Shown: positions 1 to 64,000 of the stretch, in pieces
Numbering within the stretch: position 1 is the stretch's first letter
Layout: each line of letters begins with the position of its first letter
Sequence record: OM386663.1
Direction: 5' to 3' (one strand)
From: Escherichia phage vB_EcoM_ESCO49
Length of the DNA stretch: 64,000 bases
Position numbers and translations under genes: made by a program
The notes under the pieces: generated by a model
What the model was told of the DNA's origin: nothing
Seen by the model: only the letters and a program-made list of their open reading frames with translations
The model's database searches: none

Positions 1-463
1 TTCTGATTGGTAATTTAGCCCATCCAATTAGACCATCATCAAATTTAGACTGGTACTTTCCTTTTTTACCCTGTCGCTTCTTATAAACTTTCTCGTTAAC
101 ACAGAATCCATAAGTGCAGAATGACATTACAGAGTTAATAAAATCTGCCCAATCATGCTCCATGTCATCCATTAAAGAATTAAAGAAGTCTGCTCTTTCA
201 AGCATTTTAGGGTCTTGCTCTTTTCCCTTTGGAGGTACGAATCTCCAGTTGACTTTTCTGACAAACATCTTAATAATATTTACAGATGCTGCTACAGCAG
301 GGTCACGCATCATTAATTGGAAAGTTTTAATACTTTCAGGGAACCTTAGTGCCTGACGAGGTTCTTCATAGATTCTTCCATTCTTAACCTTCAGACCCAA
401 AGAACCTACTTCACCCATCCTAAATGGTGGTAAGCTTTCTTGTGTTTCTGTAATATCTGCCAT
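1..463 (-). CDS. putative portal protein, N-terminal part (continues past the window start)
   Basis: Minus-strand ATG at 463..461 behind an AGGTGAG RBS; frame stays open to the window edge (MADITETQESLPPFRMGEV...). Sits directly downstream of the terminase large subunit. Absent from the ORF track because it has no in-window stop. Confidence 0.4.
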   Translation of the reverse strand, partial: MADITETQESLPPFRMGEVGSLGLKVKNGRIYEEPRQALRFPESIKTFQLMMRDPAVAASVNIIKMFVRKVNWRFVPPKGKEQDPKMLERADFFNSLMDDMEHDWADFINSVMSFCTYGFCVNEKVYKKRQGKKGKYQSKFDDGLIGWAKLPIR

Positions 464-479
464 TCTTCTCACCTAGCTA

Positions 480-2096
480 TCAACGTCTAAGCCCCTCATA
501 TGGGTTTCCTCTCACTAAGTCTGTGTGAACACCCATTGATGGTGGCTTGAATAATTTAACTTCATTAAGACTGTTGAAAGCATCACTGGTAGCATCCACT
601 TGGTCATCTTTAGTTTTGCCATCACCACAAAAGCCTTCAAGCTCTTGAAAGTAAGCTTCATTCCAACTACCTCTCAAGACTTTTACAAGTCCAGCTTCAG
701 AAGCAGCAGAAAATCCCGCAAAGCGGGTAACTTTATCTTTATTTGTTGGTTTAGCTCTTGCACGATAGCCTTTCTCGGCAAGTTTCCTGATGAGGGATGT
801 TGCGTAGGATTTACCAGCAGCGCCTGGGTCTTGAGGGATAAAAATACCAGTTCGCTTACCGTCACTTTCAGCAGTCAAATTAATTTGTGTTTCGACTCCA
901 GAGGGTCTATCTCTAAATCTTACTACATCAATGATATAATAGCAACCGTCTTTTTTAGATTTACCCATCTTAACACCTGCTGTCCAGTCTGGATTAGGGT
1001 TAACCTCAGATGGTAAAGTTGCTGCTAAGTCCCATGCTCTAACATCAAATACATCTTCTGGGAGTGAATCAACAATCTCACACCATTGTCTTTGCCAATA
1101 GTTTGAACCTTCTGCACGAGCCTTCCAGTTACCAAAACGAAGTCTTGCAACGTTTACAGGAGTGTTGTTTTCCAACTTACCACGGTACTTAGGTTCTAAG
1201 AAGTCAAGGATTGGGTTATCATCAATCGTACCAGAGATAAAGGTGTATGTTTGAGGAATCTCAAGAGGGAACATTTCAAGAATCTTATCCCTTTCCCAAT
1301 CAGAAACCATCACACCATCATTCATTACATACCAACGAATACGACCACACTTTTCAGGGTCTGGATAACCTTCTTCATCTAAGAATGGTTCTACCCAATC
1401 GTAAATAAAGTGGTCTCTATCTGGGTTCATGGAAATCTTCATGTATGAATCACCTTCAGCACCAGAACGTAGACGGGTTTGTAGGTATGAAATCTGTGAA
1501 GCAGAGAAGTGTGTACCTTCGTCAAAGTAAATAGCTGAGTATTCAATACCCTGATGACCTTCAGCGTGCTTTTCAAGTTCTAGGTAGGTAAACTTGATAG
1601 TTGCCCCAGAAGGGAATGTGATAGTCATTTTCTGCTCGTGAGGAATCCCACCAAACTTACCAAATAGTTTCTTTGCAGCAGGCCATAAACCACCTTGTAA
1701 CTGTGTTGTGTTTCGACGGAAATACACAGCATTATAGTTGGGGTCTTCAATAAATCTTAAAGAGTCCATTAACAATGCGGCAGTCTTACCAGCACCAGCA
1801 GCACCACCATAAAGAACCAAGTCAGCATTAGTGTTTAAAAAAACCTCTTGAGAACCCGGCTGAGGGGCTACATAGTTCTTATCAGTCATCAATTTAAAGA
1901 TGAGGCGAACTTGGTCTGGTGTGTATCTTAATAAAGTCAGAATTTGAGTTGGAAGGAATTTAGAGGGGTCTTTACCGAATGATTTAATAATTTCTTTTAC
2001 TTCATCAGAAAGCCCCAACTCTCCAGCTAGGACTTTCCTAACATCTTCCACTCGCTTCTGCTTAACAGTATTTAAGTCCATTAAGCGCCTCCGCAA
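480..2096 (-). CDS. terL: terminase large subunit
   Basis: 538 aa; Walker A LYGGAAGAGKT near the N-terminus; size and C-terminal acidic nuclease-like region typical of TerL. Confidence 0.8.
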   Translation of the reverse strand: MRRRLMDLNTVKQKRVEDVRKVLAGELGLSDEVKEIIKSFGKDPSKFLPTQILTLLRYTPDQVRLIFKLMTDKNYVAPQPGSQEVFLNTNADLVLYGGAAGAGKTAALLMDSLRFIEDPNYNAVYFRRNTTQLQGGLWPAAKKLFGKFGGIPHEQKMTITFPSGATIKFTYLELEKHAEGHQGIEYSAIYFDEGTHFSASQISYLQTRLRSGAEGDSYMKISMNPDRDHFIYDWVEPFLDEEGYPDPEKCGRIRWYVMNDGVMVSDWERDKILEMFPLEIPQTYTFISGTIDDNPILDFLEPKYRGKLENNTPVNVARLRFGNWKARAEGSNYWQRQWCEIVDSLPEDVFDVRAWDLAATLPSEVNPNPDWTAGVKMGKSKKDGCYYIIDVVRFRDRPSGVETQINLTAESDGKRTGIFIPQDPGAAGKSYATSLIRKLAEKGYRARAKPTNKDKVTRFAGFSAASEAGLVKVLRGSWNEAYFQELEGFCGDGKTKDDQVDATSDAFNSLNEVKLFKPPSMGVHTDLVRGNPYEGLRR

Positions 2097-2102
2097 ATAG
2101 AA

Positions 2103-2303
2103 TTATTCAGAGTCTGTCGCAGTCTCTTCTTTCTTAACTTCGAACTTTTCATCAACAGCATCAAGAAGTGCATCCATAGATGCTTCTTTAATATCAATAC
2201 CTGTTGCTACAGATAATCTATCTGCAATTGCCATGATAGTATTCTGCATAAACTCTAACTTCTTGTTAGCTTCATAAAGTTCTTTATAAACGTTCTCGCT
2301 CAT
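2103..2303 (-). CDS. small hypothetical protein (66 aa)
   Basis: Track ORF 2103..2378 trimmed to the internal ATG at 2303..2301, which has a GGAGA RBS; the upstream part of the track ORF overlaps a terminator hairpin. Confidence 0.4.
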   Translation of the reverse strand: MSENVYKELYEANKKLEFMQNTIMAIADRLSVATGIDIKEASMDALLDAVDEKFEVKKEETATDSE

Positions 2304-2338
2304 TATGTTTTCTCCAAATAATAAATCTTGTTTCCCCT

Positions 2339-2363
2339 TAAAAAAGACGGCACGGAGACCGTC
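2339..2363 (-). terminator. rho-independent terminator at the end of the tRNA transcription unit
   Basis: Hairpin GACGG-CACGGAGA-CCGTC (2346-2363) followed on the minus strand by a U-run (plus-strand A-run 2339-2345). Confidence 0.5.
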
Positions 2364-2525
2364 AAGGAGAAACCACAATGTACGTCAGAGACATACTGTA
2401 TAAGTCTTCCTATAAAGTATAACTCTGTAAAAAAGCCCTGTCTAAAAATACTCTTCGGTAGCGAAAGGAAGAATACTTATAGCAGGGCATTATTATTATT
2501 TTAATTGAGAGAGAGTAAAATAACT

Positions 2526-2601
2526 TGGAGAATCCGAAGGGACTTGAACCCTTATAAACCTGTTTTGCAGACAGGCACATATCCATTTCTGTCACGGATT
2601 C
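2526..2601 (-). tRNA. tRNA-Cys (anticodon GCA)
   Basis: CCA encoded; perfect 7-bp acceptor (2530-2536 with 2595-2601); T-arm AAGGG/ACTTGAA/CCCTT; anticodon stem CCTGT/ACAGG, loop reads CUGCAAA. Confidence 0.75.
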
Positions 2602-2606
2602 GAAAT

Positions 2607-2697
2607 TGGGGGAAGATACCAGACTTGAACTGGTACACCGATTTCTCAGCTACTGGCAGTTTAGCAAACTGCTCCCTTACCTTTAGGGTTAATCTTC
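2607..2697 (-). tRNA. tRNA-Ser (anticodon GCU), type II
   Basis: Perfect acceptor (2611-2617 with 2691-2697); T-arm ACCAG/ACTTGAA/CTGGT; 21-nt variable arm; anticodon loop UUGCUAA. Confidence 0.7.
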
Positions 2698-2699
2698 CA

Positions 2700-3434
2700 T
2701 TATCTCTGTAATGCGCTCTTCATTTCTGGTGTTGCAATAGTATCAATCACACCAGTTTTACAAGCATCATCAAACCAGTCTGGTAAGATACCTGCTAAGA
2801 ACCCATTGATATTCGTTTTAAGGTACTCTGCAATAAGGGCAGCTTCTTCTTCAATCATCTGCACAACTTCATCTGCATAAGCTGTAATCTTTGAGATACC
2901 TTCATTAATCTTACTAACAGCCTGATTAGCTAAATCAGAAACAGTCTCAAGACCCTTATCAATAGCGTCTTGTAAGTCACTTAACACACCATTAACACTG
3001 TCTAGTGTGCTGTTAATCATGTCAATAGCTTGCTGACCATACTCTGTAGCAACACCCATAATACCACTAAATGGTGTACAACCAACTTGTTCTCCTGCTG
3101 CACCCATAACATTGGAGTATCCCTTTGCTACCTGCATACGTGATGAAAACTCATCAATAGACTTTTGACCGTAGTCTGTTAGGGTCTTAGTAGTTGCTGT
3201 AGTGCTTGTAAGGCTTGTTGTAAAGCTGTTTAGAAGGACTGTTGTGAGTCCAGCAGCAACAAGCTTCTCCTTCATTGTAGGGTCTGTTACAGAGCTAATA
3301 GAGCTTACAAGTGATGTAGAGGCAGCTACGGTTCCACCGAGAACTGCTGCACCAGTAATAAGTGGGTTAGAAAACCCTCTACCGGTTTTTAAGAGATTAA
3401 AAATCTCCTTACCTTGTTCTGTCATCTCTTTCAT
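2700..3434 (-). CDS. hypothetical protein (Ala/Ser/Thr/Gly-rich, about 244 aa)
   Basis: Track ORF 2700..3482 trimmed to the ATG at 3434..3432 because the upstream part overlaps a tRNA; low-complexity N-terminal half, helical C-terminal half. Confidence 0.4.
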   Translation of the reverse strand: MKEMTEQGKEIFNLLKTGRGFSNPLITGAAVLGGTVAASTSLVSSISSVTDPTMKEKLVAAGLTTVLLNSFTTSLTSTTATTKTLTDYGQKSIDEFSSRMQVAKGYSNVMGAAGEQVGCTPFSGIMGVATEYGQQAIDMINSTLDSVNGVLSDLQDAIDKGLETVSDLANQAVSKINEGISKITAYADEVVQMIEEEAALIAEYLKTNINGFLAGILPDWFDDACKTGVIDTIATPEMKSALQR

Positions 3435-3450
3435 TAAGCACCTTTGAAAT

Positions 3451-3521
3451 TGGTACTCCATATCGGATTCGAACCGATACATAACACAGATTTTAAGTCT
3501 GGCCTCTCTGCCAATTGGAGT
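3451..3521 (-). tRNA. compact tRNA, anticodon UAA (Leu by anticodon; atypical)
   Basis: CCA encoded; T-arm ATCGG/ATTCGAA/CCGAT; 6 of 7 acceptor pairs; short D-arm; 4-bp anticodon stem, loop CUUAAAA. Fold is non-canonical, so isotype is uncertain. Confidence 0.45.
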
Positions 3522-3531
3522 AATGGAGCAT

Positions 3532-3607
3532 TGGCTGGGGATGTTGGAATTGAACCAACTTCTTCGATTTCAAAGACCGAGGTTTTAACCTTGTAAACTA
3601 ATCCCCT
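3532..3607 (-). tRNA. tRNA-Gln (anticodon UUG)
   Basis: CCA encoded; T-arm GTTGG/AATTGAA/CCAAC; acceptor 3536-3542 with 3601-3607 (1:72 unpaired); anticodon loop CUUUGAA. Confidence 0.6.
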
Positions 3608-3615
3608 TTAAATCT

Positions 3616-4173
3616 TTACTTTCTCAGTGGATGAATAAAGAATGCCAACATAACTCTTTCCCTTGAGAATGCTCTTTCTTCTGGGACAACACTTTTTAGT
3701 TTCCATCCAATATAAATTCTCCAGTAAAACTGTTTACCAAAGATTTTAATTGATGGGATAAAAGCGAATAATCCCCAAGCATTGCTATTCCACATTAGGA
3801 GATAACCAGTCTGATTATCTTCAGGGTCAGAACTTACGCTGATATTACCTTTCCACTTAGTAACATCTTTTACATCTCTTCCTAATACATGGTAAGAGAA
3901 GTTATAAGCTTTGTTTCTCCAGAGCCATCCAACTCTCTGCATGTAGACACCCAGCTTACCAATCTTTCTAATCTTAGCCCATCTTTTAACGTGGCCTTCA
4001 TCACCATCAATCGGGTTGTCATAGGTCTCCATCCATCTGAATCCAAAAGGTAGATGCCCTTTCTTCTCACTGTAGAATGGAACCACGAAAGGTGCTAAGA
4101 TGACTGCTAGGGTTGCTGCAAATGGTTCTAGTAAAGCTAGGAAAATCCATGAAGCATACTTCAAATATCTCAT
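3616..4173 (-). CDS. hypothetical membrane protein embedded in the tRNA cluster
   Basis: 185-aa ORF with a hydrophobic N-terminal segment (WIFLALLEPFAATLAVILAPFVVPF); fills the gap between tRNAs without overlapping them. Confidence 0.35.
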   Translation of the reverse strand: MRYLKYASWIFLALLEPFAATLAVILAPFVVPFYSEKKGHLPFGFRWMETYDNPIDGDEGHVKRWAKIRKIGKLGVYMQRVGWLWRNKAYNFSYHVLGRDVKDVTKWKGNISVSSDPEDNQTGYLLMWNSNAWGLFAFIPSIKIFGKQFYWRIYIGWKLKSVVPEERAFSRERVMLAFFIHPLRK

Positions 4174-4192
4174 CTAAATAGCCTCTTAAAAT

Positions 4193-4270
4193 TGGTGTTC
4201 CAAGACGGATTCGAACCGTCACTAATACAAGGTTTGAGCTTGCATCCTCTGCCAATTGGGATACTGGAAC
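4193..4270 (-). tRNA. tRNA with anticodon CAA (Leu by anticodon; short variable arm)
   Basis: CCA encoded; T-arm GACGG/ATTCGAA/CCGTC; acceptor 4197-4203 with 4264-4270 (one G-U); anticodon stem 5 bp including G-U, loop CUCAAAC. Confidence 0.55.
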
Positions 4271-4271
4271 A

Positions 4272-4346
4272 TGGTACTCACTAAAGGACTTGAACCTTTT
4301 TCTTCATCTTGTAAGGGTGATGTTTTACCATATAAACTAAGCGAGT
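4272..4346 (-). tRNA. tRNA-Val (anticodon UAC)
   Basis: CCA encoded; T-arm AAAGG/ACTTGAA/CCTTT; acceptor with one mismatch; anticodon loop CUUACAA. Confidence 0.6.
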
Positions 4347-4441
4347 GTGAAAGAGGTCTGAAGTTGTGCCGCTAACTCAACTCCGTGGAATTTGTTACGG
4401 TCTTCAGTTGACACCAGCGGTCTTTCACTTGACCTCTGAAT

Positions 4442-4518
4442 TGGTGCTGCTCACAGGACTCGAACCTGCATTTCCATCCTTACAAGGGATGTGTAATAGC
4501 CAATTATACGAAAGCAGC
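4442..4518 (-). tRNA. tRNA-Thr (anticodon UGU)
   Basis: CCA encoded; T-loop ACTCGAA; perfect anticodon stem CATCC/GGATG, loop CUUGUAA; acceptor 6 bp plus G-U. Confidence 0.7.
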
Positions 4519-4524
4519 ATTATT

Positions 4525-4599
4525 TGGAGCATCCAGAGGGAATCGAACCCTCAACCTCAGTTTGGAAGACTGTAATTTTCCCGTTTAAACTATGGATGC
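4525..4599 (-). tRNA. tRNA-Gly (anticodon UCC)
   Basis: CCA encoded; perfect acceptor (4529-4535 with 4593-4599); T-arm GAGGG/AATCGAA/CCCTC; anticodon loop CUUCCAA. Confidence 0.7.
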
Positions 4600-4605
4600 A
4601 CTAAT

Positions 4606-4681
4606 TGGTGGAGAAGCAGGGAATTGAACCCTGTACTTAAGTTTGCAAAACTTATGTTTTAACCATGTAAACTACATCCCC
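4606..4681 (-). tRNA. tRNA-Ala (anticodon UGC)
   Basis: CCA encoded; T-arm CAGGG/AATTGAA/CCCTG; D-stem GUUU/AAAC; perfect anticodon stem UAAGU/ACUUA, loop UUUGCAA. Confidence 0.7.
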
Positions 4682-4687
4682 AATGTT

Positions 4688-4763
4688 TGGTACAGGTGGA
4701 GGGAATTGAACCCATCGTCTTACTGATTAAGAGTCAGCCGCATAACCATTTTGCTACACCTGC
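4688..4763 (-). tRNA. tRNA-Lys (anticodon CUU)
   Basis: CCA encoded; acceptor GCAGGUG/CACCUGU with G1-U72; T-loop UUCAAUU; anticodon stem GCUGA/UCAGU, loop CUCUUAA. Confidence 0.6.
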
Positions 4764-4770
4764 ATTAATT

Positions 4771-4847
4771 TGGTACACCTAGAGAGATTCGAACTCACAC
4801 TGAGCAGATTCTAAGTCTGCTGCCTCTACCAGTTGGGCTATAGGTGC
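4771..4847 (-). tRNA. tRNA with anticodon UAG (Leu by anticodon; short variable arm)
   Basis: CCA encoded; T-arm GAGAG/ATTCGAA/CTCAC; perfect anticodon stem GCAGA/TCTGC, loop CUUAGAA; canonical D-loop AACUGGUAG; 5-nt variable region. Confidence 0.6.
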
Positions 4848-5102
4848 ATTAAACCTTTTTAGAGAACTTCTAAGAACCTAAGCAACAAGGTTCCACAACA
4901 AGCCGTAATAACCTTAGAAGCCCTCTAAAAAGACCTAAAAAGGTCTTTGCATAGTCTTGTTTAATCCGGTGACTAGAACCTTTGGAGAGCTTGATATTAT
5001 CTCTTCTCCGTGACACCTGCTAGGTGCTTTATGAGTGTGTACGACAATACACGCGGGATACCAAAGCAACACCCTAATGAAGCTTGGCTTTAAATCTTAT
5101 TA

Positions 5103-5192
5103 GGCGGTAAGTAAAGGAGTCGAACCCTCACCGTATCTCTACAGTGGCAACTGTTTTCAAGACAGTTTGGCTACCATTAGCCGCTACCTACC
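5103..5192 (-). tRNA. tRNA-Ser (anticodon UGA), type II
   Basis: Acceptor GGUAGGU/ACUUACC; 3-bp D-stem; perfect anticodon stem ACUGU/ACAGU, loop CUUGAAA; about 20-nt variable arm; T-loop UUCGACU; 3' end CC without the final A. Confidence 0.65.
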
Positions 5193-5205
5193 CCTAATAA
5201 GACTT

Positions 5206-5288
5206 TGGCATGGGACGGAGGAGTTGAACCCCTTTGAAACGGTGTTGGAAGCCGTTGCTCATGCCTTAGAGTCTTAACATCGTCCCAT
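5206..5288 (-). tRNA. tRNA, probably Trp (anticodon CCA), 80 nt with enlarged D region
   Basis: CCA encoded; perfect acceptor (5210-5216 with 5282-5288); T-loop AGTTGAA; best anticodon loop UUCCAAC; D region is about 7 nt longer than canonical. Confidence 0.45.
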
Positions 5289-5431
5289 ACTATAATTCGA
5301 AGCTTACCGTATTATCTCAACACTGTAAAGCCCCTTCTCAGATTATTTACATGTTCTGGAAAACATGAGATACAGACCACCTCCCTACAGGAAGACCCGC
5401 TTAGGTCGTCTAAGTAATCTGCTAACTAAAT

Positions 5432-5518
5432 TGGTCGAGGCGGCAGGACTCGAACCCGCATACTCCACTTACTCGGTTAACGTCTGTTTAGAAGACAGAT
5501 GAGATACGCCCCGTAATT
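5432..5518 (-). tRNA. atypical tRNA-like gene (anticodon-type loop UCU; canonical D-arm not foldable)
   Basis: CCA encoded; good acceptor CGGGGCG/CGCCUCG and T-arm GCGGG/UUCGAGU/CCUGC; perfect hairpin UCUGU/ACAGA with loop CUUCUAA; only 7 nt where the D-arm should be and 23 nt between that hairpin and the T-arm. Confidence 0.4.
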
Positions 5519-5850
5519 ATCTTTAAAGACTCTCTTAGAAAGCCCTTAAAGATGCCCACCTTATTAATCATACCGTGGGCTAGTACGCCAAATTCTTTGA
5601 TGAGGGATTGGAAGACCTCACTGGTGTTTAGCCTATCAAGCTACTGCCAGAAAAACATTGTCGTTTGCATTTATTTTAAATTTGCAAAATAGACGCTACG
5701 CAACGAAAACTATTCAGAATATGTACAACAAATTTCCCCACATTGTGTTACGTCTAACGCTCATGTATTGGTGTTTGAATTATACATATTATGAAGTATT
5801 TTAGTTACTATAAAGTGGTCACATCTCAATGTCAACAACTTTATTGAAAT

Positions 5851-5926
5851 TGGTACTGGTAGGTGGAATCGAACCACCGACGTTCCCTTATCAGGGGAGT
5901 GTTATAACCTTCTTAACTATACCAGC
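5851..5926 (-). tRNA. tRNA-Ile (anticodon GAU)
   Basis: CCA encoded; perfect T-arm GGTGG/AATCGAA/CCACC; acceptor with G1-U72; anticodon loop CUGAUAA. Confidence 0.65.
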
Positions 5927-5927
5927 T

Positions 5928-6004
5928 TGGAGGTTCAGATGGGAATCGAACCCACATTCATAGGGCTTATGAGACCCTTGCATTACCTTATCTGCGACTG
6001 AACC
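5928..6004 (-). tRNA. tRNA-Met (anticodon CAU; elongator-type, or Ile2 if lysidinylated)
   Basis: CCA encoded; perfect acceptor (5932-5938 with 5998-6004); T-loop AATCGAA; anticodon stem AGGGU/GCCCU, loop CUCAUAA. Confidence 0.65.
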
Positions 6005-6008
6005 ATTT

Positions 6009-6084
6009 TGGTAGAAGTGGAGGGACTCGAACCCATCGCCTGTCAGATTAAAAGTCTGCCACATCACTATTCTGCTACACTTCC
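6009..6084 (-). tRNA. tRNA-Lys (anticodon UUU)
   Basis: CCA encoded; T-loop ACTCGAA; acceptor with G1-U72; anticodon loop CUUUUAA. Confidence 0.6.
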
Positions 6085-6278
6085 ATTAAATTATCTTTGT
6101 AGATAAGCTACCCAGACTTGCTTAAGGTCTGTAGCGATGTGACTTTTTGGGTTTAAATCTAGAATTTACCCTTTCACCCTTTGTGGTCGCATACTCACAG
6201 GTAAGCTTAATAACTTATCTACAAAGATAATTACCAGACCATTGTTTATCATCTTAACTAGATATCTCATAAAGTGTT

Positions 6279-6366
6279 TGGTGTGCCGTGTAGGAGTCGA
6301 ACCTACCGAGTCTCAATGACAAGGGATTTACAGTCCCCACCGCTACCATCTACGGGATAACGACAC
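6279..6366 (-). tRNA. tRNA-Tyr (anticodon GUA), type II
   Basis: CCA encoded; perfect T-arm GTAGG/AGTCGAA/CCTAC; 3-bp D-stem; anticodon stem GGGGA/UCCCU, loop CUGUAAA; about 15-nt variable arm. Confidence 0.6.
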
Positions 6367-6435
6367 ATCTAATTTCTATTCAGGCTAAGGACTTGCACCT
6401 TACAAATCGGTGAGTAATCGCTTCTCTCCTAAATT

Positions 6436-6512
6436 TGGCGGTTAGTCAGGGATTCGAACCCTGTGCCATTCGCTTAACAGGCGACCGCACATACCTTATG
6501 TGCTTCCTAACC
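6436..6512 (-). tRNA. tRNA-Asn (anticodon GUU)
   Basis: CCA encoded; perfect T-arm CAGGG/ATTCGAA/CCCTG; acceptor 6 bp; anticodon stem UCGC/GCGA, loop CUGUUAA. Confidence 0.6.
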
Positions 6513-6597
6513 ATGTTTAGTATTACCAGACCGTATCTTTCAATTTTTTCTGCTAAAAATTTAATAAATATTGCTGTAAACGGTCTTCTGTAAAATT

Positions 6598-6674
6598 TGG
6601 AGGCGGGTGCAGGAGTCGAACCTGCCGATACCATGCTAATGAGACATGTGAGACGCCCTTTCTCTATACCCGCA
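6598..6674 (-). tRNA. second CAU-anticodon tRNA (Met, fMet or Ile2)
   Basis: CCA encoded; perfect T-arm GCAGG/AGTCGAA/CCTGC; acceptor 6 bp with 1:72 unpaired; anticodon stem CAUGU/GCAUG, loop CUCAUUA. Confidence 0.6.
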
Positions 6675-6804
6675 ATTCTTAATGACCAGACCAAATCTCT
6701 TCTTTGTCCGATTTACCTTCAGATGAATAAGATTAAGTTTGCTGTAATTGGTCTTCTGTCAAAACTGGCGTTCCAGAAGGGATTTGTCTACTGGAACATT
6801 AATT

Positions 6805-6881
6805 TGGTCTCTGTTGGAGGACTTGAACCTCCGGCCTTACCGCCCCAAACGGAACGCTCTACCAAGCTGAGCTAAACAGAG
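6805..6881 (-). tRNA. tRNA-Pro (anticodon UGG)
   Basis: CCA encoded; perfect acceptor (6809-6815 with 6875-6881); perfect T-arm GGAGG/ACTTGAA/CCTCC; anticodon loop UUUGGGG. Confidence 0.65.
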
Positions 6882-7045
6882 ATAAACTTTTCAAACTCTA
6901 TGTAACCACTTTAACACTATTTTTTAGTGGCTGTCAAGAACTTTTTTAAAATATTTTCAGTATCTTAGAAAAGCTCTCGTTTCGTTTCTATGTAGAACAT
7001 ATTAAAGGGTATTAAACACATTGTCAATACCCTTTTTAAAACTTT

Positions 7046-8461
7046 TTACCAGATATAACGGTCAATCATTACTGCTTTGAGCATTACGCTGATTGGGTCA
7101 AACTTCTCACCACCAAGCAGAGCTTTTAAAGTAGCTGGAGAGAAACCAGATACCATTGCTACACCGTTATCCTTAACAGATACTTCGCAAGTACCATTAC
7201 GGTTTGCTAAGTACCAGAATACCAGTTGTGGCATCTCATATCCAGCTTTTTTGTACTTACTCTGAATTTCTTCAAAGTTTGTACGACCGTTAGCTCCATC
7301 AACCTGATTGAACTCCATATCGGAGAATATGATAAGCTTACTTGGCATATCTTTCTGAGTCAAGTTATTTCTTTTACCTGTCTCAAGAATGCGGTCAAAA
7401 GCTGCTTGTAAGTTAGTTGAGCCATATTCAACGTGTCGCATCACCTGACGATGACGGTTTTGTAAATCACCACTCAGTTCGATGAAGTGAGGGTTTGTTG
7501 AATAAACCATCAACTCATTCTTAAAGCAACCTGTATTACGTTCTGCTACATACAAGGCAAGTGATACACCAATATCAAGAGCAGTAATTGAACCAAAATT
7601 CACCCAAGACATTGAGCCTGAAACATCAGACATACATAAGATGTTTTCACCTTCTGCCATCCAGTTTGGTAGTGCCTTCCACTGCTCATTAGCAACATCT
7701 GCATCACCATACTTAACAGATTTAATCACATCATATGGGTAAACAGCACCAGCATTAATCTTAGCCTCACCCTTTGATAAGGACTCTATGTAGGCTTTGT
7801 AGCGTTCTCCATCCTTACGGTTAAACAGCTTTTGGTAACGTGCAGCAGCAAGTGAAGGAATCTTACTGTAGTCAATCTTACCAAACTCGTTAGCAGAGAT
7901 TTTTTGCTCAACTGTATCAGAGAGTGCAGACAACAGTGTGCGGTACTCTTTCTCACTCAAGTTGGCAAACTTGCAGAAACGTTTTACAAACTGCTTATGA
8001 CGTGGTTTGACTCGTGGTAACCACTTGGCTGCCAAACCTGCTGTTGCAGGGTCTAGTAATGCTGCTTCTAAATGCTTGAAGGTATCTGTCTCAAAACGAG
8101 TACCTACGAAGATTTTGAAGTCATCAAAACGACCAAGTTCTGCAATCTTATCCATAATGCGAAGAACCTGTGTAGGCTCTAAAACTTTATCTTCAATCGC
8201 TTGAAGCAAAACAGTTCTGAAGGCTTTACGCTCACCCATACCTTCTCGTACATCTCGCATATGAAGCAAAATACGAACTGCAACATCAACATCCTCACGC
8301 AAAGCTTTGTAGAACAGGTCTGGTAAGAATTCTACATTGCTACGGCTTGAACCAGCAGCTTTGTAAAAGTCTACAAGAGCAGACATTGATGAAGTATGGT
8401 TTACAGCACCATTTTCAGTTCGACCTGCATGAAGGTGCGCATGTTTAAATAACTCGCTCAT
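7046..8461 (-). CDS. vWA-domain protein with MIDAS motif (possibly TROVE/Ro60-like)
   Basis: 471 aa; DxSGS MIDAS motif in ILCMSDVSGSMSW and a second vWA strand LIIFSDMEF; N-terminal about 270-aa helical domain; sits next to the tRNA cluster. The TROVE assignment is recalled architecture, not an alignment. Confidence 0.5.
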   Translation of the reverse strand: MSELFKHAHLHAGRTENGAVNHTSSMSALVDFYKAAGSSRSNVEFLPDLFYKALREDVDVAVRILLHMRDVREGMGERKAFRTVLLQAIEDKVLEPTQVLRIMDKIAELGRFDDFKIFVGTRFETDTFKHLEAALLDPATAGLAAKWLPRVKPRHKQFVKRFCKFANLSEKEYRTLLSALSDTVEQKISANEFGKIDYSKIPSLAAARYQKLFNRKDGERYKAYIESLSKGEAKINAGAVYPYDVIKSVKYGDADVANEQWKALPNWMAEGENILCMSDVSGSMSWVNFGSITALDIGVSLALYVAERNTGCFKNELMVYSTNPHFIELSGDLQNRHRQVMRHVEYGSTNLQAAFDRILETGKRNNLTQKDMPSKLIIFSDMEFNQVDGANGRTNFEEIQSKYKKAGYEMPQLVFWYLANRNGTCEVSVKDNGVAMVSGFSPATLKALLGGEKFDPISVMLKAVMIDRYIW

Positions 8462-8542
8462 ATTTTACTCTCTTCTCTCATTTGTTGTTTGATGTGACAG
8501 ACTCTAGAGTAACTTTGTAGAGCCTGTCAACATCTTTTAAAA

Positions 8543-8914
8543 TTATTTTTTGAGAGTCGCTACAGCAGAGAACGTTGGTTTGTTATCTGTCTGAGACTGA
8601 CCACCGTTATCAGAGGTCTTCTTAGTGTCTGCTGCAAGTGCTTTCATCTCACCTGCTGAGTGAGTAAAGATGGTTTTACCGACCTCAATCATGCTCTTGA
8701 TGGTTACGTCATCTGTGTTTAACCCGAACTCTGCAAGCTTAGCAGCGTCCCTTGTAACAATCGCTTCAAACAACTTTGCAGCAAACTCAGCAGAATTATC
8801 AATGGTCAGTTGAGCTTTTACGAGAGAGCTTTTGTTACGGGAGCCTTTTGGTCTTCCAGATGGGTTTCCAGACTGGCCTTTTTTAAACTGGCCTTTGTTT
8901 GTTCTGTTTTTCAT
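8543..8914 (-). CDS. hypothetical protein with basic Gly/Pro-rich N-terminus
   Basis: 123 aa; N-terminal KGQFKKGQSGNPSGRPKGSRNK motif, helical remainder. Confidence 0.5.
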   Translation of the reverse strand: MKNRTNKGQFKKGQSGNPSGRPKGSRNKSSLVKAQLTIDNSAEFAAKLFEAIVTRDAAKLAEFGLNTDDVTIKSMIEVGKTIFTHSAGEMKALAADTKKTSDNGGQSQTDNKPTFSAVATLKK

Positions 8915-8954
8915 TGGTATGCCTCTTATAAGACCTCTTAAAAGGCTTTTAAGA

Positions 8955-8990
8955 TAAAAGATAGATATCCAGAAAGATATCTATTTAAAT
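8955..8990. promoter_or_regulatory. palindromic operator-like site in a divergent intergenic region
   Basis: Inverted repeat TAGATATC-N6-GATATCTA between the divergent genes ending at 8914 (minus) and starting at 9164 (plus). Confidence 0.3.
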
Positions 8991-9163
8991 AGCCTTTTTA
9001 GAGGAACCTTTTAAGTTATCTTCTAAGTATTTATAAGCCTATACCTTGTCAAGTGCTTTGTCAACAACTTTTTTAACTTGCAATAGTTCTTGACTTGTTG
9101 TATGGATTACTGTACCATCTTACTTAAAGCTGTAGGTCTGCCTTGTTCTACAAAGGAGACTTA

Positions 9164-9325
9164 ATGAGAAAATCAAATAAACCGAAGAAAGGTAAGAATA
9201 CCAATCACTGTAAGGAATCAAAAAGGGTAGAATTAATCTACTATTCATCCTCTGAAATTGGTCTGTACCTGTTCTTTCAAAATTACAGAAGACAAGAGGA
9301 TTATCTATGTGTAGTTCCCAATTAG
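9164..9325 (+). CDS. small basic hypothetical protein
   Basis: Track ORF 9143..9325 trimmed to the second ATG, which follows an AGGAG RBS. Confidence 0.35.
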   Translation: MRKSNKPKKGKNTNHCKESKRVELIYYSSSEIGLYLFFQNYRRQEDYLCVVPN

Positions 9326-9540
9326 AAATCGCAGATATTATAGACTTATATCAAACTGCAAAGAGTCATGGCTATATAACCTCAATTGGAAAGAATAGTC
9401 ACTATGATGCTTTGACTGGAATGTATTTCAGGGCAATGGCTCAATCTAGTGAACAACACTTAATGGTTTCTTCCAGTGAGTTTACTTCGTTTCTCTATTG
9501 CAGCAAAATTATAAACCGCAGGAGAACTGAAAAATGTTAA
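9307..9540 (+). CDS. hypothetical protein
   Basis: 77-aa ORF with AGAGGA RBS; start overlaps the upstream stop. Confidence 0.4.
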   Translation: MCSSQLEIADIIDLYQTAKSHGYITSIGKNSHYDALTGMYFRAMAQSSEQHLMVSSSEFTSFLYCSKIINRRRTEKC

Positions 9541-10124
9541 CAGTAAGTTTTAATTACAATAGTGATGGCTCTGTATCAATTAATTCACCGTATGCAAATG
9601 ACCTATTGAAAGAGTTAGTTAATCAGTGCTGTAGAGGTCTTCACTATGTCCCAACTTCTTTTAAACAGAAGACTATTGCTAATAACTTGATGCGTATAAC
9701 AGTGACGACATCGAATCCAAATTATAACTTTGATAGTGAAAGTCCGTACTCATTAGTTGCGCTTGGAGAGAGCAGCCAATTCAAACTTGTTTGCCACGAC
9801 TCAGAAACATTTCTTAAGGTATTTTCCAGCCTTATCCATAATAATAAGTACAGCTACGTTGATGGTAGTGTAAACTTCTATCCAGCAAACTATACATGTT
9901 TGTTGGTTGATAATATGCGAAAAAGTAAGCAAGAGCCTACAAAAATTTCATTTGATGTGAACTCTAGTCCAGACGCAGAAACAAGTAAGAACTTTGATAT
10001 GAGTTACGCATTGTCACTCAGTAAGAAATCCGAGTTCATTGATTATGTCAATGGATTTGGTTTTAAGTTTGATGAGAGTATGAATCTTAAAAAACTTAAG
10101 AACCTACTTAAGACCAAAACTTAA
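9534..10124 (+). CDS. hypothetical protein
   Basis: 196-aa ORF with AGGAGA RBS; followed by a hairpin terminator. Confidence 0.5.
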   Translation: MLTVSFNYNSDGSVSINSPYANDLLKELVNQCCRGLHYVPTSFKQKTIANNLMRITVTTSNPNYNFDSESPYSLVALGESSQFKLVCHDSETFLKVFSSLIHNNKYSYVDGSVNFYPANYTCLLVDNMRKSKQEPTKISFDVNSSPDAETSKNFDMSYALSLSKKSEFIDYVNGFGFKFDESMNLKKLKNLLKTKT

Positions 10125-10131
10125 GTGTGAA

Positions 10132-10160
10132 TAGGGGCTAATGCCCCTTTAACTATTTAT
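10132..10160 (+). terminator. putative rho-independent terminator
   Basis: Hairpin AGGGGC-TAAT-GCCCCT followed by a T-rich tract. Confidence 0.4.
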
Positions 10161-10171
10161 AAGGGTATTTA

Positions 10172-10546
10172 ATGCAAGCTAAGAGTGCAAAAGACTTTTA
10201 TTGCTTCCTACAAACCTATATCAATTCCGTGCAAAATGGTGAAAGGTACAACCTTAATGATGTTATCCCAACACCTTTGACATGGAGGCTTGATAAATGG
10301 CCTGAAGTAGAAATTACACCAACAAGCGAACAGTGTACCTACAATCCTGAAATCAATCTTCCAGACTCTGAGAATCTATTATATCCAATGTTCCATATTG
10401 TTGGTCTTGGAAGATTTCTTATGGATATCCAGTATGTAATTGGTAAAGATTATAAGGTTAAAGGTATTGTTGTTGGTGATGTATCTCCGCATCACAAAGG
10501 TTATTTTAGACTAAACGCACATTTAGAGGCTAAAAGAAATGATTAA
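10172..10546 (+). CDS. hypothetical protein, paralogous to the N-terminal domain of the next gene
   Basis: 124 aa; shares a conserved block with the 10539..11672 product (FLMDIQYVIGKDYKV versus FFMDLQYAIINDKDV). Confidence 0.5.
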   Translation: MQAKSAKDFYCFLQTYINSVQNGERYNLNDVIPTPLTWRLDKWPEVEITPTSEQCTYNPEINLPDSENLLYPMFHIVGLGRFLMDIQYVIGKDYKVKGIVVGDVSPHHKGYFRLNAHLEAKRND

Positions 10547-11672
10547 AGCAAAGACTTACCCAGACTTCAAAGAGTTTGTGAATGGCTTCGTTGCAAATGT
10601 AAAGGCTGGTAAGAGATATGATTTTAGAACATATCAGGAGGCTATTTTACCGCTTACCTATAGTTCATATTGGCCTGAAGCTGATATTGCAGAAGTTGAG
10701 GAGTTTGACTACGAGCCAGACTACAAAGTTCCATTTAGTGATGAGTTGCTTTACAGCATCGGTGCTCAAATGAGGACTTCTGACTTCTTCATGGACTTAC
10801 AATATGCAATTATCAATGATAAAGACGTTGATACGGTTTATTGTGAATGGTTGGCAAGAGTTAAACCATTCTCAATGCTGAATGCTAAGTTGAAGGATGC
10901 TATCAAGCCACCAGTAATCACTCAGCAGCCAACTAATCAAACAGTAAATGAAGGTGGTACACTTACCCTAAGTGTTGTTGCAACGAATGCTACTGGATAT
11001 CAATGGAAAAAGGATGGTGAGGATATCACTAGTGCCACATCTGCAACCTACACCAAAGAAAGTGCAACCACTGCTGATGCTGGTTCTTATACTTGTGTTG
11101 TGTCTGGAGAGGCTGGTACAAGTGTTACCTCAGATGCGGCAACAGTCACTGTCAACGCACTGCCTGTGATTACACAGCAACCTTCTAGCCAGACCATCAA
11201 TGAGGGTGGAAACATCAGCTTGGAAGTGACTGCAACAGGTGCAACAGGCTATCAGTGGAAGAAAGATGGTTCTGACATTCCTTCGGCTACAGAGGCCACC
11301 TATAGCAAGTCTGGTGCGCTTCCAGCAGATGCAGGTTCATATACTTGCGTTGTAACAGGTGCAGGTGGTTCTGTGGAATCTGATGCTGCAACAGTTACTG
11401 TGAACGCACTTCCAGTAATTACTCAACAGCCAACCAATCAAGAAATCACTGAAGGTGATACCTTAACGCTGAGTGTTGAGGCAACTGGTGCAACAGGTTA
11501 CCAGTGGAAGAAAGGTGAGGAAGACATCCTCGATGCAACTGCTGCAACTTACACCAAAGAAGATGCAACCGCTGCTGATGCAGGAAGCTACACCTGTGTA
11601 GTTACTGGTGCAGGTGGCTCTGTAACATCTGATGCAGCAACAGTTACAGTTAACCCAGCAGGGGAGGCATAA
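10539..11672 (+). CDS. protein with three tandem Ig-like repeats
   Basis: 377 aa; three near-identical about 82-aa repeats (PVITQQP(T/S)NQ...ATGYQWKKDG...AGSYTCVV(T/S)G...DAATVTVN) typical of an Ig I-set-like fold. Confidence 0.6.
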   Translation: MIKAKTYPDFKEFVNGFVANVKAGKRYDFRTYQEAILPLTYSSYWPEADIAEVEEFDYEPDYKVPFSDELLYSIGAQMRTSDFFMDLQYAIINDKDVDTVYCEWLARVKPFSMLNAKLKDAIKPPVITQQPTNQTVNEGGTLTLSVVATNATGYQWKKDGEDITSATSATYTKESATTADAGSYTCVVSGEAGTSVTSDAATVTVNALPVITQQPSSQTINEGGNISLEVTATGATGYQWKKDGSDIPSATEATYSKSGALPADAGSYTCVVTGAGGSVESDAATVTVNALPVITQQPTNQEITEGDTLTLSVEATGATGYQWKKGEEDILDATAATYTKEDATAADAGSYTCVVTGAGGSVTSDAATVTVNPAGEA

Positions 11673-12136
11673 TGCAACTCTCAAGAAAAGGCTTAGAAGC
11701 TATTAAGTTCTTTGAAGGTCTTAAGCTAGAGGCTTACGAAGATTCTGCTGGAATCCCTACAATTGGGTACGGAACAATCCGTATTTCTGGCAAACCTGTT
11801 AAGATGGGTATGAAGATTACCGCTGAACAAGCTGAACAGTATCTTCTTGCAGATGTTGAAAAGTTCGTTGCAGCAGTGAACAAAGCCATCAAGGTTCCAA
11901 CTTCTCAGAATGAGTTTGACGCACTTGTAAGTGAAACATACAACATTGGCATCACAGCTATGCAGGATTCCACATTTATCAAGCGCCACAATGCTGGTAA
12001 TAAGGTCGGTTGTGCAGAAGCTATGCAGTGGTGGAACAAGGTTACAGTCAAAGGTAAGAAGGTCACTTCAAACGGACTGAAAAACAGACGTAGAATGGAA
12101 GCTGACATTTATCTTGACAGTGTATACCCAAAGTAA
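11672..12136 (+). CDS. lysozyme, glycoside hydrolase family 24 (endolysin)
   Basis: 154 aa; GH24 signature FEGLKLEAYEDSAGIPTIGYGT with the catalytic Glu context, as in T4 E and lambda R. Confidence 0.75.
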   Translation: MQLSRKGLEAIKFFEGLKLEAYEDSAGIPTIGYGTIRISGKPVKMGMKITAEQAEQYLLADVEKFVAAVNKAIKVPTSQNEFDALVSETYNIGITAMQDSTFIKRHNAGNKVGCAEAMQWWNKVTVKGKKVTSNGLKNRRRMEADIYLDSVYPK

Positions 12137-12145
12137 TATCTTCAT

Positions 12146-12172
12146 AGGCTCCTTCGGGAGCCTTTTTATTTT
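12146..12172 (+). terminator. rho-independent terminator after the lysozyme gene
   Basis: Hairpin AGGCTCC-TTCG-GGAGCCT followed by TTTTTATTTT. Confidence 0.6.
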
Positions 12173-12186
12173 CTAAGGAGAAAACT

Positions 12187-12585
12187 ATGAAACTTTGGGC
12201 TAGTGACTTTGGAACTTTTAAGTACACTCGTGATGGTTCAATGGTGAGGATTATTGGCAGCCAGATTGTAGTAAGTGGTGATGAGGTTTGTACAAAGTTC
12301 ACTGTAGAGTTAGCTGAACTATCACCTATTACCCGTGCTAAGAATGGGTTTTTCAGGTTCGAGATTTACAAAGTAGATGAGTGCGGTCGGTTCAACCCTC
12401 TTGGAGAGAGTGGATTAGATATTATTTCTGAACACCCATTGACAGCAGAGCAATTGTCAGGTTATTATAAAACTCTACTTGAAAGAGAGTTAGCAACCCA
12501 CGAGTGTGAAGCAAAATATCACATAGAGCGTTGTGAAACACTCAAAGAAAAGATAAAACTAGCAGAGAGAGGTTTTTATGAATAA
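12187..12585 (+). CDS. hypothetical protein
   Basis: 132-aa ORF with AGGAGA RBS, co-oriented with neighbours. Confidence 0.45.
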   Translation: MKLWASDFGTFKYTRDGSMVRIIGSQIVVSGDEVCTKFTVELAELSPITRAKNGFFRFEIYKVDECGRFNPLGESGLDIISEHPLTAEQLSGYYKTLLERELATHECEAKYHIERCETLKEKIKLAERGFYE

Positions 12586-12973
12586 TAACAGTCATATTCA
12601 CGTTAAAGTTGATGTCAGCCGTTACAGCGAAAATGAGGAACTAGACCTGCAAGATGCTATTCTATTTGAGAAGAATGGTAATCTCCATCTGCACTTCGAA
12701 GGTACAAACACATATCTCCACAGATGTCGAGATGATGCAGATGGTTGCCCTGTTTTTGCTTGGTATAATTTAGAGTTCCCTCTTTACGCAATCCACTACC
12801 CAGATGGTGGAGAAGACTGGACAACTCAGTCAATTTTTGATGAGCTTAACGGTGTTCCGGTTGAGCAAGAAGAGCAAGAGCCTGTTGAACTGACCTTCAC
12901 CTTCGTCAAAGAAGAAACGGTTGGTGATTTGTCTGTAACTGAAGCAATTCAAGTCACACAGGTTATTCGTTAA
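12578..12973 (+). CDS. hypothetical protein
   Basis: 131-aa ORF; start overlaps the upstream stop. Confidence 0.45.
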   Translation: MNNNSHIHVKVDVSRYSENEELDLQDAILFEKNGNLHLHFEGTNTYLHRCRDDADGCPVFAWYNLEFPLYAIHYPDGGEDWTTQSIFDELNGVPVEQEEQEPVELTFTFVKEETVGDLSVTEAIQVTQVIR

Positions 12974-13266
12974 TGAGTAAAGTACAGGTTGTTTTCCCTA
13001 TTTGTGACTTCTCACTAGAGCGTGAACTTGACCTGTACGAAGAAATTACTGACGAAATTATCTGGTCTGTTGTAGAAGAGGCTATCAAGAAACTATATGG
13101 TGGCCTCTTAAACCCATCAAGTAAGAAGTTAAGCACTAAGCAAGTAGCTGACCCATATGTTTCATACGATGCCTACAACAAACCTTTTGAGAATACCTGC
13201 TTTGACCTTATGGTAGGTAATAACAAAGTCAACTATTTCTTCGTCAGAGAGTTTAACGATGAGTAA
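12973..13266 (+). CDS. hypothetical protein
   Basis: 97-aa ORF; ATGA stop/start overlap with the upstream gene. Confidence 0.4.
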   Translation: MSKVQVVFPICDFSLERELDLYEEITDEIIWSVVEEAIKKLYGGLLNPSSKKLSTKQVADPYVSYDAYNKPFENTCFDLMVGNNKVNYFFVREFNDE

Positions 13267-13603
13267 GCTCCATGTCACAGTGTACAAAAACTTCTCAGAT
13301 ATCAAAGATTCTTTAACAAATAAGCTTGACTTACAACGTAAAAGGCTCTTTTTAATGTATGACATAGACAACTACGACCATCCTAAAGAGTTTAACTACA
13401 AAGGTGGTACAAAGGTTGTTGAATTTGAAGATTCTGTGACGGTATATGTCAAGCATGACTTACCAGCAAAGGACATAGGGATGTTAGAGTATTACATATT
13501 CAAACATACCGGTATGCGTGGTGAATCTGTTAAGATATCTTCTATAGAAGTTTTTGAGAAACCTAACACACAACTTAAAAAGTATTTAATGAGGAAACTG
13601 TAA
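13259..13603 (+). CDS. hypothetical protein
   Basis: 114-aa ORF overlapping the upstream stop. Confidence 0.4.
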   Translation: MSKLHVTVYKNFSDIKDSLTNKLDLQRKRLFLMYDIDNYDHPKEFNYKGGTKVVEFEDSVTVYVKHDLPAKDIGMLEYYIFKHTGMRGESVKISSIEVFEKPNTQLKKYLMRKL

Positions 13604-14184
13604 TGTCCGAAGAGCAACAGGATATCATTCCACAAGTAACACTGGTACAACATTTTGGAAATATTGAAGGGTGTATTGCACTTTTTCAACCAAGTATCAA
13701 CTCTCCTGCAAAAGTTTGCAAGTTGACTATGAATGTTAACAATATCAGTGTTTGCCTTGTGGAAGAAGTTCAATATTTCAAGTTTAATGACAGAGAGGTT
13801 GATGCTGCACTATTGAAGTATCGAGCAAACCTCGAAAAAGATATTGACCACAAAGGACTTGTAACACTATTTGGTGACCTTCACAAGCTTCTTGAAAAGG
13901 TTATGAAACGCACATATTACATGAATAATGGTTCAATCATCACCACTTTGATTTCACCATGTATTTCAGAGCCAATTTTAACTGATGACGGTGGACACTA
14001 CGTGGTAGCATCAGCAGATTCTGATTGGTGGATGAAGAACACAGCACTTAAAACAGTGATTGATGCTATCAGAGAACACATCCCTACATTTAGTCCGTGG
14101 AAGGGTAAAAGTGATGATTTTATCGCACTGTTGAGTGAAGAGAGTAACAAGCGCAGTGCATTGCTGCCTAAAAAATACTCTTGA
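13603..14184 (+). CDS. hypothetical protein
   Basis: 193-aa ORF; ATGTCCG start overlaps the preceding stop. Confidence 0.45.
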   Translation: MSEEQQDIIPQVTLVQHFGNIEGCIALFQPSINSPAKVCKLTMNVNNISVCLVEEVQYFKFNDREVDAALLKYRANLEKDIDHKGLVTLFGDLHKLLEKVMKRTYYMNNGSIITTLISPCISEPILTDDGGHYVVASADSDWWMKNTALKTVIDAIREHIPTFSPWKGKSDDFIALLSEESNKRSALLPKKYS

Positions 14185-14256
14185 CCGAGTATACAAAACT
14201 GATTATGATGGGAGCTATTGAGAGGTAGTTCCCTTTTTAGTTTCTGGAGAATAGAT

Positions 14257-14802
14257 ATGGCTAAAGTGAAAGAACACGATAAAATTATTTTGTATGTTAA
14301 ACAGAGTCCTTCAAAGAGTGTTGAGGCTGTTGTAACACACATCTCACACAATGGAACAGTTTATTTTCGACCACTGAAGAACTTAGACTTTGACACAACA
14401 CCAAACCACACATTCAGTTCTCCTGCAAGACTGTGTGCAGGGATTGTATACTCAACCGCTGAGATTGAGTCCTTATCTTTCACAGGTGCTTACAAAAACT
14501 TTATAGGGATTGCTTTAAAGGACTCTGAGGAATCTTTTAAATTCTTCATAGAGACCAACAAAGGTTGTTACGCACATGTTATGCCAGTCTATAAGAAAGT
14601 TGACACAGAACTTACAAGCAAGTGCGAAGAGCTTAGTAGTGACCTGAAGGAGCGTAAAACAGCTATTCAGAATACCATTTACATCATTGAGAGGGACCAC
14701 TTAGAAGTTCTTTTCAGAGATATGCTAAAAGCAGGGTTTACCCCAAACGAAATTACAAGAGAAACACAACGCCAGTTCAGAAATGCTATGGTGAAAGAAT
14801 GA
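14257..14802 (+). CDS. hypothetical protein
   Basis: Track ORF 14218..14802 trimmed to the ATG preceded by a GGAGA RBS (MAKVKEHDK...). Confidence 0.45.
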   Translation: MAKVKEHDKIILYVKQSPSKSVEAVVTHISHNGTVYFRPLKNLDFDTTPNHTFSSPARLCAGIVYSTAEIESLSFTGAYKNFIGIALKDSEESFKFFIETNKGCYAHVMPVYKKVDTELTSKCEELSSDLKERKTAIQNTIYIIERDHLEVLFRDMLKAGFTPNEITRETQRQFRNAMVKE

Positions 14803-15017
14803 AAAAATTAACTACAGTTGAAGATTACTACAAACTGTCCTTGTTAGAACAGTATCGCAGAAGCCAGAATATCAGAAAATGCTACGGTAGACACGCTGAA
14901 TGTGACTTTTACCATTGCTATGATGCAGATTTAAAAGGTGTAACACCTAGAGGTAAAGTCCTACAAAGGTTTGTTGACCTTGAATGGAACAAACGATTGA
15001 GAGAGGTTGGAAAATGA
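14799..15017 (+). CDS. hypothetical protein
   Basis: 72-aa ORF; ATGA overlap with the upstream gene. Confidence 0.35.
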   Translation: MKKLTTVEDYYKLSLLEQYRRSQNIRKCYGRHAECDFYHCYDADLKGVTPRGKVLQRFVDLEWNKRLREVGK

Positions 15018-15517
15018 TTTACGAAGAAAGATACAAGATAGATTACCAGAAGACTGGTCATCATGTCTCCCTAAGAGTAACAAAACCGAATGGAGATACC
15101 GGTATCATAGCACATTTTGGTGGTGATTATTGGTACGGTACAGGTTGCTTTGAAGGCTACACTCAAGAATACTTGAAAGCTTTCTACAGAGACTTTACAA
15201 ATGACTACAACAGGCTTGTTGACGAAAAGAATAAGTGCATTAAGCATGAACACCGTGCCAGAGGTTGCCTAAGTATTGTTATGGTACTGGCGTTCTTCTT
15301 AGCAATGTTACTGACAGTATCAGTAATTAGCTGCATAGCTCAAGATTTGACAATTACACAGATTACTGCAAAGCTACATGATATCTGGTACTTGTATGTT
15401 GTTCCTTTAGCTGGTATCATCATCTCACTAATGAGGTTCAGAGTTCATAAGAAACGACTTAAGGACTCTGAAGTTAAACTTGAAGAGGTAAGTAAAGAAT
15501 GCAACCTACAATTATAG
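14984..15517 (+). CDS. hypothetical protein with C-terminal transmembrane segments
   Basis: 177 aa; hydrophobic stretch LSIVMVLAFFLAMLLTVSVISCIA and a second one near the C-terminus. Confidence 0.45.
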   Translation: MEQTIERGWKMIYEERYKIDYQKTGHHVSLRVTKPNGDTGIIAHFGGDYWYGTGCFEGYTQEYLKAFYRDFTNDYNRLVDEKNKCIKHEHRARGCLSIVMVLAFFLAMLLTVSVISCIAQDLTITQITAKLHDIWYLYVVPLAGIIISLMRFRVHKKRLKDSEVKLEEVSKECNLQL

Positions 15518-15593
15518 CTTTATGTGTTCGTTTTGCAATCGCTGAAATGATTAACAAGGCAATCTTAAAAGACGCCTATGGAGAGACTAAGTA

Positions 15594-15818
15594 ATGATTA
15601 AGACACCTGTACCAATTTTTGGATTTCCTTCTATAGAAGAATTTAAAGTTTATCTTGACAAAAACTTCTACAACGAGCAGCCTGTTACTTTACTGAAGAG
15701 TGACTTATCAGAGCTTCTTGATATGATTATCAAGGCAACTCCTGAGAAGGAACCTGAACAGAAAGCTGAGAAGAAGACTAGTAAGAAATCCGATAAGAAG
15801 ACTGAAAAGTCTGAGTAA
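15594..15818 (+). CDS. hypothetical protein with Lys/Glu-rich tail
   Basis: 74-aa ORF with AGGAGA-type RBS. Confidence 0.4.
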   Translation: MIKTPVPIFGFPSIEEFKVYLDKNFYNEQPVTLLKSDLSELLDMIIKATPEKEPEQKAEKKTSKKSDKKTEKSE

Positions 15819-15870
15819 TAACTTAGGGGTTACTTGATAGCCCCTTTGTAGAAACTTAGAAGGTAGCGAA

Positions 15871-16281
15871 ATGAAAATTAAAGAAGTAGTCCAAAAAGCA
15901 ATGCTTGACAACTCAACTAAAGATGAAATGTACAATGATATTTGTGATAAGTTGAATTGCTCAAGACATGCTGCTAAGATTCTTGTGCACTGTTTTATCT
16001 GGGAATGCTCAGAAGCTGGTGAGAATCTAAAAGAACCTGAAGTGAAAACAGTCCCTAAAGTTGGTAATGTATACCGTCTTAAAGACTTCAAGACTGGAAA
16101 GATTGTTGCAAAAGGTGTAGTAGAGTCTGTCTATCATGATGGTAAATACTTACTTAAAATATTTGAATATGATAGCCGCTATACACACTTGTGCGGTCTT
16201 ACATTCTTAGTAACAGAAGAAGACCTCATTAAAAACAATGACAACAAGTTTGCAGTACCAGATTACCAAGTTTTACGATAA
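15871..16281 (+). CDS. hypothetical protein
   Basis: 136-aa ORF with RBS. Confidence 0.45.
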   Translation: MKIKEVVQKAMLDNSTKDEMYNDICDKLNCSRHAAKILVHCFIWECSEAGENLKEPEVKTVPKVGNVYRLKDFKTGKIVAKGVVESVYHDGKYLLKIFEYDSRYTHLCGLTFLVTEEDLIKNNDNKFAVPDYQVLR

Positions 16282-16294
16282 TGGTGTGATAGCT

Positions 16295-16843
16295 ATGGAA
16301 AAAGATAACTTAAAAGAAGTTGAAGGTAACTACCTAGTCCTTGACTGGAGTGATATTCGAGAAGCATTATCCAAAGAAAGCCTTGACATACTGGAGCAGC
16401 TTGTCTTCTCAGTACGACATATCAGAGAAGTTAGGAATGGTAAAGAGCCACTTGAAGGAATCTTTGTAGAGAAGTCTTATCCGTTCTATGAAGACACTTT
16501 ACAGAAAGTTAAAATGTACTTTAAACAGAAGAACCGTAAAGTGGTCACTATGGTATCTCTTGGTGGGCAGAGTATGTCTATTATGGAAGATATCAATCCT
16601 AAGAGACCAAGTAAGGGTGTCTGTATAAAAATCACAGGGCATGAAGAGTATATCTCAATTGATGATTTTAGTGCACTCTGTAATGGTTCTGCTGTCTTTA
16701 ATGGGTTTCACTATGATATCCGAGTGTACCCAATCAAGGGAGATGCTGTTATGATGCAGATATTTGATATCAATGGTGGATTTACTCATTTTTATCAGAC
16801 AACCAAGTCATCATTGAAGACAGTTTTAGAAAGTCTGATTTAA
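16295..16843 (+). CDS. hypothetical protein
   Basis: Track ORF 16238..16843 trimmed to the internal ATG (MEKDNLKEV...) just after the upstream stop. Confidence 0.4.
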   Translation: MEKDNLKEVEGNYLVLDWSDIREALSKESLDILEQLVFSVRHIREVRNGKEPLEGIFVEKSYPFYEDTLQKVKMYFKQKNRKVVTMVSLGGQSMSIMEDINPKRPSKGVCIKITGHEEYISIDDFSALCNGSAVFNGFHYDIRVYPIKGDAVMMQIFDINGGFTHFYQTTKSSLKTVLESLI

Positions 16844-16851
16844 AATATCTT

Positions 16852-16882
16852 AAGAGCCTCCTTAATTGGGGGCTTTTTATTG
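16852..16882 (+). terminator. putative rho-independent terminator ending the plus-strand block
   Basis: GC-rich hairpin GAGCCTCC...GGGGGCT followed by TTTTTATT. Confidence 0.45.
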
Positions 16883-16889
16883 AGTGAAA

Positions 16890-18480
16890 ATTACGAAATT
16901 TATAATTTTTATAAAATTTTATCGGTTGTCCCAACCTCTGGGTCACCATCATACGTGAATAAAATATCTATCCTTCTTAACAACCTTCTTAATCTTACTC
17001 TCTATATAGTTATATAGTACTATATAGTATCTTAGTAACTATCTAGTGGTCTTAATAGCCTCTCTGTATAACCCTTCTAACAAGCCTTCTAACAAGCCCT
17101 CTAAACACTCTTCTAACAAGCCTTCTTAATAACCTATACAATCACCTTAACCATCCCTCTATACCCTCTTAGAAGCTCCTATACACCTCTTAATCTCTAT
17201 GTTACCTATGATACCCTCTATAGGTGTTCACTAGGCACTACTAAGCCTCTATATAGACTGTTTTAACAAACTTAACAGGAATATCTTTACAGACCTTATC
17301 TCACAAGGCCTAACACGGTACTAACAAGGTATCTTATAAACCTGTTTATGCCTGTATTTTAGAAAGACTGTATAGGTAATTATTCAGAATTTTAATTTTT
17401 TTTATAAAATAGGACTGTCAAGTCATTTTTTAGGGTCTTTGAAGGAACTCAAAAATATCTGTCTAGGATGTATATCTGCTTGGTAGCCCTTAACAGCCCT
17501 GTAACATCCCCTTTGCAAAATTTTAAAATATCATTAACAAACTCTTAACAACTCTCTCAAGCTCTTAACATCTCTCCAAAGGTCTTAACAAATTCTTAAT
17601 AGTTTTAACAAGAGGGTAACAAATTTCTAACAAGTGCTGAAAAGGCTTTACAGAATCTTAACAGATGATTAACAAGAGCTAACAAGTTAATTTTTAAGGG
17701 TTATTTTGTTAAGATAATTAACAAGTTCCTAACAAGTATTTAACCTTTTTAACAAGCTATTAACATGGTCACTACTCTTTTCTTATCGTTCCCTTTCTCT
17801 CTTAGTGATTCTCTAAACATACCTTTTAAAAGCTCTCTATAGCTCCTTGTAAGCTCTTTTAAGCCTCTTCCTAGTAATTACACCCCAACTATACAGACAC
17901 CTCTTTATAGAGCTTTACAGGAGCTTTTAAGGCTATGTCAAAGACTCTTACAAGGCTTTTACATGGTATTAACAGAGATTTAACAAGGGGCTAACAAGTT
18001 GCTAACAAGCATAACTATGTAGGGATTGTTAAGAATTTGTTAAAAAGATGTTAAAGGGGCTAGCATTTACGTAACTTTTACGTAACTTTTGAGTAACTTT
18101 ATAGCCCCTATAACATACTTTTAAGACACTATCAAGCCCTTTTTAGTAGTTCACGAGATACTAGTCAGCCTATAAGCTTATACCCTTATAAGGTTCTTTT
18201 AAGCCTCTAGAAAGCTTTATAAAGGGCTTTTAAGGGTGAGGTAATGCAATCCCTTAAGTTATATTGATAAGGCTGTTATAGGGCTTTATAGGGCGTTTTA
18301 GGGGTTGCCCTTCCCTTTCGGGTTATGGGCTTGTATTTAAGGGAAAGATTAGTTGATTTGATAAAAGGCTATAGAATAAGCTATAGAGTTATTGCTTTTT
18401 AAGGTATGGGATAGAGTCTATCGAACCAGTGGGGAGATTCTGGAAAGGTGAGGGAAAGGGTTGTATAAGGATTCGATAGA
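16890..18480. repeat. ORF-free region dense in short direct repeats (TAACAAG/TAACAG family and a triplicated ACGTAACTTTT)
   Basis: About 1.6 kb with no ORF over 60 aa on either strand; more than 25 copies of (C/T)TAACA(A/G)G, mostly in one orientation (for example CTAACAAGCC three times within 17060-17110, clustered copies 17540-17790 and 17960-18010); TACGTAACTTTT repeated around 18070-18105. Confidence 0.6.
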
Positions 18481-18482
18481 CG

Positions 18483-18540
18483 TAAAAAAGCCCCATTTAA
18501 GGGGCTGTATAAAGGTATCTGGGGCTATTTAGCCCCGCTG
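18483..18540 (-). terminator. tandem hairpin terminators ending the small-gene array
   Basis: Hairpins AGCCCC-ATTTA-AGGGGCT and GGGGCT-ATTT-AGCCCC; the first is followed on the minus strand by a U-run (plus AAAAAA 18483-18488). Confidence 0.45.
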
Positions 18541-18546
18541 CGTCGA

Positions 18547-18795
18547 TTAGTTGTAACCTTGTTTGCTGTAGTACAGAGAGATAATCAAGTCACCCCAATA
18601 ATGATAGTGATGCTCATCGTTTAGTGCCTCTTTTACGGCATCTTTCCAAAAGTCATCAGTTGGGTTATAGTCTGGGATAACTTGCTTGATAACTGTCTTC
18701 ACTAAGGAAAAGCATTCATCAGTTCCACCGATATCAAATTTAACATCCAGAGTATAACAGCCATAAGCGTTTACAGTTGCGCGGATAGTTGCCAT
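18547..18795 (-). CDS. small hypothetical protein (array gene 1)
   Basis: Track ORF 18547..18912 trimmed to the ATG at 18795, which follows the conserved leader CCTAAACTGGAGAaTCtAAAA; the track's N-terminal extension translates the conserved hairpin. Confidence 0.5.
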   Translation of the reverse strand: MATIRATVNAYGCYTLDVKFDIGGTDECFSLVKTVIKQVIPDYNPTDDFWKDAVKEALNDEHHYHYWGDLIISLYYSKQGYN

Positions 18796-18912
18796 TTTTA
18801 GATTCTCCAGTTTAGGAAGTAGTTTAAGGACTTTATTTAGTGGGGAGGTCATACCCTCCCCGTTGATTGACAATTTACAGATTTTTGATTGTATCGTCAA
18901 TGTCTTTTTCAA
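18796..18912 (-). promoter_or_regulatory. type A cassette: sigma70-like promoter, 5'UTR hairpin and RBS
   Basis: Minus-strand sense: TTGACG, 17 nt, TAAATT, then hairpin GGGGAGG-GTATGA-CCTCCCC, then CCTAAACTGGAGA RBS and ATG. Confidence 0.5.
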
Positions 18913-19405
18913 TATCTTTTAAAGTTTTTTCTAAGTTCTTGATATTGAAAGATAAGCCCTCTCCCAATGTCTTAGAGTAAACATCAGGGCGCAAGTCATG
19001 CAGTTCGATTTCTTCCACTTCAAAGAGACTAACCAGTTCACCGCTTACATTGTAAGCCATTGAAACAGTATTTACAGGGGCTTTGTAAAACTTGTTCAAC
19101 GACTTGATAGACCGTTCATAAGCCATTTTATAACCGTTTAAAAGGTTTTTAACGTGATTGCGAACGTTTTTACACTCATCTAAGTAAATCCCTAAGAATA
19201 ACGGCAATAACTCCGCTATAGCTTGCATAAAGTGAGAGACCACAACGGTTGCAACATTACGACGATGAACGTAATAAGCCCCTTTTCCTGATTTAGTGAT
19301 AGTTGCAAAGTGTACACCATTGCAGCGAAATTCGTAGGTATCTTTAACAGGTTTAGACATTACAGCATTTGAACGAATGAAGTTGATAGCTTTGAACTTG
19401 TTCAT
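18875..19405 (-). CDS. hypothetical protein (array gene 2)
   Basis: Track ORF 18875..19447 trimmed to the ATG at 19405 that follows the conserved leader GGAGATTCAAAATG. Confidence 0.5.
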   Translation of the reverse strand: MNKFKAINFIRSNAVMSKPVKDTYEFRCNGVHFATITKSGKGAYYVHRRNVATVVVSHFMQAIAELLPLFLGIYLDECKNVRNHVKNLLNGYKMAYERSIKSLNKFYKAPVNTVSMAYNVSGELVSLFEVEEIELHDLRPDVYSKTLGEGLSFNIKNLEKTLKDIEKDIDDTIKNL

Positions 19406-19470
19406 TTTGAATCTCCAGTTTAGGACTTTATTTAGCGGGGAGGTCATCCCTCCCGTTGATTAGTACTTTA
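19406..19470 (-). promoter_or_regulatory. type A cassette (5'UTR hairpin plus RBS)
   Basis: Conserved TTTGAATCTCCAGTTTAGG...GGGGAGGTCATCCCTCCC on the plus strand. Confidence 0.45.
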
Positions 19471-19621
19471 CTTGTTTTGATAGCTGATTGCAAGCAATTT
19501 TTTAAGTTTATCTATAAAGAGTCTTTTAAGTGAATCCCTTTTAGATAAACCCCCTCGAACAAATCTACCAATGTCAAGGGGTGTTGTCAATACTTTTTGA
19601 AAGTTTTTTGTAAGTTATTGA

Positions 19622-19963
19622 TTAACTGATAAATATTTTTTCAGGCTTTACATAGCTGATACGTTGGATTTTTAGTAGGTCATTCCAGATTAATGCGGCA
19701 ATATGAGAATAGCCGGATTCACGTAGAAGCTTCATTGTTTTACTTCTTGTTTCAAATCGGTTTACGTAGTACTCACTATTTAAAACCGTTTTATTGCCTT
19801 CATTGTCCACATGGATAATCTGCATTACTTGAAAGGGGCTTACATCCTCGCCTTTATTCCATTGTTCAAAGTATTTTAGGCACTGCATAGGTGACATCTT
19901 ATCACTAACCTGCGTTGACCAAGATGCGCCAGCTTTATCAGCAATTACGGTTACATAAGCCAT
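19622..19963 (-). CDS. hypothetical protein (array gene 3)
   Basis: 113-aa ORF starting exactly at the conserved leader. Confidence 0.5.
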   Translation of the reverse strand: MAYVTVIADKAGASWSTQVSDKMSPMQCLKYFEQWNKGEDVSPFQVMQIIHVDNEGNKTVLNSEYYVNRFETRSKTMKLLRESGYSHIAALIWNDLLKIQRISYVKPEKIFIS

Positions 19964-20045
19964 TTTTGAATCTCCAGTTTAGGGTTTTATTTAGTGGGGA
20001 GGTCATACCCTCCCCGTTGATTGACAATTTACAGATTTTTATCCG
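19964..20045 (-). promoter_or_regulatory. type A cassette
   Basis: Plus strand TTTTGAATCTCCAGTTTAGGGTTTTATTTAGTGGGGAGGTCATACCCTCCCCGTTGATTGACAATTTACAGATTTTTAT, near-identical to the copy at 18796-18912. Confidence 0.5.
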
Positions 20046-20051
20046 GCTTGT

Positions 20052-20285
20052 CTAGTCTTTTTCAATGATAATTTCATCTTGGCCGTCAACACTGTCAAAA
20101 TAGATTCCGTCGTCATCTTCTGTCTTAAAGTAGCATTTTATATCATCACTTGCGGGATAGTCTTGTCTTGCTATCTGGCAAACTTGAATAGCATTTTCTT
20201 TACTTCCTGAAAACTCCTCAAGCCCTTTAAAGTCGCATGAATACCCATTACAGGTGGAAAGGATGAGATAAACGGTTATAAGCAT
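20052..20285 (-). CDS. small Cys-rich protein with signal-peptide-like N-terminus (array gene 4)
   Basis: 77 aa; MLITVYLILSTCNG hydrophobic N-terminus, acidic C-terminal half. Confidence 0.4.
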   Translation of the reverse strand: MLITVYLILSTCNGYSCDFKGLEEFSGSKENAIQVCQIARQDYPASDDIKCYFKTEDDDGIYFDSVDGQDEIIIEKD

Positions 20286-20348
20286 GATTTAAGCCCCCTA
20301 AATGGCCCTGTACGGGCCTTAAGTTGGAAATTGGTGTCTTTGTATGGT

Positions 20349-20912
20349 TTAGCCTAAAAAGTCGCTCATATTGCGTTCTGTGAGGCTGTTGGTAATTTTG
20401 TCCAGTAGGTCACAATACACAGAGCTATCACCGCTATTCTGTACAATTTTTGCAATACTCAACAAATCATCGTCAATATAGCCCAAATTGCGGTTAGTTG
20501 TATCAGGTACAAAGAAAGGCGCATACATCGCACTAAAATTCGCGGAGTGGATACCAACAATCCAATTTTTATCAAAGTAACCTGTAAAGCTGGCGATGTC
20601 GCTCATATTGTCACAAGAATAATCGTCCTCAAGTTCTTCCTCTGGGATATCCATCTCAATTACAATCACTTCCTGCGTTTCCATTTGGAAAGCTGCCGTA
20701 ATAAGCCCCGACTCTAAAGCATTTTGAATGCAGCGTTCACGGATGTAAGAAGCTTCTTCATCTTCCAGGCATTCCGTTTTGATAATCTTATCCATCGGGT
20801 AAACGTAAAAACAATCATCCATGTAAGAGCAGTTCCAGATACCCTCCGGCTTGTCGCCACCTTTAAGCAGGTTTACAAAGTTTTTCAGAGTAGTGCCGTG
20901 ATAGCATTTCAT
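20349..20912 (-). CDS. hypothetical acidic protein (array gene 5)
   Basis: 187-aa ORF starting at the conserved leader. Confidence 0.5.
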   Translation of the reverse strand: MKCYHGTTLKNFVNLLKGGDKPEGIWNCSYMDDCFYVYPMDKIIKTECLEDEEASYIRERCIQNALESGLITAAFQMETQEVIVIEMDIPEEELEDDYSCDNMSDIASFTGYFDKNWIVGIHSANFSAMYAPFFVPDTTNRNLGYIDDDLLSIAKIVQNSGDSSVYCDLLDKITNSLTERNMSDFLG

Positions 20913-20997
20913 TTTTGAATCTCCAGTTTAGGATTTAGTGGTAAAGCTCTTTATCTGGGGCTTACTATATCGAACTATAAGCCCCTTGTAAAGTACT
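20913..20997 (-). promoter_or_regulatory. type B cassette: promoter embedded in a hairpin, plus RBS
   Basis: Minus-strand sense: TTTACA, 17 nt, TATAGT within hairpin GGGGCTTA-13 nt-TAAGCCCC, then ...ACCACTAAATCCTAAACTGGAGATTCAAAAATG. Confidence 0.5.
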
Positions 20998-21201
20998 TTA
21001 TTTGTTATTTTTTACAACTTTTAAAACTGCAAGATAGCCTAAGCAATAGGAATCACCAAAGAGAGTCCTACCCATGAAAGAATCTTCTTTAATATCCTTT
21101 GCAGTGACAGTTTTTTCTACGCCGTGGGAAAGGACTACATCACCAACTTTAATGTCTTTGATGTGTGTAGTTTCAATGGTTAAACCGTTAATAATAGCCA
21201 T
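20998..21201 (-). CDS. small hypothetical protein (array gene 6)
   Basis: 67-aa ORF starting at the conserved leader. Confidence 0.45.
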   Translation of the reverse strand: MAIINGLTIETTHIKDIKVGDVVLSHGVEKTVTAKDIKEDSFMGRTLFGDSYCLGYLAVLKVVKNNK

Positions 21202-21295
21202 TTTTGAATCTCCAGTTTAGGGTTTTATTTAGTGGGGAGGTCATACCCTCCCCGTTGATGTGTAATTTAATCTATCTAAAAACCAGTGTCAACAA
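21202..21295 (-). promoter_or_regulatory. type A cassette with clear TTGACA-17-TAAATT promoter
   Basis: Minus-strand sense: TTGACACTGGTTTTTAGATAGATTAAATTACACATCAACGGGGAGGGTATGACCTCCCC...GGAGATTCAAAAATG. Confidence 0.55.
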
Positions 21296-21300
21296 AATTT

Positions 21301-21705
21301 TTAGAGTTCTGCATAAATTGCATCACAGACATCACGAAAATCGTGATTTGTCAAATTACGCTGTAACCAAGTGGCGAAAAAATCAGCGATTGCATAATTG
21401 GCATCATACTCGACGGATAGCCATACTTTAACAGCAAATCGAAACATCTTTAAATCAAGCTCTTTATTCATTACCTTTGATTTGCCTAACATGTCGGACA
21501 TTTCATATTGTGCGCCGTCTAGCGTGATACCTGCTGCAACGTCAGCCAATGAACTTTTTACGTTTTTAACGTCTAAAATAACGCTTTGAATCTTTCCGAT
21601 AATGTTGTGCAATGTTTCATCTGGCGCTGCTGATGTCATCACATTAATCCGGTTGACGGTCAAACGTGCTTTTAAGATAGATAATTCACGGTTATTAATA
21701 GCCAT
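21301..21705 (-). CDS. hypothetical protein (array gene 7)
   Basis: 134-aa ORF starting at the conserved leader. Confidence 0.5.
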   Translation of the reverse strand: MAINNRELSILKARLTVNRINVMTSAAPDETLHNIIGKIQSVILDVKNVKSSLADVAAGITLDGAQYEMSDMLGKSKVMNKELDLKMFRFAVKVWLSVEYDANYAIADFFATWLQRNLTNHDFRDVCDAIYAEL

Positions 21706-21790
21706 TTTTGAATCTCCAATTTAGGATTTAGTGGTAAAGCTCTTTATCTGGGGCTTACTATATCGAACTATAAGCCCCTTGTAAAGTACT
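21706..21790 (-). promoter_or_regulatory. type B cassette
   Basis: Near-identical to 20913-20997. Confidence 0.5.
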
Positions 21791-22063
21791 TTAAACTAAA
21801 TGCAGCTTTTTGCCTTTTACCATGATGTAACTTGATGCGCTATTGCTACAAACATCCTGATAAATTCTGCGCAAACGCCCTTTATAGTGTACTTTCCAGC
21901 TGGTTGGAATCTTTTTACCGTATCCCGTAGCAGTTTTTTGGAATCCTGCAAGTTGCCAATTCAAAATATGCTGTTCAGCTTGTAAATCCTCAAAGTGCAT
22001 TATGCCGTTCACATAGTGGCGTAGGGTTACGTTTAAGGTGCGACCGTTGTTAGTAGTATACAT
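21791..22063 (-). CDS. hypothetical protein (array gene 8)
   Basis: Track ORF 21791..22126 trimmed to the ATG at 22063 after the leader GGAGATTCAAAAATG. Confidence 0.5.
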   Translation of the reverse strand: MYTTNNGRTLNVTLRHYVNGIMHFEDLQAEQHILNWQLAGFQKTATGYGKKIPTSWKVHYKGRLRRIYQDVCSNSASSYIMVKGKKLHLV

Positions 22064-22145
22064 TTTTGAATCTCCTAGTTTAAGGGTTTTATTTAGTGGG
22101 GGGTTATCGCCCCCGTTGATGTGCAATTTAATCTATCTAAAAACC
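22064..22145 (-). promoter_or_regulatory. type A cassette (variant hairpin GGGGGGTTATCGCCCCC)
   Basis: Same architecture as 21202-21295, with TTGACACTGGTTTTTAGATAGATTAAATTGCACATCAACGGGGGC. Confidence 0.5.
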
Positions 22146-22149
22146 AGTG

Positions 22150-22482
22150 TCAAGCATTTTGTTTTCGTTTGCTCATTTCTTGAGCAATTACAGCGTAGTA
22201 GTCTTTTAAGTCACTGGTATTTAAAGCATTTATCAGGGAATTATAATCATCAACTAACTGAAAATCATCTTTGAAGATGTCACTAATCTGGTATGTTCTC
22301 GCTTTAAATCTGAAGCTCATCTCTAGCCGCTTTATTTGCTCATCACTTAAACGCTCCAGGAAGCTCATTACAAGGCTATTATTAACCTGTTGTGTGATAG
22401 CCTTATCTGCTAAATTATAGGCTTTATATGCCTTATACAGCGCGAAAATGGCTATAATGGCGGTGACGCCGGTCATTAACAT
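22150..22482 (-). CDS. small membrane protein (array gene 9)
   Basis: 110 aa; N-terminal transmembrane helix LMTGVTAIIAIFALYKAY; its ATG overlaps the stop of a 26-codon upstream ORF. Confidence 0.5.
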   Translation of the reverse strand: MLMTGVTAIIAIFALYKAYKAYNLADKAITQQVNNSLVMSFLERLSDEQIKRLEMSFRFKARTYQISDIFKDDFQLVDDYNSLINALNTSDLKDYYAVIAQEMSKRKQNA

Positions 22483-22645
22483 GGTGTTTCCTCTTTGAAA
22501 TCAATTTTATTAAGTGACTTGCTTAGATTTTCACGGACCTTATTTGATAATTTCATTTTTTGAATCTCCAGTTTAGGATTTAGTGGTAAAGCTCTTTATC
22601 TGGGGCTATCTTATCAGCTTGATAACCCCGTGTAAAAAGGTCTAT

Positions 22646-23158
22646 TTAGTCCTTAAAGATATTCATCACTGAATCTTTTAATGCTTCCAATTGCTCCAGT
22701 ACTTCAGATTCTGCGCCTGAATTGCTCACTTCCTCTTTTAGTCTATCCTCTAAATCAACGCCGTCACTATAACACCAATCAAAAGCATAACCAAGATAAA
22801 AACTTTCTAAAACCGTTTTGCCGTTTACATCTACAACTTTCGCGGCAAGGATGTATTCTGAAGCCTCTAAATCTCTTTCTAGTTCTTCCTGTAAGCTGAC
22901 ATAAGCCTCTTTTGATGGATTTTCCCGGCCCTGTTTTGCATAGTCACTTGAAAGCTGTTTAAGGCTATAATTTAAAGGGATTGCATATTTAAAGGCATTA
23001 TGACGATAGTTGGGGTTTTTAATAGTCACGCCGCCTTGATGGTCGTCTGTAAACTCCCAATCAGCAAGATTATGGCTTGACTCGTAGCAGTTTACCGCTT
23101 CATAGATGATTGAAAATTTTTCTTTTACAACTTCAAAAGTAGCGTCTACAGTTTTCAT
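22646..23158 (-). CDS. hypothetical protein (array gene 10)
   Basis: 170-aa ORF starting at the conserved leader. Confidence 0.5.
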   Translation of the reverse strand: MKTVDATFEVVKEKFSIIYEAVNCYESSHNLADWEFTDDHQGGVTIKNPNYRHNAFKYAIPLNYSLKQLSSDYAKQGRENPSKEAYVSLQEELERDLEASEYILAAKVVDVNGKTVLESFYLGYAFDWCYSDGVDLEDRLKEEVSNSGAESEVLEQLEALKDSVMNIFKD

Positions 23159-23244
23159 TTTAGAATCTCCAGTTTAGGGGTTTAGTGATAAAGCTCTTTA
23201 TCTGGGGCTTACTATATCGAACTATAAGCCCCTTGTAAAGTACT
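23159..23244 (-). promoter_or_regulatory. type B cassette
   Basis: Near-identical to 20913-20997. Confidence 0.5.
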
Positions 23245-23628
23245 TTATTTGTTAATTTTGAAAATTGTCACATAGCCATCGCTCCCGATAATTTGAGATA
23301 CTCCAGCTTTTTCTACTGAATAGCCCATATTCTCAAGATGATAAACAGCATCATCATAACCATATGCGCCGCCCTGATAACGTCTCTTATCACATCTTAT
23401 CAGGTTTTTACCACGTCCTGCAAGTGCATTTAGTACGGCTTTTTCACTTGAAAGCGTACCATCTAACATTGTTGCCGTGTAGTGGTTGATTCTGTTCCCG
23501 TTAATATCATACTTAAAATTGAACGAGTGAACAACAACTATTTTATCGTTAAATTTTTCATCAAGCGCCTTCTCTAATACATTACGGAAATTTTCTTTAT
23601 TGATGAATTTAGGTGCACGATATGCCAT
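23245..23628 (-). CDS. hypothetical protein (array gene 11)
   Basis: 127-aa ORF starting at the conserved leader. Confidence 0.5.
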   Translation of the reverse strand: MAYRAPKFINKENFRNVLEKALDEKFNDKIVVVHSFNFKYDINGNRINHYTATMLDGTLSSEKAVLNALAGRGKNLIRCDKRRYQGGAYGYDDAVYHLENMGYSVEKAGVSQIIGSDGYVTIFKINK

Positions 23629-23716
23629 TTTTGAATCTCCTAGTTTAAGGTTGTTGATAAAGCTCTTTATCTGGGGCTTAAGATATCAACTTTTAAGCCC
23701 CTTGTAAAGTACTTTA
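23629..23716 (-). promoter_or_regulatory. type B cassette (variant)
   Basis: Hairpin GGGGCTTAAGATATCAACTTTTAAGCCCC within the same architecture. Confidence 0.45.
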
Positions 23717-23923
23717 TTAGATATCGTAGTAATAAACTGCTGTCTGTCTTATGTGCTTTCTTGTGTTTCTTGTAAGGTAGCAATTAGAGTTTATAGCCGT
23801 TTCTACATAATTGCAATAGTCAGACTCTGAAATTCTGGACCATGCGCCGCAAATTTGCATGTAAAAACGTTTTACATTTGTGTTAACGTTAGTTGTGACC
23901 ATCAATTCACGACCGTATAGCAT
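23717..23923 (-). CDS. small hypothetical protein (array gene 12)
   Basis: 68-aa ORF starting at the conserved leader. Confidence 0.45.
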   Translation of the reverse strand: MLYGRELMVTTNVNTNVKRFYMQICGAWSRISESDYCNYVETAINSNCYLTRNTRKHIRQTAVYYYDI

Positions 23924-24159
23924 TTTTAGATTCTCCTAGTTTAAGGCTATCGGGCTTATCGCCCTGTCTGATGCAAATACTAGATAACCCCGTTCAAATA
24001 GTCAATAAAATTTTTAAAAATATTTTTGGCAAAAATGTAATGAAACGGGTGCGCGCGAATACCACAAAACAGAACACAAATCAAGAATTATTTTTCAATC
24101 CGCTACAAATTTTTCTGTTGACTTTTCTTTTCGGATGTGGTAGCCTTGTGAGAAATGGC

Positions 24160-24370
24160 GACATCCCCACCTACACCCACCTACCTGCACAATTCTAAAA
24201 TGATTTTTCTTGCCCGACCTGATTTTTCTCTGCACGTTTTGAAAATGAAAAAGCTCTTTGGAGATTACCTGCACAGTTTGAAAATGAATTTTCTCTTTGG
24301 AGTTCAAGATTTTCTCTACAGATTTCTCTATAGAAATATACCTGCACAATTCTGAAATGAAAAAGCCCTC
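24160..24370. repeat. three direct repeats of about 22 bp, ACCTGCACA(A/G)TT(C/T)(T/G)AAAATGA
   Basis: Copies at about 24184-24205, 24271-24292 and 24342-24363 in an intergenic region; track ORFs here are repeat artefacts. Confidence 0.5.
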
Positions 24371-24434
24371 CTTACCTGAAAAAATCTACCAGATAAGAAA
24401 GGCTTAGTCTATTGTGAATATTATACAGAGTTTC

Positions 24435-25220
24435 TTAGTTCTTTGCGTCTAAGAAGGTTACTTCCGGTGAAGAGAAGACCGTCTCAATATCCTCATCAGT
24501 TCTTGCATAGATGTATGTATCTGCATCACTGCCAAATGTTACAGCTATCCTGTGATTGCTCTTCGACAGGTGGGTAACTAGAGCGTTACTTAGAGACATC
24601 TTTTCAACCGGAGGGTTACTTTGATGTATCTTACCTTTTCTTCGTCTGAAGAGGGTAACTGTATTGTCCGTGAACACAACTACACCTGCAAAGTATTCTG
24701 GTTCACAGTAGTTTTTCCAACCTGAGTGTAACTCGTTGTACATCTCTGTCTCGTAGACATACAGATAAACATCTACGCTCTTCATAACCTGATTGATGAT
24801 AACTGTGACAGCTTGAGGGTCCAGCCCACCGATACCTGCACCAATCATAGGTAGGCCAACCTTCTTCAACTGGTTAACTTCACAGTATCTGTTAAGTTGC
24901 TTCAAAGATGACTCTAAAGCACTGTATCGGGCGTCTTTACCAGTCTTAAGCTGAGTGTAAAGGTTAGCTATACGACCTTGTTTTAAACGTGCTACAGAGA
25001 AGTTACCCAGTAAATTTTCACAGGGTTTGTGGCCTATACCACCTGCATAGATGTAAACTTCTGTATCGGTCTCATATGCTTTTGGGTAAAGTTTAGAAAT
25101 CTTGTCAGCGATACCTGCACCCATTAAATTCATACAGTTGCAACCGTGACCAATGATGTCAAACTTACCTTTATCAAAGGCGTCAAAGATATCACCATTG
25201 ATGATTTTTACAATACCCAT
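24435..25220 (-). CDS. macro-domain protein (TARG1/DarG type, ADP-ribose binding or hydrolysing)
   Basis: 261 aa; N-terminal IINGDIFDAFDKGKFDIIGHGCNCMNLMGAGIADKISKLYP matches the NC..MGxGIA...YP pattern of TARG1/DarG-type macro domains (pattern recall, no alignment run). Confidence 0.5.
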   Translation of the reverse strand: MGIVKIINGDIFDAFDKGKFDIIGHGCNCMNLMGAGIADKISKLYPKAYETDTEVYIYAGGIGHKPCENLLGNFSVARLKQGRIANLYTQLKTGKDARYSALESSLKQLNRYCEVNQLKKVGLPMIGAGIGGLDPQAVTVIINQVMKSVDVYLYVYETEMYNELHSGWKNYCEPEYFAGVVVFTDNTVTLFRRRKGKIHQSNPPVEKMSLSNALVTHLSKSNHRIAVTFGSDADTYIYARTDEDIETVFSSPEVTFLDAKN

Positions 25221-25421
25221 TTAACATCTCTCCCAAGATTCTTTATCTTCTGAAGGCTTTACACGTTGCCCTTCGTGGTCTACCCAGATGCACCCACAGC
25301 CTTCACAGATTACTGGCATTGCATAACCAGCTTTAAAGTCATCTTCAGTGATAAGACCTTTTAAGTCACCTGTATCACGTCCAAACATTTCGATAGAACA
25401 GTCTTTGCAGAAGTCAGCCAT
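25221..25421 (-). CDS. small Cys-rich (zinc-binding-like) protein
   Basis: 66 aa with CxxC ... CEGCGC cysteine pairs. Confidence 0.4.
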   Translation of the reverse strand: MADFCKDCSIEMFGRDTGDLKGLITEDDFKAGYAMPVICEGCGCIWVDHEGQRVKPSEDKESWERC

Positions 25422-25433
25422 ACAATATACACC

Positions 25434-25661
25434 TTATAGTTCGGTTTCTCGTAATTCTTTACCTTCATCATAGAAGCATTTATAGAATGTGTCTATAGAG
25501 ATTCTGGCAAAGGTGAGGTCTTCAAAGTATTCCTCTGGAGTTGTCCCTGTAAAACTAAAACTGTCGAGGCTGTAAAATGGTATCACTGTGTCGTGACTCA
25601 CGAAAACACATGCTGACGTGACTTCTCCAGTATCTTTGTCAATTACCTCTAGAGCTTTCAT
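25434..25661 (-). CDS. hypothetical protein
   Basis: 75-aa ORF co-oriented in a tight operon. Confidence 0.4.
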   Translation of the reverse strand: MKALEVIDKDTGEVTSACVFVSHDTVIPFYSLDSFSFTGTTPEEYFEDLTFARISIDTFYKCFYDEGKELRETEL

Positions 25662-25962
25662 AGCTTACCTTTTCGGTTAGTTCATATAAATCAACATGCT
25701 CAATACTGTCAATGTTGATATCAATCTTTTTGAAACGTTCTATCACTTCGTTGGCAGTCATCCATATCAGACACCAATGATTCTTGATGGATTCTTCAAG
25801 AAGGTCAACACAATCTTTAAAGGTTTTTGTATCACTCCTTGTTCCAACTACTGCAATTGTCCCATATAGCCACTTACCATTGTCATAAGTTACTTGTGCT
25901 ACACCAACCTCTTTACCTTTCTCGTAGTAAACAGCTACAAAGTCTCTTCCATTAATCTGCAT
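25639..25962 (-). CDS. hypothetical protein
   Basis: 107-aa ORF. Confidence 0.4.
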   Translation of the reverse strand: MQINGRDFVAVYYEKGKEVGVAQVTYDNGKWLYGTIAVVGTRSDTKTFKDCVDLLEESIKNHWCLIWMTANEVIERFKKIDINIDSIEHVDLYELTEKVSYESSRGN

Positions 25963-25964
25963 AG

Positions 25965-26234
25965 TTACTTCCTCGTTTTAAGAACTGCTAAGATTTCTTT
26001 AGAGTCTGGTAAGAACCATGTGTAGTGATTTTCTTTGATTTCTGGATGAGTGTCAACCTTTATTTTGCACTCTTTACCAACATGCTTAAGCTGTGCTGTG
26101 ACACCTTGCATAAAGATATGGCACATCACATTATCCATAATGGTTGGTGAGAAATCAATTCGCATATAAGTTTCTTTTGGTCGTGGTAACAGTAAGTAAC
26201 CCTCTACATAGAAAGTATCTTGGTTCTCTGTCAT
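25965..26234 (-). CDS. hypothetical protein
   Basis: 89-aa ORF. Confidence 0.4.
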   Translation of the reverse strand: MTENQDTFYVEGYLLLPRPKETYMRIDFSPTIMDNVMCHIFMQGVTAQLKHVGKECKIKVDTHPEIKENHYTWFLPDSKEILAVLKTRK

Positions 26235-26500
26235 TGCTGCTTATTCCCTAGTAAAATCATGTCAATAAGGTTGTTAGCTTTGATTGTGCACTGGTAAAAG
26301 CCGTCACGATAGAACTCAAGTGCTGCTGCTACATCACTGCCTGTGTTGCCTTTGATGATATACCGTGACTCTTCTTGAGTGTACTTATCACTCTCACTTA
26401 CTTGGGAGTTTTTGAATGTACTGCTCACTTTGTTCGTTGAACACCCTGACATAATTATCAGTAACACAAACATTATAAAACTCTGGCTTAGTTTTTTCAT
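26231..26500 (-). CDS. outer-membrane lipoprotein, o-spanin-like (Rz1-like)
   Basis: 89 aa; signal peptide with lipobox LIIMSGC; overlaps the 3' part of the upstream i-spanin-like gene in another frame. Confidence 0.55.
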   Translation of the reverse strand: MKKLSQSFIMFVLLIIMSGCSTNKVSSTFKNSQVSESDKYTQEESRYIIKGNTGSDVAAALEFYRDGFYQCTIKANNLIDMILLGNKQQ

Positions 26501-26741
26501 ATGTTAGTACCTCTTTTGTATGCTTATTCTTAGCAAGCACATCTTTCAAATCATTTTTGTAATTGGTGCTCAGTGTGGCTAACCCTTCCTGATAAGCATC
26601 TTTAGCAACACTTATGAGCTTCTGATTGTTTAGCTCAGCTTCAGCAACTTGATAGTCTCTGTAAGAGTATCCTCCCCAGACACCTGCCCCAACTAAGAAA
26701 ACAATTATGAAAGTGGCTTGACAGAACTCTTTAAATGTCAT
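26394..26741 (-). CDS. i-spanin-like protein (Rz-like)
   Basis: 115 aa; N-terminal transmembrane helix FIIVFLVGAGVWGGY followed by a coiled-coil-like region; overlaps the lipoprotein gene. Confidence 0.5.
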   Translation of the reverse strand: MTFKEFCQATFIIVFLVGAGVWGGYSYRDYQVAEAELNNQKLISVAKDAYQEGLATLSTNYKNDLKDVLAKNKHTKEVLTYEKTKPEFYNVCVTDNYVRVFNEQSEQYIQKLPSK

Positions 26742-26759
26742 TTAACAATCTCCTGAAAT

Positions 26760-26785
26760 GAAAAAGGCTCCCGAAGGAGCCTGTA
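26760..26785 (-). terminator. rho-independent terminator
   Basis: Hairpin AGGCTCC-CGAA-GGAGCCT; on the minus strand it is followed by a U-run (plus AAAAA 26760-26764). Confidence 0.5.
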
Positions 26786-26793
26786 TCTTAACC

Positions 26794-27258
26794 TTAACCG
26801 AGGACTTTAGCAAGGATATTCGCAGCCATCGAAGAGGCTTTTGCAGCAGCAACTACGCCAGCTTTGATAGCACTATCCTTGATAGCAGATACCGTTGCAG
26901 CATCAGTAAAGAGATAAGTAGTTGTTTTAGAACCACTTGTAAAGGAAAGCATAAGAGCAGTTTCCAGATTGAAAGAGCGATACGGAGCACCTTCTTTAAC
27001 GATACCTTCAGCACCTAACTCTGAAGCCATACCCATATCATAGATAGTCATCAGGTTTTCTTTGTGTGCAGTCGTTGAACCAGCACCTTTGACGTGTTTC
27101 TTAACATTCAGAAGAGCACGATACTCCCGGATGTTACCGTCTGCTTTTACATTGACAGCACGGAAGATTTTACCTTCAAAGTTGCTCTTGATAATGTTAC
27201 GAACTACTTCAGATTTGTTTGCTGTAACGTCCAGTGCTACCGTAATGATACTGTTCAT
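26794..27258 (-). CDS. hypothetical protein
   Basis: 154-aa ORF, Ala-rich C-terminus. Confidence 0.45.
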   Translation of the reverse strand: MNSIITVALDVTANKSEVVRNIIKSNFEGKIFRAVNVKADGNIREYRALLNVKKHVKGAGSTTAHKENLMTIYDMGMASELGAEGIVKEGAPYRSFNLETALMLSFTSGSKTTTYLFTDAATVSAIKDSAIKAGVVAAAKASSMAANILAKVLG

Positions 27259-27267
27259 AAGTTTCTC

Positions 27268-27963
27268 TCAATGTTTAACTAACATGGTTTTAATGTGTGG
27301 AAGGATTCTGTTTACCTTCTGCACATTCTTCTCTGTATCTTCTATAAAACATACTATATTAAAGTAAGGCAGAATGCAAGACTGAATCATCCTCACTTTC
27401 AAACTTTCTGCACTTATAGAGTTAGCCCCAAAACCACGCATAAAAAGCATGTAGTCATGCTCTATGTAATGCCTTAAAAACATCTCAGTAGGTATTCTCT
27501 GAGATTCACCCCTCGCTGTCAAGAGTCCAATGGCAGCATGGTTGGCAATTGCATCAATAATATTGAAAACATACGTTGGTTTTGCACTTACAGAGTCAAG
27601 CAAATTAGTGTACTGTGAAAATGAACCATCAATCAGTTCCGTTGAGCAATCTTCGTGATTAAAATTTGTAAGGACACCATCAATATCTGCTAAGATGAGG
27701 TTACCTTTTTCTACAAGGTCTTTATTGACTATGACTAAACTGTCACGTCTTACACCTATAGATTGCCCCGTCTCTTTATCCACAACGTTCACAATCGGTT
27801 CTGAAGTGTGGAACTCTTCAAGTGAACATACAACTTCTCTTGCAGTGTCTTCAAAATCCCTACACTGTTCTGGAGTCCATACACCGGAATCAAGACCTAA
27901 CTCATGAGGGTGTAAGTCATAAGCATGACACAGTACTTCATCAGACTTTCTTAATTTTTTCAT
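27268..27963 (-). CDS. HAD-superfamily phosphatase (possible 5'-deoxynucleotidase)
   Basis: 231 aa; HAD motif I ILADIDGVLTNF (DxDG). Confidence 0.5.
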   Translation of the reverse strand: MKKLRKSDEVLCHAYDLHPHELGLDSGVWTPEQCRDFEDTAREVVCSLEEFHTSEPIVNVVDKETGQSIGVRRDSLVIVNKDLVEKGNLILADIDGVLTNFNHEDCSTELIDGSFSQYTNLLDSVSAKPTYVFNIIDAIANHAAIGLLTARGESQRIPTEMFLRHYIEHDYMLFMRGFGANSISAESLKVRMIQSCILPYFNIVCFIEDTEKNVQKVNRILPHIKTMLVKH

Positions 27964-28489
27964 GGTTTACCTTAGAAATGTTTGTTGCAAATTCACATTG
28001 AGCAATAACTTTCATGTTGTTATAGACATCTTGAGAATATTTCTTAGCTTTAGGGATTCTGTACGAATACCCAGCATTATATGATGCTAAAACTTTTTGT
28101 AAAGTCTTCTTTGACTTTGGCTGACCATGCACCTTTGTCCAAAACTCAAGTTCTTTGTGCGTTTCCTTTGCAGCATAGTCAAAATCTTTTAAGAGTTTCT
28201 TTTTAGCCACATTAGGACTAATTTTGTTACGCTTTACAACAGTCTTCAAGTGATTCTGGAAAATACCATAGTCGTGGGTCTTTTTATTCTCTACCTTCAG
28301 ACCTAACTCTGACTCTTGTAAGGCTATAGCTGCTAGAGTAATACCCCAGCCTTTCCCCATATTATTCTCACCATACTGGTAAGCTTTTAACATGTTTACT
28401 TTTTGGCTAATTGATAGCTCTGGGCAGTCAACTGCATAAGATAAGTGTGCTGTAAACATTAAGCACAAACCTAGAATCAATTTCTTCAT
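27941..28489 (-). CDS. secreted lytic transglycosylase-like protein
   Basis: 182 aa; N-terminal signal peptide MKKLILGLCLMFTAHLSYA; ALQESELGL...YGIFQN resembles the SLT catalytic Glu and G(L/I)(M/F)Q motif. Confidence 0.45.
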   Translation of the reverse strand: MKKLILGLCLMFTAHLSYAVDCPELSISQKVNMLKAYQYGENNMGKGWGITLAAIALQESELGLKVENKKTHDYGIFQNHLKTVVKRNKISPNVAKKKLLKDFDYAAKETHKELEFWTKVHGQPKSKKTLQKVLASYNAGYSYRIPKAKKYSQDVYNNMKVIAQCEFATNISKVNHEKIKKV

Positions 28490-28589
28490 TGGTTCTCCTG
28501 TTTAGTTTATCGTGACAACAATTATACAGCACTCTGCACAAAATACAAATAAAAAAGGCCGCCGAAGCAGCCTTTTAAGAAATTACTTA

Positions 28590-29699
28590 TTAGATTTCAC
28601 GTTTACGTTGGGAGATAAGTTCTCCAGCAGTACCAACGATGACATGTAAAGCTTCAGTCTTGCCATCCCATGCTTTCAGCACTTTACGTTGATTATCAAC
28701 GATTGCTGCAACTTCATAACGAGACGAGCGCATCTTCATATCGTTGTAATCAGTTGGTACGGATACAACGTCTCGTGGATGGACACGAACCTTCAGAATT
28801 GTGTCACCTGAGAAGCAACGAACATAATCCCAAGCACCAACATGAAGACCTTGAGAGCAAGTCACGTTACGATTATTATCAACCATCCAACGTGGCATTT
28901 CTACAATGTTACCCAAATCATTAGGTACTCTGTGGGTGTGGGAGTCAACCAGCTTGCCTTCACGAGTAGATACTTTCTTCCAACCAATGATGTAGCCTTC
29001 TTCATCAATTTCAACATCAAGGTGAGATACAAAGCCCCAAAGTTGTTCTACAGAGTCTTTAGATGGGTTTTCCATCAGTTTTTCGAAGAACATCACGAGG
29101 CGTTCAAAACCTTTATCTCCAGTCTTCATCATGTGAAGAATACGGTCAACCAGAGTAGAACGCATCTCAACAGCACCGTAGAATAGCTTGTCACCTTTGA
29201 TTGTGATAGCGCCCTGAGTGAAGTTTTCGATAGACTTACGAATATTCATCAGTTCAAATGCTTTCTTGAACTCACCTTTCACAACATGAACTACAATCTC
29301 TTGATAGTTCGGATGAGTAGACTCAACAATTTCAGATTCTGAACCATAAGTCATAATTACAGAATCACCAGTAATCATGTACTCAATATTGTCATCTTTC
29401 TGCATAGCTTCATGCAGTTTATTTACCGGAGCTTTCTGTACAGACTCTTTAACGACCTTTTCAACTTGTTTGCCAGATTTCTTTTTAAAGGTCTTAGCAA
29501 CTTGCTTCAAAGTCTTCGTAGCTGGTGTAGAAGTCGCCTTCTTTTTCCCTTTTAAGGTTGCTTCATGACGCTCTACAGCACGACCAACTGAACGGGTTGA
29601 AGTATTAAATTTCTGTGCAATAGCTGTTTTAGTCAGCTTACCTTCTTTAACCAGTTTGTAAATTTCTGCGTCAATCTGTGCTTTAGTTTTAGTAGTCAT
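28590..29699 (-). CDS. rIIB: rIIB-like protein
   Basis: 369 aa; C-terminal region matches T4 rIIB as recalled (LFY...RSGLVDRIL, CSQGLHV, KVRVHPRDVVSVPTDYNDMKMR); lies directly downstream of the rIIA-like gene. Confidence 0.75.
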   Translation of the reverse strand: MTTKTKAQIDAEIYKLVKEGKLTKTAIAQKFNTSTRSVGRAVERHEATLKGKKKATSTPATKTLKQVAKTFKKKSGKQVEKVVKESVQKAPVNKLHEAMQKDDNIEYMITGDSVIMTYGSESEIVESTHPNYQEIVVHVVKGEFKKAFELMNIRKSIENFTQGAITIKGDKLFYGAVEMRSTLVDRILHMMKTGDKGFERLVMFFEKLMENPSKDSVEQLWGFVSHLDVEIDEEGYIIGWKKVSTREGKLVDSHTHRVPNDLGNIVEMPRWMVDNNRNVTCSQGLHVGAWDYVRCFSGDTILKVRVHPRDVVSVPTDYNDMKMRSSRYEVAAIVDNQRKVLKAWDGKTEALHVIVGTAGELISQRKREI

Positions 29700-29778
29700 C
29701 TTATTACTCTCTCTTGTTAGTTAATCAATCAATTTGTGAGGCTATTCTAAGGGGCTTTGAAGCCCCTTGTCAAACACT

Positions 29779-32145
29779 TTAATCGTAAATTGTTGTACCT
29801 TCTGGAACACATTTCACATTAAAGCCTAAAAACTTACTCACTTCGATAGGTGATACCTTATTCCAATCTAAGTGTGAAAGCAAGAAGTTTTCTTGTTTTC
29901 TTTTTGAAAGATAGTTTGTCAGCTTGATAACCATGCGGTCACCTGCTTTCTTAATCTTTTTGTACAGTTTTGTGTCATTATCAAGGCATGACTTCAAATC
30001 CTGAAGAACACTGATAGTGTAAGTGTATGCAAACGGTGCAGCCACATACTGAATCTTACCAAACATTGCCTCAACAGCATCTTCATTCCCTTCTAAGAAG
30101 ATTGTCTTAATAGTATCCCTTGAATAACAATACCCGCGAGAAATCTTCCTGTTATTGAACGTAAAGTTTCTGGCAATAATCCTACTGCTTGTAAGGTCGA
30201 GGACACCATCCATGTAGATGCGTGTCATATACCTGTTATGGTTAATCCAATGAACATCAGTTAAGCTGTCGTTCAAGAGCTTCTCATCTACTTCAATCCA
30301 GTCTTCTGGTATCTTTTTCCAATTTGCTTTTCGGAAAACATAGACTGTCTTACCTGTAACATTAGCAACTGACTTAGCTACATCCTCTGGAGATGAGCAA
30401 AAACATCTACCATCAACTGTGTCACCTACTGCCTTAATATAAAGCTGAGGCTCTTCAATTGTGTCTAAGTCTTCTGACACCTCTTTGTATGAAGCTTTAG
30501 TTTCTGCTGGAACAGCTTTCCAGAGTTTTACAACACCTCTTACAGCTTCTTTACGCTGATAGTGATGTTCCTTATCAGACATCTTCACAATCTTTAACAA
30601 GCTTTTATCAAGTTTGTGCAGATTGATTAAGTCATCTAGCTCTTTCTCTGTAGAGAATACAAAGACAATACCATTGTATCTGTGAAACAGATTTGACTCA
30701 CTGGCGTAGTCTCGACATGCACCACGCAAAATTTGATTGCGTCCTACAGTCTTCTCAGTACCGTTTTTATTGCGACGGTCATTAATCACGAACAAAAACT
30801 GTTCAATTTGGCTTTTACGCATTGCACCAAAGATATTGAACATGCTTGCCTCTTGAGTGTAGGAAAGTGCTGTTACACGAATCTTACTCTCTAAAGAGTT
30901 GAACTTGACATAAGCAACTGGGTCATAAAGATAATCTACTTTAGGGATATTGTTCCCGTTCCTATCAACCTTAATATTGCCTTTACCGTCACGTTCATAA
31001 ATGACTGAGCCGTCTTCTGCGTAGATAATTCCACGACGAATGTTTAACAATTCTTCTTCCAGAGAATCAAGCTTAACGCCTCCCCACTCTAGCTTTGGAC
31101 ACACAGCATTAAACATCTCTCGTGAGTTCAAACGTAACTCTGCATAAGCCTGTGCAGCATCCATGAGTGTAGGTTGGCTATTAACTTTCTTGATAACATC
31201 CTTTGTAATTGCTTCAGTTATCTTTTTGGTAGCCTCGATGATAACATTTTTTGTCGTATCATTCATCTGCAATGCTTCACGAGAAGCTGCTATAGCAACT
31301 GAACCAATAGGCATGTAGATGTTTACAAGGTCTACGCTCCTACGGAAAAACTCTGGCAAGACTTTGAAGAAATCATCACCAAGTAATGCTTCCATGTTCA
31401 CTGGATAGGCAATATTACCCATCACCACATTAAACTCTATCCTATTACCACTAGAACGCCAGCTTTGCTTATGAATCATGGCATCATAAACACCTTCTTC
31501 ACGGGCAATGACGTTCATATCTGCTAATACATCGTCGTACTCAATATTACTTTCTGGTTTTACAGCAAAGTATGAGTACACATTTCCAGCTTCTTCAAAG
31601 AACTTTGAGATACGGTGGTCAGCAACTGCCACACGTACAGCTAAACCATTAGGTTCTTTTGTTGGGTTAGTGGTCAGCTTAGTTACTTGAGGGATACCAT
31701 TCTCAAGATAAACAGAGTACTTATTAACAACACCATCAACATAGCTAGATACTGTGAATGACTGAGCAATTGCAAATGGGGATTTTGAGCCGATACCCAT
31801 TGCACCAATGTAGTCATTAGAGTCATTCTTCGTAGAAGCCCCGTAGTTTAGGTACAAACTCATAACTTTATCATGAGTCAATCCAGTTCCAAAATCACGA
31901 ACTTCAAAGTAAGGCTCAAAACGAGTAGGTAAATGCACATGGAACGGGATATTCTCTTTTCCAGCTTCTTTCTGAGCATCTACTGCATTGCATGACAGTT
32001 CACGAATCACTGCCCTTTCTTTAAATGTGTATACACCAGAACTCAGAAGGCTGAACATTTCAGGTGTCATTGTAATCTGTGCTTGAGATGTCTCCAAAGA
32101 AGTTGAACTCTTAATCACTTCTGCGTGGTCATTTACCATGCGCAT
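29779..32145 (-). CDS. rIIA: rIIA-like protein (GHKL/Bergerat-fold ATPase N-terminus)
   Basis: 788 aa; N-box ERAVIRELSCNAVDA, G1 box RDFGTGL and G2 NDYIGAMGIGSKSPF, as in T4 rIIA. Confidence 0.75.
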   Translation of the reverse strand: MRMVNDHAEVIKSSTSLETSQAQITMTPEMFSLLSSGVYTFKERAVIRELSCNAVDAQKEAGKENIPFHVHLPTRFEPYFEVRDFGTGLTHDKVMSLYLNYGASTKNDSNDYIGAMGIGSKSPFAIAQSFTVSSYVDGVVNKYSVYLENGIPQVTKLTTNPTKEPNGLAVRVAVADHRISKFFEEAGNVYSYFAVKPESNIEYDDVLADMNVIAREEGVYDAMIHKQSWRSSGNRIEFNVVMGNIAYPVNMEALLGDDFFKVLPEFFRRSVDLVNIYMPIGSVAIAASREALQMNDTTKNVIIEATKKITEAITKDVIKKVNSQPTLMDAAQAYAELRLNSREMFNAVCPKLEWGGVKLDSLEEELLNIRRGIIYAEDGSVIYERDGKGNIKVDRNGNNIPKVDYLYDPVAYVKFNSLESKIRVTALSYTQEASMFNIFGAMRKSQIEQFLFVINDRRNKNGTEKTVGRNQILRGACRDYASESNLFHRYNGIVFVFSTEKELDDLINLHKLDKSLLKIVKMSDKEHHYQRKEAVRGVVKLWKAVPAETKASYKEVSEDLDTIEEPQLYIKAVGDTVDGRCFCSSPEDVAKSVANVTGKTVYVFRKANWKKIPEDWIEVDEKLLNDSLTDVHWINHNRYMTRIYMDGVLDLTSSRIIARNFTFNNRKISRGYCYSRDTIKTIFLEGNEDAVEAMFGKIQYVAAPFAYTYTISVLQDLKSCLDNDTKLYKKIKKAGDRMVIKLTNYLSKRKQENFLLSHLDWNKVSPIEVSKFLGFNVKCVPEGTTIYD

Positions 32146-32331
32146 AATACTTTCCTCTTAGTTTACTGTTAAATTACTTATTAAACATTCTACCAGAACC
32201 ACCACACATAGGGCAACAACCTGCTCTTGTATAACCTTCTCCATTACAGTAGTAACATCTCTTGTGCTCTGCATAGTACTTGCAAAGAAGGTAAACAAAA
32301 ACTGCTACACTACCAAGTGACAGTAAAATTT

Positions 32332-32667
32332 CTATCCAATATGCTTGCATGACTCACCTCTCATATTTTTGTAAAGGATAAAGCTTCTGTCATGGACGAT
32401 ACTTGTAGATACTGCAAAGTTACTTTCAAGCATCTGTTTGTTTGGATTGTAGAAGCTTTCTTTAAACTCGTCAAGCGCAAATTGGTGATGTTGTGGAAGA
32501 CCTTTTACACAGATTTTTATTGTGATTGCTGCTGCAATCTTGCCAGTCAGTTCTTCTTTAGCTGCTACTAAAATTTTGTTAAGAAACTTTTCACCATCTT
32601 CAGGTTTTTTAATGTTTTCCCAACGTTCTTCTAGGACAATGTTAATGTTCAACTCTTTGATTTTCAT
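32332..32667 (-). CDS. hypothetical protein
   Basis: 111-aa ORF. Confidence 0.45.
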   Translation of the reverse strand: MKIKELNINIVLEERWENIKKPEDGEKFLNKILVAAKEELTGKIAAAITIKICVKGLPQHHQFALDEFKESFYNPNKQMLESNFAVSTSIVHDRSFILYKNMRGESCKHIG

Positions 32668-32683
32668 AGTCTTCTCCAGAAAT

Positions 32684-32710
32684 TAAAAAGGCTCCCGTAG
32701 GAGCCTCTTA
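32684..32710 (-). terminator. rho-independent terminator downstream of the NAMPT-like gene
   Basis: Hairpin AGGCTCC-CGTA-GGAGCCT; U-run follows on the minus strand (plus AAAAA 32684-32688). Confidence 0.5.
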
Positions 32711-32720
32711 TCATATACTT

Positions 32721-34502
32721 TTAAAGCTGCTTGTCAATAATATTTCGAATATCACCAAGAGTTGTGTAACCGAACTGCTCAGAGTCGCTAAAGACTAAAC
32801 GTAAAGCACAAGCTGGGTGGTCAAGTACGTCTGCAAAACTCTGGAATCCATAGCCATCTACAGCTTTCAGCTTATCACCATCCCACATAGGTGCTACACC
32901 ACCAAAGGCAGACTTCTTAACACCACTATCTGTTTTAGGGTCTTTTGCAAGCATAATCTCTTTACCACCAATGCTTGCAAGAGTTGCTTTGACAGCAAAT
33001 GCAAAGGTGTCACGAGTCATGTACTGGTAAGTGTAAGAGCCTACACCAAATACTACGTTAGAGCTTGCAAAACCCATTTCATACAGACGATTCAGGATTT
33101 CGTTTGCACGTTCCAGCGTGATAGAGTCACCATAGATAAGGCCGATGTGCTCATCCAGTACCTTAAACCCTTTAGAGTTAATAGTTCCCCCAAAGATGTT
33201 GTACAGTGTCTTAATAGCTCCATCAATTTCAGCTACAGGACGTGTTACAACATTTGCAGAACCAACCATATAAGCATTCTTCAACATCACCGTATCAGCA
33301 ACTTCAAAGTCTTCTCTGTCAACAACCATTTCGTAGCCTTCTGACAGTAGCCATCCAGCAATACCATAGTCGATGTTTTCAAGCTTCATGTTCAGAACAG
33401 CATTCAACATTGTGTCGCTGGCTTCCAGCTTGCTTAGGTGCTCGTAATAAGCCTTCTTAGCACATTCTAAGTGGATTGCTTTATAACCTGTGACAATATG
33501 TACAGGGTCTCCAGAGTCAGGACGAATTACCAGTTTGCCATCACGTTCCATAATTTCTTTACGAAGTGCTGGTAAAATTTCTGACACAGCTCTCCAGAAG
33601 TTATAAGTGTCTGAAACAATACTTGCAATACCAGTTGGGTAAGTTTCTGTTAAGAAACGACGGAAGGTTTGCAACTCACCTTTAAATCGTCTTTCTTCTT
33701 CAACCAACTCGTTACCACCTTCCCAAGCAATGTTTGCACACATTACAGAGTGTTCAGTGGCTGGTACAGAGCTTCCAATATCAGAGATTGGATAGGTCTG
33801 CCCATAGATACGTTTAGCCGTGTATACAGCAGGGAAGCTATCAGTCCCTTTAAAGCTGGTTAAGTGGCCTACAGCATTGAATGCGTCATCAGTAAAGCCT
33901 GACATACCACGCATAGCAAAGTCATGGCACTGATAAGGTAAATGCAAGTCATTGTCGCAAGTAAGGTCAGCCCACTTCTTACAGATACGTTTGTAGTGTA
34001 ATGCAATAGTAGCAATGGTGCAAGCTTTCCAAATCTCAGCAGAGAAAGCATCCTCCAGATACCCTGCTACCCAATGGAAACCTGAAACAGTGTTCTGGAA
34101 GACAATCATTGGGACACGCATCGGGACAACTGTGCCTTCTTCTACAGCGTATACTTCAACCGGTAGATAACCTAAGTCGTGAAGTGCTTCCCAATGCTCT
34201 CGACCGATAGCATCTTTACCCAGAACACCATTCATGACTTCTAAGATTTCGTCAACTGCTTCTTTTTTATCACGTTCAAAGAAAGTGGCGTTCCAGTGGT
34301 CTATTAAGTAATCTTTAACAAAACGTTGAATACCAAAAGCCACTACACCATCAATTGCTAAGGGGCTGTTAAACCATTTATCACTACGTGGTGTCAGGTT
34401 GAACATCAAGTATTCTGTTGCACTAGGGTACTGGTAAACATGACCAGATTTGTAAGCATCTGCGTTTAAACCTGCTGGTACTGCATAAAGTGATTTAGTC
34501 AT
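32721..34502 (-). CDS. nicotinamide phosphoribosyltransferase-family protein (NadV or Namat-like)
   Basis: 593 aa; NAMPT-like N-terminus (DAYKSGHVYQYP) and full NAMPT length; directly downstream of a Prs-like gene. Confidence 0.7.
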   Translation of the reverse strand: MTKSLYAVPAGLNADAYKSGHVYQYPSATEYLMFNLTPRSDKWFNSPLAIDGVVAFGIQRFVKDYLIDHWNATFFERDKKEAVDEILEVMNGVLGKDAIGREHWEALHDLGYLPVEVYAVEEGTVVPMRVPMIVFQNTVSGFHWVAGYLEDAFSAEIWKACTIATIALHYKRICKKWADLTCDNDLHLPYQCHDFAMRGMSGFTDDAFNAVGHLTSFKGTDSFPAVYTAKRIYGQTYPISDIGSSVPATEHSVMCANIAWEGGNELVEEERRFKGELQTFRRFLTETYPTGIASIVSDTYNFWRAVSEILPALRKEIMERDGKLVIRPDSGDPVHIVTGYKAIHLECAKKAYYEHLSKLEASDTMLNAVLNMKLENIDYGIAGWLLSEGYEMVVDREDFEVADTVMLKNAYMVGSANVVTRPVAEIDGAIKTLYNIFGGTINSKGFKVLDEHIGLIYGDSITLERANEILNRLYEMGFASSNVVFGVGSYTYQYMTRDTFAFAVKATLASIGGKEIMLAKDPKTDSGVKKSAFGGVAPMWDGDKLKAVDGYGFQSFADVLDHPACALRLVFSDSEQFGYTTLGDIRNIIDKQL

Positions 34503-34547
34503 CTTTTAATCTCTCTCAAAATGGGGTTTTTAAGCCCCTATAAAGTT

Positions 34548-35453
34548 TTAATCAAGGTTTGCTACAGTAACTTGACCATAATGTGTTAAGCCACGGTCTT
34601 TAGCTTCCCCTAAAGAGTTTGTAGTGTAGATATGGTCAATGCCATTGTCAAGAAGGTTTTCAACATCTTTAGAGAAGATACCATGTGTTACATAAAGTTC
34701 CACACGTTTTGCACCTGCTTCACGAAGATGTTTCGCTGCTTCTATGAAGGTTCGACCACCATCACAAATATCATCAAGAATCATGACAGTTTTATCTGTC
34801 AAATCAACATCATCAAGGATTCGCATACCAGTTATTTCACCAGTCTTAAGGTTGCGTACTTTAGACATTGTGATATATGGTTTATCCACCTCTTTAGCAG
34901 TCTCTGCAATCTTCTTAGAAGCACCTGCATCTGGGGCTACTAAGTAATCAATCAGAGGGTCATTTGCATAGTGGACTGCAATCTCCTTTTGAGGAATACT
35001 TTGGAAGCAGTTGAAAAGGTTATCTGGAACGTAACTATGAGGGTCAACTGCACAGACTGCATCAAAACCCATTGCATTAACCTGTTGTGCAAACACTTTC
35101 AAAGCTGCTGCATCACCTTTAAACATGTGACGGTCGTAACGTGCATTTGGCAAATAGTAAAAGATAGCAGTCTTCATAGCAAACTTATGAGGTACTAAAT
35201 CATCAATTGCTTCTTTAGCAAGTGCCACAGCAAACAATGTGTCCTTGTCATAGCCTTTTACAATAATAACCACATTGTTGATGGATGATGCTGCATAAGC
35301 AGTAAAATCAACAAGCTCTTGTGAAAAGTGTCCACCAATCTCACCAGAAGGGAACTGGATGATGTTAAACTCTTCTTCATGAGACCCTTTTGTCGGTGAA
35401 TGAATTATAACACGAATCGATGTCTTCATAGTTTTCCCTCTCTTTATTCCCAA
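34548..35453 (-). CDS. ribose-phosphate pyrophosphokinase (Prs)-family protein (possible ADP-ribose pyrophosphokinase, Adps-like)
   Basis: 301 aa; phosphoribosyltransferase binding loop VMILDDICDGGRTF; Prs-like two-domain length. Confidence 0.65.
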   Translation of the reverse strand: MGIKRGKTMKTSIRVIIHSPTKGSHEEEFNIIQFPSGEIGGHFSQELVDFTAYAASSINNVVIIVKGYDKDTLFAVALAKEAIDDLVPHKFAMKTAIFYYLPNARYDRHMFKGDAAALKVFAQQVNAMGFDAVCAVDPHSYVPDNLFNCFQSIPQKEIAVHYANDPLIDYLVAPDAGASKKIAETAKEVDKPYITMSKVRNLKTGEITGMRILDDVDLTDKTVMILDDICDGGRTFIEAAKHLREAGAKRVELYVTHGIFSKDVENLLDNGIDHIYTTNSLGEAKDRGLTHYGQVTVANLD

Positions 35454-35851
35454 ATAACCTTTCTACGCTTTATCTGGATAATGTTCTTTTTACAATATTC
35501 GATAGCTTCATCTATTGACCCAAAACTTTCCTTCTCCACAAAGAAGCGAACTTCACCATCTTGTATCTTTTGTTCTTCGGCTGTTGGCTCTTCAAGTATT
35601 TTACTTGATACTTCTCTGTTAATCTGCATTACATACTCGAAAGAGTTCTTCTTGTACCCAACTATTTTAATGTAACCCCTCTGGCGAAGACGATTGAACC
35701 GAGTTGACTTGTTTGTCTTGGATACATCTGGAAATTCCTTGTCATGGATACTACGTATCTGTGAGCAAGTAAATGTTTTATCATAACCAAACTCATTATA
35801 CAGGACTTTTAACAGTTCAATCATAACATCACTCCCAAATAACTTTTGCAT
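35444..35851 (-). CDS. paralogue A2 of a four-gene winged-helix-like family
   Basis: Track ORF 35444..35896 trimmed to MQKLFGSDVMIELLKVLYNEFGYDKTF, matching paralogue 36315..36737; shared C-terminal motif EAIEYCKKNIIQIKRRKVIWE. Confidence 0.5.
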   Translation of the reverse strand: MQKLFGSDVMIELLKVLYNEFGYDKTFTCSQIRSIHDKEFPDVSKTNKSTRFNRLRQRGYIKIVGYKKNSFEYVMQINREVSSKILEEPTAEEQKIQDGEVRFFVEKESFGSIDEAIEYCKKNIIQIKRRKVIWE

Positions 35852-36293
35852 GTTTAACTTTAATAAGATGCTCTTTGCAGTGCTCAATAGCTTCATCTAG
35901 TGTTTTAAACATAACATCCGCGATAAAGTATCTTACGTCAGGTTGTACATCAACATCTTTAACCTCAGATAAGTTTGATTTTTGTGAACTCCCCAACTCT
36001 TCACGCGTGTTATTTAGCATCCTTGACAGTTGTATGTGCTTCTCCATAAAGGCTCGATTTAATTGATTAATACTTAGTCTACCTTTGCTTTTTACCTGCC
36101 CTACAGTCAGCAGTACACCAGACTGTCTTAACATTGTTAGATACCCACGGGTATTACTGATTGACTGGCCTCGTATAAAAAGGCTATTCTCTCTTAATGC
36201 GTCAATTGCTTCGTTAGAGTCAAAAGTGTTTTCTGTCCCGAAGGTTTTGTATAAAATCTCTATTACGTGCTTCTGTAAATTGCAAAAAATCAT
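35829..36293 (-). CDS. paralogue B2 of the same family
   Basis: MIFCNLQKHVIEILYKTFGTENTFDSNEAIDAL... matches 36715..37167; C-terminus EAIEHCKEHLIKVKHAKVIWE. Confidence 0.5.
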   Translation of the reverse strand: MIFCNLQKHVIEILYKTFGTENTFDSNEAIDALRENSLFIRGQSISNTRGYLTMLRQSGVLLTVGQVKSKGRLSINQLNRAFMEKHIQLSRMLNNTREELGSSQKSNLSEVKDVDVQPDVRYFIADVMFKTLDEAIEHCKEHLIKVKHAKVIWE

Positions 36294-36314
36294 AGTGTAT
36301 TCCTAATCAAATGT

Positions 36315-36737
36315 TTAAACTTCTTCCCAAACAATACGCTTTCTTTTTGTTTGGATAACCGTTCTCTTACAATGCTCAACTGCTGCCTCCATACTGGTAA
36401 AGTGTATGTCACCTATGAAGTATCCTACTTCACCTACACTAACCTCTTCATCCTTTTGTTGATGGCCATTACAATTTAGAAGCACATTTTTAGCTTTGCT
36501 TTCATTGATTCTCATAAGATACTCATTATTAAATCCTGTCGCTCCAACAACACTAATGTACCCACTTTTACGTAATCTGTGAGACCAATTAGCTTTATCC
36601 CTGATTGAAGCATGTGGTAGATATTTATTAAAAACCTTAGTTAGTTGTGAGCCAGAAAATGTTTTATCATAGCCAAAATTTATATACAGAACCTTCAGAA
36701 GCTCAAACATGTTATTACTCCCAAATAATTTTTGCAC
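36315..36737 (-). CDS. paralogue A1
   Basis: MQKLFGSNNMFELLKVLYINFGYDKTF...; C-terminus EAAVEHCKRTVIQTKRKRIVWEEV. Confidence 0.5.
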   Translation of the reverse strand: MQKLFGSNNMFELLKVLYINFGYDKTFSGSQLTKVFNKYLPHASIRDKANWSHRLRKSGYISVVGATGFNNEYLMRINESKAKNVLLNCNGHQQKDEEVSVGEVGYFIGDIHFTSMEAAVEHCKRTVIQTKRKRIVWEEV

Positions 36738-37167
36738 GTTTTACTTTGATAATATACTTTTTGCAGTGTTCAACAGCATCTTGGAGTGTATCAAACATCA
36801 ACTCACCAATAAAGAATTTTATGTCTGGAGACACACCTACACCACTTAAGTCTTTTTGCTGCTCTTCACGTTGGTTTCGTGGCTCTTTAAGTAAATAGTC
36901 TAGCTGAATGTGCTTCTCAATAAAACCTCTATTTAATTGGTTGATGAGCATCCTCCCTTGTTGCTTAATCTGTCCTACCACGATGAGCACACCCCACTTT
37001 CTCATCTGAGTCAAGTAGTACCTGATGTTTGCTATTGGCTGTTTTTTGATGTAATCACTTCCTTCTTGTAGGGCTTCAATAGCTTCATTTGAGTCAAATG
37101 TGTTATCTGTCCCAAACTTATTGTATAGAATCTCAATAATTCTTTTTTGGAAGCTGCAAAAAATCAT
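36715..37167 (-). CDS. paralogue B1
   Basis: MIFCSFQKRIIEILYNKFGTDNTFDSNEAIEAL...; C-terminus DAVEHCKKYIIKVKRAKIIWE. Confidence 0.5.
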   Translation of the reverse strand: MIFCSFQKRIIEILYNKFGTDNTFDSNEAIEALQEGSDYIKKQPIANIRYYLTQMRKWGVLIVVGQIKQQGRMLINQLNRGFIEKHIQLDYLLKEPRNQREEQQKDLSGVGVSPDIKFFIGELMFDTLQDAVEHCKKYIIKVKRAKIIWE

Positions 37168-37176
37168 AATTTTCTC

Positions 37177-37455
37177 TCAATCAAAAGTTACGTTTGTTAC
37201 TGCCATTGCAGATTTGCATTTTACAGGGTCTACAACGTGATAAAGTACACTACAGTTACCTGTGCTGTCTGGTACAGGCTTTACCCATTGCTGCTTTATA
37301 GTTGGTTCTCCTAAGTCTTTGTAAGAGCCGTCTGTAAAATTGTTTACCATCTCAAGTGCAATTGGTTCTGGGACATGACCACGTATCATGTACATTTCAC
37401 AACCATTACCACCATCGCTGACTAGTGGTAAAATCTCCCACTTTTCTTTAGCCAT
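37177..37455 (-). CDS. hypothetical protein
   Basis: 92-aa ORF. Confidence 0.4.
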   Translation of the reverse strand: MAKEKWEILPLVSDGGNGCEMYMIRGHVPEPIALEMVNNFTDGSYKDLGEPTIKQQWVKPVPDSTGNCSVLYHVVDPVKCKSAMAVTNVTFD

Positions 37456-37963
37456 TGTAAGTCGCCCTATAAACTGTCTCGAACTTCAACAGGAGAGATA
37501 TTGCCAAATCTGTATAGTTGTTGTCAAGCACATCTGGCATATTATTTTTGATATATTTCTCTTGCTCTTCATAGGTCATCTTAGGAGTGCTTAGAAGGTT
37601 ATCTCCTTGCTTCTGGTTATCAAGTTTAGTCTGGATAAACCAGTTTGCACAGTGATGCTCACCACCCTTTGTAACAGGTTTGTGGTGGCCTAATGTGAAG
37701 GATTGACTACCTGTGTATCTGCAAAGTTTATTGAGTACTGTAATGGTGTTCTTCACAACAAAACATTCATACAGGTTGTCTATGGTGTAGTGTGGGTAGT
37801 AGCGGAATAGTGCTCTTTCACGAGTGCTATCACGATTCCAGAGAATCATGTGATTAGAGTTTGAAGGGTCATATTGGTGGGAGTCAATGAACTCTTGGCG
37901 TTCCTCAAAGCTGAGTCTTAACACTGACATTGCAGCAGAACGTTTCAGGTTTGACAGGTACAT
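37448..37963 (-). CDS. putative HNH-type endonuclease
   Basis: 171 aa; GHHKPVTKGGEHHCANWFIQTKLDNQKQG resembles an HNH core (His-His ... Asn ... His). Weak call. Confidence 0.35.
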   Translation of the reverse strand: MYLSNLKRSAAMSVLRLSFEERQEFIDSHQYDPSNSNHMILWNRDSTRERALFRYYPHYTIDNLYECFVVKNTITVLNKLCRYTGSQSFTLGHHKPVTKGGEHHCANWFIQTKLDNQKQGDNLLSTPKMTYEEQEKYIKNNMPDVLDNNYTDLAISLLLKFETVYRATYNG

Positions 37964-38014
37964 ATTATCTCCAAAATAAAAAGGGAACCTTTACAGTTCC
38001 CTTATAGTATTTGT

Positions 38015-38335
38015 TTACTGAGCTACTTTCAAGATGCTTGTGAACGAGATTTCACTCTCATCCATAAACTCTTTTGCTTCTCCAGTAACTTTTACAAAGT
38101 TATCTAGGCAGAGAATCTTCTTATCTTTCTTGCTGTAGGTTAGCTTAACCTTTTCAATATCTTTCTTAGAGCTTTCCTCTTCATTAAAGAGCTTTACAGC
38201 TTCTTTGAATGGGAGGTATGAGCCATCATCATCGCTAATAAAACCTGTACCACAATAGTAGAAGTTATATTCTTTAGCCATAAACTGGCACAGTACGAAA
38301 ATCTGTAATTTGCGAGTGTTATAAACTTTACCCAT
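38015..38335 (-). CDS. hypothetical protein
   Basis: 106-aa ORF. Confidence 0.4.
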   Translation of the reverse strand: MGKVYNTRKLQIFVLCQFMAKEYNFYYCGTGFISDDDGSYLPFKEAVKLFNEEESSKKDIEKVKLTYSKKDKKILCLDNFVKVTGEAKEFMDESEISFTSILKVAQ

Positions 38336-38337
38336 GA

Positions 38338-38679
38338 TTATTTAGCCTTCTTATTACGTTTATGGTTACGAGCTTTCTTAGCTGCTCGTTTAATAGCTGC
38401 TGCACCAGACGGACGGTGGGCTTGTTTCTTACCACCTTTATCACGGCCTACATAGATACTTTTCATAACCTCATTAGCCAGCTTCTCCTCCATCTTAAAG
38501 TTCTGCATAAGATGAGTCACATCAACACCAGTGAGCATACCTAATGAAGCTAGTGCTGCTTTTACTTTTGATTTAAAACTATTCCAGAGTCCCATTTCAT
38601 ATCTCTCTCTCAATCTTTTCACAAATGTTTTAAGTTCTCCTTCAGTGACACCAATGGTTAAGTTTGTTCTGTAGAACAT
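38338..38679 (-). CDS. hypothetical protein with basic C-terminal tail
   Basis: 113 aa; C-terminus RPSGAAAIKRAAKKARNHKRNKKAK. Confidence 0.4.
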   Translation of the reverse strand: MFYRTNLTIGVTEGELKTFVKRLRERYEMGLWNSFKSKVKAALASLGMLTGVDVTHLMQNFKMEEKLANEVMKSIYVGRDKGGKKQAHRPSGAAAIKRAAKKARNHKRNKKAK

Positions 38680-38720
38680 TGTAAAGTGGTCTTTACCGAT
38701 AACCTACTTTACAACGAGAT

Positions 38721-39206
38721 TTACTCTGCTCTCCACTGGCAATCACCTTGCCATCCATACTCTTTTCTCCAGAGGTTTTGGTTATCAGAACCACGATATG
38801 GTTTAGCTGTTGGTTTAGATAAATCATACTTGCCATCAATCACCACGTCAATGTATTTCATCACATCAAGGTGAATTTTTTCGTGTAGTTGAAAACCTGT
38901 CCAAAGCCATATAGACTTCTCTGGATAAACAGTTTTAATACGTTTACATATATTGGTAACCTCTTGAATATTTCTATCATCCAGAGGTTCTCCACCAAGT
39001 ATTGACAAACCACTGACAGCATTATCACCCATTAGTTGGATGATTCCGTAGAGGTTTGCATAAGTAAACTCTTTACCAGCATTAAACTTCCAAGACTCCC
39101 TGTTAAAGCAGCCTTCGCAGTGATGCTTACAACCAGCTACGAAGAGGCTTACACGAACCCCTTCACCATTAGCTGTGTCAAATGGTCTAATCTCCATGTA
39201 ATTCAT
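38721..39206 (-). CDS. nrdG: anaerobic ribonucleotide reductase activating protein (radical SAM)
   Basis: 161 aa; CxxxCxxC cluster in VAGCKHHCEGCFN; immediately downstream of nrdD. Confidence 0.75.
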   Translation of the reverse strand: MNYMEIRPFDTANGEGVRVSLFVAGCKHHCEGCFNRESWKFNAGKEFTYANLYGIIQLMGDNAVSGLSILGGEPLDDRNIQEVTNICKRIKTVYPEKSIWLWTGFQLHEKIHLDVMKYIDVVIDGKYDLSKPTAKPYRGSDNQNLWRKEYGWQGDCQWRAE

Positions 39207-39270
39207 CTAGTCACCTCACCAATAAAAAGGTGGTGTAAGCCTATCAAGGCCCACACCACCTTGTCAAGTT

Positions 39271-41415
39271 TTACATAGAAACCCTATCCTTAATTTCTGC
39301 CATCTTAGCGTCATTCATTCGAGACTGACCTTTAATTTTTGTGAATGACAAGTACCCGCACACCCTGTTAATCACAGAGATATCGTGTGAATGACAAACC
39401 TCACATTCTTCAACATCAGCCTTTGGTCTGTTACCACAATGTTCACAGATTGCTAAGTCAAAGTTAAGTCCCTGATAGAAACCTTTCAACATCCCTCTGG
39501 TAATACAACTTTTAAGTGCTGATAAGTTTTCTGGATTAGCCACCCTTACATACTGGATTCTGCCGCCTCTACAGATATGGAAGAATGGCTCTTCTAAGTC
39601 CTGCTTCTCAAATGGTGTAATGTCTGCTGCAACATTCATATGGAAACTATTTGTAAAGTATTCCTTATCAGAAACACCTTTGATAACGCCAAACATATCT
39701 CTGAACTGTTTTAGCTGAGTTCCACAAAGTGATTCTGCTGGAGTGCCATATACCGCATACAAGAAGCCATCTTCGTTCTTAAACTCTTCAGTTTTCATGT
39801 TAATGTATGCCAGAACATCATATGCAAAACTACAGCTTCCAACTTCATGGAGTCGTTTACCCTCAGCAAGAACAGATAGCTCATCAAGCGCAGTAACCCC
39901 AAAAGAGGCTGTGAAAGATTTCACGATATCCCAACCAACCTTATCAGTAGGCTTCTTAGTCCCTTTGTACAGACCACCTTGCGTAAATGCAAGAGGGTTA
40001 GAACTTGCTGGCATATTAGCAATCATTTCGTAACGTTTCTTGTGGAAGCTGCGAATCATCTCTAGGTACTTATCAAGCTCTTTCCAGAAATCTAAACCAT
40101 TCTCTTTAGAATACTGGTAAATCATTGGTAAGTTCAAAGATACAGCACCAATGTTAGCACGACCAACGTAGAACTCTTCCCCATTCTCGTTAAAATATGG
40201 AGATAAGAAGGCTCTGCAACCCATCGGGGAAATTACCTTACCAGAACGCTCAAAAGCCTCTGCTACAGCACCATGACCAGATACACTTAAGAAATCTGGA
40301 TACATTGCTTTAGAGCAACACTCAATGGCTTTACTGTACAGGTGTCCTTGACAGATATTCTCATCGTGTCTCTTCTGGTCATAAATATAAACCAGTTTAG
40401 GGAATACAACAGGCTTCTTGCTCTTACCTTGTCCATTCATACGAACATCTAGGAGGGTACTTGCAATCATGTATTGTAGTCGGTTATCTTCATTGGCCAT
40501 ATCTGAGTCAAGTAACCCGAATGTCAAAGTTGTGAATGCAAAATCCCCACGGCTACAAGGCACAGTGTTTAGTTTCATTTCAAGTGACTGGAAACCTTGA
40601 GTCAGTTCAATCTGTAGCTGCTCCATGACATAATTGTGGTAATGTTCTTTAGGAATACCATAAGATGCTGCTTTCTCAGCATGATAGCGTAGAGACTTCT
40701 TAGCATATGGCACAAGTACCTTATCAATCTCTGCTAAAGTAAAACCACCAAATTGCTGTGCAGTTGCTGAAAGAACTACATCACCAATAACCTGTAATGC
40801 CGACAGTACAGACTTCGGTTCACAATATTCGATGCCAGACATTTCAAAGCCACCTTTCAGGACTTTACCAATGTCAAACAGACAACAGTTGATACCACCG
40901 AAAATTAGGTCTCTTAAATCATGGATATAGATAAACCCTTTTTCAATGGCTTCAAGTTCCTCTGGTGTTAAATGGTACTGTTTAAAGATTTCTTTAGTCA
41001 GATAACCACGAATAATTGAGCCTTTTGTAGAAATTAAACTGCTGTCAAAGTTAGCATTCTCTCTGTCACCTAAGAAGAGTGTATCTTTGGTCTTCTGGTA
41101 AAGTTCATCCCAATTTTGAGCAACTTCTTTACGGTAATTTCTATATGTTGAGTAAGACTCATAAATCTCGTGATTGACTTCTGCCAAAGCACCCTCAACA
41201 ATACTGTGAATATCATTTACTGAAATGAGTAAATTATTCTGCTTAGTGGATTTTACCAGAACCCTCATAAATGCTGACTCAAGAGCTTGGGTAACATCTG
41301 GCGGGAGTTCTTTATACCCAACCCTATTAGCTGACTTTGTGACTGCTGTTAAAACTTTTTTGATATCAGGTTCTTCGAGTGAGCCATTCTTTTTAATAAT
41401 CTGTACTTTGTTCAT
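39271..41415 (-). CDS. nrdD: anaerobic ribonucleoside-triphosphate reductase
   Basis: 714 aa; C-terminal Zn-ribbon CEHCGN...CEVCHSHD and glycyl-radical region RVCGYLS. Confidence 0.8.
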   Translation of the reverse strand: MNKVQIIKKNGSLEEPDIKKVLTAVTKSANRVGYKELPPDVTQALESAFMRVLVKSTKQNNLLISVNDIHSIVEGALAEVNHEIYESYSTYRNYRKEVAQNWDELYQKTKDTLFLGDRENANFDSSLISTKGSIIRGYLTKEIFKQYHLTPEELEAIEKGFIYIHDLRDLIFGGINCCLFDIGKVLKGGFEMSGIEYCEPKSVLSALQVIGDVVLSATAQQFGGFTLAEIDKVLVPYAKKSLRYHAEKAASYGIPKEHYHNYVMEQLQIELTQGFQSLEMKLNTVPCSRGDFAFTTLTFGLLDSDMANEDNRLQYMIASTLLDVRMNGQGKSKKPVVFPKLVYIYDQKRHDENICQGHLYSKAIECCSKAMYPDFLSVSGHGAVAEAFERSGKVISPMGCRAFLSPYFNENGEEFYVGRANIGAVSLNLPMIYQYSKENGLDFWKELDKYLEMIRSFHKKRYEMIANMPASSNPLAFTQGGLYKGTKKPTDKVGWDIVKSFTASFGVTALDELSVLAEGKRLHEVGSCSFAYDVLAYINMKTEEFKNEDGFLYAVYGTPAESLCGTQLKQFRDMFGVIKGVSDKEYFTNSFHMNVAADITPFEKQDLEEPFFHICRGGRIQYVRVANPENLSALKSCITRGMLKGFYQGLNFDLAICEHCGNRPKADVEECEVCHSHDISVINRVCGYLSFTKIKGQSRMNDAKMAEIKDRVSM

Positions 41416-41436
41416 TATTGCCCCTTTACATTCTAA

Positions 41437-41462
41437 AAAGGTCTCCGAAGAGACCCTTTCAT
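41437..41462. terminator. hairpin terminator
   Basis: GGTCTC-CGAA-GAGACC flanked by A-run and T-run. Confidence 0.45.
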
Positions 41463-41463
41463 T

Positions 41464-41670
41464 TTAAATCTTTTTAGAAAACTTCGCAAAGAGTTCTCTT
41501 AGTTTTTCAGTGATACCTAACTGTATCTCTAATATTTCAAAGATAACCCATAGTAACATGGCTCCAAACAACGAACCTTGTTCAAAGTCAGTAAATAGGT
41601 TAACAATAAACATACCAATCACAATAGCTGGTGCATCAACAACCAAACCTTCCCAAATGCGTTTAAGCAT
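41464..41670 (-). CDS. small membrane protein
   Basis: 68 aa with two hydrophobic segments. Confidence 0.4.
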   Translation of the reverse strand: MLKRIWEGLVVDAPAIVIGMFIVNLFTDFEQGSLFGAMLLWVIFEILEIQLGITEKLRELFAKFSKKI

Positions 41671-41905
41671 TATTCACCTCTGCCATAAAATTCTGTAGCG
41701 TCCCAACAGGTTTTAGGTTTTGTCCATCAGTTTTCATGATGAATGGCATCTGACGAACTGGCATCTGTGCAATATCCATTAGTTCTGATAGCTCATAATC
41801 CTGCCCTAACATTCTCACAACATGGTCAATACCACGAGCTTTTGCAAAATTCTTTGCAGTCTCACACTGAGGGCATCCAGTTTTGGAGTAAATTACATAA
41901 GTCAT
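41663..41905 (-). CDS. glutaredoxin-like protein (NrdH/NrdC-like)
   Basis: 80 aa; CPQC active-site motif in YSKTGCPQCETAK; adjacent to nrdB. Confidence 0.7.
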   Translation of the reverse strand: MTYVIYSKTGCPQCETAKNFAKARGIDHVVRMLGQDYELSELMDIAQMPVRQMPFIMKTDGQNLKPVGTLQNFMAEVNNA

Positions 41906-43038
41906 TAAGGAACCTCTAAAAATCCACTATTCAAATCGTCTACAACAGTATTCAATAGGTACGCACCGTTCTGTTGCTCCTGATTAGCATTCTGCTCTTT
42001 ATCAATTTCCATCTTCTTAATCATGTACTTCAAAGGTGGTTCTTTAGGAGCTACAAAATCTCTTTGAATACCAAACATATCATACAGCGGGGCAGCATTA
42101 TAGTAAACCCACTCATGAAGAAGCTTTGTATTTAAGCCAACTACAGCACGTCCTTCGGAGAAGATATAATACGACCATTTCTCTTCACTTTCAACTACTT
42201 CATCTAAGATTACTTTAATCTCTGGAAGAATTTGTTGAAAGGCTTTCTGCCACTCATCGTCTCTTAAAGTTTCTTTTAAAACTTCAATATCAATTTTAGT
42301 GTGAAGGATTTCGTCAAGCATAATTTTCTGGACAGCTTGAGCAATACCCTGAAATTTATCTTGAGCATCAAGTGCAAAGGTACATGCAAAGGATGCCATA
42401 AAAGATATACCTTCCAGTGCAGTCACTGCAAATAGACCTTTCAGAATCACTTTATGGAAGTGTAAAGGGTCTTTGTCCAGAAGTGAGTCACGCACATAAC
42501 TCAGACGATAGTTTATACCTTCATCCAGTAATTCTTCAAGAACACGATTCACAGTTTTTAATCGGTCTTGCACAGCAACATTCTGGTTAATCTCATCTAA
42601 GATTGTTTCAGGGTTTTTAATACATTGTCTTACAATCTCTGAGTAAGTAAGAGCATGTAGGTTTTCAATCTCAGACTGCTTCATAATTGCAGTTGCATAG
42701 ATGTCATCAGAGATAAATGGTGCAAAGGCAAATGCCAAGCTCTTAGCAACTTGAGTGTCTGCTTCCCATTGCCACTTAAGAATCTCAAGCATTACACCTG
42801 ACATAGATGCTGGAACACTCTCAAAATCAAGACGTGATTGTTCAAAAGGGAACTCATCTTCTGACCAGTCTTGTGCTTTTTGTTGTTTATAAAGTTCAAA
42901 GATTTTTGGGTAGTGCTTGTTAAGTGAGTCAAAAGTTTTTCTCTCACCACCTAAAAAGATTGGGTGCTGGTTAATCATAGTGTGATTTCTCCTTTCTTTA
43001 TCATTTCTGAGGCTTGTTTTCTGTCTAAAACTTCCCAA
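41905..43038 (-). CDS. nrdB: ribonucleotide reductase class I beta subunit
   Basis: 377 aa; ferritin-like fold with conserved Glu/His iron ligands and C-terminal Tyr region; downstream of nrdA. Confidence 0.8.
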   Translation of the reverse strand: MGSFRQKTSLRNDKERRNHTMINQHPIFLGGERKTFDSLNKHYPKIFELYKQQKAQDWSEDEFPFEQSRLDFESVPASMSGVMLEILKWQWEADTQVAKSLAFAFAPFISDDIYATAIMKQSEIENLHALTYSEIVRQCIKNPETILDEINQNVAVQDRLKTVNRVLEELLDEGINYRLSYVRDSLLDKDPLHFHKVILKGLFAVTALEGISFMASFACTFALDAQDKFQGIAQAVQKIMLDEILHTKIDIEVLKETLRDDEWQKAFQQILPEIKVILDEVVESEEKWSYYIFSEGRAVVGLNTKLLHEWVYYNAAPLYDMFGIQRDFVAPKEPPLKYMIKKMEIDKEQNANQEQQNGAYLLNTVVDDLNSGFLEVP

Positions 43039-43232
43039 TTTTCTTTGTTGAACATCTCATAAGGTCTTGCGTAGACTTTACCATCTGCTGTAGAGATGTA
43101 AGAGATACCAGCAACCCATGAGTCATCCTTTTGTTTTATCATCATATCTGTGCTACTCACATAGTACATCGTTTTCCGAGGCTTGTGAAGCAAGTATATA
43201 GGCCGCTCATGTTTTTCTATTAAATCTTTCAT
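42975..43232 (-). CDS. small hypothetical protein between nrdA and nrdB (uncertain)
   Basis: Track ORF 42975..43316 trimmed to an internal ATG; overlaps the nrdB start, so it may be spurious. Confidence 0.25.
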   Translation of the reverse strand: MKDLIEKHERPIYLLHKPRKTMYYVSSTDMMIKQKDDSWVAGISYISTADGKVYARPYEMFNKENWEVLDRKQASEMIKKGEITL

Positions 43233-43287
43233 GGTCTTTCCAAAGTTATTTTTAGAGGGTCTTTTACGACCCTCATAGTTGTTAAAA

Positions 43288-45522
43288 CTAAACACCACAA
43301 CCCTCGCAATAAGCATCTTGCAGTGCAGATTTACCTACACCAATGCGACTGTTAAGGTAGTACATGGTTTTCATACCTACCGAGTTGGCATAAATCATGT
43401 ACTTCAAAGCTTGAGCCAATGATACCTTCTTAGACTTTGCATAGTCAACATAGAAATCTGAAGAGATAGCTTGACCAGTGAACTTTTGAACAATTGCATA
43501 ACAATCAATCAGGTCAAAGGTGTCAATATCCCAAGCAATTTCATAAACATACTTCAACTCTTCATAATCTGGAACAATAAACAGCACGTTACCAGTTGCA
43601 GACTTTTTAGTTAAAATAAAGTCACGAATTGGGTACAAGCCATTTGTCGTATTAGTTGCTAGTGAAGAACTCTCATTAGGCATGTAAGCTTCTAATACAG
43701 AGTTTCGGATTCCACCATTTTCTTTGATACGTTGTGCTAAGTCATCCCAATCATATCGTAGTTTTGCATCATGCTTTTCATCAATCTTCTTGTTAGCTGT
43801 TTTTGGAGGAACCCAGCCTTCAGGATACTTAGTGAACTTCATGTACTCTGGAACACCACGCTCTCTAGCAAGTCTCAGAGAGGCTTCATGCAGATAGTAA
43901 GAGTGCATCTCTGCAAGTTCATGAAGCTTCGTCTTACCTGCTCGTGAAGAGTAGTTCACGTAGTTCTTCGCAAGGTAATGAGCCACATTTGTAAGGCCAA
44001 TCCCAACAGAACGACGCTTCTGTACATGGTTACGCATCGACGGATACGGATAATCCATAAGGTCAATAACGGAATCAACCATTGCAAGAGCATAATAAGC
44101 AACGTCAGCGTATTCATCTTCTGAAATTCTCCCTGCAACCAAACTAGCTAGGAAGCAAAGAGCCACCTCACCATCCTCTTTCACAGCATCGTCTCTGTAA
44201 AGGTCTGTCTCTTTCTCAAAACCATACACTGGCAACACAATTTCCATACAAAGATTTGACATCTTCAATGGCTCTTTAAATGGTGTATGTGTGTTCGCAT
44301 TGTTAGTGAAGAATGGATACACACGACCTGTAGCATAACGCTGTTGGATAAACAGCTTAGCAATTTCACGAGCCTTTACCCGTCTGTGCTTAACTCCTGA
44401 ATGTACTGCGTGACCAACTGCCATAGCAAACTCATCAGCAGATGCTGTGTAGAACATGTCATAGAGTTTTGGTGCATCTTTGTAAGAGAATAGCAACCAA
44501 TCTGTATCATACTGAACACACTGCCAGAAATAATCGTTTGTGCCGAAGGAGTAGTCCATCTCATTAATACGCTTAGAAGGAACCGTTGTAGGGTGCTTCA
44601 AACGCAGTAAATCTTCAATCTGCGGGTCTAGAGCAGTGTAGAAGTTATTAGCTGAACCACCACGGCTCTTCTGTTTGTTTGCCTCTACAGATGAACGTAC
44701 AAGCTTGTAATAAGGTAGTTTACCCATGTGCTCAATCGTATTTTGACGGATACCATCACCAATAGTGCGAGTCTCCATCAGCATACCGATACCAGCTTGC
44801 TTCGTAGTCATATCATAAGCAACCTTTGCAGCAATACCAAGTGATTCAGCAGTGTCATTCGCCTTAATCAAACAGCATGACGCATAACCTGATTTAGTTG
44901 CTCTTAAACCATTTAAATAAGGCGTAGGAGCGTTAATCTTCAGGTCAGATAGGTAAGTGTACAGCTTGATAACATCTTGTAACCTACGGTGCTTTGGTTG
45001 CTTCTCAAAGGCTTTCATAGCCATACCCATAAACATAAACTGTGGTGACTCAAAAAGTCTTCCAGTTTTAATATCACGGATACCATACTTGTCTCTGAAC
45101 TGTTTCAAGACTGCATAACCGTAAGAGATATCTTTTGAGTGTACGATGTAACCTTGCAGGTATTCAAGCTCTTCCTGTGAATAATCCATCTTCTCCCAAA
45201 GTCCTGCTCTCTCCATATTTTTAACGAAGGTAATCAGCGTAGGAACCTTAGTAAAGCCTCCAAAGGCTTCTTTGTAGATAATACCCAAAAGTAGCCGTCC
45301 AGCCATATCTGAGTATTCTTGAGTTTGTTTATCAACACAAACATCAATCATGGCTTGGTGCATCTCTTTTGTAGTGCAACCTTCATAGATACGTTTCATA
45401 GCTTCCATAGTGACTTCTGACCAGATAATTCCACGTTTATCTGCCCATGATGCCCACTTATTCAGTCTTTCTGGGTCAAAGCTTACTACTGTACCGTTTG
45501 ATTTTTTAATTGTCTTAATCAT
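43288..45522 (-). CDS. nrdA: ribonucleotide reductase class I alpha subunit
   Basis: 744 aa; ATP-cone-like N-terminus, active-site region NLCMEI, C-terminal CEGC redox pair. Confidence 0.85.
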   Translation of the reverse strand: MIKTIKKSNGTVVSFDPERLNKWASWADKRGIIWSEVTMEAMKRIYEGCTTKEMHQAMIDVCVDKQTQEYSDMAGRLLLGIIYKEAFGGFTKVPTLITFVKNMERAGLWEKMDYSQEELEYLQGYIVHSKDISYGYAVLKQFRDKYGIRDIKTGRLFESPQFMFMGMAMKAFEKQPKHRRLQDVIKLYTYLSDLKINAPTPYLNGLRATKSGYASCCLIKANDTAESLGIAAKVAYDMTTKQAGIGMLMETRTIGDGIRQNTIEHMGKLPYYKLVRSSVEANKQKSRGGSANNFYTALDPQIEDLLRLKHPTTVPSKRINEMDYSFGTNDYFWQCVQYDTDWLLFSYKDAPKLYDMFYTASADEFAMAVGHAVHSGVKHRRVKAREIAKLFIQQRYATGRVYPFFTNNANTHTPFKEPLKMSNLCMEIVLPVYGFEKETDLYRDDAVKEDGEVALCFLASLVAGRISEDEYADVAYYALAMVDSVIDLMDYPYPSMRNHVQKRRSVGIGLTNVAHYLAKNYVNYSSRAGKTKLHELAEMHSYYLHEASLRLARERGVPEYMKFTKYPEGWVPPKTANKKIDEKHDAKLRYDWDDLAQRIKENGGIRNSVLEAYMPNESSSLATNTTNGLYPIRDFILTKKSATGNVLFIVPDYEELKYVYEIAWDIDTFDLIDCYAIVQKFTGQAISSDFYVDYAKSKKVSLAQALKYMIYANSVGMKTMYYLNSRIGVGKSALQDAYCEGCGV

Positions 45523-45540
45523 TTTCGAATCCTACAGATG

Positions 45541-45566
45541 AAAAGAGCCTCCGAAGAGGCTCCCTA
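45541..45566 (-). terminator. rho-independent terminator
   Basis: Hairpin GAGCCTC-CGAA-GAGGCTC; U-run on the minus strand. Confidence 0.45.
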
Positions 45567-45568
45567 GT

Positions 45569-45907
45569 TTAAATCTTGAAAATTTGCTCATTCTGCCACA
45601 TATCGTAAAACTTATCACTTACTTTTGTGACTGAAGAGGTGTGCATACAATTCAGGGAGAACCATGATGATGTATTATCATCCCTAAGTGTTTCAAGTTT
45701 TTGTGTAGCGTTCACATCCATGTCTGCAACAACGTAATTACCTCGCATCTTGCAAACAATTCTTCCAAACAAGATTGCACTTCTGCCTCTTCGGTCATCA
45801 CAGTACATAACTGTGTCTCCGTGCTTGATGTCTTGTCCGATACTGTCAACACCTAACTTAGCACCTGAGATGATGTCATCATAAGATAGCTTTTTTGTTT
45901 TAGACAC
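45569..45907 (-). CDS. hypothetical protein
   Basis: 112-aa ORF. Confidence 0.45.
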   Translation of the reverse strand: MSKTKKLSYDDIISGAKLGVDSIGQDIKHGDTVMYCDDRRGRSAILFGRIVCKMRGNYVVADMDVNATQKLETLRDDNTSSWFSLNCMHTSSVTKVSDKFYDMWQNEQIFKI

Positions 45908-46232
45908 GGTATTTCTCCAAGTTTCTTTTCAGATACAGCCAACCATAGTCAGTCCTTTCTACACCCATAAAGAGCGGAGCCATCACAACTTTACCAAAAG
46001 TATTCCTGTGTTGGCAGATTTCAAAAGAATACTCTTTTTCAATGTCAATCCCGTATTTGTACAGGACTGCTTTTAAAACTTGTTCATTATCCAGAAGTGT
46101 ATCTGGAGTCTCACCATACTTTTCAAGTAACGGGTCATTCATAAACACCGTCATAGAAATATTGTAGTTTGAGAAGTGGCTCTTCTGAGCCACACCCTCT
46201 TTATTAATGTTCTGTGAATCCATTATAACCAA
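45900..46232 (-). CDS. hypothetical protein
   Basis: 110-aa ORF. Confidence 0.45.
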   Translation of the reverse strand: MVIMDSQNINKEGVAQKSHFSNYNISMTVFMNDPLLEKYGETPDTLLDNEQVLKAVLYKYGIDIEKEYSFEICQHRNTFGKVVMAPLFMGVERTDYGWLYLKRNLEKYRV

Positions 46233-46959
46233 CCCCTTTTAACCAGCACTTCAGGTTATTAGCATCATAATTCAGTTTCGGGTATGAGGTTACATGGAAC
46301 TGCTCACCATCATAGTAGACAATATCTGCAATCCATAGTCCATTCTCTTTACAGAAATCTTTATCTGCTTTAGAGGTAATTGGATTAACTTCTACAAAAC
46401 CATCTACACCCAAATCCTTTAAGCTACCTACAAGACCTTTGCAGATAACGCATGTCTCAGATACTACCACAAAAAGTTCTTGGCTTTCAAGTTCTACAAT
46501 GTATTCACCAAGCTGTACTTTAGGGAGATTCGATTGCTTCATAATCTTCCCATCTGCTGCACGAACAATCGCATACCACTCTTTACTATCAACTACTGAC
46601 ATTCTGATAGTACACTCTTGACCAGTACGCTTTTCAATGTCTGCAAGACGTTTTAAAGCTTCTTCATAGTCATCTGTGTACTTCAGGTCGTTATTATGGC
46701 AAACAGCTTCCATAGCACCATTATGGTCATGTTGTGACAGGTAAATCAAACCGTCAAGAACATATTGCAAATCTGCCTGAGCATCCAGTGTCTCAATGGG
46801 GTCTTTCTCTTCAATTGCTTTTACAAGCTCTTTTGCTTCTTCAAGCATACACAGAGATTGAGATTTTAAAGATTCCCAATACTCATCACTATAAGGTTGC
46901 TTTTGAGTGTTCCCACAACGAAGGTTCCAGTTTTTTACTGATTCTCTTGAGTTAAACAT
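46204..46959 (-). CDS. hypothetical two-domain protein (N-terminal MazG-like region possible; C-terminal CxxC region)
   Basis: 251 aa; N-terminal helical EEAKELVKAIEE...DAQADLQYVLDGLIYL; C-terminal SETCVICKG. Weak call. Confidence 0.3.
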   Translation of the reverse strand: MFNSRESVKNWNLRCGNTQKQPYSDEYWESLKSQSLCMLEEAKELVKAIEEKDPIETLDAQADLQYVLDGLIYLSQHDHNGAMEAVCHNNDLKYTDDYEEALKRLADIEKRTGQECTIRMSVVDSKEWYAIVRAADGKIMKQSNLPKVQLGEYIVELESQELFVVVSETCVICKGLVGSLKDLGVDGFVEVNPITSKADKDFCKENGLWIADIVYYDGEQFHVTSYPKLNYDANNLKCWLKGVGYNGFTEH

Positions 46960-47198
46960 TCGGACTCCTTAAAATATTTGTTAACCTTTAGCTCTCGTGT
47001 TTCAATATATTCTAGATGCTCACGTAGCTCTTGACGTTTAAGCATTAGGTGCTGTATTTGAGATTCAACAGCTTCAACTTCTTTAATTATTGACTCTCTA
47101 GCATTTGCAAGGATGCGCTCAAGTTCTTCAATCTTGCTGTCAACTTTTGCTACATGACTCACAGCTTTGCTTTTGTTAAACATTTTATTCTCTCTCAA
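46935..47198 (-). CDS. small coiled-coil protein
   Basis: 87 aa, heptad-like pattern. Confidence 0.4.
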   Translation of the reverse strand: MRENKMFNKSKAVSHVAKVDSKIEELERILANARESIIKEVEAVESQIQHLMLKRQELREHLEYIETRELKVNKYFKESECLTQENQ

Positions 47199-47204
47199 TA
47201 GTTA

Positions 47205-47702
47205 TCAAGCACAATTTGCTTTCATTACCTTGTGGATTCTTTTTTCAGCATCTTCATAAGTTTCTTTAGTAATAAACTTAATTGCTGCAATATTGGCATT
47301 GTAGAAGAGTCTGAGCTTCGAGTCAATCCTTTTTGTCATTACATCGAATTTATGTTGAAGGTTTGCTTCACCATAGACTAGGCCACCTTTTGTGTAGTAG
47401 GTCTGAATAATGTAAAAGTCAAAAAATTCTTTCCCAAAGCTCTCAATATCTTTTTTAATATACTCAGAAGAGGTTTCGTAAGTCATCCAATCGCTTTCCT
47501 TAGTGACTATCTTCTTCCGAGTCTTACCAGCAACTTTTCTTTTGGTCACGCTATTAAACTGTTTCCTTCCTATATAATATTGTCCAGTCTTCTTACAGTG
47601 TACTAAATAGACAAAGCCAAAATGTTTAGTGGGGTCAACTTCCCCACATAAAGATACCCAATGACCATAGGTGGGGCAATTGCCAAATCCTTTAATCTTC
47701 AT
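47205..47702 (-). CDS. GIY-YIG domain nuclease
   Basis: 165 aa; GFVYLVHCKKTGQYYIGRK matches the GIY-(x10)-YIG core. Confidence 0.55.
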   Translation of the reverse strand: MKIKGFGNCPTYGHWVSLCGEVDPTKHFGFVYLVHCKKTGQYYIGRKQFNSVTKRKVAGKTRKKIVTKESDWMTYETSSEYIKKDIESFGKEFFDFYIIQTYYTKGGLVYGEANLQHKFDVMTKRIDSKLRLFYNANIAAIKFITKETYEDAEKRIHKVMKANCA

Positions 47703-48732
47703 TCATACACGGCTCCCAATTATATTTCTTGAAAGAGAAATCGTCTTTCTTATTTCTTTCCTGATAAGCTAAGAAAAAGTGTTGCTGCATTAACTCTAAG
47801 GGTGTTCTGGTAATTGTTTGACCATCCCACGAGACATAAGTGTACGACTCTTTCTTAGCATAAAGCTCATAAATTGCATCAAGACACTCTTTGTAAGTGG
47901 TTTTACCTTCAAGGGCTTTCATTACAGTAGCCTTACCAACGCCCTTTAAACCAAAATAATTATCCGCGTTATCACCAGCCACAGCTTGATAACAAAGGAA
48001 TTTGAAACCTACACCAACTGTCTTCTTAGCTTTTGGTGTTGATTTTATTGGGCAATCCCAAATTTCACCAACGTTGTTATCAGCAATGAAAATCAAAGGT
48101 GACTTTTCATAGGTCATATCAATGCAGTAAGTCCCTTCAGCTTGGCGAAGGTCTTTATCAATACTCATTAAGGCAGCCTTTTTACCCATCTTTTCAGCTT
48201 TAGCAATAACGATAGAGTCAGCTTCAAATCCATCAAGAATTAGTTTGAACTCTGGTCTTGACAGAAGATATTCACGACAAGCAACTAAGTGTGTTGGTGT
48301 GACAGCATCTTTGCGGTTACCTTGATATTGGTGCTCAAGACCTTTAATGTCTTTATGCTTATGCACACCTTTCTCTGTTAAATAGCCTACCCAAGTTCTC
48401 TCTTTACCAACAACCTTAAGCCATTCCTGAAGCACCTGTTGAGTAGCCATGATAGCTTCTTTTTCACTCTTAGCTTCTTTCCAAGTCTGTCTTTCCCATT
48501 CATCTTCATCAAATGTCAGGCCAAGCTCTTCCACAAGGATTCTCTGGTCTGCTAACCATCTTGCAGCATCTTTCGCATTATCAAATGGCTCAGACTCTTC
48601 TGCTGTGAGTTTATTGACGTATTTATATTTTGCTTTCTCAACTACACAAGCACCTTTATAGGCAATACTGTCAGAGTCAATAAAGACGTGTGTAACTGAA
48701 TCGGGAAGTTTTGTTAATGTGTACTTCTCCAT
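47692..48732 (-). CDS. 5'-3' exonuclease / flap endonuclease (FEN family, RNase H-like)
   Basis: 346 aa; acidic N-terminal active-site cluster VFIDSDSIAYKG and H3TH-type motif AGDNADNYFGLKGVGKATVMKAL. Confidence 0.6.
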   Translation of the reverse strand: MEKYTLTKLPDSVTHVFIDSDSIAYKGACVVEKAKYKYVNKLTAEESEPFDNAKDAARWLADQRILVEELGLTFDEDEWERQTWKEAKSEKEAIMATQQVLQEWLKVVGKERTWVGYLTEKGVHKHKDIKGLEHQYQGNRKDAVTPTHLVACREYLLSRPEFKLILDGFEADSIVIAKAEKMGKKAALMSIDKDLRQAEGTYCIDMTYEKSPLIFIADNNVGEIWDCPIKSTPKAKKTVGVGFKFLCYQAVAGDNADNYFGLKGVGKATVMKALEGKTTYKECLDAIYELYAKKESYTYVSWDGQTITRTPLELMQQHFFLAYQERNKKDDFSFKKYNWEPCMNED

Positions 48733-48794
48733 TATGGCTCTCCATATGAAAAAGCCCCATACTGAGTACAGGGCTTTAAAGTAACTTTTAGAGA

Positions 48795-49649
48795 TTAGTC
48801 TTCTGTATCGAAGTCTTCATCTTCTTCGTCATCTGGGTCTGGCAAATCTTCTTCATCATCATCAGAATCATTCGAAGGTTTGTGGTCTGTTGCGTCTTCT
48901 TCAGTGATTTCACCGTTATCTTCAACACCATCAAGACCAAGCATAGCCAGTTCATCTTCATCCAGTTCAGGTTCACCATTAGCACCGTTACCACCAGCGT
49001 AAGGTACAAGAGTATCAATGATAAACTGTTCCTGAATAGGTTTTGTCAGAACATTGTTCTCAAAAGTGTAGAAGTGAGTAGAAAGAATCACACTACCAAA
49101 AGAACCGTTACCAACTGCAATATCTGGATGAATTACATCATAGTTCTTGTCATCTTCATGTTTATCAGATGCTTGAGCTTTGATTTTCTTCATCGGCTGT
49201 TTAACAGCTACACGCTTACCATTTACTTCTTCAATCAGCATTACAGGGAATGACTGTTTAGCTGTCCATACAGCACCATCTTTATAAGCTGCTGCACGAC
49301 TTACTTTCAAGATGTGGTAAGTGTCTGCTTCAAAAGGTGGTTTACAACCAAACTTCTCTTCGAAGTCATCTGCATCAACTGCTTCAGTAGTGACTTTATC
49401 CCAACCTTCTGGGTTCTTCTTAGACTTAGTAAACTCTTTAAATAGTTTGTTACCGTCTTCTGCCAGAATTGATACGCTGTAGTTACAGTCTTTGCCTGGG
49501 AATTTCTTATCAATAGACTTACCTTTCCCCGGACGTGGTGAAGTGTTCAGGTAATAAAACCAGACATCTTTCAGCAGGTAACGCAGAGTTTGACGTTCAG
49601 TACCATTGTACTTCTCTACCGGAGCTTTCATTTTAACAACTTTAGACAT
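48795..49649 (-). CDS. single-stranded DNA-binding protein with acidic C-terminal tail
   Basis: 284 aa; C-terminus DDDEEDLPDPDDEEDEDFDTED; located beside primase-helicase and FEN genes. Confidence 0.5.
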   Translation of the reverse strand: MSKVVKMKAPVEKYNGTERQTLRYLLKDVWFYYLNTSPRPGKGKSIDKKFPGKDCNYSVSILAEDGNKLFKEFTKSKKNPEGWDKVTTEAVDADDFEEKFGCKPPFEADTYHILKVSRAAAYKDGAVWTAKQSFPVMLIEEVNGKRVAVKQPMKKIKAQASDKHEDDKNYDVIHPDIAVGNGSFGSVILSTHFYTFENNVLTKPIQEQFIIDTLVPYAGGNGANGEPELDEDELAMLGLDGVEDNGEITEEDATDHKPSNDSDDDEEDLPDPDDEEDEDFDTED

Positions 49650-49868
49650 TATTTTAAACCTCTATCTCAATTTATGAAGAGTACCAATTCTAATTTGTTG
49701 ACACTCTATTGTCAAATACTAATTACTGGAAGTTGTGCTTATCTTTAGAAGCTGCTTTACGTGCAGTTTTTCCAGTTCTTACACGTTTTTCTTCATAGTA
49801 TTTTGCTGGTTTTCCAGCAGTGGCTTTTAAGGAATCCCCAAAAACTTTTTCAAATGCTTTAGAGTGTT

Positions 49869-50162
49869 TCATGATATTCTCCGATATACTTGATATTCAA
49901 ACACGTTTTCTTTCATTATAAACAGCCAGCTAATGTTATGCTGATGCAGCGCAATGACGACTGTAATCATGTTCTGGTGGAAATCTTCTTTTGCCTCAAC
50001 TTCCCCATCGCATTTCATGAGGAGCATTCTATAGAACCTATCAAGCTTTGTCAAACACTCTTCCTGAAATTTATTTAAACTTTTTTCTTCAAAGAAGGGT
50101 GTGAACCCCTCTCTTTTATAACTATCACTCAGTTTCGAATGGGCAGTCATCTGCATCCTCAC
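49869..50162 (-). CDS. hypothetical protein
   Basis: 97-aa ORF. Confidence 0.4.
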   Translation of the reverse strand: MRMQMTAHSKLSDSYKREGFTPFFEEKSLNKFQEECLTKLDRFYRMLLMKCDGEVEAKEDFHQNMITVVIALHQHNISWLFIMKENVFEYQVYRRIS

Positions 50163-52116
50163 TTAATACAGGTGGAATCGTTGAGCTTTGACGCTGCTCT
50201 TCAGTATAGACTTCACCAGTATCACGGTCAAACACTTCATCCTCATAATGTGGCAGAGAGTCATCGTAATGGTCTTCAGCTTCACCAATACCAAACTGTT
50301 GGCGAATATTCTCTGCTGCACCATCAATGTCAACTCCACAACCAGATGCTTTGATAAGACGCCCTGTATCTGGATTGTACCAAGTATGACCAGCAATACC
50401 AGTTGACTTACCGTGACGACGACACTTAGTTAACTTGATTTTTGTCAAGTTTTTCTTAACAGGGTCTGGGTCAACCTTGTTACGCATTAACAGAATGTTG
50501 TTCATAGAAATCTGGAAATACGCACCAGAGCCTTTAATATCCTCTTCAGAGATATCTCCACCTTCAGAGTTAGCCTTCTGACCACCTGCACTCTTACGAA
50601 CGTGACAGACGTTTACCTGTGCATACTGGTAGCGTTTGCAACGACGCAATAGCTCAGATAAAACTTCCTCTTCATCCGTATCTGAACGTGACAGAGCCAA
50701 CGTAATAGGGTCAAGAATAATAATCTTACAGTCTAAGCTGTTAACAAGATAGTCAACAAACTCCAGCAAGTTATCTTGGTCAATTGCCCCTTGATGGTCT
50801 ACGATGTGGATACGACGACCTTTAGATAGTTCTGCGTGTGCTTCCTTCAATTCATCCCAATCACGTTCGTCATAAGGAATCTCAGAAATCTGCTTACTCA
50901 GGTGGATTGCACAGAGCATCTCCATCAACTCTTCATAGGTATCTTCTACAGGAATTACACCAATGTTGTAATCGGTATCTTTCCAAGCAGTATAAATCAT
51001 TTCACGAGTGTATGCAGATTTACCCACTGAAGATGGTGCTGCCAGAGTTGTAATCTCACCTAAACCATAACCACCATAAGTCAGCCTGTTCAAATCTCCG
51101 AAAGACTCTGGGAAAGGAATCAATGGAATCTGACCACGATTCTTCATTGCCTCAAAACCATCTGCAAAGTTCTTGATACCAGCAGGACAGTAACGAGGTG
51201 CATTGTAGATACGCTGCTTAAACCCTTCCAGAACTGTATCTTTCTCTTTATAGAACTTTGTCCACCACTCGTTAAGGTCTTTTACACCTTCTGGATACTG
51301 GAATAAACGAACCTTCTCAATAGGTAGGATACCAGCAGCCTCTTTAGTGGCTTTAGCACCTGCTTCATCGTTATCAAAGCACAAGTAAATCTCATCAAAT
51401 GATGTGATGTACTGATAGTTATCCTTGATAGACTTGATGTTTGCACCTGATGGAACAGATACGTGACAGTAATTCTTACGACGAGACTTGTCCTTAATCG
51501 CAAGAGAAGTCATATAGATTGCTGTCGCACATTCCATCTCACCTTCCCAGATGAATAGACGGTTACCACCTTCTGGAGCAATCCATGAACCGAACATTGC
51601 CAGTTCACCTTTAATGTCTCCAACACCACCTGAGAAGTCTTTTAGCTTACCGCGTAGGTGCTCTTTTGGATGGTCTTCTGGATAACGATGACGTACACGG
51701 TAACCGACGTGCTCTAGCTTACCATCTTCATTACGTTTGTAAGTTGGATAGAAATGCGCATCAATTTCACCATCACTGTCAATGTCAACCTTGATACCTA
51801 AGCGTTCAAGGACTTTTGCAGGAATCTTCCTGTCTTTCAAGTCCATTGCTTCAAGGTTTTCTTTCACATCGTCTAAATCCATTCCACGGAAAGTACGGTT
51901 TTTATTGTCTGAACCAGTAGAATAAGTGCTCACGATTTGTCCTTTATCAAAATCCCACTCTGGGAAACCTTTGTTACAACTAAAGCAAGTCATCGAATAA
52001 GAATCATCGTCATGATGATAGATTGAACCAGCATCTGATGAACCACAACGTGGACATGCACAATGACCAATAAACTGACCAGCCTCTTTCAATTTACGAC
52101 CTTTAGACATTAGCAC
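50125..52116 (-). CDS. bifunctional DNA primase/helicase (T7 gp4-like)
   Basis: 663 aa; N-terminal Zn-ribbon CPRCGSS...CFSCNKG, TOPRIM-like middle region, C-terminal DnaB-type Walker A AAPSSVGKSAY. Confidence 0.75.
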   Translation of the reverse strand: MLMSKGRKLKEAGQFIGHCACPRCGSSDAGSIYHHDDDSYSMTCFSCNKGFPEWDFDKGQIVSTYSTGSDNKNRTFRGMDLDDVKENLEAMDLKDRKIPAKVLERLGIKVDIDSDGEIDAHFYPTYKRNEDGKLEHVGYRVRHRYPEDHPKEHLRGKLKDFSGGVGDIKGELAMFGSWIAPEGGNRLFIWEGEMECATAIYMTSLAIKDKSRRKNYCHVSVPSGANIKSIKDNYQYITSFDEIYLCFDNDEAGAKATKEAAGILPIEKVRLFQYPEGVKDLNEWWTKFYKEKDTVLEGFKQRIYNAPRYCPAGIKNFADGFEAMKNRGQIPLIPFPESFGDLNRLTYGGYGLGEITTLAAPSSVGKSAYTREMIYTAWKDTDYNIGVIPVEDTYEELMEMLCAIHLSKQISEIPYDERDWDELKEAHAELSKGRRIHIVDHQGAIDQDNLLEFVDYLVNSLDCKIIILDPITLALSRSDTDEEEVLSELLRRCKRYQYAQVNVCHVRKSAGGQKANSEGGDISEEDIKGSGAYFQISMNNILLMRNKVDPDPVKKNLTKIKLTKCRRHGKSTGIAGHTWYNPDTGRLIKASGCGVDIDGAAENIRQQFGIGEAEDHYDDSLPHYEDEVFDRDTGEVYTEEQRQSSTIPPVLSEDADDCPFETE

Positions 52117-52303
52117 CTCTTCGTTGTAGTTCTACCTTCAGTCCATTTTCAATCTTGTTCAGTTCATGAATTTCATCTGCAATCTCTTTCCTTCGTGATT
52201 CAACTCTCTTAAGACGTTCAATCATTACCTCATTGGAAAGAGATGAGAGTTCCACTAAACGGTGGTCAATAACTTTAAAATTGTCTTTTACTCTCATCTT
52301 CAT
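52103..52303 (-). CDS. small hypothetical protein
   Basis: 66-aa helical ORF. Confidence 0.4.
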   Translation of the reverse strand: MKMRVKDNFKVIDHRLVELSSLSNEVMIERLKRVESRRKEIADEIHELNKIENGLKVELQRRGANV

Positions 52304-52311
52304 TCTCTCTT

Positions 52312-53055
52312 TTAAATCTTCAGGATAGCTCTTAGCTTGCCCTCAAGGTCTTCAATAGTACCATTATTATGAATAATGTCACGCTCATATTTTGTAGAAA
52401 TGCCATTTTCTGAGACATGTGATGAAACTTTGTCCACATTGTCTCTTTTTACTTCAATAGTTTGGTGTGCAAATCTACTCAACCACTCAGCTTCAGAGTC
52501 AAATCTTAAATCACTGATTAAAACAACACCTTCTTGATTTCTAAGTGAGCACATTTCATAGAATCTAACCATTCGTTTTTCGAGGTCTTTAGCCCAGAAC
52601 TTGTCACCCATAACTTTACGGATAACTTCAGTGCCCCAAATCTGTTGAATTTGTCTTGATGAGAATTTATACTTTTTGCTAAACCCCAGACGTGTCAATA
52701 GAGTCGGTTTAGCAACCTTCTTAAGCTCCATGATTAATCGTCCGGTTAACTCTGACATAAGCTTAAAATCCATATGGTAACGTTCACCTTTGAAGGTGAA
52801 CTCCGTAGCTTCGGTAACTTTTAACATTAGTTCAGGATATGATAAGTCAAAAACCTGTGGAGTCTCTTTAGTTTCACCATACAGGTCATTCCAAGTCAAG
52901 TCAAATATCTTTGATGCAGATAGTTTAAGGTTGTCTGCAAAGGCCATTACTTCAACATTGTAGCCATACTCATCCTCTAAGATGTTCTTCACAATAGAAC
53001 ATGAGGTGTCTTTTCCAGAACGTGCCTTTCCAGTAAATGCAATGATTTTACTCAT
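52312..53055 (-). CDS. deoxynucleoside monophosphate kinase (T4 gp1-like)
   Basis: 247 aa; N-terminal P-loop IAFTGKARSGKDT resembles T4 gp1 (FLSGVKRSGKDT). Confidence 0.65.
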   Translation of the reverse strand: MSKIIAFTGKARSGKDTSCSIVKNILEDEYGYNVEVMAFADNLKLSASKIFDLTWNDLYGETKETPQVFDLSYPELMLKVTEATEFTFKGERYHMDFKLMSELTGRLIMELKKVAKPTLLTRLGFSKKYKFSSRQIQQIWGTEVIRKVMGDKFWAKDLEKRMVRFYEMCSLRNQEGVVLISDLRFDSEAEWLSRFAHQTIEVKRDNVDKVSSHVSENGISTKYERDIIHNNGTIEDLEGKLRAILKI

Positions 53056-53116
53056 TTTATCTCCCTTAATTACTAAAAAGCCCCCAACTAAGGAGGCTTG
53101 TAAGATTTATAAAGGC

Positions 53117-53917
53117 TTAGTGCAGTTGCTCAGCAGACTCTTTTTCAGCCATAGCTGAGAGTTGCTTCACAAAATCATCACCGAAGTTAATGCGCAGTTT
53201 CTCTTCAATGATTGAAGCACCAATGTTCACCAAAACATCATTGATTGCTTGCATACTAACACCACCAGTCATCTCCTCAATGAACTCCATACTCACACCC
53301 ATCATCTGTGAAAGTTGGATTAGTGCAACGATATTCATCATTGTAGAGATAGCTGGAATCATCAGTGCAACTTTCACCTGAAGTGGCTCTATATCAGCTA
53401 CAAAGTCATTCTCAACAGCTTCTTTCAAAGATTCTTTAGTTTGCTGGACAATCTCCTTGATTCGTGGGTTTAGTTCTTCTACACCCCAATCAAGCTTTTC
53501 ATATCGTGACAGCTTTTCTTCCATACGCTTCTCAAGAACAGCCATAACAGCACTTGTTGATGAGATAAGTGTATCAATAATGAAATCAGTGTCCTTAGTC
53601 AGCAACAGTTCCTTATCTTCGTCTGACATCCTGATATAGTCATTCTTTTGCATTTCATAAAAAATGAACTCAGCAAGTGCATCAACACCAACCGCAATAG
53701 ATGCCAGAGCAAGTGTAGTGTCTGTCAACATCATGTTAACCTGTTCTGCAAAAGCATCGTTATCAGACTTGTCTTTAGGCAGATTGTAGCTTGCAGGCAT
53801 AAACTGTTCTGTGTAGTTGTTTCCACGAAGAATCATAGCCATACTTTCTACGGCATTGATTAAGAACGCTTCGTCAATACCCTTTTCTTCAAGCATCTTT
53901 TCTACATCGATATTCAT
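53117..53917 (-). CDS. hypothetical protein
   Basis: 266-aa ORF. Confidence 0.45.
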   Translation of the reverse strand: MNIDVEKMLEEKGIDEAFLINAVESMAMILRGNNYTEQFMPASYNLPKDKSDNDAFAEQVNMMLTDTTLALASIAVGVDALAEFIFYEMQKNDYIRMSDEDKELLLTKDTDFIIDTLISSTSAVMAVLEKRMEEKLSRYEKLDWGVEELNPRIKEIVQQTKESLKEAVENDFVADIEPLQVKVALMIPAISTMMNIVALIQLSQMMGVSMEFIEEMTGGVSMQAINDVLVNIGASIIEEKLRINFGDDFVKQLSAMAEKESAEQLH

Positions 53918-53918
53918 A

Positions 53919-54341
53919 TTATTTCTCTCTCAGTTGGTTAAGTTTCTTTCTAGAACATTTTAAGTTTTCGGATGAAGAAAAGTCAAGTGTCTTTTCAGAA
54001 CGTGGATAATAGTGCCTATCCCAAGAAGTTTCAACATCATTAATCAGTGACGCTAGATTACACAGGTCTGTACCACTTTGCAACCTCTTTTTAAGAGAAT
54101 CTAGTAAAGCAACTGTGTCTTTAGCTTTACGTCTCGCTGTAGCAACATCTTTCATATGCTCAAATACAGAGCATTTTAAGTCATCTTCATAGTTTTCAGA
54201 TAACTCTATTTCATGTTGTATATCAACCATTCTCCTGTGATGGTGAGCATATTCCCGTTGAGCAGCAATGTCAAGTTCTTCCAACTTCTGCAAAGCTCTA
54301 ACAAAGTCAGCTATGTCTGGGTGAACAAACATTTTCTGCAT
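53919..54341 (-). CDS. hypothetical protein
   Basis: 140-aa ORF. Confidence 0.45.
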   Translation of the reverse strand: MQKMFVHPDIADFVRALQKLEELDIAAQREYAHHHRRMVDIQHEIELSENYEDDLKCSVFEHMKDVATARRKAKDTVALLDSLKKRLQSGTDLCNLASLINDVETSWDRHYYPRSEKTLDFSSSENLKCSRKKLNQLREK

Positions 54342-54598
54342 GTAAGCCTCTTTTAAGTAACTATTAAGTTTTAATCTTTTATCTTAACGTATTCTATACG
54401 TTATACTTTAAAGCTTTTTAAAAGCTATTAAATAATCTTTTAAGAGTTTTAAAGTATCTGTATAGTTAAACTGTTAAGTAACCTTTTAAGTAAAAACCCA
54501 CTTCGCAAAGATTAACACCTTGTCAAGTACATTGTCAACTTGCTTTTTATAATTTTTTGCAGTAATGTATGAGGTTAATGATTGTAGAGGGAGTAAAA

Positions 54599-57298
54599 AT
54601 GGAAAACGTAGATTTTAAAAACTTACATTTAGTTGGCGATACAGAAACTGATGGTTTGCTCCTTGAGTTCACTAAAGTGCACGTAATGGCTTTCGCAGAC
54701 TATAAATCTGACGATGAAGAGCCACCTGTATGGGTCTTTACAGATGAGCCTATCCTCGGTCACAAGTACACTAAGTACATCAAGGGTGGTTTGCGTGAAG
54801 GTGTTGAGTTTGCGTTAAAGGCAAAACGTCTTTGCATCCATAACGGTCTAGGTTATGACTGGTGGGTTTTCAATCACATTGCACCGGATTTATGGAACTT
54901 TGATAATCCAAAGTGTAAGCCGTGGAGTAATTTCTTTCAGGATTCTCTTATCCAGTCCCGTGTTCAGTGGATGGATAGACCAACTCCAAAGGGTTATAAA
55001 GGTGCTCATGGCTTGGCTGCATGGGGTGCTCGTGTTGGTGTTCGTAAACCAGAGATTGAGCATTGGGGTGTGTGGAATGCAGAAATCTTCACTCGTGTTG
55101 TAGAAGATATCCGTATTAACGCCAAAACTAAACGGGCACTTGATAATGAATATCTCAAGCTTAAGAAGTGTGGCATAGACACTTATGAAACCTACATGCG
55201 AGCTAAAGAAACATCTTTCTGGATGAGTCAACAAGCTATCAATGGTTGGAAAGCTGATAAAGAGCTTATGGAGTTCCATGTGAAGGAACTTGACAAGTTG
55301 ACTAATGAGCTTGCTTCAGAGGTTGAACCACATCTACCTCCAACTATTAAGACTAAAGGTAAAGTCACTGGAGAAGAGTTTGCAAAAGCTTGGAATGAGT
55401 ATGTTGAAACATTTGGTCATGCAGATGGACTGAAAAGAATTACCAAGTACCCTAAGACAAAGTATCGTCAGCAGGTACGTAACGGTGAGATGCAAACATA
55501 CGAAATCAAACCATTTGGTAAGCCAACTACAAAGATTTTTAACATTGAAAAGAGAAATTGCTATACACCAACCAACTCTGTAACTGGTGAAGAGTACAAG
55601 GAAGGTTTTGTAGCAATGAAGGATGCTCGTGCAATTTGCAATGAGTTGAATGCAAAGATTGGTAAGAAGTGCAAAGACTGGAAGCCAGTAAAAACAGTCA
55701 AAACTGTGAAGTATTATAACAGCCACGTTGTTAACCACTTTGAACTTGAGTCAAGTCGCTACACAGGTTTGATTGATGCACCATATACACCAATTGAGTT
55801 TGAAGTTTCTCGTATGACTCAGGTAGCAGTTGTTAAAGACTACTTGAAATCAGTTGGTTGGATTCCAGATGACTGGAACTACAAGAAAGACTCAGACGGT
55901 CGCCCTGTCAAAGTTTGTCGTTTCAAAGACAATAAAAAGATGATTACAAAACATCCTAAGTGGCAGGAGATGGTTGAACGGTGTGGTTTGAGTTATGTTG
56001 AACATGAAGGTGTACAGTACATTGAGCATAACTGGTCTGTGAAGAAATACACAGATTTGCTTGAACCTTGCTTAATCCGTACTTCACCAAAACTTACTGA
56101 ATCATCTTATGACACGATTGAAGGTGAGCTTGGACAGAAGATTGCGAAATACTACACTTTGATGCACAGACGCAGAACTATTGAGAACTCAAAGGATGAT
56201 GAAAAAGGTTGGTTAAACCAGATTCGTCCCGATGGTCGCCTTAGTGCTGGTGCAATGGTGTTTGGTACTTCAACTGGACGTATGACACAATATGGTATTG
56301 TAAACGTACCATCTGGTGCTGCTGTCTATGGAGCACCTATGAGGGAGGTTTGGATTTGTGAGGAAGGGACTAATGTTGTCTCTGTTGATATGAACTCAGC
56401 CCAGCTAGTTCTTCTTTGTAACTTTATGGGTGATAAAGAGTTCACTAAAGCGGTAACGCAAGGTAAAGAAGAGATTGAGTTCATTCGTCAAGAAGATGGA
56501 CGCTATTACTGTAAACATTTTGATGAGTACCTCAATCCAGAGATTGATAAGTACCTTCGCTATGACTCTGAGAATGACCTGTACGTTGTCTATTCAGGGA
56601 CTGATGCACATACACTGAACAGTATCTACTTTAGCTTGAACGATGAGCAGGACATCTTGACTTGTCGAGCTACTCAGGATGAGAACCTTCTTCATGAGAT
56701 TAGCAAAGGTCGTAAGAAAGCTAAGAATGGTATCTATGCACTGCTGTTCGGTGCAGGTGACGAGAAGTTTGCTAAGACGATTAAAGCTGCAACTACTCAG
56801 GAAGGTGCGCTAACTAAACAGACTTACTTTATTCGTTTGCCTAAAATTAAGAAGCTGTTAGATGACTTGGAAGCTGACTACAAAGCAACTAAAAAGGCAC
56901 TTGAAGAGGTATTTGGTAAGACTGCTGCAATTTCTAAAGGGGGTTTTGTAAAGGTTGCTGGAGCTTGGTTGTGGTGTAAATCTCCACATAAGTTATTGAA
57001 TTATTTGCTCATGGGTTCGGAAAGTCAGATTCAGAACGAGGCAATTAACCTTGCTTGTAGAAGAGCATGTGAAGAAGGATTGACAAAATTAAATGGACGA
57101 AAACCAGCAATCGGTGCTAGGCTTTTGCTGGCATACCACGATGAAAACAGTTGGGAATGCCCAGAAAGTATGACTCAAGAAGTTAAAGCCATAACTGACT
57201 GGATGTATGGTCAGGCATCTAAGAATTTAGGTTTGAAGAGTGAGACGCTTGTAACTGGCACAGGTAAGGTTGGTAAGAGCTGGTATGAGGTACACTAA
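54599..57298 (+). CDS. DNA polymerase, family A, with 3'-5' exonuclease domain
   Basis: Track ORF trimmed to the ATG after an AGGGAG RBS; Exo I motif GDTETDGL; polymerase motifs A (VSVDMNSAQL), B (RKKAKNGIYALLFGAG) and C (YHDENSWE). Confidence 0.85.
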   Translation: MENVDFKNLHLVGDTETDGLLLEFTKVHVMAFADYKSDDEEPPVWVFTDEPILGHKYTKYIKGGLREGVEFALKAKRLCIHNGLGYDWWVFNHIAPDLWNFDNPKCKPWSNFFQDSLIQSRVQWMDRPTPKGYKGAHGLAAWGARVGVRKPEIEHWGVWNAEIFTRVVEDIRINAKTKRALDNEYLKLKKCGIDTYETYMRAKETSFWMSQQAINGWKADKELMEFHVKELDKLTNELASEVEPHLPPTIKTKGKVTGEEFAKAWNEYVETFGHADGLKRITKYPKTKYRQQVRNGEMQTYEIKPFGKPTTKIFNIEKRNCYTPTNSVTGEEYKEGFVAMKDARAICNELNAKIGKKCKDWKPVKTVKTVKYYNSHVVNHFELESSRYTGLIDAPYTPIEFEVSRMTQVAVVKDYLKSVGWIPDDWNYKKDSDGRPVKVCRFKDNKKMITKHPKWQEMVERCGLSYVEHEGVQYIEHNWSVKKYTDLLEPCLIRTSPKLTESSYDTIEGELGQKIAKYYTLMHRRRTIENSKDDEKGWLNQIRPDGRLSAGAMVFGTSTGRMTQYGIVNVPSGAAVYGAPMREVWICEEGTNVVSVDMNSAQLVLLCNFMGDKEFTKAVTQGKEEIEFIRQEDGRYYCKHFDEYLNPEIDKYLRYDSENDLYVVYSGTDAHTLNSIYFSLNDEQDILTCRATQDENLLHEISKGRKKAKNGIYALLFGAGDEKFAKTIKAATTQEGALTKQTYFIRLPKIKKLLDDLEADYKATKKALEEVFGKTAAISKGGFVKVAGAWLWCKSPHKLLNYLLMGSESQIQNEAINLACRRACEEGLTKLNGRKPAIGARLLLAYHDENSWECPESMTQEVKAITDWMYGQASKNLGLKSETLVTGTGKVGKSWYEVH

Positions 57299-57359
57299 TT
57301 AGTATTGACAAGGTGCTCAGGGAAGAGTACCTTATACTATATCTTGTATAGGAGGGCTT

Positions 57360-57578
57360 ATGACACTTTCAGAGATTGAAGTTCAGTTGCAATGTGCTGG
57401 TTATTCTCAAAAAGAGATTGAAGGAATGTTTATTGTTCTTTGCAGTGGTTCTAGAAATTTGAAGGTAAGTCCTGAATTTCTTCGTCGAGTAGATATCTTT
57501 ATTGCTGGAGGCAAAATTGCAAAAGACAAGACAGGGTACTTAAAAGGTGAACGTGTAGACATCGAGAATTTGCTATGA
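57360..57578 (+). CDS. small protein, paralogue 1 (shared C-terminal GGKIAKD(K/R)TG.LKGER.DI motif)
   Basis: 72 aa; C-terminus IAGGKIAKDKTGYLKGERVDIENLL matches the 57766..57999 product. Confidence 0.5.
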   Translation: MTLSEIEVQLQCAGYSQKEIEGMFIVLCSGSRNLKVSPEFLRRVDIFIAGGKIAKDKTGYLKGERVDIENLL

Positions 57579-57784
57579 GCCACCGTGGAAGAACCCATGC
57601 AGCGATGATGAAAGGTGCTTCAAAGGAAACTATCAAGAATCGTAAACAGAAGTTGTTTGAGAGAATGAACAGGTTAATTGACAATTCATCTCTTTCAGGT
57701 TCTGAGAAGGTTTTCTTGAAAGGTAATCTGAAAAGCATTGCACAAGAACTTATTGACATTGAGTATTGGAGACATCAAAAATGA
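57575..57784 (+). CDS. small basic hypothetical protein
   Basis: 69-aa ORF between the two paralogues; ATGA overlaps on both sides. Confidence 0.4.
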   Translation: MSHRGRTHAAMMKGASKETIKNRKQKLFERMNRLIDNSSLSGSEKVFLKGNLKSIAQELIDIEYWRHQK

Positions 57785-57999
57785 CACTTGCAGACGTTAT
57801 TCAGCAACTTCACGACAATTGCTACACTCCAGAGATGATTCAGGAGATGCCCATTGTAGTGATGCCTAGTAAGTTTGTAAAAGCTTTTAATGGTGATGCT
57901 TTAAGGTCTGCGCATATCCTTATTGTTGACGGTAAGATTGCAAGAGACCGTACAGGAGTCCTTAAGGGTGAACGTATTGATATTCTGGAGTTGATATGA
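57766..57999 (+). CDS. small protein, paralogue 2
   Basis: 77 aa; C-terminus VDGKIARDRTGVLKGERIDILELI. Confidence 0.5.
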   Translation: METSKMTLADVIQQLHDNCYTPEMIQEMPIVVMPSKFVKAFNGDALRSAHILIVDGKIARDRTGVLKGERIDILELI

Positions 58000-58265
58000 A
58001 TAGACTGTATAGTCTCTGGAGAAGTATTATGTGGAAAGCAGTAATTGCACTTGGTGTTATTTTTCTATCTGGCTGCAATCCTTCTTATGAAGATAAAAAT
58101 GCTTCTTACAGTCTCCCACCAGAGATGCAAGATTGCATAGTCTATGAGTTATATGGTGATACTACAAGTAGAGATATTGTTGTTGTAAGATGTCCAAACT
58201 CTCAAACAACAACATCTTATAGCTATGGCAAAAATGGCCAATCACATACTACGGTTATTGAGTGA
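57996..58265 (+). CDS. putative lipoprotein
   Basis: 89 aa; signal peptide with lipobox FLSGC. Confidence 0.45.
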   Translation: MNRLYSLWRSIMWKAVIALGVIFLSGCNPSYEDKNASYSLPPEMQDCIVYELYGDTTSRDIVVVRCPNSQTTTSYSYGKNGQSHTTVIE

Positions 58266-58272
58266 GGTTTTC

Positions 58273-58482
58273 ACGATGGAAGTCCTAGTAAACTATATCT
58301 ATCGTTATGATGTTGTTCACTCCACTACAACCATAGCTCAACGTAATCCAATCGTCCCACGAGAAGGTGAGTTTGTTCGCATTGAGGGTTGGACTTACAC
58401 TGTGGAAAGCATCATTCATAAGTTTGATGTTGCTGGCGATGTTCAAGTTATCGACGTAGAAATTGGTAGTAAGAGAAAATGA
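58273..58482 (+). CDS. small hypothetical protein
   Basis: Track ORF 58225..58482 trimmed to the ATG after a GAGG RBS. Confidence 0.35.
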   Translation, partial: TMEVLVNYIYRYDVVHSTTTIAQRNPIVPREGEFVRIEGWTYTVESIIHKFDVAGDVQVIDVEIGSKRK

Positions 58483-59579
58483 CAACACTGTACAAACAAA
58501 ATAAAGATGGCTCTTTCAACGTCTGGTCATGTACTGCTGTAGGTGATAAAGTTATTACAACCTACGGTAAAGAAAATGGCAAGATGATGTTTGAAGAGTA
58601 TACAGCAGAACCTAAAAACATCGGTAAAAAGAATGAGCGTAACGCTGAACAGCAAGCTCTCTTTGAAGTTGCTGCTAAGTATAAAAAGCAAGTTGACCGT
58701 AAAGGGTATGCTTACACAAAAGAGTCTGCACAGAATACTGAAAAGGTAGGTGTACAGCTTGCTCATGATGCTGCAAAGGTTAGTCATGCAAAGTATCTGA
58801 AGTTCCCTGCTGATGCCCAACCAAAACTTGATGGTGTCCGTTGTAGAATTTCAAGAGATGCTGATTCAGTCAGTTTCACAGCTTATTCTCGTGAGAATAC
58901 TGTTTACAACGTTCCAGCAGAACTAATTCCAGATTTGCTTTTGTTGCTTAAATTACATCCACAAGTTGAAGACTTTGATGGTGAGATTTATGCTCATGGT
59001 TGGGACTTAGAAGATATTGTGTCTATGGTTAAGAATGCTGACAATCCAGACCGTCACCTGCTTAAATTCTACTGGTATGATATCTGTGACAATTCAAAAT
59101 CTTGGCCTGAGCGTCGTGAAGTTATTGATAACTCACCCATTGTTGAACTTGGGGATACCTGTAGAGTTGTTCCTGTACAGACTGTCCGTGTAAATTCTTG
59201 GGAAGAGTTTGATGAAGCTCACGATAAGTGGGTTGAAGCTAAGTTTGAAGGTGCAATGTACCGTTCAATCTCTGAAGACTCCTTCTATGAGTGTTGTCAC
59301 CGTTCATACTTCTTGATTAAGCACAAGAAGATGCACACTGAAGAGTTTAAAGTGACTGGTGTCAAGACCGATAAGCGTGGTCATGGTAAGTTCGTTGTAG
59401 AGACTCTTCCTAACGTCTTTGTAGATGTCTCATGGAAGACTACTCATGAGAAGAAACAGTATCTTGCTGAACATCCTGAAGAGTTTATCGGGAAACCTTT
59501 AACGGTTCAGTTCCAGAAGATGACTCGTAAGGGTTCTTTACAGTTTCCTGTTGGCCTCGTTATTCGAGATTATGAATAA
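58479..59579 (+). CDS. ATP-dependent DNA ligase
   Basis: 366 aa; adenylation motif I KLDGVR in AQPKLDGVRCRI; T7-ligase-like size. Confidence 0.75.
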   Translation: MTTLYKQNKDGSFNVWSCTAVGDKVITTYGKENGKMMFEEYTAEPKNIGKKNERNAEQQALFEVAAKYKKQVDRKGYAYTKESAQNTEKVGVQLAHDAAKVSHAKYLKFPADAQPKLDGVRCRISRDADSVSFTAYSRENTVYNVPAELIPDLLLLLKLHPQVEDFDGEIYAHGWDLEDIVSMVKNADNPDRHLLKFYWYDICDNSKSWPERREVIDNSPIVELGDTCRVVPVQTVRVNSWEEFDEAHDKWVEAKFEGAMYRSISEDSFYECCHRSYFLIKHKKMHTEEFKVTGVKTDKRGHGKFVVETLPNVFVDVSWKTTHEKKQYLAEHPEEFIGKPLTVQFQKMTRKGSLQFPVGLVIRDYE

Positions 59580-59861
59580 AAGTTGTTGACATAAAAAATT
59601 TGGTGAGTATACTGAGCAGCATAAACCAACGGGTACTCACCAGCATCACTTAAGAGTCTTTTAAGAGGGTTTTTAAGTGATGTCCAGTGTTGTATGGTTT
59701 GGTATGGTTTGGTAAGGTAGGGTTTGGTAAAGTATGGAAGGATGGCAGTAGCCTTATAAAAAATCTGCCAAGTAAGCTATAAAATCTGTTGACAAGTCAG
59801 GTGTTATAGCTTATTTTTATACTCAATGTAATACAAAATTTAATATAACTTTGAGGTCATT

Positions 59862-60245
59862 ATGAAAAAGATTTTATTAGCTGCTGCAATGGTTATGGCA
59901 ATGAATTTACCAGTCAATGCAACAGAACTTCCAAATGTGAACTTATCAGGTGTTCCAGAAGACACTTGCCAGATTGTTAAAGGTGTTGCTCTATATAAAG
60001 GTGAGCTACTTAAACCAATCTCTGAAGAGTCTTTAACAGAGATGACTGATAAGGTGACTGACTACCAGTATCGCGTTCTTGCAGAGTATTTCCTGCAATC
60101 TGCAAATATTAAAGAGAAACACCATGATGATATTGATGTACAGGTTATGCTCAATCATCGTATCCAGTTTAAAGAAGATTTGATGCAAAAAGCTATGTAT
60201 GGTGTTGAGTATTTCTTAGAAAACAGAAGCTGCACAGGTATTTGA
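59862..60245 (+). CDS. secreted hypothetical protein
   Basis: 127 aa; N-terminal signal peptide MKKILLAAAMVMAMNLPVNA. Confidence 0.45.
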   Translation: MKKILLAAAMVMAMNLPVNATELPNVNLSGVPEDTCQIVKGVALYKGELLKPISEESLTEMTDKVTDYQYRVLAEYFLQSANIKEKHHDDIDVQVMLNHRIQFKEDLMQKAMYGVEYFLENRSCTGI

Positions 60246-60246
60246 T

Positions 60247-60459
60247 ATGGCTCTTAAAAAGTTACATCCCAGAAGCGGTTATGGTAAGATAATTGACGAT
60301 ACAGACGGCTTTACAGTCTTTACAGTTATCTGTCAAGATGATTCACAGATTGAAAAGACTCTTGATGATTATCTTAACGATGAACGTGAAAAGGTTAGGG
60401 CTACAAACATAGACTCACTGATTGACACTTCACGCAAACGGAAGAAGAAAGATGAATGA
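60247..60459 (+). CDS. hypothetical protein
   Basis: 70-aa ORF. Confidence 0.4.
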   Translation: MALKKLHPRSGYGKIIDDTDGFTVFTVICQDDSQIEKTLDDYLNDEREKVRATNIDSLIDTSRKRKKKDE

Positions 60460-60751
60460 GGTTTTTGACCCTTATGCCCCACAAGATGATTGGGAGGCTG
60501 ATAGAGAGGCTGAAATGGAGAGTTATATTTGTCCAATGGATGTAGACGAAATGAGAGACTTCGTTGCACATCGTTTTAAGAGAGAGATTAAATCCAGAGG
60601 TCTTTCTCAAGAGCAAGTTGCTAAAATTTGTGGTATCTCTCAGGCTCGTGTATCCAACATAATCCATCTCACTGGTAACGTCTCCCTTGAGTATATGTTG
60701 GAAGTGTGTGAAAAATTTGGTGTTAATTTCAATTTAAGGTTGGCAGATTAA
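60422..60751 (+). CDS. HTH (XRE-like) DNA-binding protein
   Basis: 109 aa; helix-turn-helix LSQEQVAKICGISQARVSNIIH. Confidence 0.55.
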   Translation: MTLHANGRRKMNEVFDPYAPQDDWEADREAEMESYICPMDVDEMRDFVAHRFKREIKSRGLSQEQVAKICGISQARVSNIIHLTGNVSLEYMLEVCEKFGVNFNLRLAD

Positions 60752-60752
60752 T

Positions 60753-61112
60753 ATGAAACGTGAAAACATTATCTACTCTGAAAACTTCGCATTAGGCTTT
60801 TACGGTGCACCTACTCACCTTGAAAAGTATTATGGTGTAAAGATTCTTTCCAATCTCATTATGGCTTACAAAGATGGTAAGATTAAGCACACTGAGAAGA
60901 AACGTGTCATGGGTTATATGGCTGTAGGTTCAGCAATCTCGAACATTAAGCTGGAAACAACTAGCAGTCAGATTGTGAAAGACCACTTCATCAAAGAGCT
61001 TTACCAGAATCTTGATGGTGTAGATGTTCAGGCTGTTTGGCTGGATGTTGATGGTCATAACTACACAAGTTTTGTTTTCAAAAACGATGACATTAAGTGC
61101 TTGTTCCCATAA
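60753..61112 (+). CDS. hypothetical protein
   Basis: 119-aa ORF. Confidence 0.45.
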   Translation: MKRENIIYSENFALGFYGAPTHLEKYYGVKILSNLIMAYKDGKIKHTEKKRVMGYMAVGSAISNIKLETTSSQIVKDHFIKELYQNLDGVDVQAVWLDVDGHNYTSFVFKNDDIKCLFP

Positions 61113-61125
61113 TAGGTGATTAGCT

Positions 61126-61641
61126 ATGATTGATATCTTCTTACAAGATGCTCATGCAGATTTCCTTAAAGAGATGCTTAAAAAGTTTATGGCTTCACAG
61201 TATGAGAATGAAACATCTTTTAAAATAGTTACATGTGGCGATGAAGCTGGTTTTGTTGAGATTGAACATGAAGGTACTGGAAAGACTGTTTGTAAGCTAC
61301 CTGATAGTATGTTCTCTAACACATTCTTAACAAAGACTAGTATAAATGTTAAGCTTGTACCGCAGATTGAAACATACTCTGGTACAGATTACCCTAAAGG
61401 TTTCAAGTCACTGATGAAGTATTTCTTAGATGACTTTGTGAGTAATCTTATGAGGGAGGTAAAAGAAAGTCGTACAGTGTTAACTGTAGAGAATATGGGA
61501 GGCACTATAAGGGTTACTTCTGACTGTTTTGTTATGAACCTCTTCGACTTCGTTCCTAAGAACTTTGATGGAATTCTGGATGAAGAAGATGACTGTGTAG
61601 ACTTTATATTGGTTCTTGAACCAGTTTTTGAGGTTAAATAG
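61126..61641 (+). CDS. hypothetical protein
   Basis: 171-aa ORF. Confidence 0.45.
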   Translation: MIDIFLQDAHADFLKEMLKKFMASQYENETSFKIVTCGDEAGFVEIEHEGTGKTVCKLPDSMFSNTFLTKTSINVKLVPQIETYSGTDYPKGFKSLMKYFLDDFVSNLMREVKESRTVLTVENMGGTIRVTSDCFVMNLFDFVPKNFDGILDEEDDCVDFILVLEPVFEVK

Positions 61642-61902
61642 ATGAAAATTGAACACTGCTATGGGTCTGACGGAACACCTATCCGATGTCCACATTGTGG
61701 GTGTACAGACTTACAAGGTGAGGTAAGTGAAATAGTCAACGGTCATATTGCTGAAGAGAGTACAAGGTGTACAGGATGTAATGAAATCATTGCTTTCTGG
61801 GCTTATGGTTCATACCAACCTACACCACACTTAATCTACCATAGCAATAAAGCTGTGAAGAATGTTATCAACTGGTTTATTAAGAAAGGATTTACAAAAT
61901 GA
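61642..61902 (+). CDS. small zinc-ribbon protein
   Basis: 86 aa; CPHCGC ... CTGC cysteine pairs. Confidence 0.4.
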   Translation: MKIEHCYGSDGTPIRCPHCGCTDLQGEVSEIVNGHIAEESTRCTGCNEIIAFWAYGSYQPTPHLIYHSNKAVKNVINWFIKKGFTK

Positions 61903-62444
61903 TTAAATTAATCTTTGCAAGTGGTGAAAATGGAGAGTTTGGTACTCCAACTGGTATGCCGTGGCCTCGACATAAGCAAGATATGCAAGAGTTTAAGAGA
62001 CTCACTAAAGACAACTTAGTAGTTATGGGTAATGAGACTTTTAAGACTCTAGGTAGTAAGCCTTTACCAGAACGTGAAAATCTTATCTTAACAAACTCTG
62101 TTCCATATTTGGGTATAGACTTTGACAAAGACGATGTAATGTATGCTAAGGCTAGTAAAGAGTCCTTTGGAGCATTTTTGAAGTATCTTGATAGCTCTAT
62201 TGATGAAGATGTCTTTGTAATTGGTGGTGCAGGTGTTCTTGTCGATGCTTTGCCGTATGCTGGTGTAGTTTTCCATACAGTTTTCCATAAAGTTACTGAA
62301 GAGGCCACTGTGTATTTACCTTTTGAAAACTTCTTCGATAAACTGTATGATAGCCGTGTATTTGCAAAGGTGCAGTCAAGACCCTCAGATGATGGTAAAG
62401 CAACCTTTGAGATTTATGTTCCACAAGTAAAAGGACACTTTTGA
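61899..62444 (+). CDS. frd: dihydrofolate reductase
   Basis: 181 aa; DHFR N-terminus LIFASGENGEFGTPTGMPW and NADPH-binding GGAGVL; directly upstream of thymidylate synthase. Confidence 0.75.
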   Translation: MIKLIFASGENGEFGTPTGMPWPRHKQDMQEFKRLTKDNLVVMGNETFKTLGSKPLPERENLILTNSVPYLGIDFDKDDVMYAKASKESFGAFLKYLDSSIDEDVFVIGGAGVLVDALPYAGVVFHTVFHKVTEEATVYLPFENFFDKLYDSRVFAKVQSRPSDDGKATFEIYVPQVKGHF

Positions 62445-62445
62445 T

Positions 62446-63345
62446 ATGTCACAAGCTGATTTGAGTTATAAAAATATCCTGAACCATGTTTTATCAGTCG
62501 GTGAACTGCGTACTACACGAACTGGAGATGTTATCTCTGCATTTGCTCCACCACAATTTCGTTTTGATATGAGAACTGGTTTCCCACTCTTAACATCTAA
62601 ACAGGTGTTTACACGGCAAGTTATTGGGGAAGCTTTATGGTTCCTGAATGGTGAGAATAAGCTTGGTGAACTCCGTTATCGTACTTGGGGTGAAAATGAT
62701 GGGGAACGCTGGACTATCTGGTCAGATGATTTTAAACGTTGGTTAAGCTCTAACTATTCTTCTGAACAAGACTGGTTAGAAGATGCAGGTGGTAGAATCT
62801 ACGGGGTTCAGTGGAGAAACTTTGAAGGTCATAATGGTTGTGTTGTAGACCAGTTAGAGACCTTAGTAACGAAGATGAAGGGTGATATCACAGACCGTTA
62901 CATGCTTGTTAATGCTTGGAATGCAGCAGACATTGCAGCCAACTCGATGGCTTTAGCACCTTGTCATGTTCTGTTTCAGATTTATATCACTAACGAAGGT
63001 GAAGTTGACTTACAATGGTATCAACGCTCTGTAGACACCTTTTTAGGACTTCCGTTTAACATTGCATCTTATGGTTTTATTCTGGAAGTTCTTTGCAAGA
63101 TGACTGGATACACTCCACGGTACTTGATAGGTGTCTTTGGAGATACTCAGATTTATCAGAACCATATGAAGCAGGTTTATGAACTGATGAACAATGAAGA
63201 GTTTCATGCACCTACTTTTGAGATTGGTGTGCAGCTTAATACTCTAAGTGATTTAAAACATCTTACTGCAAGTGATTTTATTGGTGGCATTAACAACTAC
63301 CAACATGCAGGAAAGATTGAAGCACCTTTGTCAGTAGGTAAGTAA
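62446..63345 (+). CDS. thyA: thymidylate synthase (ThyA type)
   Basis: 299 aa; conserved active-site region LAPCH and folate-binding regions. Confidence 0.8.
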   Translation: MSQADLSYKNILNHVLSVGELRTTRTGDVISAFAPPQFRFDMRTGFPLLTSKQVFTRQVIGEALWFLNGENKLGELRYRTWGENDGERWTIWSDDFKRWLSSNYSSEQDWLEDAGGRIYGVQWRNFEGHNGCVVDQLETLVTKMKGDITDRYMLVNAWNAADIAANSMALAPCHVLFQIYITNEGEVDLQWYQRSVDTFLGLPFNIASYGFILEVLCKMTGYTPRYLIGVFGDTQIYQNHMKQVYELMNNEEFHAPTFEIGVQLNTLSDLKHLTASDFIGGINNYQHAGKIEAPLSVGK

Positions 63346-63349
63346 AACA

Positions 63350-63380
63350 AAAAAGGCTCCCGTAAAAAGGAGCCTTAAAA
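63350..63380. terminator. bidirectional rho-independent terminator
   Basis: Hairpin AGGCTCC-CGTAAAA-GGAGCCT flanked by A-run and T-run, between convergent genes. Confidence 0.55.
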
Positions 63381-63388
63381 TTTTATTT

Positions 63389-63754
63389 TCAGTGTTCTTC
63401 TGTATTCTTCTCAGTAATAGCTTGGAGGGCTGATACTGATTGAGCCAGATTATTCACACTGTCAGAGAATTTATCAAGAGTTTTGGTAAGTTTTGCGTTT
63501 TCACCCTTAACATTCTCTAACTGAACTTTCTGGTTCTCCATCCCTAACTGAAGCAGTCTCATGTCAGACTGTAAATCACGAATAGCTGAATAGTTACTAC
63601 TTGTGTAATTATCCAACTGTTGTAACTTTGTTTTGACAGACACCTCTTGTTTACCACTTGACACTTGCATGGTGGTATACATTCCGATAACACTAAAAAT
63701 ACCAACTACAATTGCACCAATATTGTTTTTAAAAGCTTCCTCTAGCCACTTCAT
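63389..63754 (-). CDS. membrane-anchored coiled-coil protein
   Basis: 121 aa; N-terminal transmembrane helix IGAIVVGIFSVIGMY then heptad-rich region. Confidence 0.45.
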   Translation of the reverse strand: MKWLEEAFKNNIGAIVVGIFSVIGMYTTMQVSSGKQEVSVKTKLQQLDNYTSSNYSAIRDLQSDMRLLQLGMENQKVQLENVKGENAKLTKTLDKFSDSVNNLAQSVSALQAITEKNTEEH

Positions 63755-63949
63755 TTATTTCTCCCCCTTAAAAGCTTTTTCTAAGTTGTCTACGAACTCA
63801 TCATCAATAGGTGTGTCTGTTTTACTCGCAAGATATCTTGCAAGCTTAAAGAACACTTTCTCAATCATGTATTCACTTAGAAGGGATAAAATGAGTTTCC
63901 AGAAGAAACTACCTAGATTTTTTAGAAGAATTGCTAGGATTGTAGGCAT
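63755..63949 (-). CDS. small membrane protein (holin-like topology)
   Basis: 64 aa; hydrophobic N-terminal half and charged C-terminus. Confidence 0.35.
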   Translation of the reverse strand: MPTILAILLKNLGSFFWKLILSLLSEYMIEKVFFKLARYLASKTDTPIDDEFVDNLEKAFKGEK

Positions 63950-64000
63950 TTAATCACCTCATCAGCCAAGATGGTGAGAATACCCATAAAGAATATTAAC

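What the first reader, a model, noticed from the sequence alone, without database searches (positions are those of the whole stretch)
28590..32145. rIIA/rIIB pair in a genome with T7-type primase-helicase and family A polymerase
The rIIB C-terminus and the rIIA GHKL N-terminus are clearly recognisable. rII genes are classically tied to T4-like phages and protect against prophage-encoded exclusion, whereas the replication genes here are T7/T5-like, so the genome is mosaic. The pair lies just upstream of the NAD module, so this stretch may be a contiguous anti-exclusion region.
Basis: partly seen in the sequence, partly recalled or inferred. Interest (0 to 1): 0.4.

Follow-up and report, generated by a model that had tools for sequence, protein, structure and literature searches.

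The report
Known rIIA/rIIB pair of Felix-O1-like phage
The two genes are true rIIA and rIIB counter-defence genes, but they are the standard, already annotated and partly tested pair of Felix-O1-like coliphages, so the finding is correct and ordinary.

Summary
29779..32145(-) encodes a 788-aa rIIA and 28590..29699(-) a 369-aa rIIB, exactly at the stated coordinates.

The window is a Felixounavirus genome, 96-98% identical in DNA to E. coli O157 typing phages, wV8 and ESCO50, where both genes are already annotated. The 2010 Felix O1 genome paper already described rIIAB beside a T7/SP6-like family A polymerase, a gp4-like primase-helicase, and the Prs and NAPRTase genes.

rIIB homologues occur in about 2,900 of 50,697 phage records from many families. 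The order Adps-Namat-small ORFs-rIIA-rIIB is kept across Ounavirinae. "Mosaic with T4" is therefore not supported.

The "anti-exclusion region" idea is partly right:
- The NAD module is NARP1, discovered in Bas63; the window's proteins are 79% and 98% identical to it.
- Deleting Bas63 rIIA or rIIB (97% and 82% identical) lowers plating 10^4-10^5-fold on QatABCD.
- Knock-down of SUSP1 rII (63% and 80% identical) sensitises that phage to lambda RexAB.

A predicted terminator and promoter separate NARP1 from the rII unit, and rII lies downstream of it.

Models add two points. rIIA resembles Hsp90-type GHKL ATPases. rIIB is a sigma-region-4-like HTH plus a domain with no solved relative.

Novelty: already known. 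Interest: low.

The parts
29779..32145 (-). rIIA, 788 aa. N-terminal GHKL (Bergerat) ATP-binding domain with Hsp90-like overall predicted architecture, followed by a lineage-variable C-terminal half.
   Evidence: PHROG 612, E 8e-189, full length. 32% identical to T4 rIIA over 306 aa. 97% to Bas63 gp84, 63% to SUSP1 rIIA. E49/N53/D56, D84/G86 and G114/G117/G119 invariant, G88 nearly invariant (at least 90%), in 51 homologues. AF2 model pLDDT 86. Foldseek best hits TRAP1/Hsp90/HtpG/GRP94, E 2.6e-16. No predicted TM segment.
28590..29699 (-). rIIB, 369 aa. N-terminal helix-turn-helix (about residues 6-52), Lys-rich disordered linker (about 55-90), then a conserved rIIB domain (about 100-369).
28553..28576 (-). 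Intrinsic-terminator-like hairpin followed by a T run, 14 nt after the rIIB stop. Predicted end of the rII transcription unit.
   Evidence: 10-bp stem, 5 G-C pairs, tail TTATTTGTAT.
29744..29773 (-). Sigma-70-like promoter match (TTGACA-18-TAGAAT) in the 79-nt rIIA-rIIB spacer. A small GGGGCT/AGCCCC hairpin sits inside the spacer.
   Evidence: 11 of 12 match; sequence read. Consensus match only. The number of promoter-like sites in the region equals the chance expectation.
32174..32350 (-). 58-aa ORF directly upstream of rIIA. One predicted TM helix plus two CxxCxGxG (DnaJ-type zinc-finger) motifs.
   Evidence: PHROG 3931. KD19 maximum 2.11. Motifs CYYCNGEG and CPMCGGSG. Orthologues in the same position in Bas63, Maleficent, SUSP1 and Wc4. 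Sub-threshold DnaJ_CXXCXGXG hits in all four orthologues scanned (window, Maleficent, Wc4, SUSP1). T4 rIIA.1 is unrelated.
32332..32667 (-). 111-aa ORF of unknown function, first gene of the predicted rII transcription unit.
   Evidence: PHROG 4262, E 8e-67. 94% identical to bas63_0082.
32686..32737 (-). Promoter-like site (TTGACA-16-TATGAT, 32737..32710) followed by a terminator-like hairpin (32709..32686), just after the Namat stop. Predicted boundary between NARP1 and the rII unit.
   Evidence: 11 of 12 promoter match; 10-bp stem with 5 G-C pairs.
32721..34502 (-). Namat, the nicotinamide ADP-ribose transferase of NARP1 (annotated as nicotinamide phosphoribosyltransferase).
   Evidence: PF04095, E 5e-35. 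PHROG 448. 98.3% identical to Bas63 gp80, whose pathway is described in the Osterman et al. preprint.
34548..35429 (-). Adps, the ADP-ribose pyrophosphokinase of NARP1 (annotated as ribose-phosphate pyrophosphokinase). The likely start is the ATG at 35429, not the TTG at 35453.
   Evidence: PF00156 and PF14572. PHROG 619. 79% identical to Bas63 gp79 from residue 9 of the longest ORF.
50125..52116 (-). Context: fused primase-helicase of T7 gp4 type.
   Evidence: Toprim_2 plus DnaB_C in one protein.
54569..57298 (+). Context: family A DNA polymerase.
   Evidence: PF00476 DNA_pol_A, E 2e-15.

Best explanation
The interval holds the orthologous rIIA-rIIB pair of a Felixounavirus (subfamily Ounavirinae). 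It is an accessory counter-defence module that is dispensable on naive hosts. The phage needs it to grow on cells carrying certain abortive-infection systems, namely lambda RexAB and QatABCD.

Shown here from sequence and models:
- rIIA is a soluble protein of about 90 kDa. Its N-terminal GHKL ATP-binding site is intact, and its overall predicted architecture resembles Hsp90-type clamp ATPases.
- rIIB is a basic 42-kDa protein. It has a sigma-region-4-like HTH, a Lys-rich flexible linker and a conserved C-terminal domain with no solved relative.
- The two genes sit in one predicted unit: promoter, orf111, orf58 (membrane-anchored CxxCxGxG miniprotein), rIIA, possible internal promoter, rIIB, terminator.

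Shown by others in close relatives:
- Deleting either gene of Bas63 drops plating 10^4-10^5-fold on QatABCD.
- Knock-down in SUSP1 sensitises that phage to RexAB.

Inferred mechanism. rIIA and rIIB act together, since both are needed, as an ATP-driven complex at the inner face of the membrane. The complex prevents the defence effector from being triggered or from collapsing the membrane potential, so the infection is not aborted. The direct target and the role of ATP hydrolysis are not known.
For: Identity of the genes:
- PHROG 612 and 609, E 8e-189 and 5e-89.
- BLASTP to T4 rIIA and rIIB, E 2e-36 and 1e-60.
- 96-98% DNA identity to annotated Felixounavirus genomes.

Orthology to tested genes:
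- 97.3% and 82.3% identical to Bas63 gp84 and gp85.
- 63% and 80% identical to SUSP1 rIIA and rIIB.

Function in relatives:
- PhageMaP preprint PMC11482910: deletion of g84 or g85 gives a 10^4-10^5 EOP loss on qatABCD, restored by complementation.
- CRISPRi-ART, PMC11879866: rII knock-down in T4, MM02, EdH4, SUSP1 and N4 lowers EOP only on RexAB hosts.
- HIDEN-SEQ preprint: T4 rIIA and rIIB insertions are depleted on RexAB.

ATPase site: E49, N53, D56, D84, G86, G114, G117 and G119 are invariant, and G88 nearly invariant, in 51 diverse homologues. Foldseek hits to Hsp90/TRAP1/HtpG reach E 2.6e-16 over about 590-700 alignment columns.

Transcription-unit signals.
Against: - No experiment exists on this phage.
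- rIIB here differs by 17% from the Bas63 protein that was tested.
- The biochemical mechanism of rII is unknown even in T4 (stated).
- Neither protein has a predicted membrane segment, so membrane association is taken from T4 literature and from my own knowledge, not shown here.
- Pfam GHKL models score below threshold on this sequence itself (HATPase_c, E 0.071).
- Foldseek TM-scores to Hsp90 are low (0.3-0.5) because the domain arrangement differs, so 'Hsp90-like' applies to the folds and not to a proven clamp cycle.
- The promoter scan is no better than chance overall: 25 sites found against 24.4 expected.
Confidence: 0.85

Rival explanations
1. rIIB is mainly a DNA-binding transcription factor that tunes phage or host transcription according to host state, as proposed for jumbo-phage rIIB orthologues. 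Rex or Qat sensitivity of mutants would then be an indirect effect of mis-timed expression.
Against: rII is dispensable without the defence system in five phages. rIIB alone triggers a gasdermin system and is toxic, which fits a direct cellular effect as well as a transcriptional one. rIIA, an ATPase with no DNA-binding signature, is equally required. No binding site is known.
Confidence: 0.2
2. The pair is a recent horizontal acquisition from a T4-like phage into a T7/T5-like replication background.
For: rII was discovered in T4. The replication genes here are PolA and a gp4-like primase-helicase.
Against: - Only 28% (rIIA) and 40% (rIIB) global identity to T4.
- Same gene order in four Ounavirinae lineages.
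- Divergence scales with genus distance.
- GC of the interval, 0.38-0.40, is the same as the rest of the window.
- rIIB homologues occur in about 2,900 phage records of many families.
- The same architecture was reported for Felix O1 in 2010.
Confidence: 0.03
3. The genes are 'lysis inhibitors' in the literal sense of the database name. On this reading they delay holin-mediated lysis as part of the phage's own lysis-timing control.
For: GenBank and PHROG name them 'RIIA/RIIB lysis inhibitor'. Spanin genes lie about 2 kb downstream.
Against: The name is historical, from the rapid-lysis plaque type of T4 r mutants. Knock-down or deletion has no plating phenotype on hosts without RexAB or Qat. 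The pair is separated from the spanin by a terminator and other genes. The statement that true lysis inhibition in T4 needs rI and rIII rests on my own knowledge.
Confidence: 0.05

Closest known systems
Bas63 (Escherichia phage JohannRWettstein, Felixounavirus) gp84 rIIA and gp85 rIIB
   Same: Same genus, gene order and lengths (788 aa, and 368 versus 369 aa). rIIA is 97.3% identical. The flanking genes are 94-99% identical. This pair was experimentally shown to counter QatABCD.
   Different: rIIB is only 82-83% identical. That is as far apart as the alleles of other genera. The window also lacks bas63_0081 and carries an extra 1.75-kb four-paralogue cassette upstream of Adps.
T4 rIIA and rIIB (Straboviridae), the prototype that counters lambda RexAB
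   Same: Same two-gene arrangement and order on one strand. rIIA has the GHKL N-terminal region (32% identity over 306 aa). rIIB has the HTH plus the conserved C-terminal domain (43% over 215 aa).
   Different: The C-terminal half of rIIA is not alignable by BLASTP. rIIB here has a Lys-rich linker of about 50 aa and a C-terminal extension of about 30 aa. T4 rIIA.1 is unrelated to the TM/CxxCxGxG ORF found upstream of rIIA in Ounavirinae. The replication module also differs: PolB and gp41/gp61 in T4 (my own knowledge) against PolA and a gp4-like enzyme here.
SUSP1 (Suspvirus, Ounavirinae) rIIA and rIIB
   Same: Same subfamily and same synteny: Prs, Namat, small ORFs, rIIA, rIIB, orf182, Pnk. 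Knock-down sensitises the phage to RexAB.
   Different: 63% (rIIA) and 80% (rIIB) identity. In SUSP1 an HNH endonuclease gene lies between Adps and Namat.
Hsp90-family GHKL ATPases (TRAP1, HtpG, GRP94)
   Same: They are the best structural matches of the rIIA model (Foldseek E 2.6e-16 to 1e-11, about 590-700 alignment columns). The Bergerat-fold motifs are conserved.
   Different: Sequence identity is 10-14% and TM-scores are 0.3-0.5. There is no sequence-level hit to any PDB chain. The C-terminal part differs. No chaperone activity is known for rIIA.

Membership tests
rIIA (phage GHKL-type rII protein) | Full-length similarity to the rIIA family, not only to ATPase motifs | tested here: met
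   PHROG 612, E 8e-189, residues 1-771 on profile positions 1-717 of 725. 32% identity to T4 rIIA over 306 aa.
rIIA (phage GHKL-type rII protein) | Intact GHKL/Bergerat ATP-binding motifs: N box ExxxNxxD, G1 DxGxG, G2 GxxGxG | tested here: met
   E49, N53, D56, D84, G86, G114, G117 and G119 are invariant, and G88 nearly invariant (at least 90%), in 51 homologues. Structure match to Hsp90-type ATPases at E 2.6e-16. Caveat: Pfam HATPase_c on this sequence alone is sub-threshold (E 0.071), although homologues carry precomputed PF13589.
rIIA (phage GHKL-type rII protein) | Encoded next to rIIB on the same strand, with rIIA first | tested here: met
   A 79-nt spacer separates the two genes, both on the minus strand.
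rIIB | Conserved rIIB C-terminal domain | tested here: met
   43% identity to T4 rIIB residues 102-312, E 1e-60. PHROG 609/3803/36818. Homologues carry precomputed PF26926. F204, G235, K241, V273, C281, G284, H286 and P308 are invariant in 47 homologues.
rIIB | N-terminal helix-turn-helix | tested here: met
rII counter-defence function (anti-RexAB, anti-QatABCD) | Conditionally essential on hosts carrying the defence system, dispensable otherwise | not testable with these tools
   Shown for Bas63 (97% and 82% identical) on QatABCD. Shown for SUSP1 (63% and 80%) and T4 on RexAB. Not tested for this phage.
NARP1 (Adps + Namat NAD+ reconstitution pathway) | Adjacent Prs-like Adps and Nampt-like Namat genes orthologous to Bas63 g79-80 | tested here: met
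   79.2% and 98.3% identity to Bas63 gp79 and gp80, same order. The pathway is described in the preprint 10.1101/2024.02.11.579819. Enzyme activity was not tested here.
Felixounavirus / Ounavirinae genome | Near-identity and synteny with classified members | tested here: met
   96-98% DNA identity over 28590..35453 to TP1, ESCO50 and wV8. 174 records cover at least 80% of that stretch. Annotated synteny.
T7 gp4-type primase-helicase / family A polymerase (context claim) | Toprim and DnaB-like helicase domains in one polypeptide; DNA_pol_A domain | tested here: met
   Toprim_2 (E 1.5e-9) and DnaB_C (E 3.7e-8) in 50125..52116. PF00476 (E 2e-15) in 54569..57298.

The most novel reading that the evidence does not exclude
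In Ounavirinae the rII module may have three parts. An Hsp90-like clamp ATPase (rIIA) and an HTH-bearing partner (rIIB) would work with the invariably adjacent membrane-anchored miniprotein carrying two DnaJ-type CxxCxGxG zinc-finger motifs (32174..32350). Together they would form a membrane-tethered, chaperone-like machine that holds pore-forming or depolarising abortive-infection effectors inactive. Deep allelic variation of rIIB within one genus (82-83% identity, against 97% for rIIA) would then reflect an arms race with systems that sense rIIB, such as CARD-gasdermin.
Probability: 0.08. Interest if true: 0.55.

Novelty: already known. Interest (0 to 1): 0.12.

Why it matters
For the scan it matters mainly as a calibration case.

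The biologically useful points are modest:
- The stretch 28590..37963 of this phage gathers homologues of three counter-defence functions tested in Bas63: rII against Qat or Rex, NARP1 against NAD+-depleting systems, and g77 against retron Ec67. This could help predict the host range of therapeutic or typing Felixounaviruses.
- The models give a concrete structural hypothesis for the still unknown rII mechanism. rIIA is Hsp90-like. rIIB is a sigma-region-4-like HTH plus a domain with no solved relative.

Tried and rejected
- Sequence search of both proteins against all PDB chains. Nothing for rIIA; only noise (E above 0.5) for rIIB.
- Pfam on rIIA. No hit at E 0.01 or better, and only HATPase_c at E 0.071 on the N-terminal 324 aa. 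GHKL membership therefore rests on invariant motifs, precomputed hits in homologues, and the fold search.
- Literature search for rIIA plus Hsp90. It returned only unrelated Fc-receptor papers.
- Whether T4 rIIA.1 is the counterpart of the small TM/zinc-finger ORF upstream of rIIA. It is not: no Cys and no TM segment.
- 'Mosaic, acquired from T4'. Rejected on the identity matrix and synteny.
- 'One contiguous operon with the NAD module'. Rejected as a single unit because of the predicted terminator and promoter at 32686..32737. These are consensus predictions only.
- The PhageMaP preprint says Bas63 gp84 and gp85 share more than 80% homology with T4 rIIA and rIIB. My alignments give 28-29% and 39-40%, so that figure should not be reused.
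Full report
**What is there**

The interval 28590..32145 is filled exactly by two minus-strand ORFs. One runs 29779..32145 (788 aa) and the other 28590..29699 (369 aa). They are separated by 79 nt.

The 788-aa protein:
- It matches the PHROG family 'RIIA' over its whole length (phrog_612, E 8e-189, residues 1-771 on profile positions 1-717 of 725).
- It is 32% identical to T4 rIIA over the first 306 residues (E 2e-36).

The 369-aa protein:
- It matches the rIIB part of phrog_609 (E 5e-89).
- It is 43% identical to T4 rIIB residues 102-312 (E 1e-60).
- In a four-way alignment the N-terminal helix-turn-helix of T4 rIIB also lines up with it.

**Where the window comes from**

- The interval is 97.7-97.8% identical in DNA to E. 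coli O157 typing phages 1, 8, 12 and 15, to SP22 and to wV8. It is 95-97% identical to many other Felixounavirus genomes, and 210 records cover at least 80% of it.
- Extending the query to the NAD module (28590..35453) gives 97.5% identity to vB_EcoM_ESCO50, and 174 records cover at least 80% of it.
- In RefSeq record NC_041979 the two genes are annotated 'RIIA lysis inhibitor' and 'RIIB lysis inhibitor'.
[quoted passage not shown] In the same paper it described a PolA most similar to the polymerases of the podoviruses PaP3, SP6, K1E, K1-5 and T7, a gp4-type primase/helicase, PRPP synthetase and nicotinate phosphoribosyltransferase (PMC3185647).

Every element of the finding is therefore already in the literature and in hundreds of database records.

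**The context claims**

- 50125..52116(-) carries Toprim_2 and DnaB_C in one polypeptide.
- 54569..57298(+) carries DNA_pol_A.
- 32721..34502(-) is a NAPRTase/NAMPT-family protein.
- The next ORF (34548..35453 as the longest ORF) is a Prs-like protein. Its likely start is the ATG at 35429, by alignment with Bas63.

All of these genes except the polymerase are on the minus strand. The rII pair is therefore transcriptionally downstream of the NAD module, not upstream.

**Is the genome 'mosaic'?**

I tested this in three ways.

1. Breadth of the family. A tblastn search with rIIB finds homologues in about 2,900 of 50,697 phage records. They include T4-like phages, Ounavirinae, phages of about 137 kb (rV5-like), about 157 kb (Vi1-like) and about 72-75 kb (N4-like), Streptomyces and Rhodococcus phages, Caulobacter CcrPW, and Rhizobium and Aerococcus phages. 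The BASEL and CRISPRi-ART papers make the same point.

2. Synteny. The order Adps, Namat, small ORFs, rIIA, rIIB, orf182, Pnk is the same in four lineages:
   - Bas63, Felixounavirus
   - Maleficent, Mooglevirus
   - SUSP1, Suspvirus
   - Pectobacterium phage Wc4, an unassigned Ounavirinae member. Here I inferred gene order from gene sizes and tblastn.

3. Divergence (global identity to the window):

| Gene | Within genus | Suspvirus / Mooglevirus | Wc4 | T4 |
|---|---|---|---|---|
| rIIA | 97-99% | 63% | 43% | 28% |
| rIIB | 83-97% | 83% | 51% | 40% |

For comparison, PolA and the primase-helicase are 92% identical in Maleficent and 67-68% in Wc4.

The pair is thus an old, vertically kept and fast-evolving part of the subfamily, not a recent T4 import. 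GC content of the interval matches the rest of the window.

**Is it an 'anti-exclusion region'?**

Partly.

- The NAD module is NARP1. The pathway was discovered in the Felixounavirus Bas63 (genes 79-80). Adps pyrophosphorylates ADP-ribose, and Namat joins the product to nicotinamide to rebuild NAD+. This overcomes SIR2-HerA and other NAD+-depleting systems (preprint 10.1101/2024.02.11.579819).
- The window's proteins are 79.2% (Adps) and 98.3% (Namat) identical to Bas63's.
- In the PhageMaP preprint, deleting Bas63 g84 (rIIA) or g85 (rIIB) lowered plating 10^4-10^5-fold on QatABCD, and complementation restored it. In the same preprint g77 countered retron Ec67 (PMC11482910).
- The window's rIIA and rIIB are 97.3% and 82.3% identical to those proteins, and a 98.8%-identical g77 homologue lies at 37448..37963.
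- CRISPRi-ART showed that knock-down of rIIA or rIIB in SUSP1, an Ounavirinae phage, lowers EOP only on RexAB hosts (PMC11879866). The window's proteins are 63% and 80% identical to SUSP1's.

So about 9.4 kb (28590..37963) does gather counter-defence genes. It is not predicted to be one unit:
- A 10-bp G+C-rich hairpin with a T tail (32709..32686) and an 11/12 promoter-like site (32737..32710) lie right after Namat.
- Another strong terminator-like hairpin follows rIIB (28576..28553).
- An 11/12 promoter-like site sits in the rIIA-rIIB spacer.

These are consensus matches. The count of promoter-like sites equals the chance expectation.

**How the proteins look**

rIIA:
- In an alignment of rIIA with 50 diverse homologues, E49, N53, D56 (N box), D84, G86 (G1 box) and G114, G117, G119 (G2 box) are invariant. 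G88 of the G1 box is nearly invariant (at least 90%).
- Many homologues carry precomputed PF13589. Pfam is sub-threshold on this sequence itself.
- An AlphaFold2 model (mean pLDDT 86) finds Hsp90-family ATPases (TRAP1, GRP94, HtpG, Hsp90) as its best PDB matches. Foldseek E is 2.6e-16, over about 590-700 alignment columns.
- TM-scores are only 0.3-0.5 and identity is 10-14%.
- The resemblance therefore goes beyond the ATP-binding domain, but it does not prove an Hsp90-like cycle.

rIIB:
- The model also has pLDDT 86.
- Residues 55-89 are a disordered, Lys-rich linker (28% Lys over residues 51-100).
- Residues from about 100 to 369 are confidently folded but have no solved relative.

Neither protein has a predicted membrane segment.

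**Mechanism**

What is shown, in relatives, is genetic. Both genes are needed, and only when RexAB or QatABCD is present.

What I infer is this. rIIA and rIIB work as one ATP-dependent complex that keeps the defence effector from being triggered, or from collapsing the membrane potential. The direct target is unknown even for T4.

The main rival is that rIIB is a transcription factor (Iyer et al. 2021). The conserved HTH keeps this idea alive, and it is not exclusive with the main explanation.

rIIB also has a cost. T6 rIIB alone triggers CARD-gasdermin systems and is toxic.

**Things seen on the way**

1. Directly upstream of rIIA in every Ounavirinae genome examined lies an ORF of about 52-59 aa. 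It has one TM helix and two CxxCxGxG motifs. T4 rIIA.1 is unrelated.
2. rIIB and Adps have deep alleles within the genus (82-83% and 79% to Bas63), while their partners rIIA and Namat are 97-98% identical.
3. The window carries a 1.75-kb cassette of four paralogous ORFs (phrog_29478) between the g78 homologue and Adps. It is present in only 10 phage records.
4. The window lacks bas63_0081.

**Verdict**

The finding is already known, and its interest is low.

Noticed in passing
window 35444..37167 (-): A 1.75-kb cassette of four tandem paralogous ORFs (150, 154, 140 and 150 aa). All match phrog_29478 'unknown function' and none has a Pfam hit above threshold. It is inserted between the bas63_0078 homologue and Adps. 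It is absent from Bas63 and TP1 and present in only 10 phage records (ESCO50 99.8%, finno 99.2%, JN01, SP3, RPN213 and others). It is a variable accessory insert inside the counter-defence neighbourhood.
   Followed up: partly
window 32174..32350 (-); orthologues at L007:18176-18352, L008:2472-2651, L010:16883-17041, L012:4643-4822: A 58-aa ORF directly upstream of rIIA, with one predicted TM helix and two DnaJ-type CxxCxGxG motifs (CYYCNGEG, CPMCGGSG). Its position and motifs are conserved in Felixounavirus, Mooglevirus, Suspvirus and Wc4, although sequence identity falls to about 42-47%. Sequence search finds it only in Ounavirinae. T4 rIIA.1 is unrelated. It may be a third partner of the rII module.
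   Followed up: partly
window 28590..29699 (rIIB) and 34548..35429 (Adps): Within the genus Felixounavirus, rIIB and Adps have deep allelic lineages: 82-83% and 79% identity between the window and Bas63. That is as far apart as between genera. Their functional partners rIIA and Namat and the flanking genes are 94-99% identical. In the 90%-identity protein clusters, rIIA of the genus forms one cluster (1,411 members), while rIIB splits into seven or more clusters at 78-97%. This suggests diversifying selection or allele exchange at one member of each pair.
   Followed up: partly
window 32668..32720: The window lacks the 115-aa gene bas63_0081 (gp078 in TP1) that lies between Namat and orf111 in those phages. 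Here only 53 nt remain, holding the terminator-like and promoter-like signals.
   Followed up: no
window 37448..37963 (-): A 171-aa protein 98.8% identical to Bas63 gp77, which the PhageMaP preprint reports as a counter of retron Ec67 and describes as carrying a GIY-YIG domain. Here it gave only phrog_3500 (unknown function) and a weak HNH-endonuclease PHROG hit. No GIY-YIG Pfam hit appeared at E 0.1 or better.
   Followed up: partly
window 27941..28489 (-): A 182-aa ORF just downstream of the rIIB terminator has an N-terminal signal- or lipoprotein-like hydrophobic segment and a sub-threshold SLT (lytic transglycosylase) Pfam hit (E 9e-4). It matches phrog_600, is conserved in all Ounavirinae compared, and overlaps the start of the polynucleotide kinase gene.
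   Followed up: no
literature, PMC11482910: The PhageMaP preprint states that Bas63 gp84 and gp85 share more than 80% sequence homology with T4 RIIA and RIIB. Direct alignment gives 29% and 39% global identity.
   Followed up: yes

What the first reader, a model, noticed from the sequence alone, without database searches (positions are those of the whole stretch)
32721..35453. Prs-like plus NAMPT-like gene pair without an NMNAT: NARP1-type NAD+ reconstitution candidate
A Prs-family gene (34548-35453, PRTase loop VMILDDICDGGRTF) sits immediately upstream of a NAMPT-family gene (32721-34502), co-oriented and ending at a terminator. No NMN adenylyltransferase is visible in the window. In the NARP1 pathway a Prs homologue pyrophosphorylates ADP-ribose and a NAMPT homologue condenses the product with nicotinamide to rebuild NAD+, countering NAD-depleting defences. 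I cannot tell Adps/Namat from canonical Prs/NadV by eye.
Basis: partly seen in the sequence, partly recalled or inferred. Interest (0 to 1): 0.8.

Follow-up and report, generated by a model that had tools for sequence, protein, structure and literature searches.

The report
Known phage NAD+ rebuilding operon (NARP1)

Summary
Both genes exist as described. The only correction is that adps most likely starts at ATG 35429 (293 aa), not at TTG 35453. The window is a Felixounavirus, collinear with phage Bas63 (JohannRWettstein), the phage in which NARP1 was discovered by deleting genes 79-80.

- **Namat:** 98% identical to Bas63 gp80. It carries the published Namat signature (GSYTYQYMTRD; clamp-loop Lys42-Trp43) and every catalytic-core residue. 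It scores 432 bits against the solved SpβL1 Namat, versus 141-181 bits against canonical NAMPTs.
- **Adps:** 79% identical to Bas63 gp79 and 292/293 identical to the phage ESCO50 protein that the discovery paper's own supplementary table lists as a Namat-associated Adps. It scores higher against characterised Adps enzymes than against E. coli Prs, and the catalytic lysine is kept.
- **NMNAT:** no NMN adenylyltransferase was found in the window or in the complete Bas63 genome.

Verdict: NARP1, already known, low interest.

One loose end. A Macro-domain gene 7.5 kb downstream (24435-25220) is a homologue of Adpp, the accessory ADPR-1''-phosphatase that lets NARP1 beat aRES defence. Felixounaviruses were not counted as carrying it, because the published search covered only two genes on each side of the operon.

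The parts
34548..35429 (-). adps: ADP-ribose pyrophosphokinase (Prs-family), 293 aa. Catalytic Lys190 in TMSKVRN; PRTase loop VMILDDICDGGRTF at aa 215-228.
   Evidence: ORF. Start refined. Pfam and NCBIfam. 79% identity to Bas63 gp79. 292/293 identical to ESCO50 Adps, which the discovery paper's table lists as Namat-associated. 121 and 99.8 bits to Gary and SpβL1 Adps versus 65.5 bits to E. coli Prs, with the catalytic Lys aligned to SpβL1 K162.
32721..34502 (-). namat: nicotinamide ADP-ribose transferase (NAMPT-family), 593 aa. Clamp helix GSYTYQYMTRD at aa 488-498; clamp loop K42-W43; catalytic His251, Arg327, Asp221.
   Evidence: ORF. 583/593 identical to Bas63 gp80. 432 bits to SpβL1 Namat (9w5w/9w5x) versus 181 bits to 7yqo and about 141 bits to human NAMPT, with residue mapping from the same alignment. 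Motif definition from PMC12774641. KVP40 canonical Nampt has GMGGGLLQQLDRD at this position.
34503..34547 (-). 45-nt adps-namat spacer holding the namat ribosome-binding site. Several relatives carry an HNH homing-endonuclease gene at this point.
   Evidence: Sequence. ESCO50 annotation shows the HNH gene between the two genes. Two-piece alignments with an HNH feature occur in several relatives.
32686..32709 (-). Intrinsic-terminator-like hairpin (AAGAGGCTCC-tacg-GGAGCCTTTT plus T-run) closing the operon.
   Evidence: The scan as a whole found 4 terminator-like sites against 4.0 expected, so position, not the count, is the argument.
24435..25220 (-). Candidate accessory gene; not shown to belong to the pathway. 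It encodes a 261-aa protein with a Poa1p/Adpp-type Macro domain (aa 3-159) and an unassigned beta-rich C-terminal domain. It is the homologue of Bas63_0095 'putative phosphatase'.

Best explanation
The pair is the NARP1 operon of a Felixounavirus. When a host defence (SIR2-HerA/Nezha, type I Thoeris, DSR1/2, SEFIR and similar) cleaves NAD+ into ADP-ribose and nicotinamide, two steps follow.

1. Adps (34548-35429) transfers pyrophosphate from ATP to the 1'' position of ADP-ribose, giving ADPR-pyrophosphate.
2. Namat (32721-34502) displaces that pyrophosphate with nicotinamide and regenerates NAD+ directly. No NMN intermediate, NMN adenylyltransferase or host salvage enzyme is needed.

What is shown here: orthology, motif and residue conservation, gene order, and absence of an NMNAT. 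What is taken from the literature: the chemistry (shown in vitro for the SpβL1, Gary, DyoEdafos and P. foliorum homologues) and the in vivo phenotype and ADPR-PP metabolite (shown for Bas63). What is inferred: that the window's own proteins do the same.
For: - **Genome context:** the window is collinear with Bas63 (23,077 to 87,100, then 1 to 2,303), and the pair occupies the position of Bas63 genes 79-80.
- **Identity to the type case:** Namat is 98% and Adps 79% identical to the Bas63 proteins. Deleting those genes sensitised Bas63 to SIR2-HerA. The wild type still escaped in a ΔpncC ΔnadR host and produced ADPR-PP.
- **Already catalogued:** the window's Adps is 292/293 identical to ESCO50 Adps, which the discovery paper lists as Namat-associated.
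- **Namat signature:** GSX-phi-X-phi-X-phi-TRD is met as GSYTYQYMTRD, and the clamp loop is the Bas63-type Lys-aromatic pair K42-W43.
- **Catalytic-core equivalents:** D15, Y17, F195, R198, D221, A248, H251, R327, D329, G458, D459, G488, S489, T496, R497 and D498 are all conserved.
- **Score ranking:** Namat gives 432 bits to SpβL1 Namat versus 181 and 141 bits to canonical NAMPTs, and 28% identity to KVP40 Nampt. Adps gives 121 and 99.8 bits to Gary and SpβL1 Adps versus 65.5 bits to E. coli Prs.
- **Not a canonical Prs:** all Prs equivalog models fall about 190 bits or more below their cut-offs.
- **Catalytic lysine:** K190 aligns with SpβL1 K162.
- **No NMNAT:**
Against: - No biochemistry exists for this exact protein pair. 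The Bas63 Adps itself did not purify, so its activity is inferred from the SpβL1 homologue and from metabolites in infected cells.
- The N-terminal 180 aa of the window's Adps is only 69% identical to Bas63.
- No Adps structure is solved, so the determinants of ADPR versus ribose-5-phosphate choice are undefined and could not be checked residue by residue.
- Two ligand-contact positions differ from SpβL1 Namat (A196 for S190, S460 for A362). Both substitutions are identical in Bas63.
- Namat retains PRPP-dependent NMN synthesis in vitro, so the pathway need not be exclusive.
Confidence: 0.93

Rival explanations
1. Canonical salvage booster. The Prs-like enzyme makes PRPP from ribose-5-phosphate, the NAMPT-like enzyme makes NMN, and host NadR/PncC-NadD complete NAD+ synthesis. 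This is what the database annotations imply.
For: All public records annotate the genes as ribose-phosphate pyrophosphokinase and nicotinamide phosphoribosyltransferase. The NCBIfam NadV-type equivalog NF006629 passes its cut-off (468.6 versus 405) and TIGR01251 passes narrowly (124.6 versus 113). [quoted passage not shown]
Against: Bas63 carrying the orthologous genes still overcame defence in a ΔpncC ΔnadR host. The SpβL1 homologue gave no product in the canonical Prs assay but converted ADP-ribose plus ATP to ADPR-PP, and Namat prefers ADPR-PP when both substrates are offered. The adenine-binding clamp that is absent from Nampts is present. Every Prs equivalog model fails by about 190 bits or more.
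Confidence: 0.03
2. Dual use. The pair runs NARP1 when a defence releases ADP-ribose, and Namat also draws on host PRPP to make NMN at other times, giving a general NAD+ boost during infection.
For: Wild-type and clamp-mutant Namat keep PRPP-dependent NMN synthesis in vitro. The catalytic core is fully conserved in the window protein.
Against: ADPR-PP and its breakdown product appeared only when the defence was present, and NARP1, unlike NARP2, is not reported to raise NAD+ without depletion. NMN would still need a host adenylyltransferase, because the phage has none.
Confidence: 0.1
3. The downstream Macro-domain protein (24435-25220) has nothing to do with NARP1. It removes ADP-ribose from protein or DNA (a TARG1/DarG-like activity, for example against DarT) or serves RNA-repair metabolism.
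Confidence: 0.55

Closest known systems
NARP1 of Escherichia phage Bas63 / JohannRWettstein, genes 79-80 (Osterman et al., bioRxiv 10.1101/2024.02.11.579819)
   Same: Same genus, same genomic position, same gene order and orientation. Namat is 98% and Adps 79% identical, with the identical clamp loop and clamp helix. Neither phage encodes an NMNAT.
   Different: The Adps N-terminal 180 aa is only 69% identical. Four winged-helix paralogs are inserted directly upstream of adps in the window. Bas63 gene 81, downstream of namat, is absent from the window.
NARP1 of Bacillus phage SpβL1 (biochemically and structurally characterised; PDB 9w5w/9w5x; PMC12774641)
   Same: Same two-enzyme pathway. Namat is 44% identical with all catalytic and clamp-helix residues equivalent. 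Adps is 35% identical with the catalytic Lys conserved.
   Different: The window Namat is about 100 aa longer, with roughly 77 aa inserted at aa 343-427 and roughly 15 aa near aa 259-273. The clamp loop uses Lys-Trp instead of a stacking Arg.
NARP1-AP of Vibrio phage Gary (Adps-Adpp-Namat; bioRxiv 10.64898/2026.01.28.702374)
   Same: Adps is 34% and Namat 40% identical. The window phage also encodes an Adpp-family Macro protein (27% identity, E 2e-13).
   Different: In Gary the Macro gene sits inside the operon. Here it lies 7.5 kb downstream, carries an extra C-terminal domain of about 100 aa, and has Pro in place of the Trp of the GGDW motif.
NARP2 of Vibrio phage KVP40 (Nampt NadV plus Nmnat NatV)
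   Same: It uses a NAMPT-family enzyme to restore NAD+ during infection.
   Different: The KVP40 Nampt is only 28% identical, lacks the adenine clamp (GMGGGLLQQLDRD) and prefers PRPP. NARP2 needs an Nmnat, which is absent here, and has no Prs-like partner.

Membership tests
NARP1 (Adps + Namat) | A Prs-family protein that falls with Adps rather than with canonical PRPP synthetases | tested here: met
   79% identity to Bas63 Adps. 292/293 identical to the ESCO50 protein listed in the discovery paper's Adps table. 121 and 99.8 bits to Gary and SpβL1 Adps versus 65.5 bits to E. coli Prs. All NCBIfam Prs equivalog models fail; only the broad TIGR01251 passes. No formal tree was built.
NARP1 (Adps + Namat) | The Adps catalytic lysine (SpβL1 K162, equivalent to B. 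subtilis Prs K197) | tested here: met
   K190 in TMSKVRN aligns with SpβL1 GHK162QRN and E. coli DKRR. The mutant phenotype is described.
NARP1 (Adps + Namat) | A Namat homologue within 10 genes of adps | tested here: met
   The genes are adjacent, 45 nt apart and on the same strand.
NARP1 (Adps + Namat) | Namat clamp-helix signature GSX-phi-X-phi-X-phi-TRD, with aromatic residues at motif positions 3 and 7 | tested here: met
   G488-S-Y490-T-Y-Q-Y494-M-T-R-D498. Canonical KVP40 Nampt reads GMGGGLLQQLDRD.
NARP1 (Adps + Namat) | Namat clamp loop supplying an adenine-stacking residue (Arg at position 3, or Lys/Tyr followed by a stacking residue) | tested here: met
   S40-D41-K42-W43, identical to Bas63 and matching the 'Lys then fourth residue stacks' type described.
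NARP1 (Adps + Namat) | [quoted passage not shown] | tested here: met
   F195, R198, D221, H251, R327 and D329 (mapped onto the residues named).
NARP1 (Adps + Namat) | Enzymatic conversion of ADPR plus ATP to ADPR-PP, then plus nicotinamide to NAD+ | not testable with these tools
   Shown in vitro only for the SpβL1, Gary, DyoEdafos and P. foliorum homologues, and as metabolites in Bas63 infection.
NARP1 (Adps + Namat) | Rescue of the phage from NAD+-depleting defence | not testable with these tools
   Shown for the Bas63 Δ79-80 mutant against SIR2-HerA.
NARP2 (Nampt + Nmnat) | An NMN adenylyltransferase encoded in the same genome | tested here: not met
   No CTP_transf_like or Nudix domain in the Pfam sweep. 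No NatV homologue in the window or in the complete Bas63 genome. The 21 kb outside the window corresponds to the Bas63 structural module.
Canonical PRPP synthetase (Prs) | Reaches the curated score of a Prs equivalog model | tested here: not met
   Best equivalog NF002095 scores 107 against a cut-off of 296. The others score 43-66 against cut-offs of 438-536.
NARP1-AP (NARP1 with associated phosphatase Adpp) | A Macro-domain gene within two genes of the NARP1 operon | tested here: not met
   The neighbours within two genes have no Macro domain. The only Macro gene is 7.5 kb away.
NARP1-AP (NARP1 with associated phosphatase Adpp) | An Adpp-family (Poa1p-like) Macro protein encoded by the phage | tested here: inconclusive
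   Homology is clear (E 2e-13 and 4e-19) and the invariant columns are kept. However, the motif Trp is Pro, there is an extra domain, the family also occurs in T4-like phages that to my knowledge lack NARP1, and the activity is untested.

The most novel reading that the evidence does not exclude
Felixounaviruses may run a split version of the extended NARP1-AP pathway. The Adpp-family Macro protein at 24435-25220 (Bas63_0095 homologue), encoded 7.5 kb from the operon and therefore missed by the published search of two genes on each side, would dephosphorylate the ADPR-1''-phosphate made by aRES (RES-domain) defence to ADP-ribose. That would feed Adps/Namat and make this large phage genus resistant to aRES as well as to SIR2- and TIR-type NAD+ depletion. 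The same logic would apply to any NARP1 phage carrying this widespread Macro family elsewhere in its genome.
Probability: 0.25. Interest if true: 0.45.

Novelty: already known. Interest (0 to 1): 0.15.

Why it matters
The operon explains how this phage, and FelixO1-like phages used in typing and therapy, can escape NAD+-depleting defences such as SIR2-HerA, Thoeris I and DSR. That was established in 2024 for a phage of the same genus, so nothing here changes the field.

Two practical points follow. First, public records still annotate both genes as ordinary PRPP synthetase and NAMPT, which is functionally misleading. Second, the distal Adpp-like Macro gene suggests that counting only operon-embedded phosphatases may underestimate how many NARP1 phages can also beat aRES. 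A short experiment could test this.

Tried and rejected
- **Canonical Prs/NadV reading:** rejected on the clamp motif, the score ranking and the published ΔpncC ΔnadR result.
- **NARP2:** rejected because no Nmnat is encoded.
- **Four paralogous ORFs upstream of adps (35444-37167) as a NARP1 accessory enzyme:** the family has only 15 clusters in 5.8 billion proteins, with no Pfam match and no name. The AF2 model (pLDDT 78.5) shows an N-terminal winged helix with only weak MarR-like matches (best E 3.8e-3, TM about 0.4). Nothing links them to ADPR or NAD chemistry, so they are left as an unexplained neighbour.
- **Promoter scan:** uninformative, with 18 sites found against 17.5 expected, so the 5' limit of the transcription unit is not established.
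- **TARG1/DarG-type mechanism for the Macro protein:** judged unlikely because the catalytic dyad positions are Gln and Gly (alignment plus my own knowledge of the TARG1 residues).
- **Residue-level test of ADPR versus ribose-5-phosphate specificity in Adps:** not possible, because no Adps structure or defined specificity residues exist.
- **Locating the Bas63 record:** guessing accessions cost.
Full report
**Observation**

The two ORFs are real. ORF 32721-34502 (-) encodes 593 aa. ORF 34548-35453 (-) encodes 301 aa from a TTG start. They are co-oriented, 45 nt apart, and the PRTase loop VMILDDICDGGRTF is present.

Pfam assigns NAPRTase plus NAMPT_N to the first ORF and Pribosyltran plus Pribosyl_synth to the second. 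NCBIfam gives NF006629 at E 2e-140 and TIGR01251 at E 4e-36.

A terminator-like hairpin (10-bp stem, T-run) lies at 32709-32686 (-), immediately after the Namat stop codon.

One correction is needed. The TTG at 35453 overlaps the upstream gene, whose stop is at 35444. ATG 35429 has an AAGAGAGGGA Shine-Dalgarno sequence, aligns with residue 1 of the Bas63 orthologue, and is the start annotated in the nearest relative, ESCO50. The gene is therefore 34548-35429, 293 aa.

**What the window is**

Megablast finds about 260 Felixounavirus (FelixO1-like) records. The best is Escherichia phage vB_EcoM_ESCO50, at 98% identity over this locus.

The window is collinear, on the opposite strand, with Bas63/JohannRWettstein (MZ501086) from position 23,077 to 87,100 and on to 2,303. 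Only the structural module lies outside it.

**Link to the literature**

NARP1 was discovered in Bas63.

- Deleting its genes 79-80 sensitised the phage to SIR2-HerA.
- The wild type still escaped in a ΔpncC ΔnadR host.
- ADPR-pyrophosphate appeared only in defended cells infected by the wild type.
- The SpβL1 homologues converted ADPR plus ATP to ADPR-PP, and then, with nicotinamide, to NAD+.

The window's pair sits at exactly the position of genes 79-80.

**Namat**

- The window protein is 583/593 identical to Bas63 gp80.
- Against solved structures it scores 432 bits to SpβL1 Namat (9w5w/9w5x). It scores 181 bits to 7yqo ('Pre-B cell enhancing factor related protein') and about 141 bits to human NAMPT.
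- It is 28% identical to the canonical KVP40 Nampt.
- The structural paper defines a Namat-specific 'selectivity clamp': a helix motif GSX-phi-X-phi-X-phi-TRD, whose aromatic residues stack on adenine, and a variable loop that supplies either an Arg or a Lys/Tyr followed by a stacking residue.
- The window protein has G488-S-Y-T-Y-Q-Y-M-T-R-D498 and S40-D-K42-W43, identical to Bas63. KVP40 Nampt reads GMGGGLLQQLDRD at the helix position.
- All catalytic-core equivalents are conserved: D15, Y17, F195, R198, D221, H251, R327, D329.
- Two contact positions differ from SpβL1 (A196 and S460). Both are identical in Bas63.
- Relative to SpβL1, the Felixounavirus enzyme carries an insertion of about 77 aa at aa 343-427. 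Phage Gary's Namat has a shorter one.

**Adps**

- The window protein is 79% identical to Bas63 gp79. The divergence is concentrated in the N-terminal 180 aa (69%), against 96% for the remainder. At nucleotide level, adps is 78% identical and namat 96%.
- It is 292/293 identical to ESCO50 Adps.
- The discovery paper's supplementary tables list that ESCO50 protein as an Adps with an associated Namat. They also list finno, FelixO1 and Bas63, and the corresponding Namats as 'Adps-associated'.
- It scores 121 bits against Gary Adps and 99.8 bits against SpβL1 Adps, both biochemically validated, versus 65.5 bits against E. coli Prs.
- Only the broad TIGR01251 model passes its cut-off. Every Prs equivalog model fails by about 190 bits or more.
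- The catalytic lysine is conserved: K190 aligns with SpβL1 K162.
- No Adps structure is in the PDB. Residues that discriminate ADPR from ribose-5-phosphate are therefore undefined and could not be tested.

**No NMNAT**

A Pfam sweep of 40 unassigned ORFs of 100 aa or more found no nucleotidyltransferase or Nudix domain. tblastn and phmmer --max with KVP40 NatV against all six frames of the window and of the whole Bas63 genome found nothing.

**Mechanism and verdict**

The pair is NARP1. Adps pyrophosphorylates ADP-ribose, and Namat condenses ADPR-PP with nicotinamide to give NAD+, independently of host salvage. My confidence is 0.93. The remaining uncertainty is that this exact allele pair has not been assayed.

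The canonical Prs/NadV reading is essentially excluded. A secondary PRPP-dependent NMN activity of Namat remains possible.

The system is already published for this phage genus and for these alleles, so novelty is nil.

**Things found around it**

1. **A distal Adpp-like Macro gene.** Window 24435-25220 (-), 261 aa, is the homologue of Bas63_0095 'putative phosphatase'.
   - It has a Macro domain (Pfam E 8.7e-8).
   - It is homologous to Adpp, the ADPR-1''-phosphatase that sits inside some NARP1 operons and lets them beat the aRES defence. Identity is 27% (E 2e-13) to the assayed Gary enzyme over its full length, and 34% (E 4e-19) to a Pseudomonas-phage Adpp.
   - All ten columns invariant among operon-encoded Adpps are kept. 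The Trp of the GGDW motif is Pro, and an extra C-terminal domain of about 100 aa is present.
   - The positions of the TARG1 catalytic dyad are Gln90 and Gly131. The mapping comes from the alignment; the dyad identity is my own knowledge.
   - A relative is named 'Poa1p_like' by NCBI.
   - The aRES preprint searched only two genes on each side of NARP1, and its table contains no Escherichia or Salmonella phage. Felixounaviruses were therefore not counted.
   - The family is widespread: 2,851 phage records, including T4-like phages, which to my knowledge lack NARP1; this was not tested here. A NARP1-independent role is at least as likely.
2. **Four paralogous ORFs (35444-37167).** They form a duplicated two-gene unit inserted between the gp78 homologue and adps. 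About 10 of 203 Felixounavirus records carry them. They are winged-helix proteins of a very narrow family with no evident link to NAD chemistry.
3. **HNH polymorphism.** ESCO50 and several other relatives carry an HNH homing-endonuclease gene exactly between adps and namat. The window does not.
4. **Missing gene.** Bas63 gene 81, downstream of namat, is absent from the window.

Noticed in passing
window 24435-25220 (-): A 261-aa protein with a Poa1p/Adpp-type Macro domain and an unassigned beta-rich C-terminal domain. It is a homologue of the NARP1-associated ADPR-1''-phosphatase Adpp (27-34% identity) but lies 7.5 kb from the operon. Felixounaviruses are absent from the published NARP1-AP table, which searched only two genes on each side.
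   Followed up: partly
window 35444-37167 (-): Four paralogous ORFs of 135-154 aa (phrog_29478) form a duplicated two-gene unit with 23-nt overlaps, inserted directly upstream of adps. About 10 of 203 Felixounavirus records have them and Bas63 does not. The family has only 15 clusters in 5.8 billion proteins. The model shows an N-terminal winged helix (weak MarR-like matches) and a small C-terminal domain ending in a conserved (I/V)(I/V)WE.
   Followed up: partly
[not shown]
   Followed up: partly
window 34548-35429 versus L007 7746-8627: adps is a mosaic relative to Bas63. The 5' 250 nt are about 61% identical, the middle 77-79%, and the 3' 380 nt about 90%, while the adjacent namat is 96% identical. 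Text fragments in the discovery paper's tables show FelixO1 carrying the Bas63-type N-terminus joined to a window-type middle section, which suggests recombination within the gene.
   Followed up: partly
window 32721-34502, aa ~343-427 and ~259-273: The Felixounavirus Namat is about 100 aa longer than the crystallised SpβL1 Namat because of two insertions. Vibrio phage Gary's Namat has a shorter insertion at the same site. The role of these insertions is unknown.
   Followed up: no
window ~32668-32720 versus Bas63 55508-55852: Bas63 gene 81 (114 aa, hypothetical), immediately downstream of namat, has no counterpart in the window.
   Followed up: no
GenBank GU169904 (Staphylococcus phage SA1), MG065668 (Campylobacter phage A126): Records attributed to Staphylococcus and Campylobacter phages contain Felixounavirus-type NARP1 and Macro genes at 87-96% identity. 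These look like chimeric or contaminated database records.
   Followed up: no
window 37448-37963 (-) and 37981-38003: A 171-aa ORF (phrog_3500) has a weak HNH-endonuclease PHROG match. It is preceded by a terminator-like hairpin that may mark the 5' limit of the transcription unit ending at the NARP1 terminator.
   Followed up: no
window 47205-47702 (-): A SegE-like GIY-YIG homing-endonuclease ORF (Pfam PF19835, E 2e-28) lies in the replication module.
   Followed up: no

What the first reader, a model, noticed from the sequence alone, without database searches (positions are those of the whole stretch)
35444..37167. Tandem A-B-A-B array of four paralogous proteins next to the NAD module
Four consecutive minus-strand genes form two alternating paralogue types. 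All share a C-terminal motif ((D/E)(A/E)(A/I)(V/I)EHCK...K.KR.K(I/V)(I/V)WE) and winged-helix-like N-terminal halves. The A-type genes start 23 nt inside the preceding B-type gene with the same VIWE-stop / MQKLFGS overlap, so the duplication is conserved at nucleotide level. Function is unknown; diversified paralogue arrays in phage early regions are often anti-defence or host-takeover factors.
Basis: seen in the sequence. Interest (0 to 1): 0.7.

Follow-up and report, generated by a model that had tools for sequence, protein, structure and literature searches.

The report
Paired winged-helix accessory gene cassettes
Four neighbouring genes of a Felix O1-like phage are real, old duplicates of one very rare family of small, probably DNA-binding proteins. 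They come as optional two-gene cassettes just upstream of a known anti-defence operon, and their function is still untested.

Summary
The window is a Felixounavirus genome, 99.8% identical to phage ESCO50 across this stretch. The four minus-strand genes are real paralogues: pairwise BLASTP E-values run from 2e-15 to 9e-37, and all four match phrog_29478 (unknown function). In transcription order they read B1-A1-B2-A2.

- The 23-nt overlap comes from calling the longest ORF. The A genes start at an ATG 4 nt after the B stop, and the B gene's final Trp-Glu codons (TGGGAG) supply the ribosome-binding site.
- The duplication is old. Nucleotide identity is 47-64% overall and reaches 74-75% only in two segments.

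AlphaFold gives both types the same build: a confident winged helix, a disordered linker, and a small beta-beta-alpha module with a basic tail. Fold searches find only generic winged helices. No Pfam, NCBIfam or PADLOC family matches. A profile search of 1.84 billion proteins found 5 hits.

The genes behave as optional two-gene cassettes at one fixed site, between a 92-aa gene and adps of the NARP1 operon. About 93% of related phages have none, some have one pair, and 10 have two pairs. dN/dS is 0.05-0.22.

My best reading is co-translated, nucleic-acid-binding winged-helix partners that serve as accessory regulators or host-takeover factors. A counter-defence role is possible but untested. 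Interest is moderate.

The parts
36715..37167 (-). B1 gene, 150 aa: winged helix, about 25-aa disordered linker, C-terminal beta-beta-alpha module, basic tail ending WE
   Evidence: ORF. phrog_29478 E 9e-63. AF2 mean pLDDT 76, winged-helix part mostly above 90. Orthologue dN/dS 0.05-0.08.
36315..36710 (-). A1 gene, 131 aa, corrected start at ATG 36710 (the longest ORF starts at GTG 36737). Short type: no 6-aa N-terminal extension and a shorter linker.
   Evidence: AF2 gives the same architecture as B1. dN/dS 0.16-0.22. BLASTP against B1 6e-18.
35829..36293 (-). B2 gene, 154 aa; 57% identical to B1 and 72-78% to the first gene of the B2-C pairs in Pr103Blw, Mordin and L008
   Evidence: phrog_29478 E 2e-67.
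35444..35824 (-). A2 gene, 126 aa, corrected start at ATG 35824 (the longest ORF starts at 35896; GenBank ESCO50 annotates a 135-aa version)
   Evidence: BLASTP against A1 9e-37 and against B2 2e-15.
36708..36722 (-). B1-to-A1 coupling junction: TGG GAG TAA taac ATG. The Trp-Glu codons of B1 supply the GGGAG Shine-Dalgarno 7 nt before the A1 ATG.
   Evidence: Read from the sequence. The same layout occurs in L006 and L007.
35822..35836 (-). B2-to-A2 coupling junction: TGG GAG TGA tgtt ATG, with the same layout as B1-to-A1
   Evidence: It lies inside direct repeat D1 (196 nt, 75% identity).
37168..37189 (-). Leader copy 1: the 3' end of the 92-aa gene plus the ribosome-binding site (ACTTTTGATTGAGAGAAAATT) in front of B1
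   Evidence: Direct repeat D2 reaches 37189. Junction comparison.
36294..36314 (-). Leader copy 2: a degenerate copy of the same leader (ACATTTGATTAGGAATACACT) between A1 and B2, marking the seam between the two cassettes
   Evidence: 18 of 30 identical ungapped. In Mordin the equivalent repeat is a perfect 36-mer.
37177..37455 (-). Conserved 92-aa gene (phrog_4726, unknown function), the upstream border of the insertion site
   Evidence: It lies directly next to adps in Felix O1 and adrianh.
34548..35432 (-). adps (annotated prs), the first gene of NARP1 and the downstream border of the insertion site
   Evidence: Pfam PF00156 and PF14572. NARP1 was demonstrated in the Felixounavirus Bas63.
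32721..34502 (-). namat (annotated nampt/nadV), the second gene of NARP1
   Evidence: Pfam PF04095 and PF18127. Paper read.
37981..38003 (-). Terminator-like hairpin upstream of the 171-aa gene, the predicted 5' boundary of the transcription unit that holds the array
   Evidence: Mordin annotators mark a terminator at the equivalent position.
32686..32709 (-). Terminator-like hairpin just after namat, the predicted 3' boundary of the transcription unit

Best explanation
The array consists of two tandem copies of an optional two-gene cassette found only in Felix O1-like phages. Each cassette has a leader, a long 'B' gene and a second gene.

Shown or predicted with confidence:
- Every protein has a basic N-terminal winged-helix domain.
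- A flexible linker follows it.
- The C-terminus carries a family-specific module of about 40 aa: beta-beta-alpha plus a basic tail ending in Trp-Glu.

Inferred:
- The winged helices bind nucleic acid, most likely DNA. Each paralogue carries its own recognition-helix sequence.
- The conserved C-terminal module joins the proteins into dimers or oligomers. The two products of a cassette would form a hetero-oligomer, because they are always found together. In the B-A pairs they are also translationally coupled.
- The complex acts as a dispensable accessory regulator or host-takeover factor. It would bind host or phage DNA early in infection and be expressed from the same transcription unit as the NARP1 NAD+-reconstitution genes.
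- Cassettes are gained, lost and stacked by recombination between the short repeated leader sequences that flank them.
For: - Paralogy and real coding status. Orthologues in diverged relatives have dN/dS of 0.05-0.08 (B1) and 0.16-0.22 (A1), against 0.12-0.17 for adps and namat.
- Architecture: AF2 models of B1 and A1 show H1-S1-H2-H3-hairpin with pLDDT of about 81-94, a disordered linker, then beta-beta-alpha with pLDDT of about 70 and a low-confidence tail.
- Charge: the N-terminal domains have pI 9.1-9.8. B-type wings carry a K-x-x-G-R tip (read from the sequences; the wing position comes from the AF2 strands).
- Family signature: the C-terminal module is the most conserved part. It is the only part shared with the sole outside relative, P0015.
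- Pairing: all Ounavirinae loci examined carry pairs and never a single gene. Pair types are B1-A1 (L006, L007), B2-C (Pr103Blw, Mordin, Henu11, KMM2, L008, L009) and B1-A1-B2-A2 (10 phages).
- Coupling: a 4-nt gap, with the Shine-Dalgarno inside the upstream gene's last codons, occurs at all four B-to-A junctions seen.
- Dispensability and cassette behaviour: about 199 of 214 related phages, including Felix O1, have the empty site. The Mordin cassette is flanked by a perfect 36-nt direct repeat. A degenerate leader copy lies between A1 and B2 in the window.
- Co-transcription: the 171-aa gene, the 92-aa gene, the array, adps and namat all lie between two terminator-like hairpins, with no other terminator-like hairpin among the array genes; one weaker hairpin match lies inside adps (34801-34784) (Mordin annotation).
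Against: - No Pfam winged-helix family reaches threshold.
- No operator-like inverted repeats turned up in 32600-38100.
- Hetero-oligomerisation could not be modelled, because the tool predicts single chains only.
- B2-C pairs have 28-33-nt spacers with their own ribosome-binding site, so tight coupling is not universal.
- The outside relative P0015 is a single gene.
- The A1 wing tip lacks basic residues.
- Expression timing is unknown.
Confidence: 0.45

Rival explanations
1. The proteins are counter-defence factors that extend the NARP1 operon. They would neutralise a host immune protein or signal, through protein-protein or ligand binding by the winged helix or the C-terminal module, rather than regulate genes.
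For: - They share strand and predicted transcription unit with NARP1, which is experimentally anti-defence in the Felixounavirus Bas63.
- There is a precedent for a variable extra gene inside a NARP1 locus acting as a cooperating anti-defence enzyme: RyDEP gp78 in phage DyoEdafos.
- The patchy, cassette-like distribution is typical of anti-defence accessory genes.
- The family is very narrow.
Against: - There is no similarity to any known anti-defence or defence protein (PADLOC has none; no named homologue).
- Selection is strongly purifying rather than arms-race-like.
- One contig keeps the array after deleting NARP1.
- The single outside homologue lies about 5.8 kb from namat, with rIIA, rIIB and other genes in between.
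- The basic winged-helix fold fits nucleic-acid binding better.
Confidence: 0.25
2. The proteins are dedicated Aca-like transcriptional regulators of the NARP1 operon. They would bind its promoter to tune expression of adps and namat.
For: These are winged-helix proteins encoded immediately upstream of, and co-oriented with, an anti-defence operon. HTH regulators embedded in anti-defence operons are an established pattern; this point rests on my own knowledge of Aca proteins and was not tested here.
Against: - About 93% of phages with the same NARP1 locus, including Bas63 and Felix O1, work without the array.
- L008 has lost NARP1 but keeps an intact pair.
- No operator-like inverted repeat was found in the unit.
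- A single promoter would not need four divergent recognition helices.
Confidence: 0.08
3. The cassette is a selfish or decaying mobile element, for example the DNA-binding remnant of a homing-endonuclease-type element, and contributes nothing to phage fitness.
For: - It shows presence/absence polymorphism at one precise site with flanking direct repeats.
- Felixounaviruses are rich in HNH homing endonucleases, including between adps and namat in ESCO50 and Felix O1.
- An HNH-like 171-aa gene lies two genes upstream.
Against: - None of the four proteins contains a nuclease domain.
- Purifying selection is strong over synonymous divergence (dS) of about 1.
- All four ORFs are intact in all 10 four-gene phages.
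- The HNH-like gene is present in array-free phages too.
Confidence: 0.07

Closest known systems
Winged helix-turn-helix DNA-binding proteins of the MarR / PadR / SarA / Fur type (fold level only)
   Different: No sequence-profile membership in any Pfam or NCBIfam winged-helix family. The MarR-type N- and C-terminal dimerisation helices are absent. Instead there is a flexible linker and a beta-beta-alpha-tail module with no detectable relatives. The genes are encoded as coupled pairs of divergent paralogues rather than as one homodimeric regulator.
phrog_29478 (PHROGs v4, unknown function)
   Same: All four proteins, the C-type partner P0009 and the C-terminus of P0015 match this profile.
   Different: The PHROG carries no function, so it only shows that the family had already been clustered. 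The profile is 150 positions long, which is B-type length. The short A types match from profile position 9-10 onward, with far weaker E-values (1e-14 to 1e-15).
Aca-type HTH regulators embedded in phage anti-defence operons
   Same: A small (w)HTH protein encoded in the same unit as an anti-defence operon, here NARP1.
   Different: The array lies upstream rather than downstream. There are two to four divergent copies. It is not coupled to the presence of NARP1 in either direction. No operator was found.
RyDEP (gp78 of phage DyoEdafos), an accessory gene inserted in a NARP1 locus
   Same: A variable extra gene at a NARP1 locus that is absent from close relatives.
   Different: RyDEP is a RyR-domain glycosidase lying inside the operon. 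The proteins here are winged-helix proteins with no enzymatic domain and no sequence or fold relationship to it.
SH2 domain, alphaB region (NCK1/NCK2)
   Same: A local resemblance of about 35 residues: Y-x-I-G-x-x-x-F-x-T-(L/M)-E-E-x-V-E-H-(C/Y)-K-K, on the same strand-strand-helix arrangement (E 0.08).
   Different: Sub-significant and covering only a fragment. The SH2 core (the Arg pocket and the central sheet) is absent. I treat it as chance or convergence.

Membership tests
Winged helix (wHTH) fold superfamily | H1-S1-H2-H3-S2-wing-S3 topology | tested here: met
Winged helix (wHTH) fold superfamily | Sequence-profile match to a curated wHTH family | tested here: not met
   No Pfam or NCBIfam hit near threshold. 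There is only an E 2.8e-5 profile hit to winged-helix-like repeats in P0016, which itself has only sub-threshold wHTH Pfam hits.
Winged helix (wHTH) fold superfamily | Nucleic-acid binding through helix 3 and the wing | not testable with these tools
   Only indirect support: pI 9.1-9.8 for the N-terminal domain and basic wing tips in the B types.
MarR / PadR family regulators | Family HMM match and helical dimerisation elements flanking the winged helix | tested here: not met
   No HMM match. The models show one extra helix, then a disordered linker and a beta-beta-alpha module instead.
Aca-like autoregulator of an anti-defence operon | HTH gene in the same operon as the anti-defence genes | tested here: inconclusive
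   Same strand, no terminator-like hairpin among the array genes (one weaker hairpin match lies inside adps), and terminator-like hairpins bracket the unit. No transcript data.
Aca-like autoregulator of an anti-defence operon | Consistent co-occurrence with the regulated anti-defence genes | tested here: not met
   About 199 of 214 NARP1-bearing relatives lack the array. L008 has the array without NARP1.
Aca-like autoregulator of an anti-defence operon | Inverted-repeat operator at the operon promoter | tested here: inconclusive
   Apart from the terminator-like hairpin itself, no convincing short-range inverted repeat was found in 32600-38100. The promoter is not mapped.
Homing-endonuclease gene / mobile cassette | Nuclease domain (HNH, GIY-YIG, LAGLIDADG and similar) | tested here: not met
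   No such domain by Pfam, PHROG or structure prediction.
Homing-endonuclease gene / mobile cassette | Presence/absence polymorphism at a precise site between conserved genes | tested here: met
   The empty site has the 92-aa gene's stop codon 10-11 nt from the adps ATG in adrianh and Felix O1. Occupied sites appear in 15 GenBank phages and 4 metagenome contigs. A 36-nt perfect flanking repeat occurs in Mordin.
phrog_29478 | Profile HMM match | tested here: met
   E-values 9e-63, 2e-67, 3e-14 and 1e-15 for B1, B2, A1 and A2.
Known anti-phage defence or anti-defence protein families | Profile match in PADLOC-DB or a named homologue | tested here: not met
   No PADLOC hit at E up to 1. None of the 14 homologous clusters has an informative name; one is named only 'hypothetical protein'. 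A dedicated anti-defence HMM library was not available.

The most novel reading that the evidence does not exclude
The paired winged-helix cassettes are a new kind of phage counter-defence or host-takeover module functionally tied to the NARP1 operon. For example, hetero-oligomers might block a DNA-sensing or NAD+-depleting immune system, or silence host defence genes. The family-specific C-terminal beta-beta-alpha-WE module would then be a previously unseen interaction domain.
Probability: 0.15. Interest if true: 0.65.

Novelty: new variant of a known kind. Interest (0 to 1): 0.35.

Why it matters
- The cassette would be a clean natural experiment. It is present in 0, 1 or 2 pairs at one fixed site in otherwise near-identical, easily cultured Felixounaviruses, which are used in typing and therapy.
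- It sits next to NARP1, so it is a sensible candidate for anti-defence or host-takeover screens.
- The paired, co-translated winged-helix layout with a private C-terminal module would add a new architecture to phage DNA-binding proteins.
- The leader-repeat mechanism illustrates how small gene cassettes are stacked and lost in lytic phage genomes.
- Without a phenotype, it remains a modest, lineage-restricted 'hypothetical protein' family.

Tried and rejected
- Pfam, NCBIfam and PADLOC scans gave only sub-threshold noise: XopL_C, RBFA, Tap-RNA_bind, CV_2116.
- A PDB sequence-profile search gave only an E 0.08 local match to the alphaB region of the NCK SH2 domain, which I judged to be chance.
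- Two word-index homologue searches and one exhaustive profile search found almost nothing outside Ounavirinae. A third search seeded with the outside relative P0015 found only itself.
- A search for operator-like repeats in the unit found nothing convincing. Rfam found nothing.
- Literature searches for Felixounavirus with 'winged helix' or with transcriptome terms returned nothing useful. The 2026 aRES preprint (RES-mediated NAD+ depletion) gave no hit for any of the searched terms (Bas63, adjacent, upstream of, neighbor, winged).
- 'Recent duplication' is rejected on nucleotide identity.
- 'Overlapping genes' is rejected on start-site evidence.
- 'Fast-evolving arms-race genes' is rejected on dN/dS.
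- 'Homing endonuclease' is rejected for lack of any nuclease domain.
- A hetero-dimer structure prediction was not possible, because the tool handles single chains only.
Full report
**What the window is.**
The stretch 35300-37400 is 99.8% identical to Escherichia phage vB_EcoM_ESCO50. It matches 214 phage records, which by organism name are overwhelmingly Felix O1-like (Felixounavirus) phages of E. coli and Salmonella; every record whose taxonomy was looked up is Ounavirinae. The finding lies on the minus strand. Upstream are the anaerobic ribonucleotide reductase genes, and downstream is a prs-like plus nampt-like gene pair.

**The observation.**
Four consecutive minus-strand ORFs fill 35444-37167. 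In transcription order I call them B1 (36715-37167, 150 aa), A1, B2 (35829-36293, 154 aa) and A2.

They are clearly paralogous:

| Pair | Amino-acid identity | BLASTP E-value |
|---|---|---|
| B1/B2 | 57% | not run |
| A1/A2 | 42% | 9e-37 |
| B1/A1 | 26-38% | 6e-18 |
| B2/A2 | 26-38% | 2e-15 |

(The 26-38% range covers all A/B pairs.)

All four match one PHROG of unknown function, phrog_29478. Across 17 members the invariant columns are F119, F125, A131, E133, C135, I140, K143, W149 and E150 in B1 numbering.

**Two details do not hold.**
- *The 23-nt overlap.* The 'MQKLFGS' N-terminus is the out-of-frame reading of the conserved B C-terminus (…AKIIWE). The A genes start at the next ATG (36710 and 35824), 4 nt after the B stop codon. 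The B gene's final Trp-Glu codons (TGGGAG) form a GGGAG Shine-Dalgarno 7 nt upstream. All A1-type orthologue clusters are 131 aa and start M(F/L/I)ELLK, and the homology to the B genes begins exactly there. With corrected starts A1 is 131 aa and A2 is 126 aa.
- *Nucleotide-level conservation.* The duplication is old. Codon-aligned nucleotide identity is 64% for B1/B2 and 56% for A1/A2. Only a 196-nt segment across the B-to-A junction and a 126-nt segment over the B 5' end plus its leader reach 74-75%.

**They are real genes.**
Orthologues of B1 and A1 occur on two diverged metagenomic Ounavirinae contigs, L006 and L007, at synonymous divergence (dS) of about 0.8-1.4. Their dN/dS is 0.05-0.08 (B1) and 0.16-0.22 (A1). 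Selection on them is therefore as strong as, or stronger than, on the flanking enzymes adps and namat, at 0.11-0.17. This argues against both 'spurious ORFs' and rapid arms-race diversification.

**Architecture.**
AlphaFold2 gives the same layout for B1 and A1 (B1: mean pLDDT 76, pTM 0.61; A1: 74, 0.54):
- H1-S1-H2-H3-beta-hairpin, a winged helix, with pLDDT of about 81-94
- one further helix
- a disordered acidic or polar linker, long in the B types and short in the A types
- a small beta-beta-alpha unit at pLDDT of about 70
- a basic tail of low confidence ending in WE

The N-terminal domains are basic, with pI 9.1-9.8. Pfam, NCBIfam and PADLOC give nothing. The C-terminal module has no detectable relative. 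A sub-significant local resemblance to the alphaB region of the SH2 domain is best read as chance.

**How rare the family is.**
- Word-index searches of 5.8 billion clusters found 9 clusters with the B1 query and 5 with the A1 query. None has an informative name (one is labelled only 'hypothetical protein').
- An exhaustive profile search of 1.84 billion representatives found 5 proteins. Three are the family's own subtypes.
- The fourth is a 125-aa singleton (P0015) that shares only the C-terminal module. It lies on a contig whose rIIA is at most 50% identical to Pectobacterium Arno/Wc4-type phages.
- The fifth is a 1424-aa protein with winged-helix-like repeats.
- In GenBank phages the family occurs in 15 records, all Ounavirinae.

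**Locus comparison: the most informative result.**
The genes always occupy one site, between a conserved 92-aa gene and adps.

| State of the site | Where found |
|---|---|
| Empty (the 92-aa gene's stop codon lies 10-11 nt from the adps ATG) | about 199 of 214 related phages, including Felix O1 and adrianh |
| One B1-A1 pair | L006, L007 |
| One B2-C pair (C is a long type, 50-55% identical to B1) | Pr103Blw, Mordin, Henu11, KMM2, L008, L009 |
| B1-A1-B2-A2 | the window and ten GenBank records (nine distinct phages; one is listed twice) |

No locus in Ounavirinae has a single gene. Each pair ends with a copy of the leader, meaning the 3' end of the 92-aa gene plus the ribosome-binding site. 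In Mordin this is a perfect 36-nt direct repeat on both sides of the cassette. In the window a degenerate copy sits between A1 and B2.

The four-gene array is therefore best read as two different cassettes stacked by recombination at these leader repeats, not as an in-place duplication. Recombination between the repeats would regenerate the empty site.

**Context.**
The prs-like and nampt-like neighbours have the same Pfam composition as genes 79-80 of the Felixounavirus Bas63. Those genes were shown experimentally to be Adps and Namat of NARP1, a pathway that rebuilds NAD+ and defeats NAD+-depleting defence systems (bioRxiv 10.1101/2024.02.11.579819). Orthology is inferred from genus, locus and domain content; I did not align the proteins.

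Terminator-like hairpins at 38003-37981 and 32709-32686 bracket the unit: 171-aa gene, 92-aa gene, B1, A1, B2, A2, adps, namat. Mordin's annotators placed terminators at the equivalent positions. So the array probably rides on the same transcript as NARP1.

A variable extra gene inside a NARP1 locus has a precedent as an anti-defence partner: RyDEP. Three facts count against a strict functional tie:
- NARP1 works without the array in most relatives.
- Contig L008 keeps an intact B2-C pair, although NARP1 has been deleted there. The first 24 codons of adps are fused to the gene downstream of namat.
- The one outside homologue is not adjacent to namat.

**Mechanism.**
*Shown or well predicted:* the two-domain build, the basic winged helix, purifying selection, pairing, the coupling layout and the optional cassette behaviour.

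*Inferred:*
- The winged helices bind nucleic acid. Recognition-helix sequences are conserved within each subtype and differ between subtypes.
- The conserved C-terminal module joins the partners. Its low monomer confidence is typical of an interface that forms only in a complex.
- The complex is a dispensable regulator or host-takeover factor made together with NARP1.

I put this reading at about 0.45. A nucleic-acid-independent counter-defence role gets about 0.25, a dedicated NARP1 regulator about 0.08, and a selfish remnant about 0.07.

**Verdict.**
This is a genuine but ordinary-sized finding: an uncharacterised, lineage-restricted winged-helix family arranged as optional coupled pairs. 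The anti-defence idea remains a reasonable hypothesis that can be tested directly, because natural 0-, 1- and 2-cassette phages exist.

Noticed in passing
window 37448-37963 (-): The conserved 171-aa gene two genes upstream of the array (phrog_3500) contains an HNH-like motif, GHHKPVTKGGEHHCANWFIQ...N. It has a weak hit to an HNH endonuclease PHROG (E 2.4e-4) and is present in array-free phages too. It overlaps the 92-aa gene by 8 nt.
   Followed up: partly
L004 (Citrobacter phage Mordin) 3465-3500 and 4430-4465: A perfect 36-nt direct repeat (TAACATTTGTAACTTTTGACTGAGAGAAATATTATG) flanks the two-gene cassette. It comprises the 3' end of the 92-aa gene, the ribosome-binding site and the ATG, and looks like the footprint of cassette insertion or duplication.
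   Followed up: yes
L008 3527-3901 (metagenome contig SRR14751623_249112): A natural deletion of the whole NARP1 operon. The first 24 codons of adps are fused in frame to the gene that normally follows namat, while the B2-C pair is intact. This could be a real variant or an assembly artefact.
   Followed up: partly
L001 1749-2240 (ESCO50) and L010 2715-3206 (Felix O1), compared with window 34503-34547: ESCO50 and Felix O1 carry an HNH homing endonuclease gene between adps and namat. The window has only a 45-nt spacer there, so it differs from its closest relative by this mobile gene.
   Followed up: no
window 37981-38003, both strands: A 23-nt hairpin scores as terminator-like on both strands. 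It is immediately preceded by a promoter-like TTGAAA-17-TACTAT at 38032-38004 (-). It may be a bidirectional terminator or a regulatory stem-loop at the start of the unit that contains the array.
   Followed up: no
P0016 (1424 aa): A giant protein with at least six tandem modules of about 95 aa. Their winged-helix-like core (…LLGWLIEHF.ENKTV…L..LKKRGLI…) resembles the N-terminal domain of the family at E 2.8e-5. Its Pfam hits to wHTH families are all sub-threshold, and its origin was not examined.
   Followed up: partly
L005 10505-11245: The novel Arno/Wc4-like phage contig that carries the single outside homologue also encodes a Macro-domain protein and a weak WYL_2-like protein a few genes downstream, in a run of small unknown genes.
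   Followed up: no
window 38015-38335 (-): This 106-aa gene is annotated 'HNH endonuclease' in several GenBank relatives, but it matches only Pfam DUF7390 (E 1.5e-16) and PHROGs of unknown function. The HNH label looks unsupported.
   Followed up: partly
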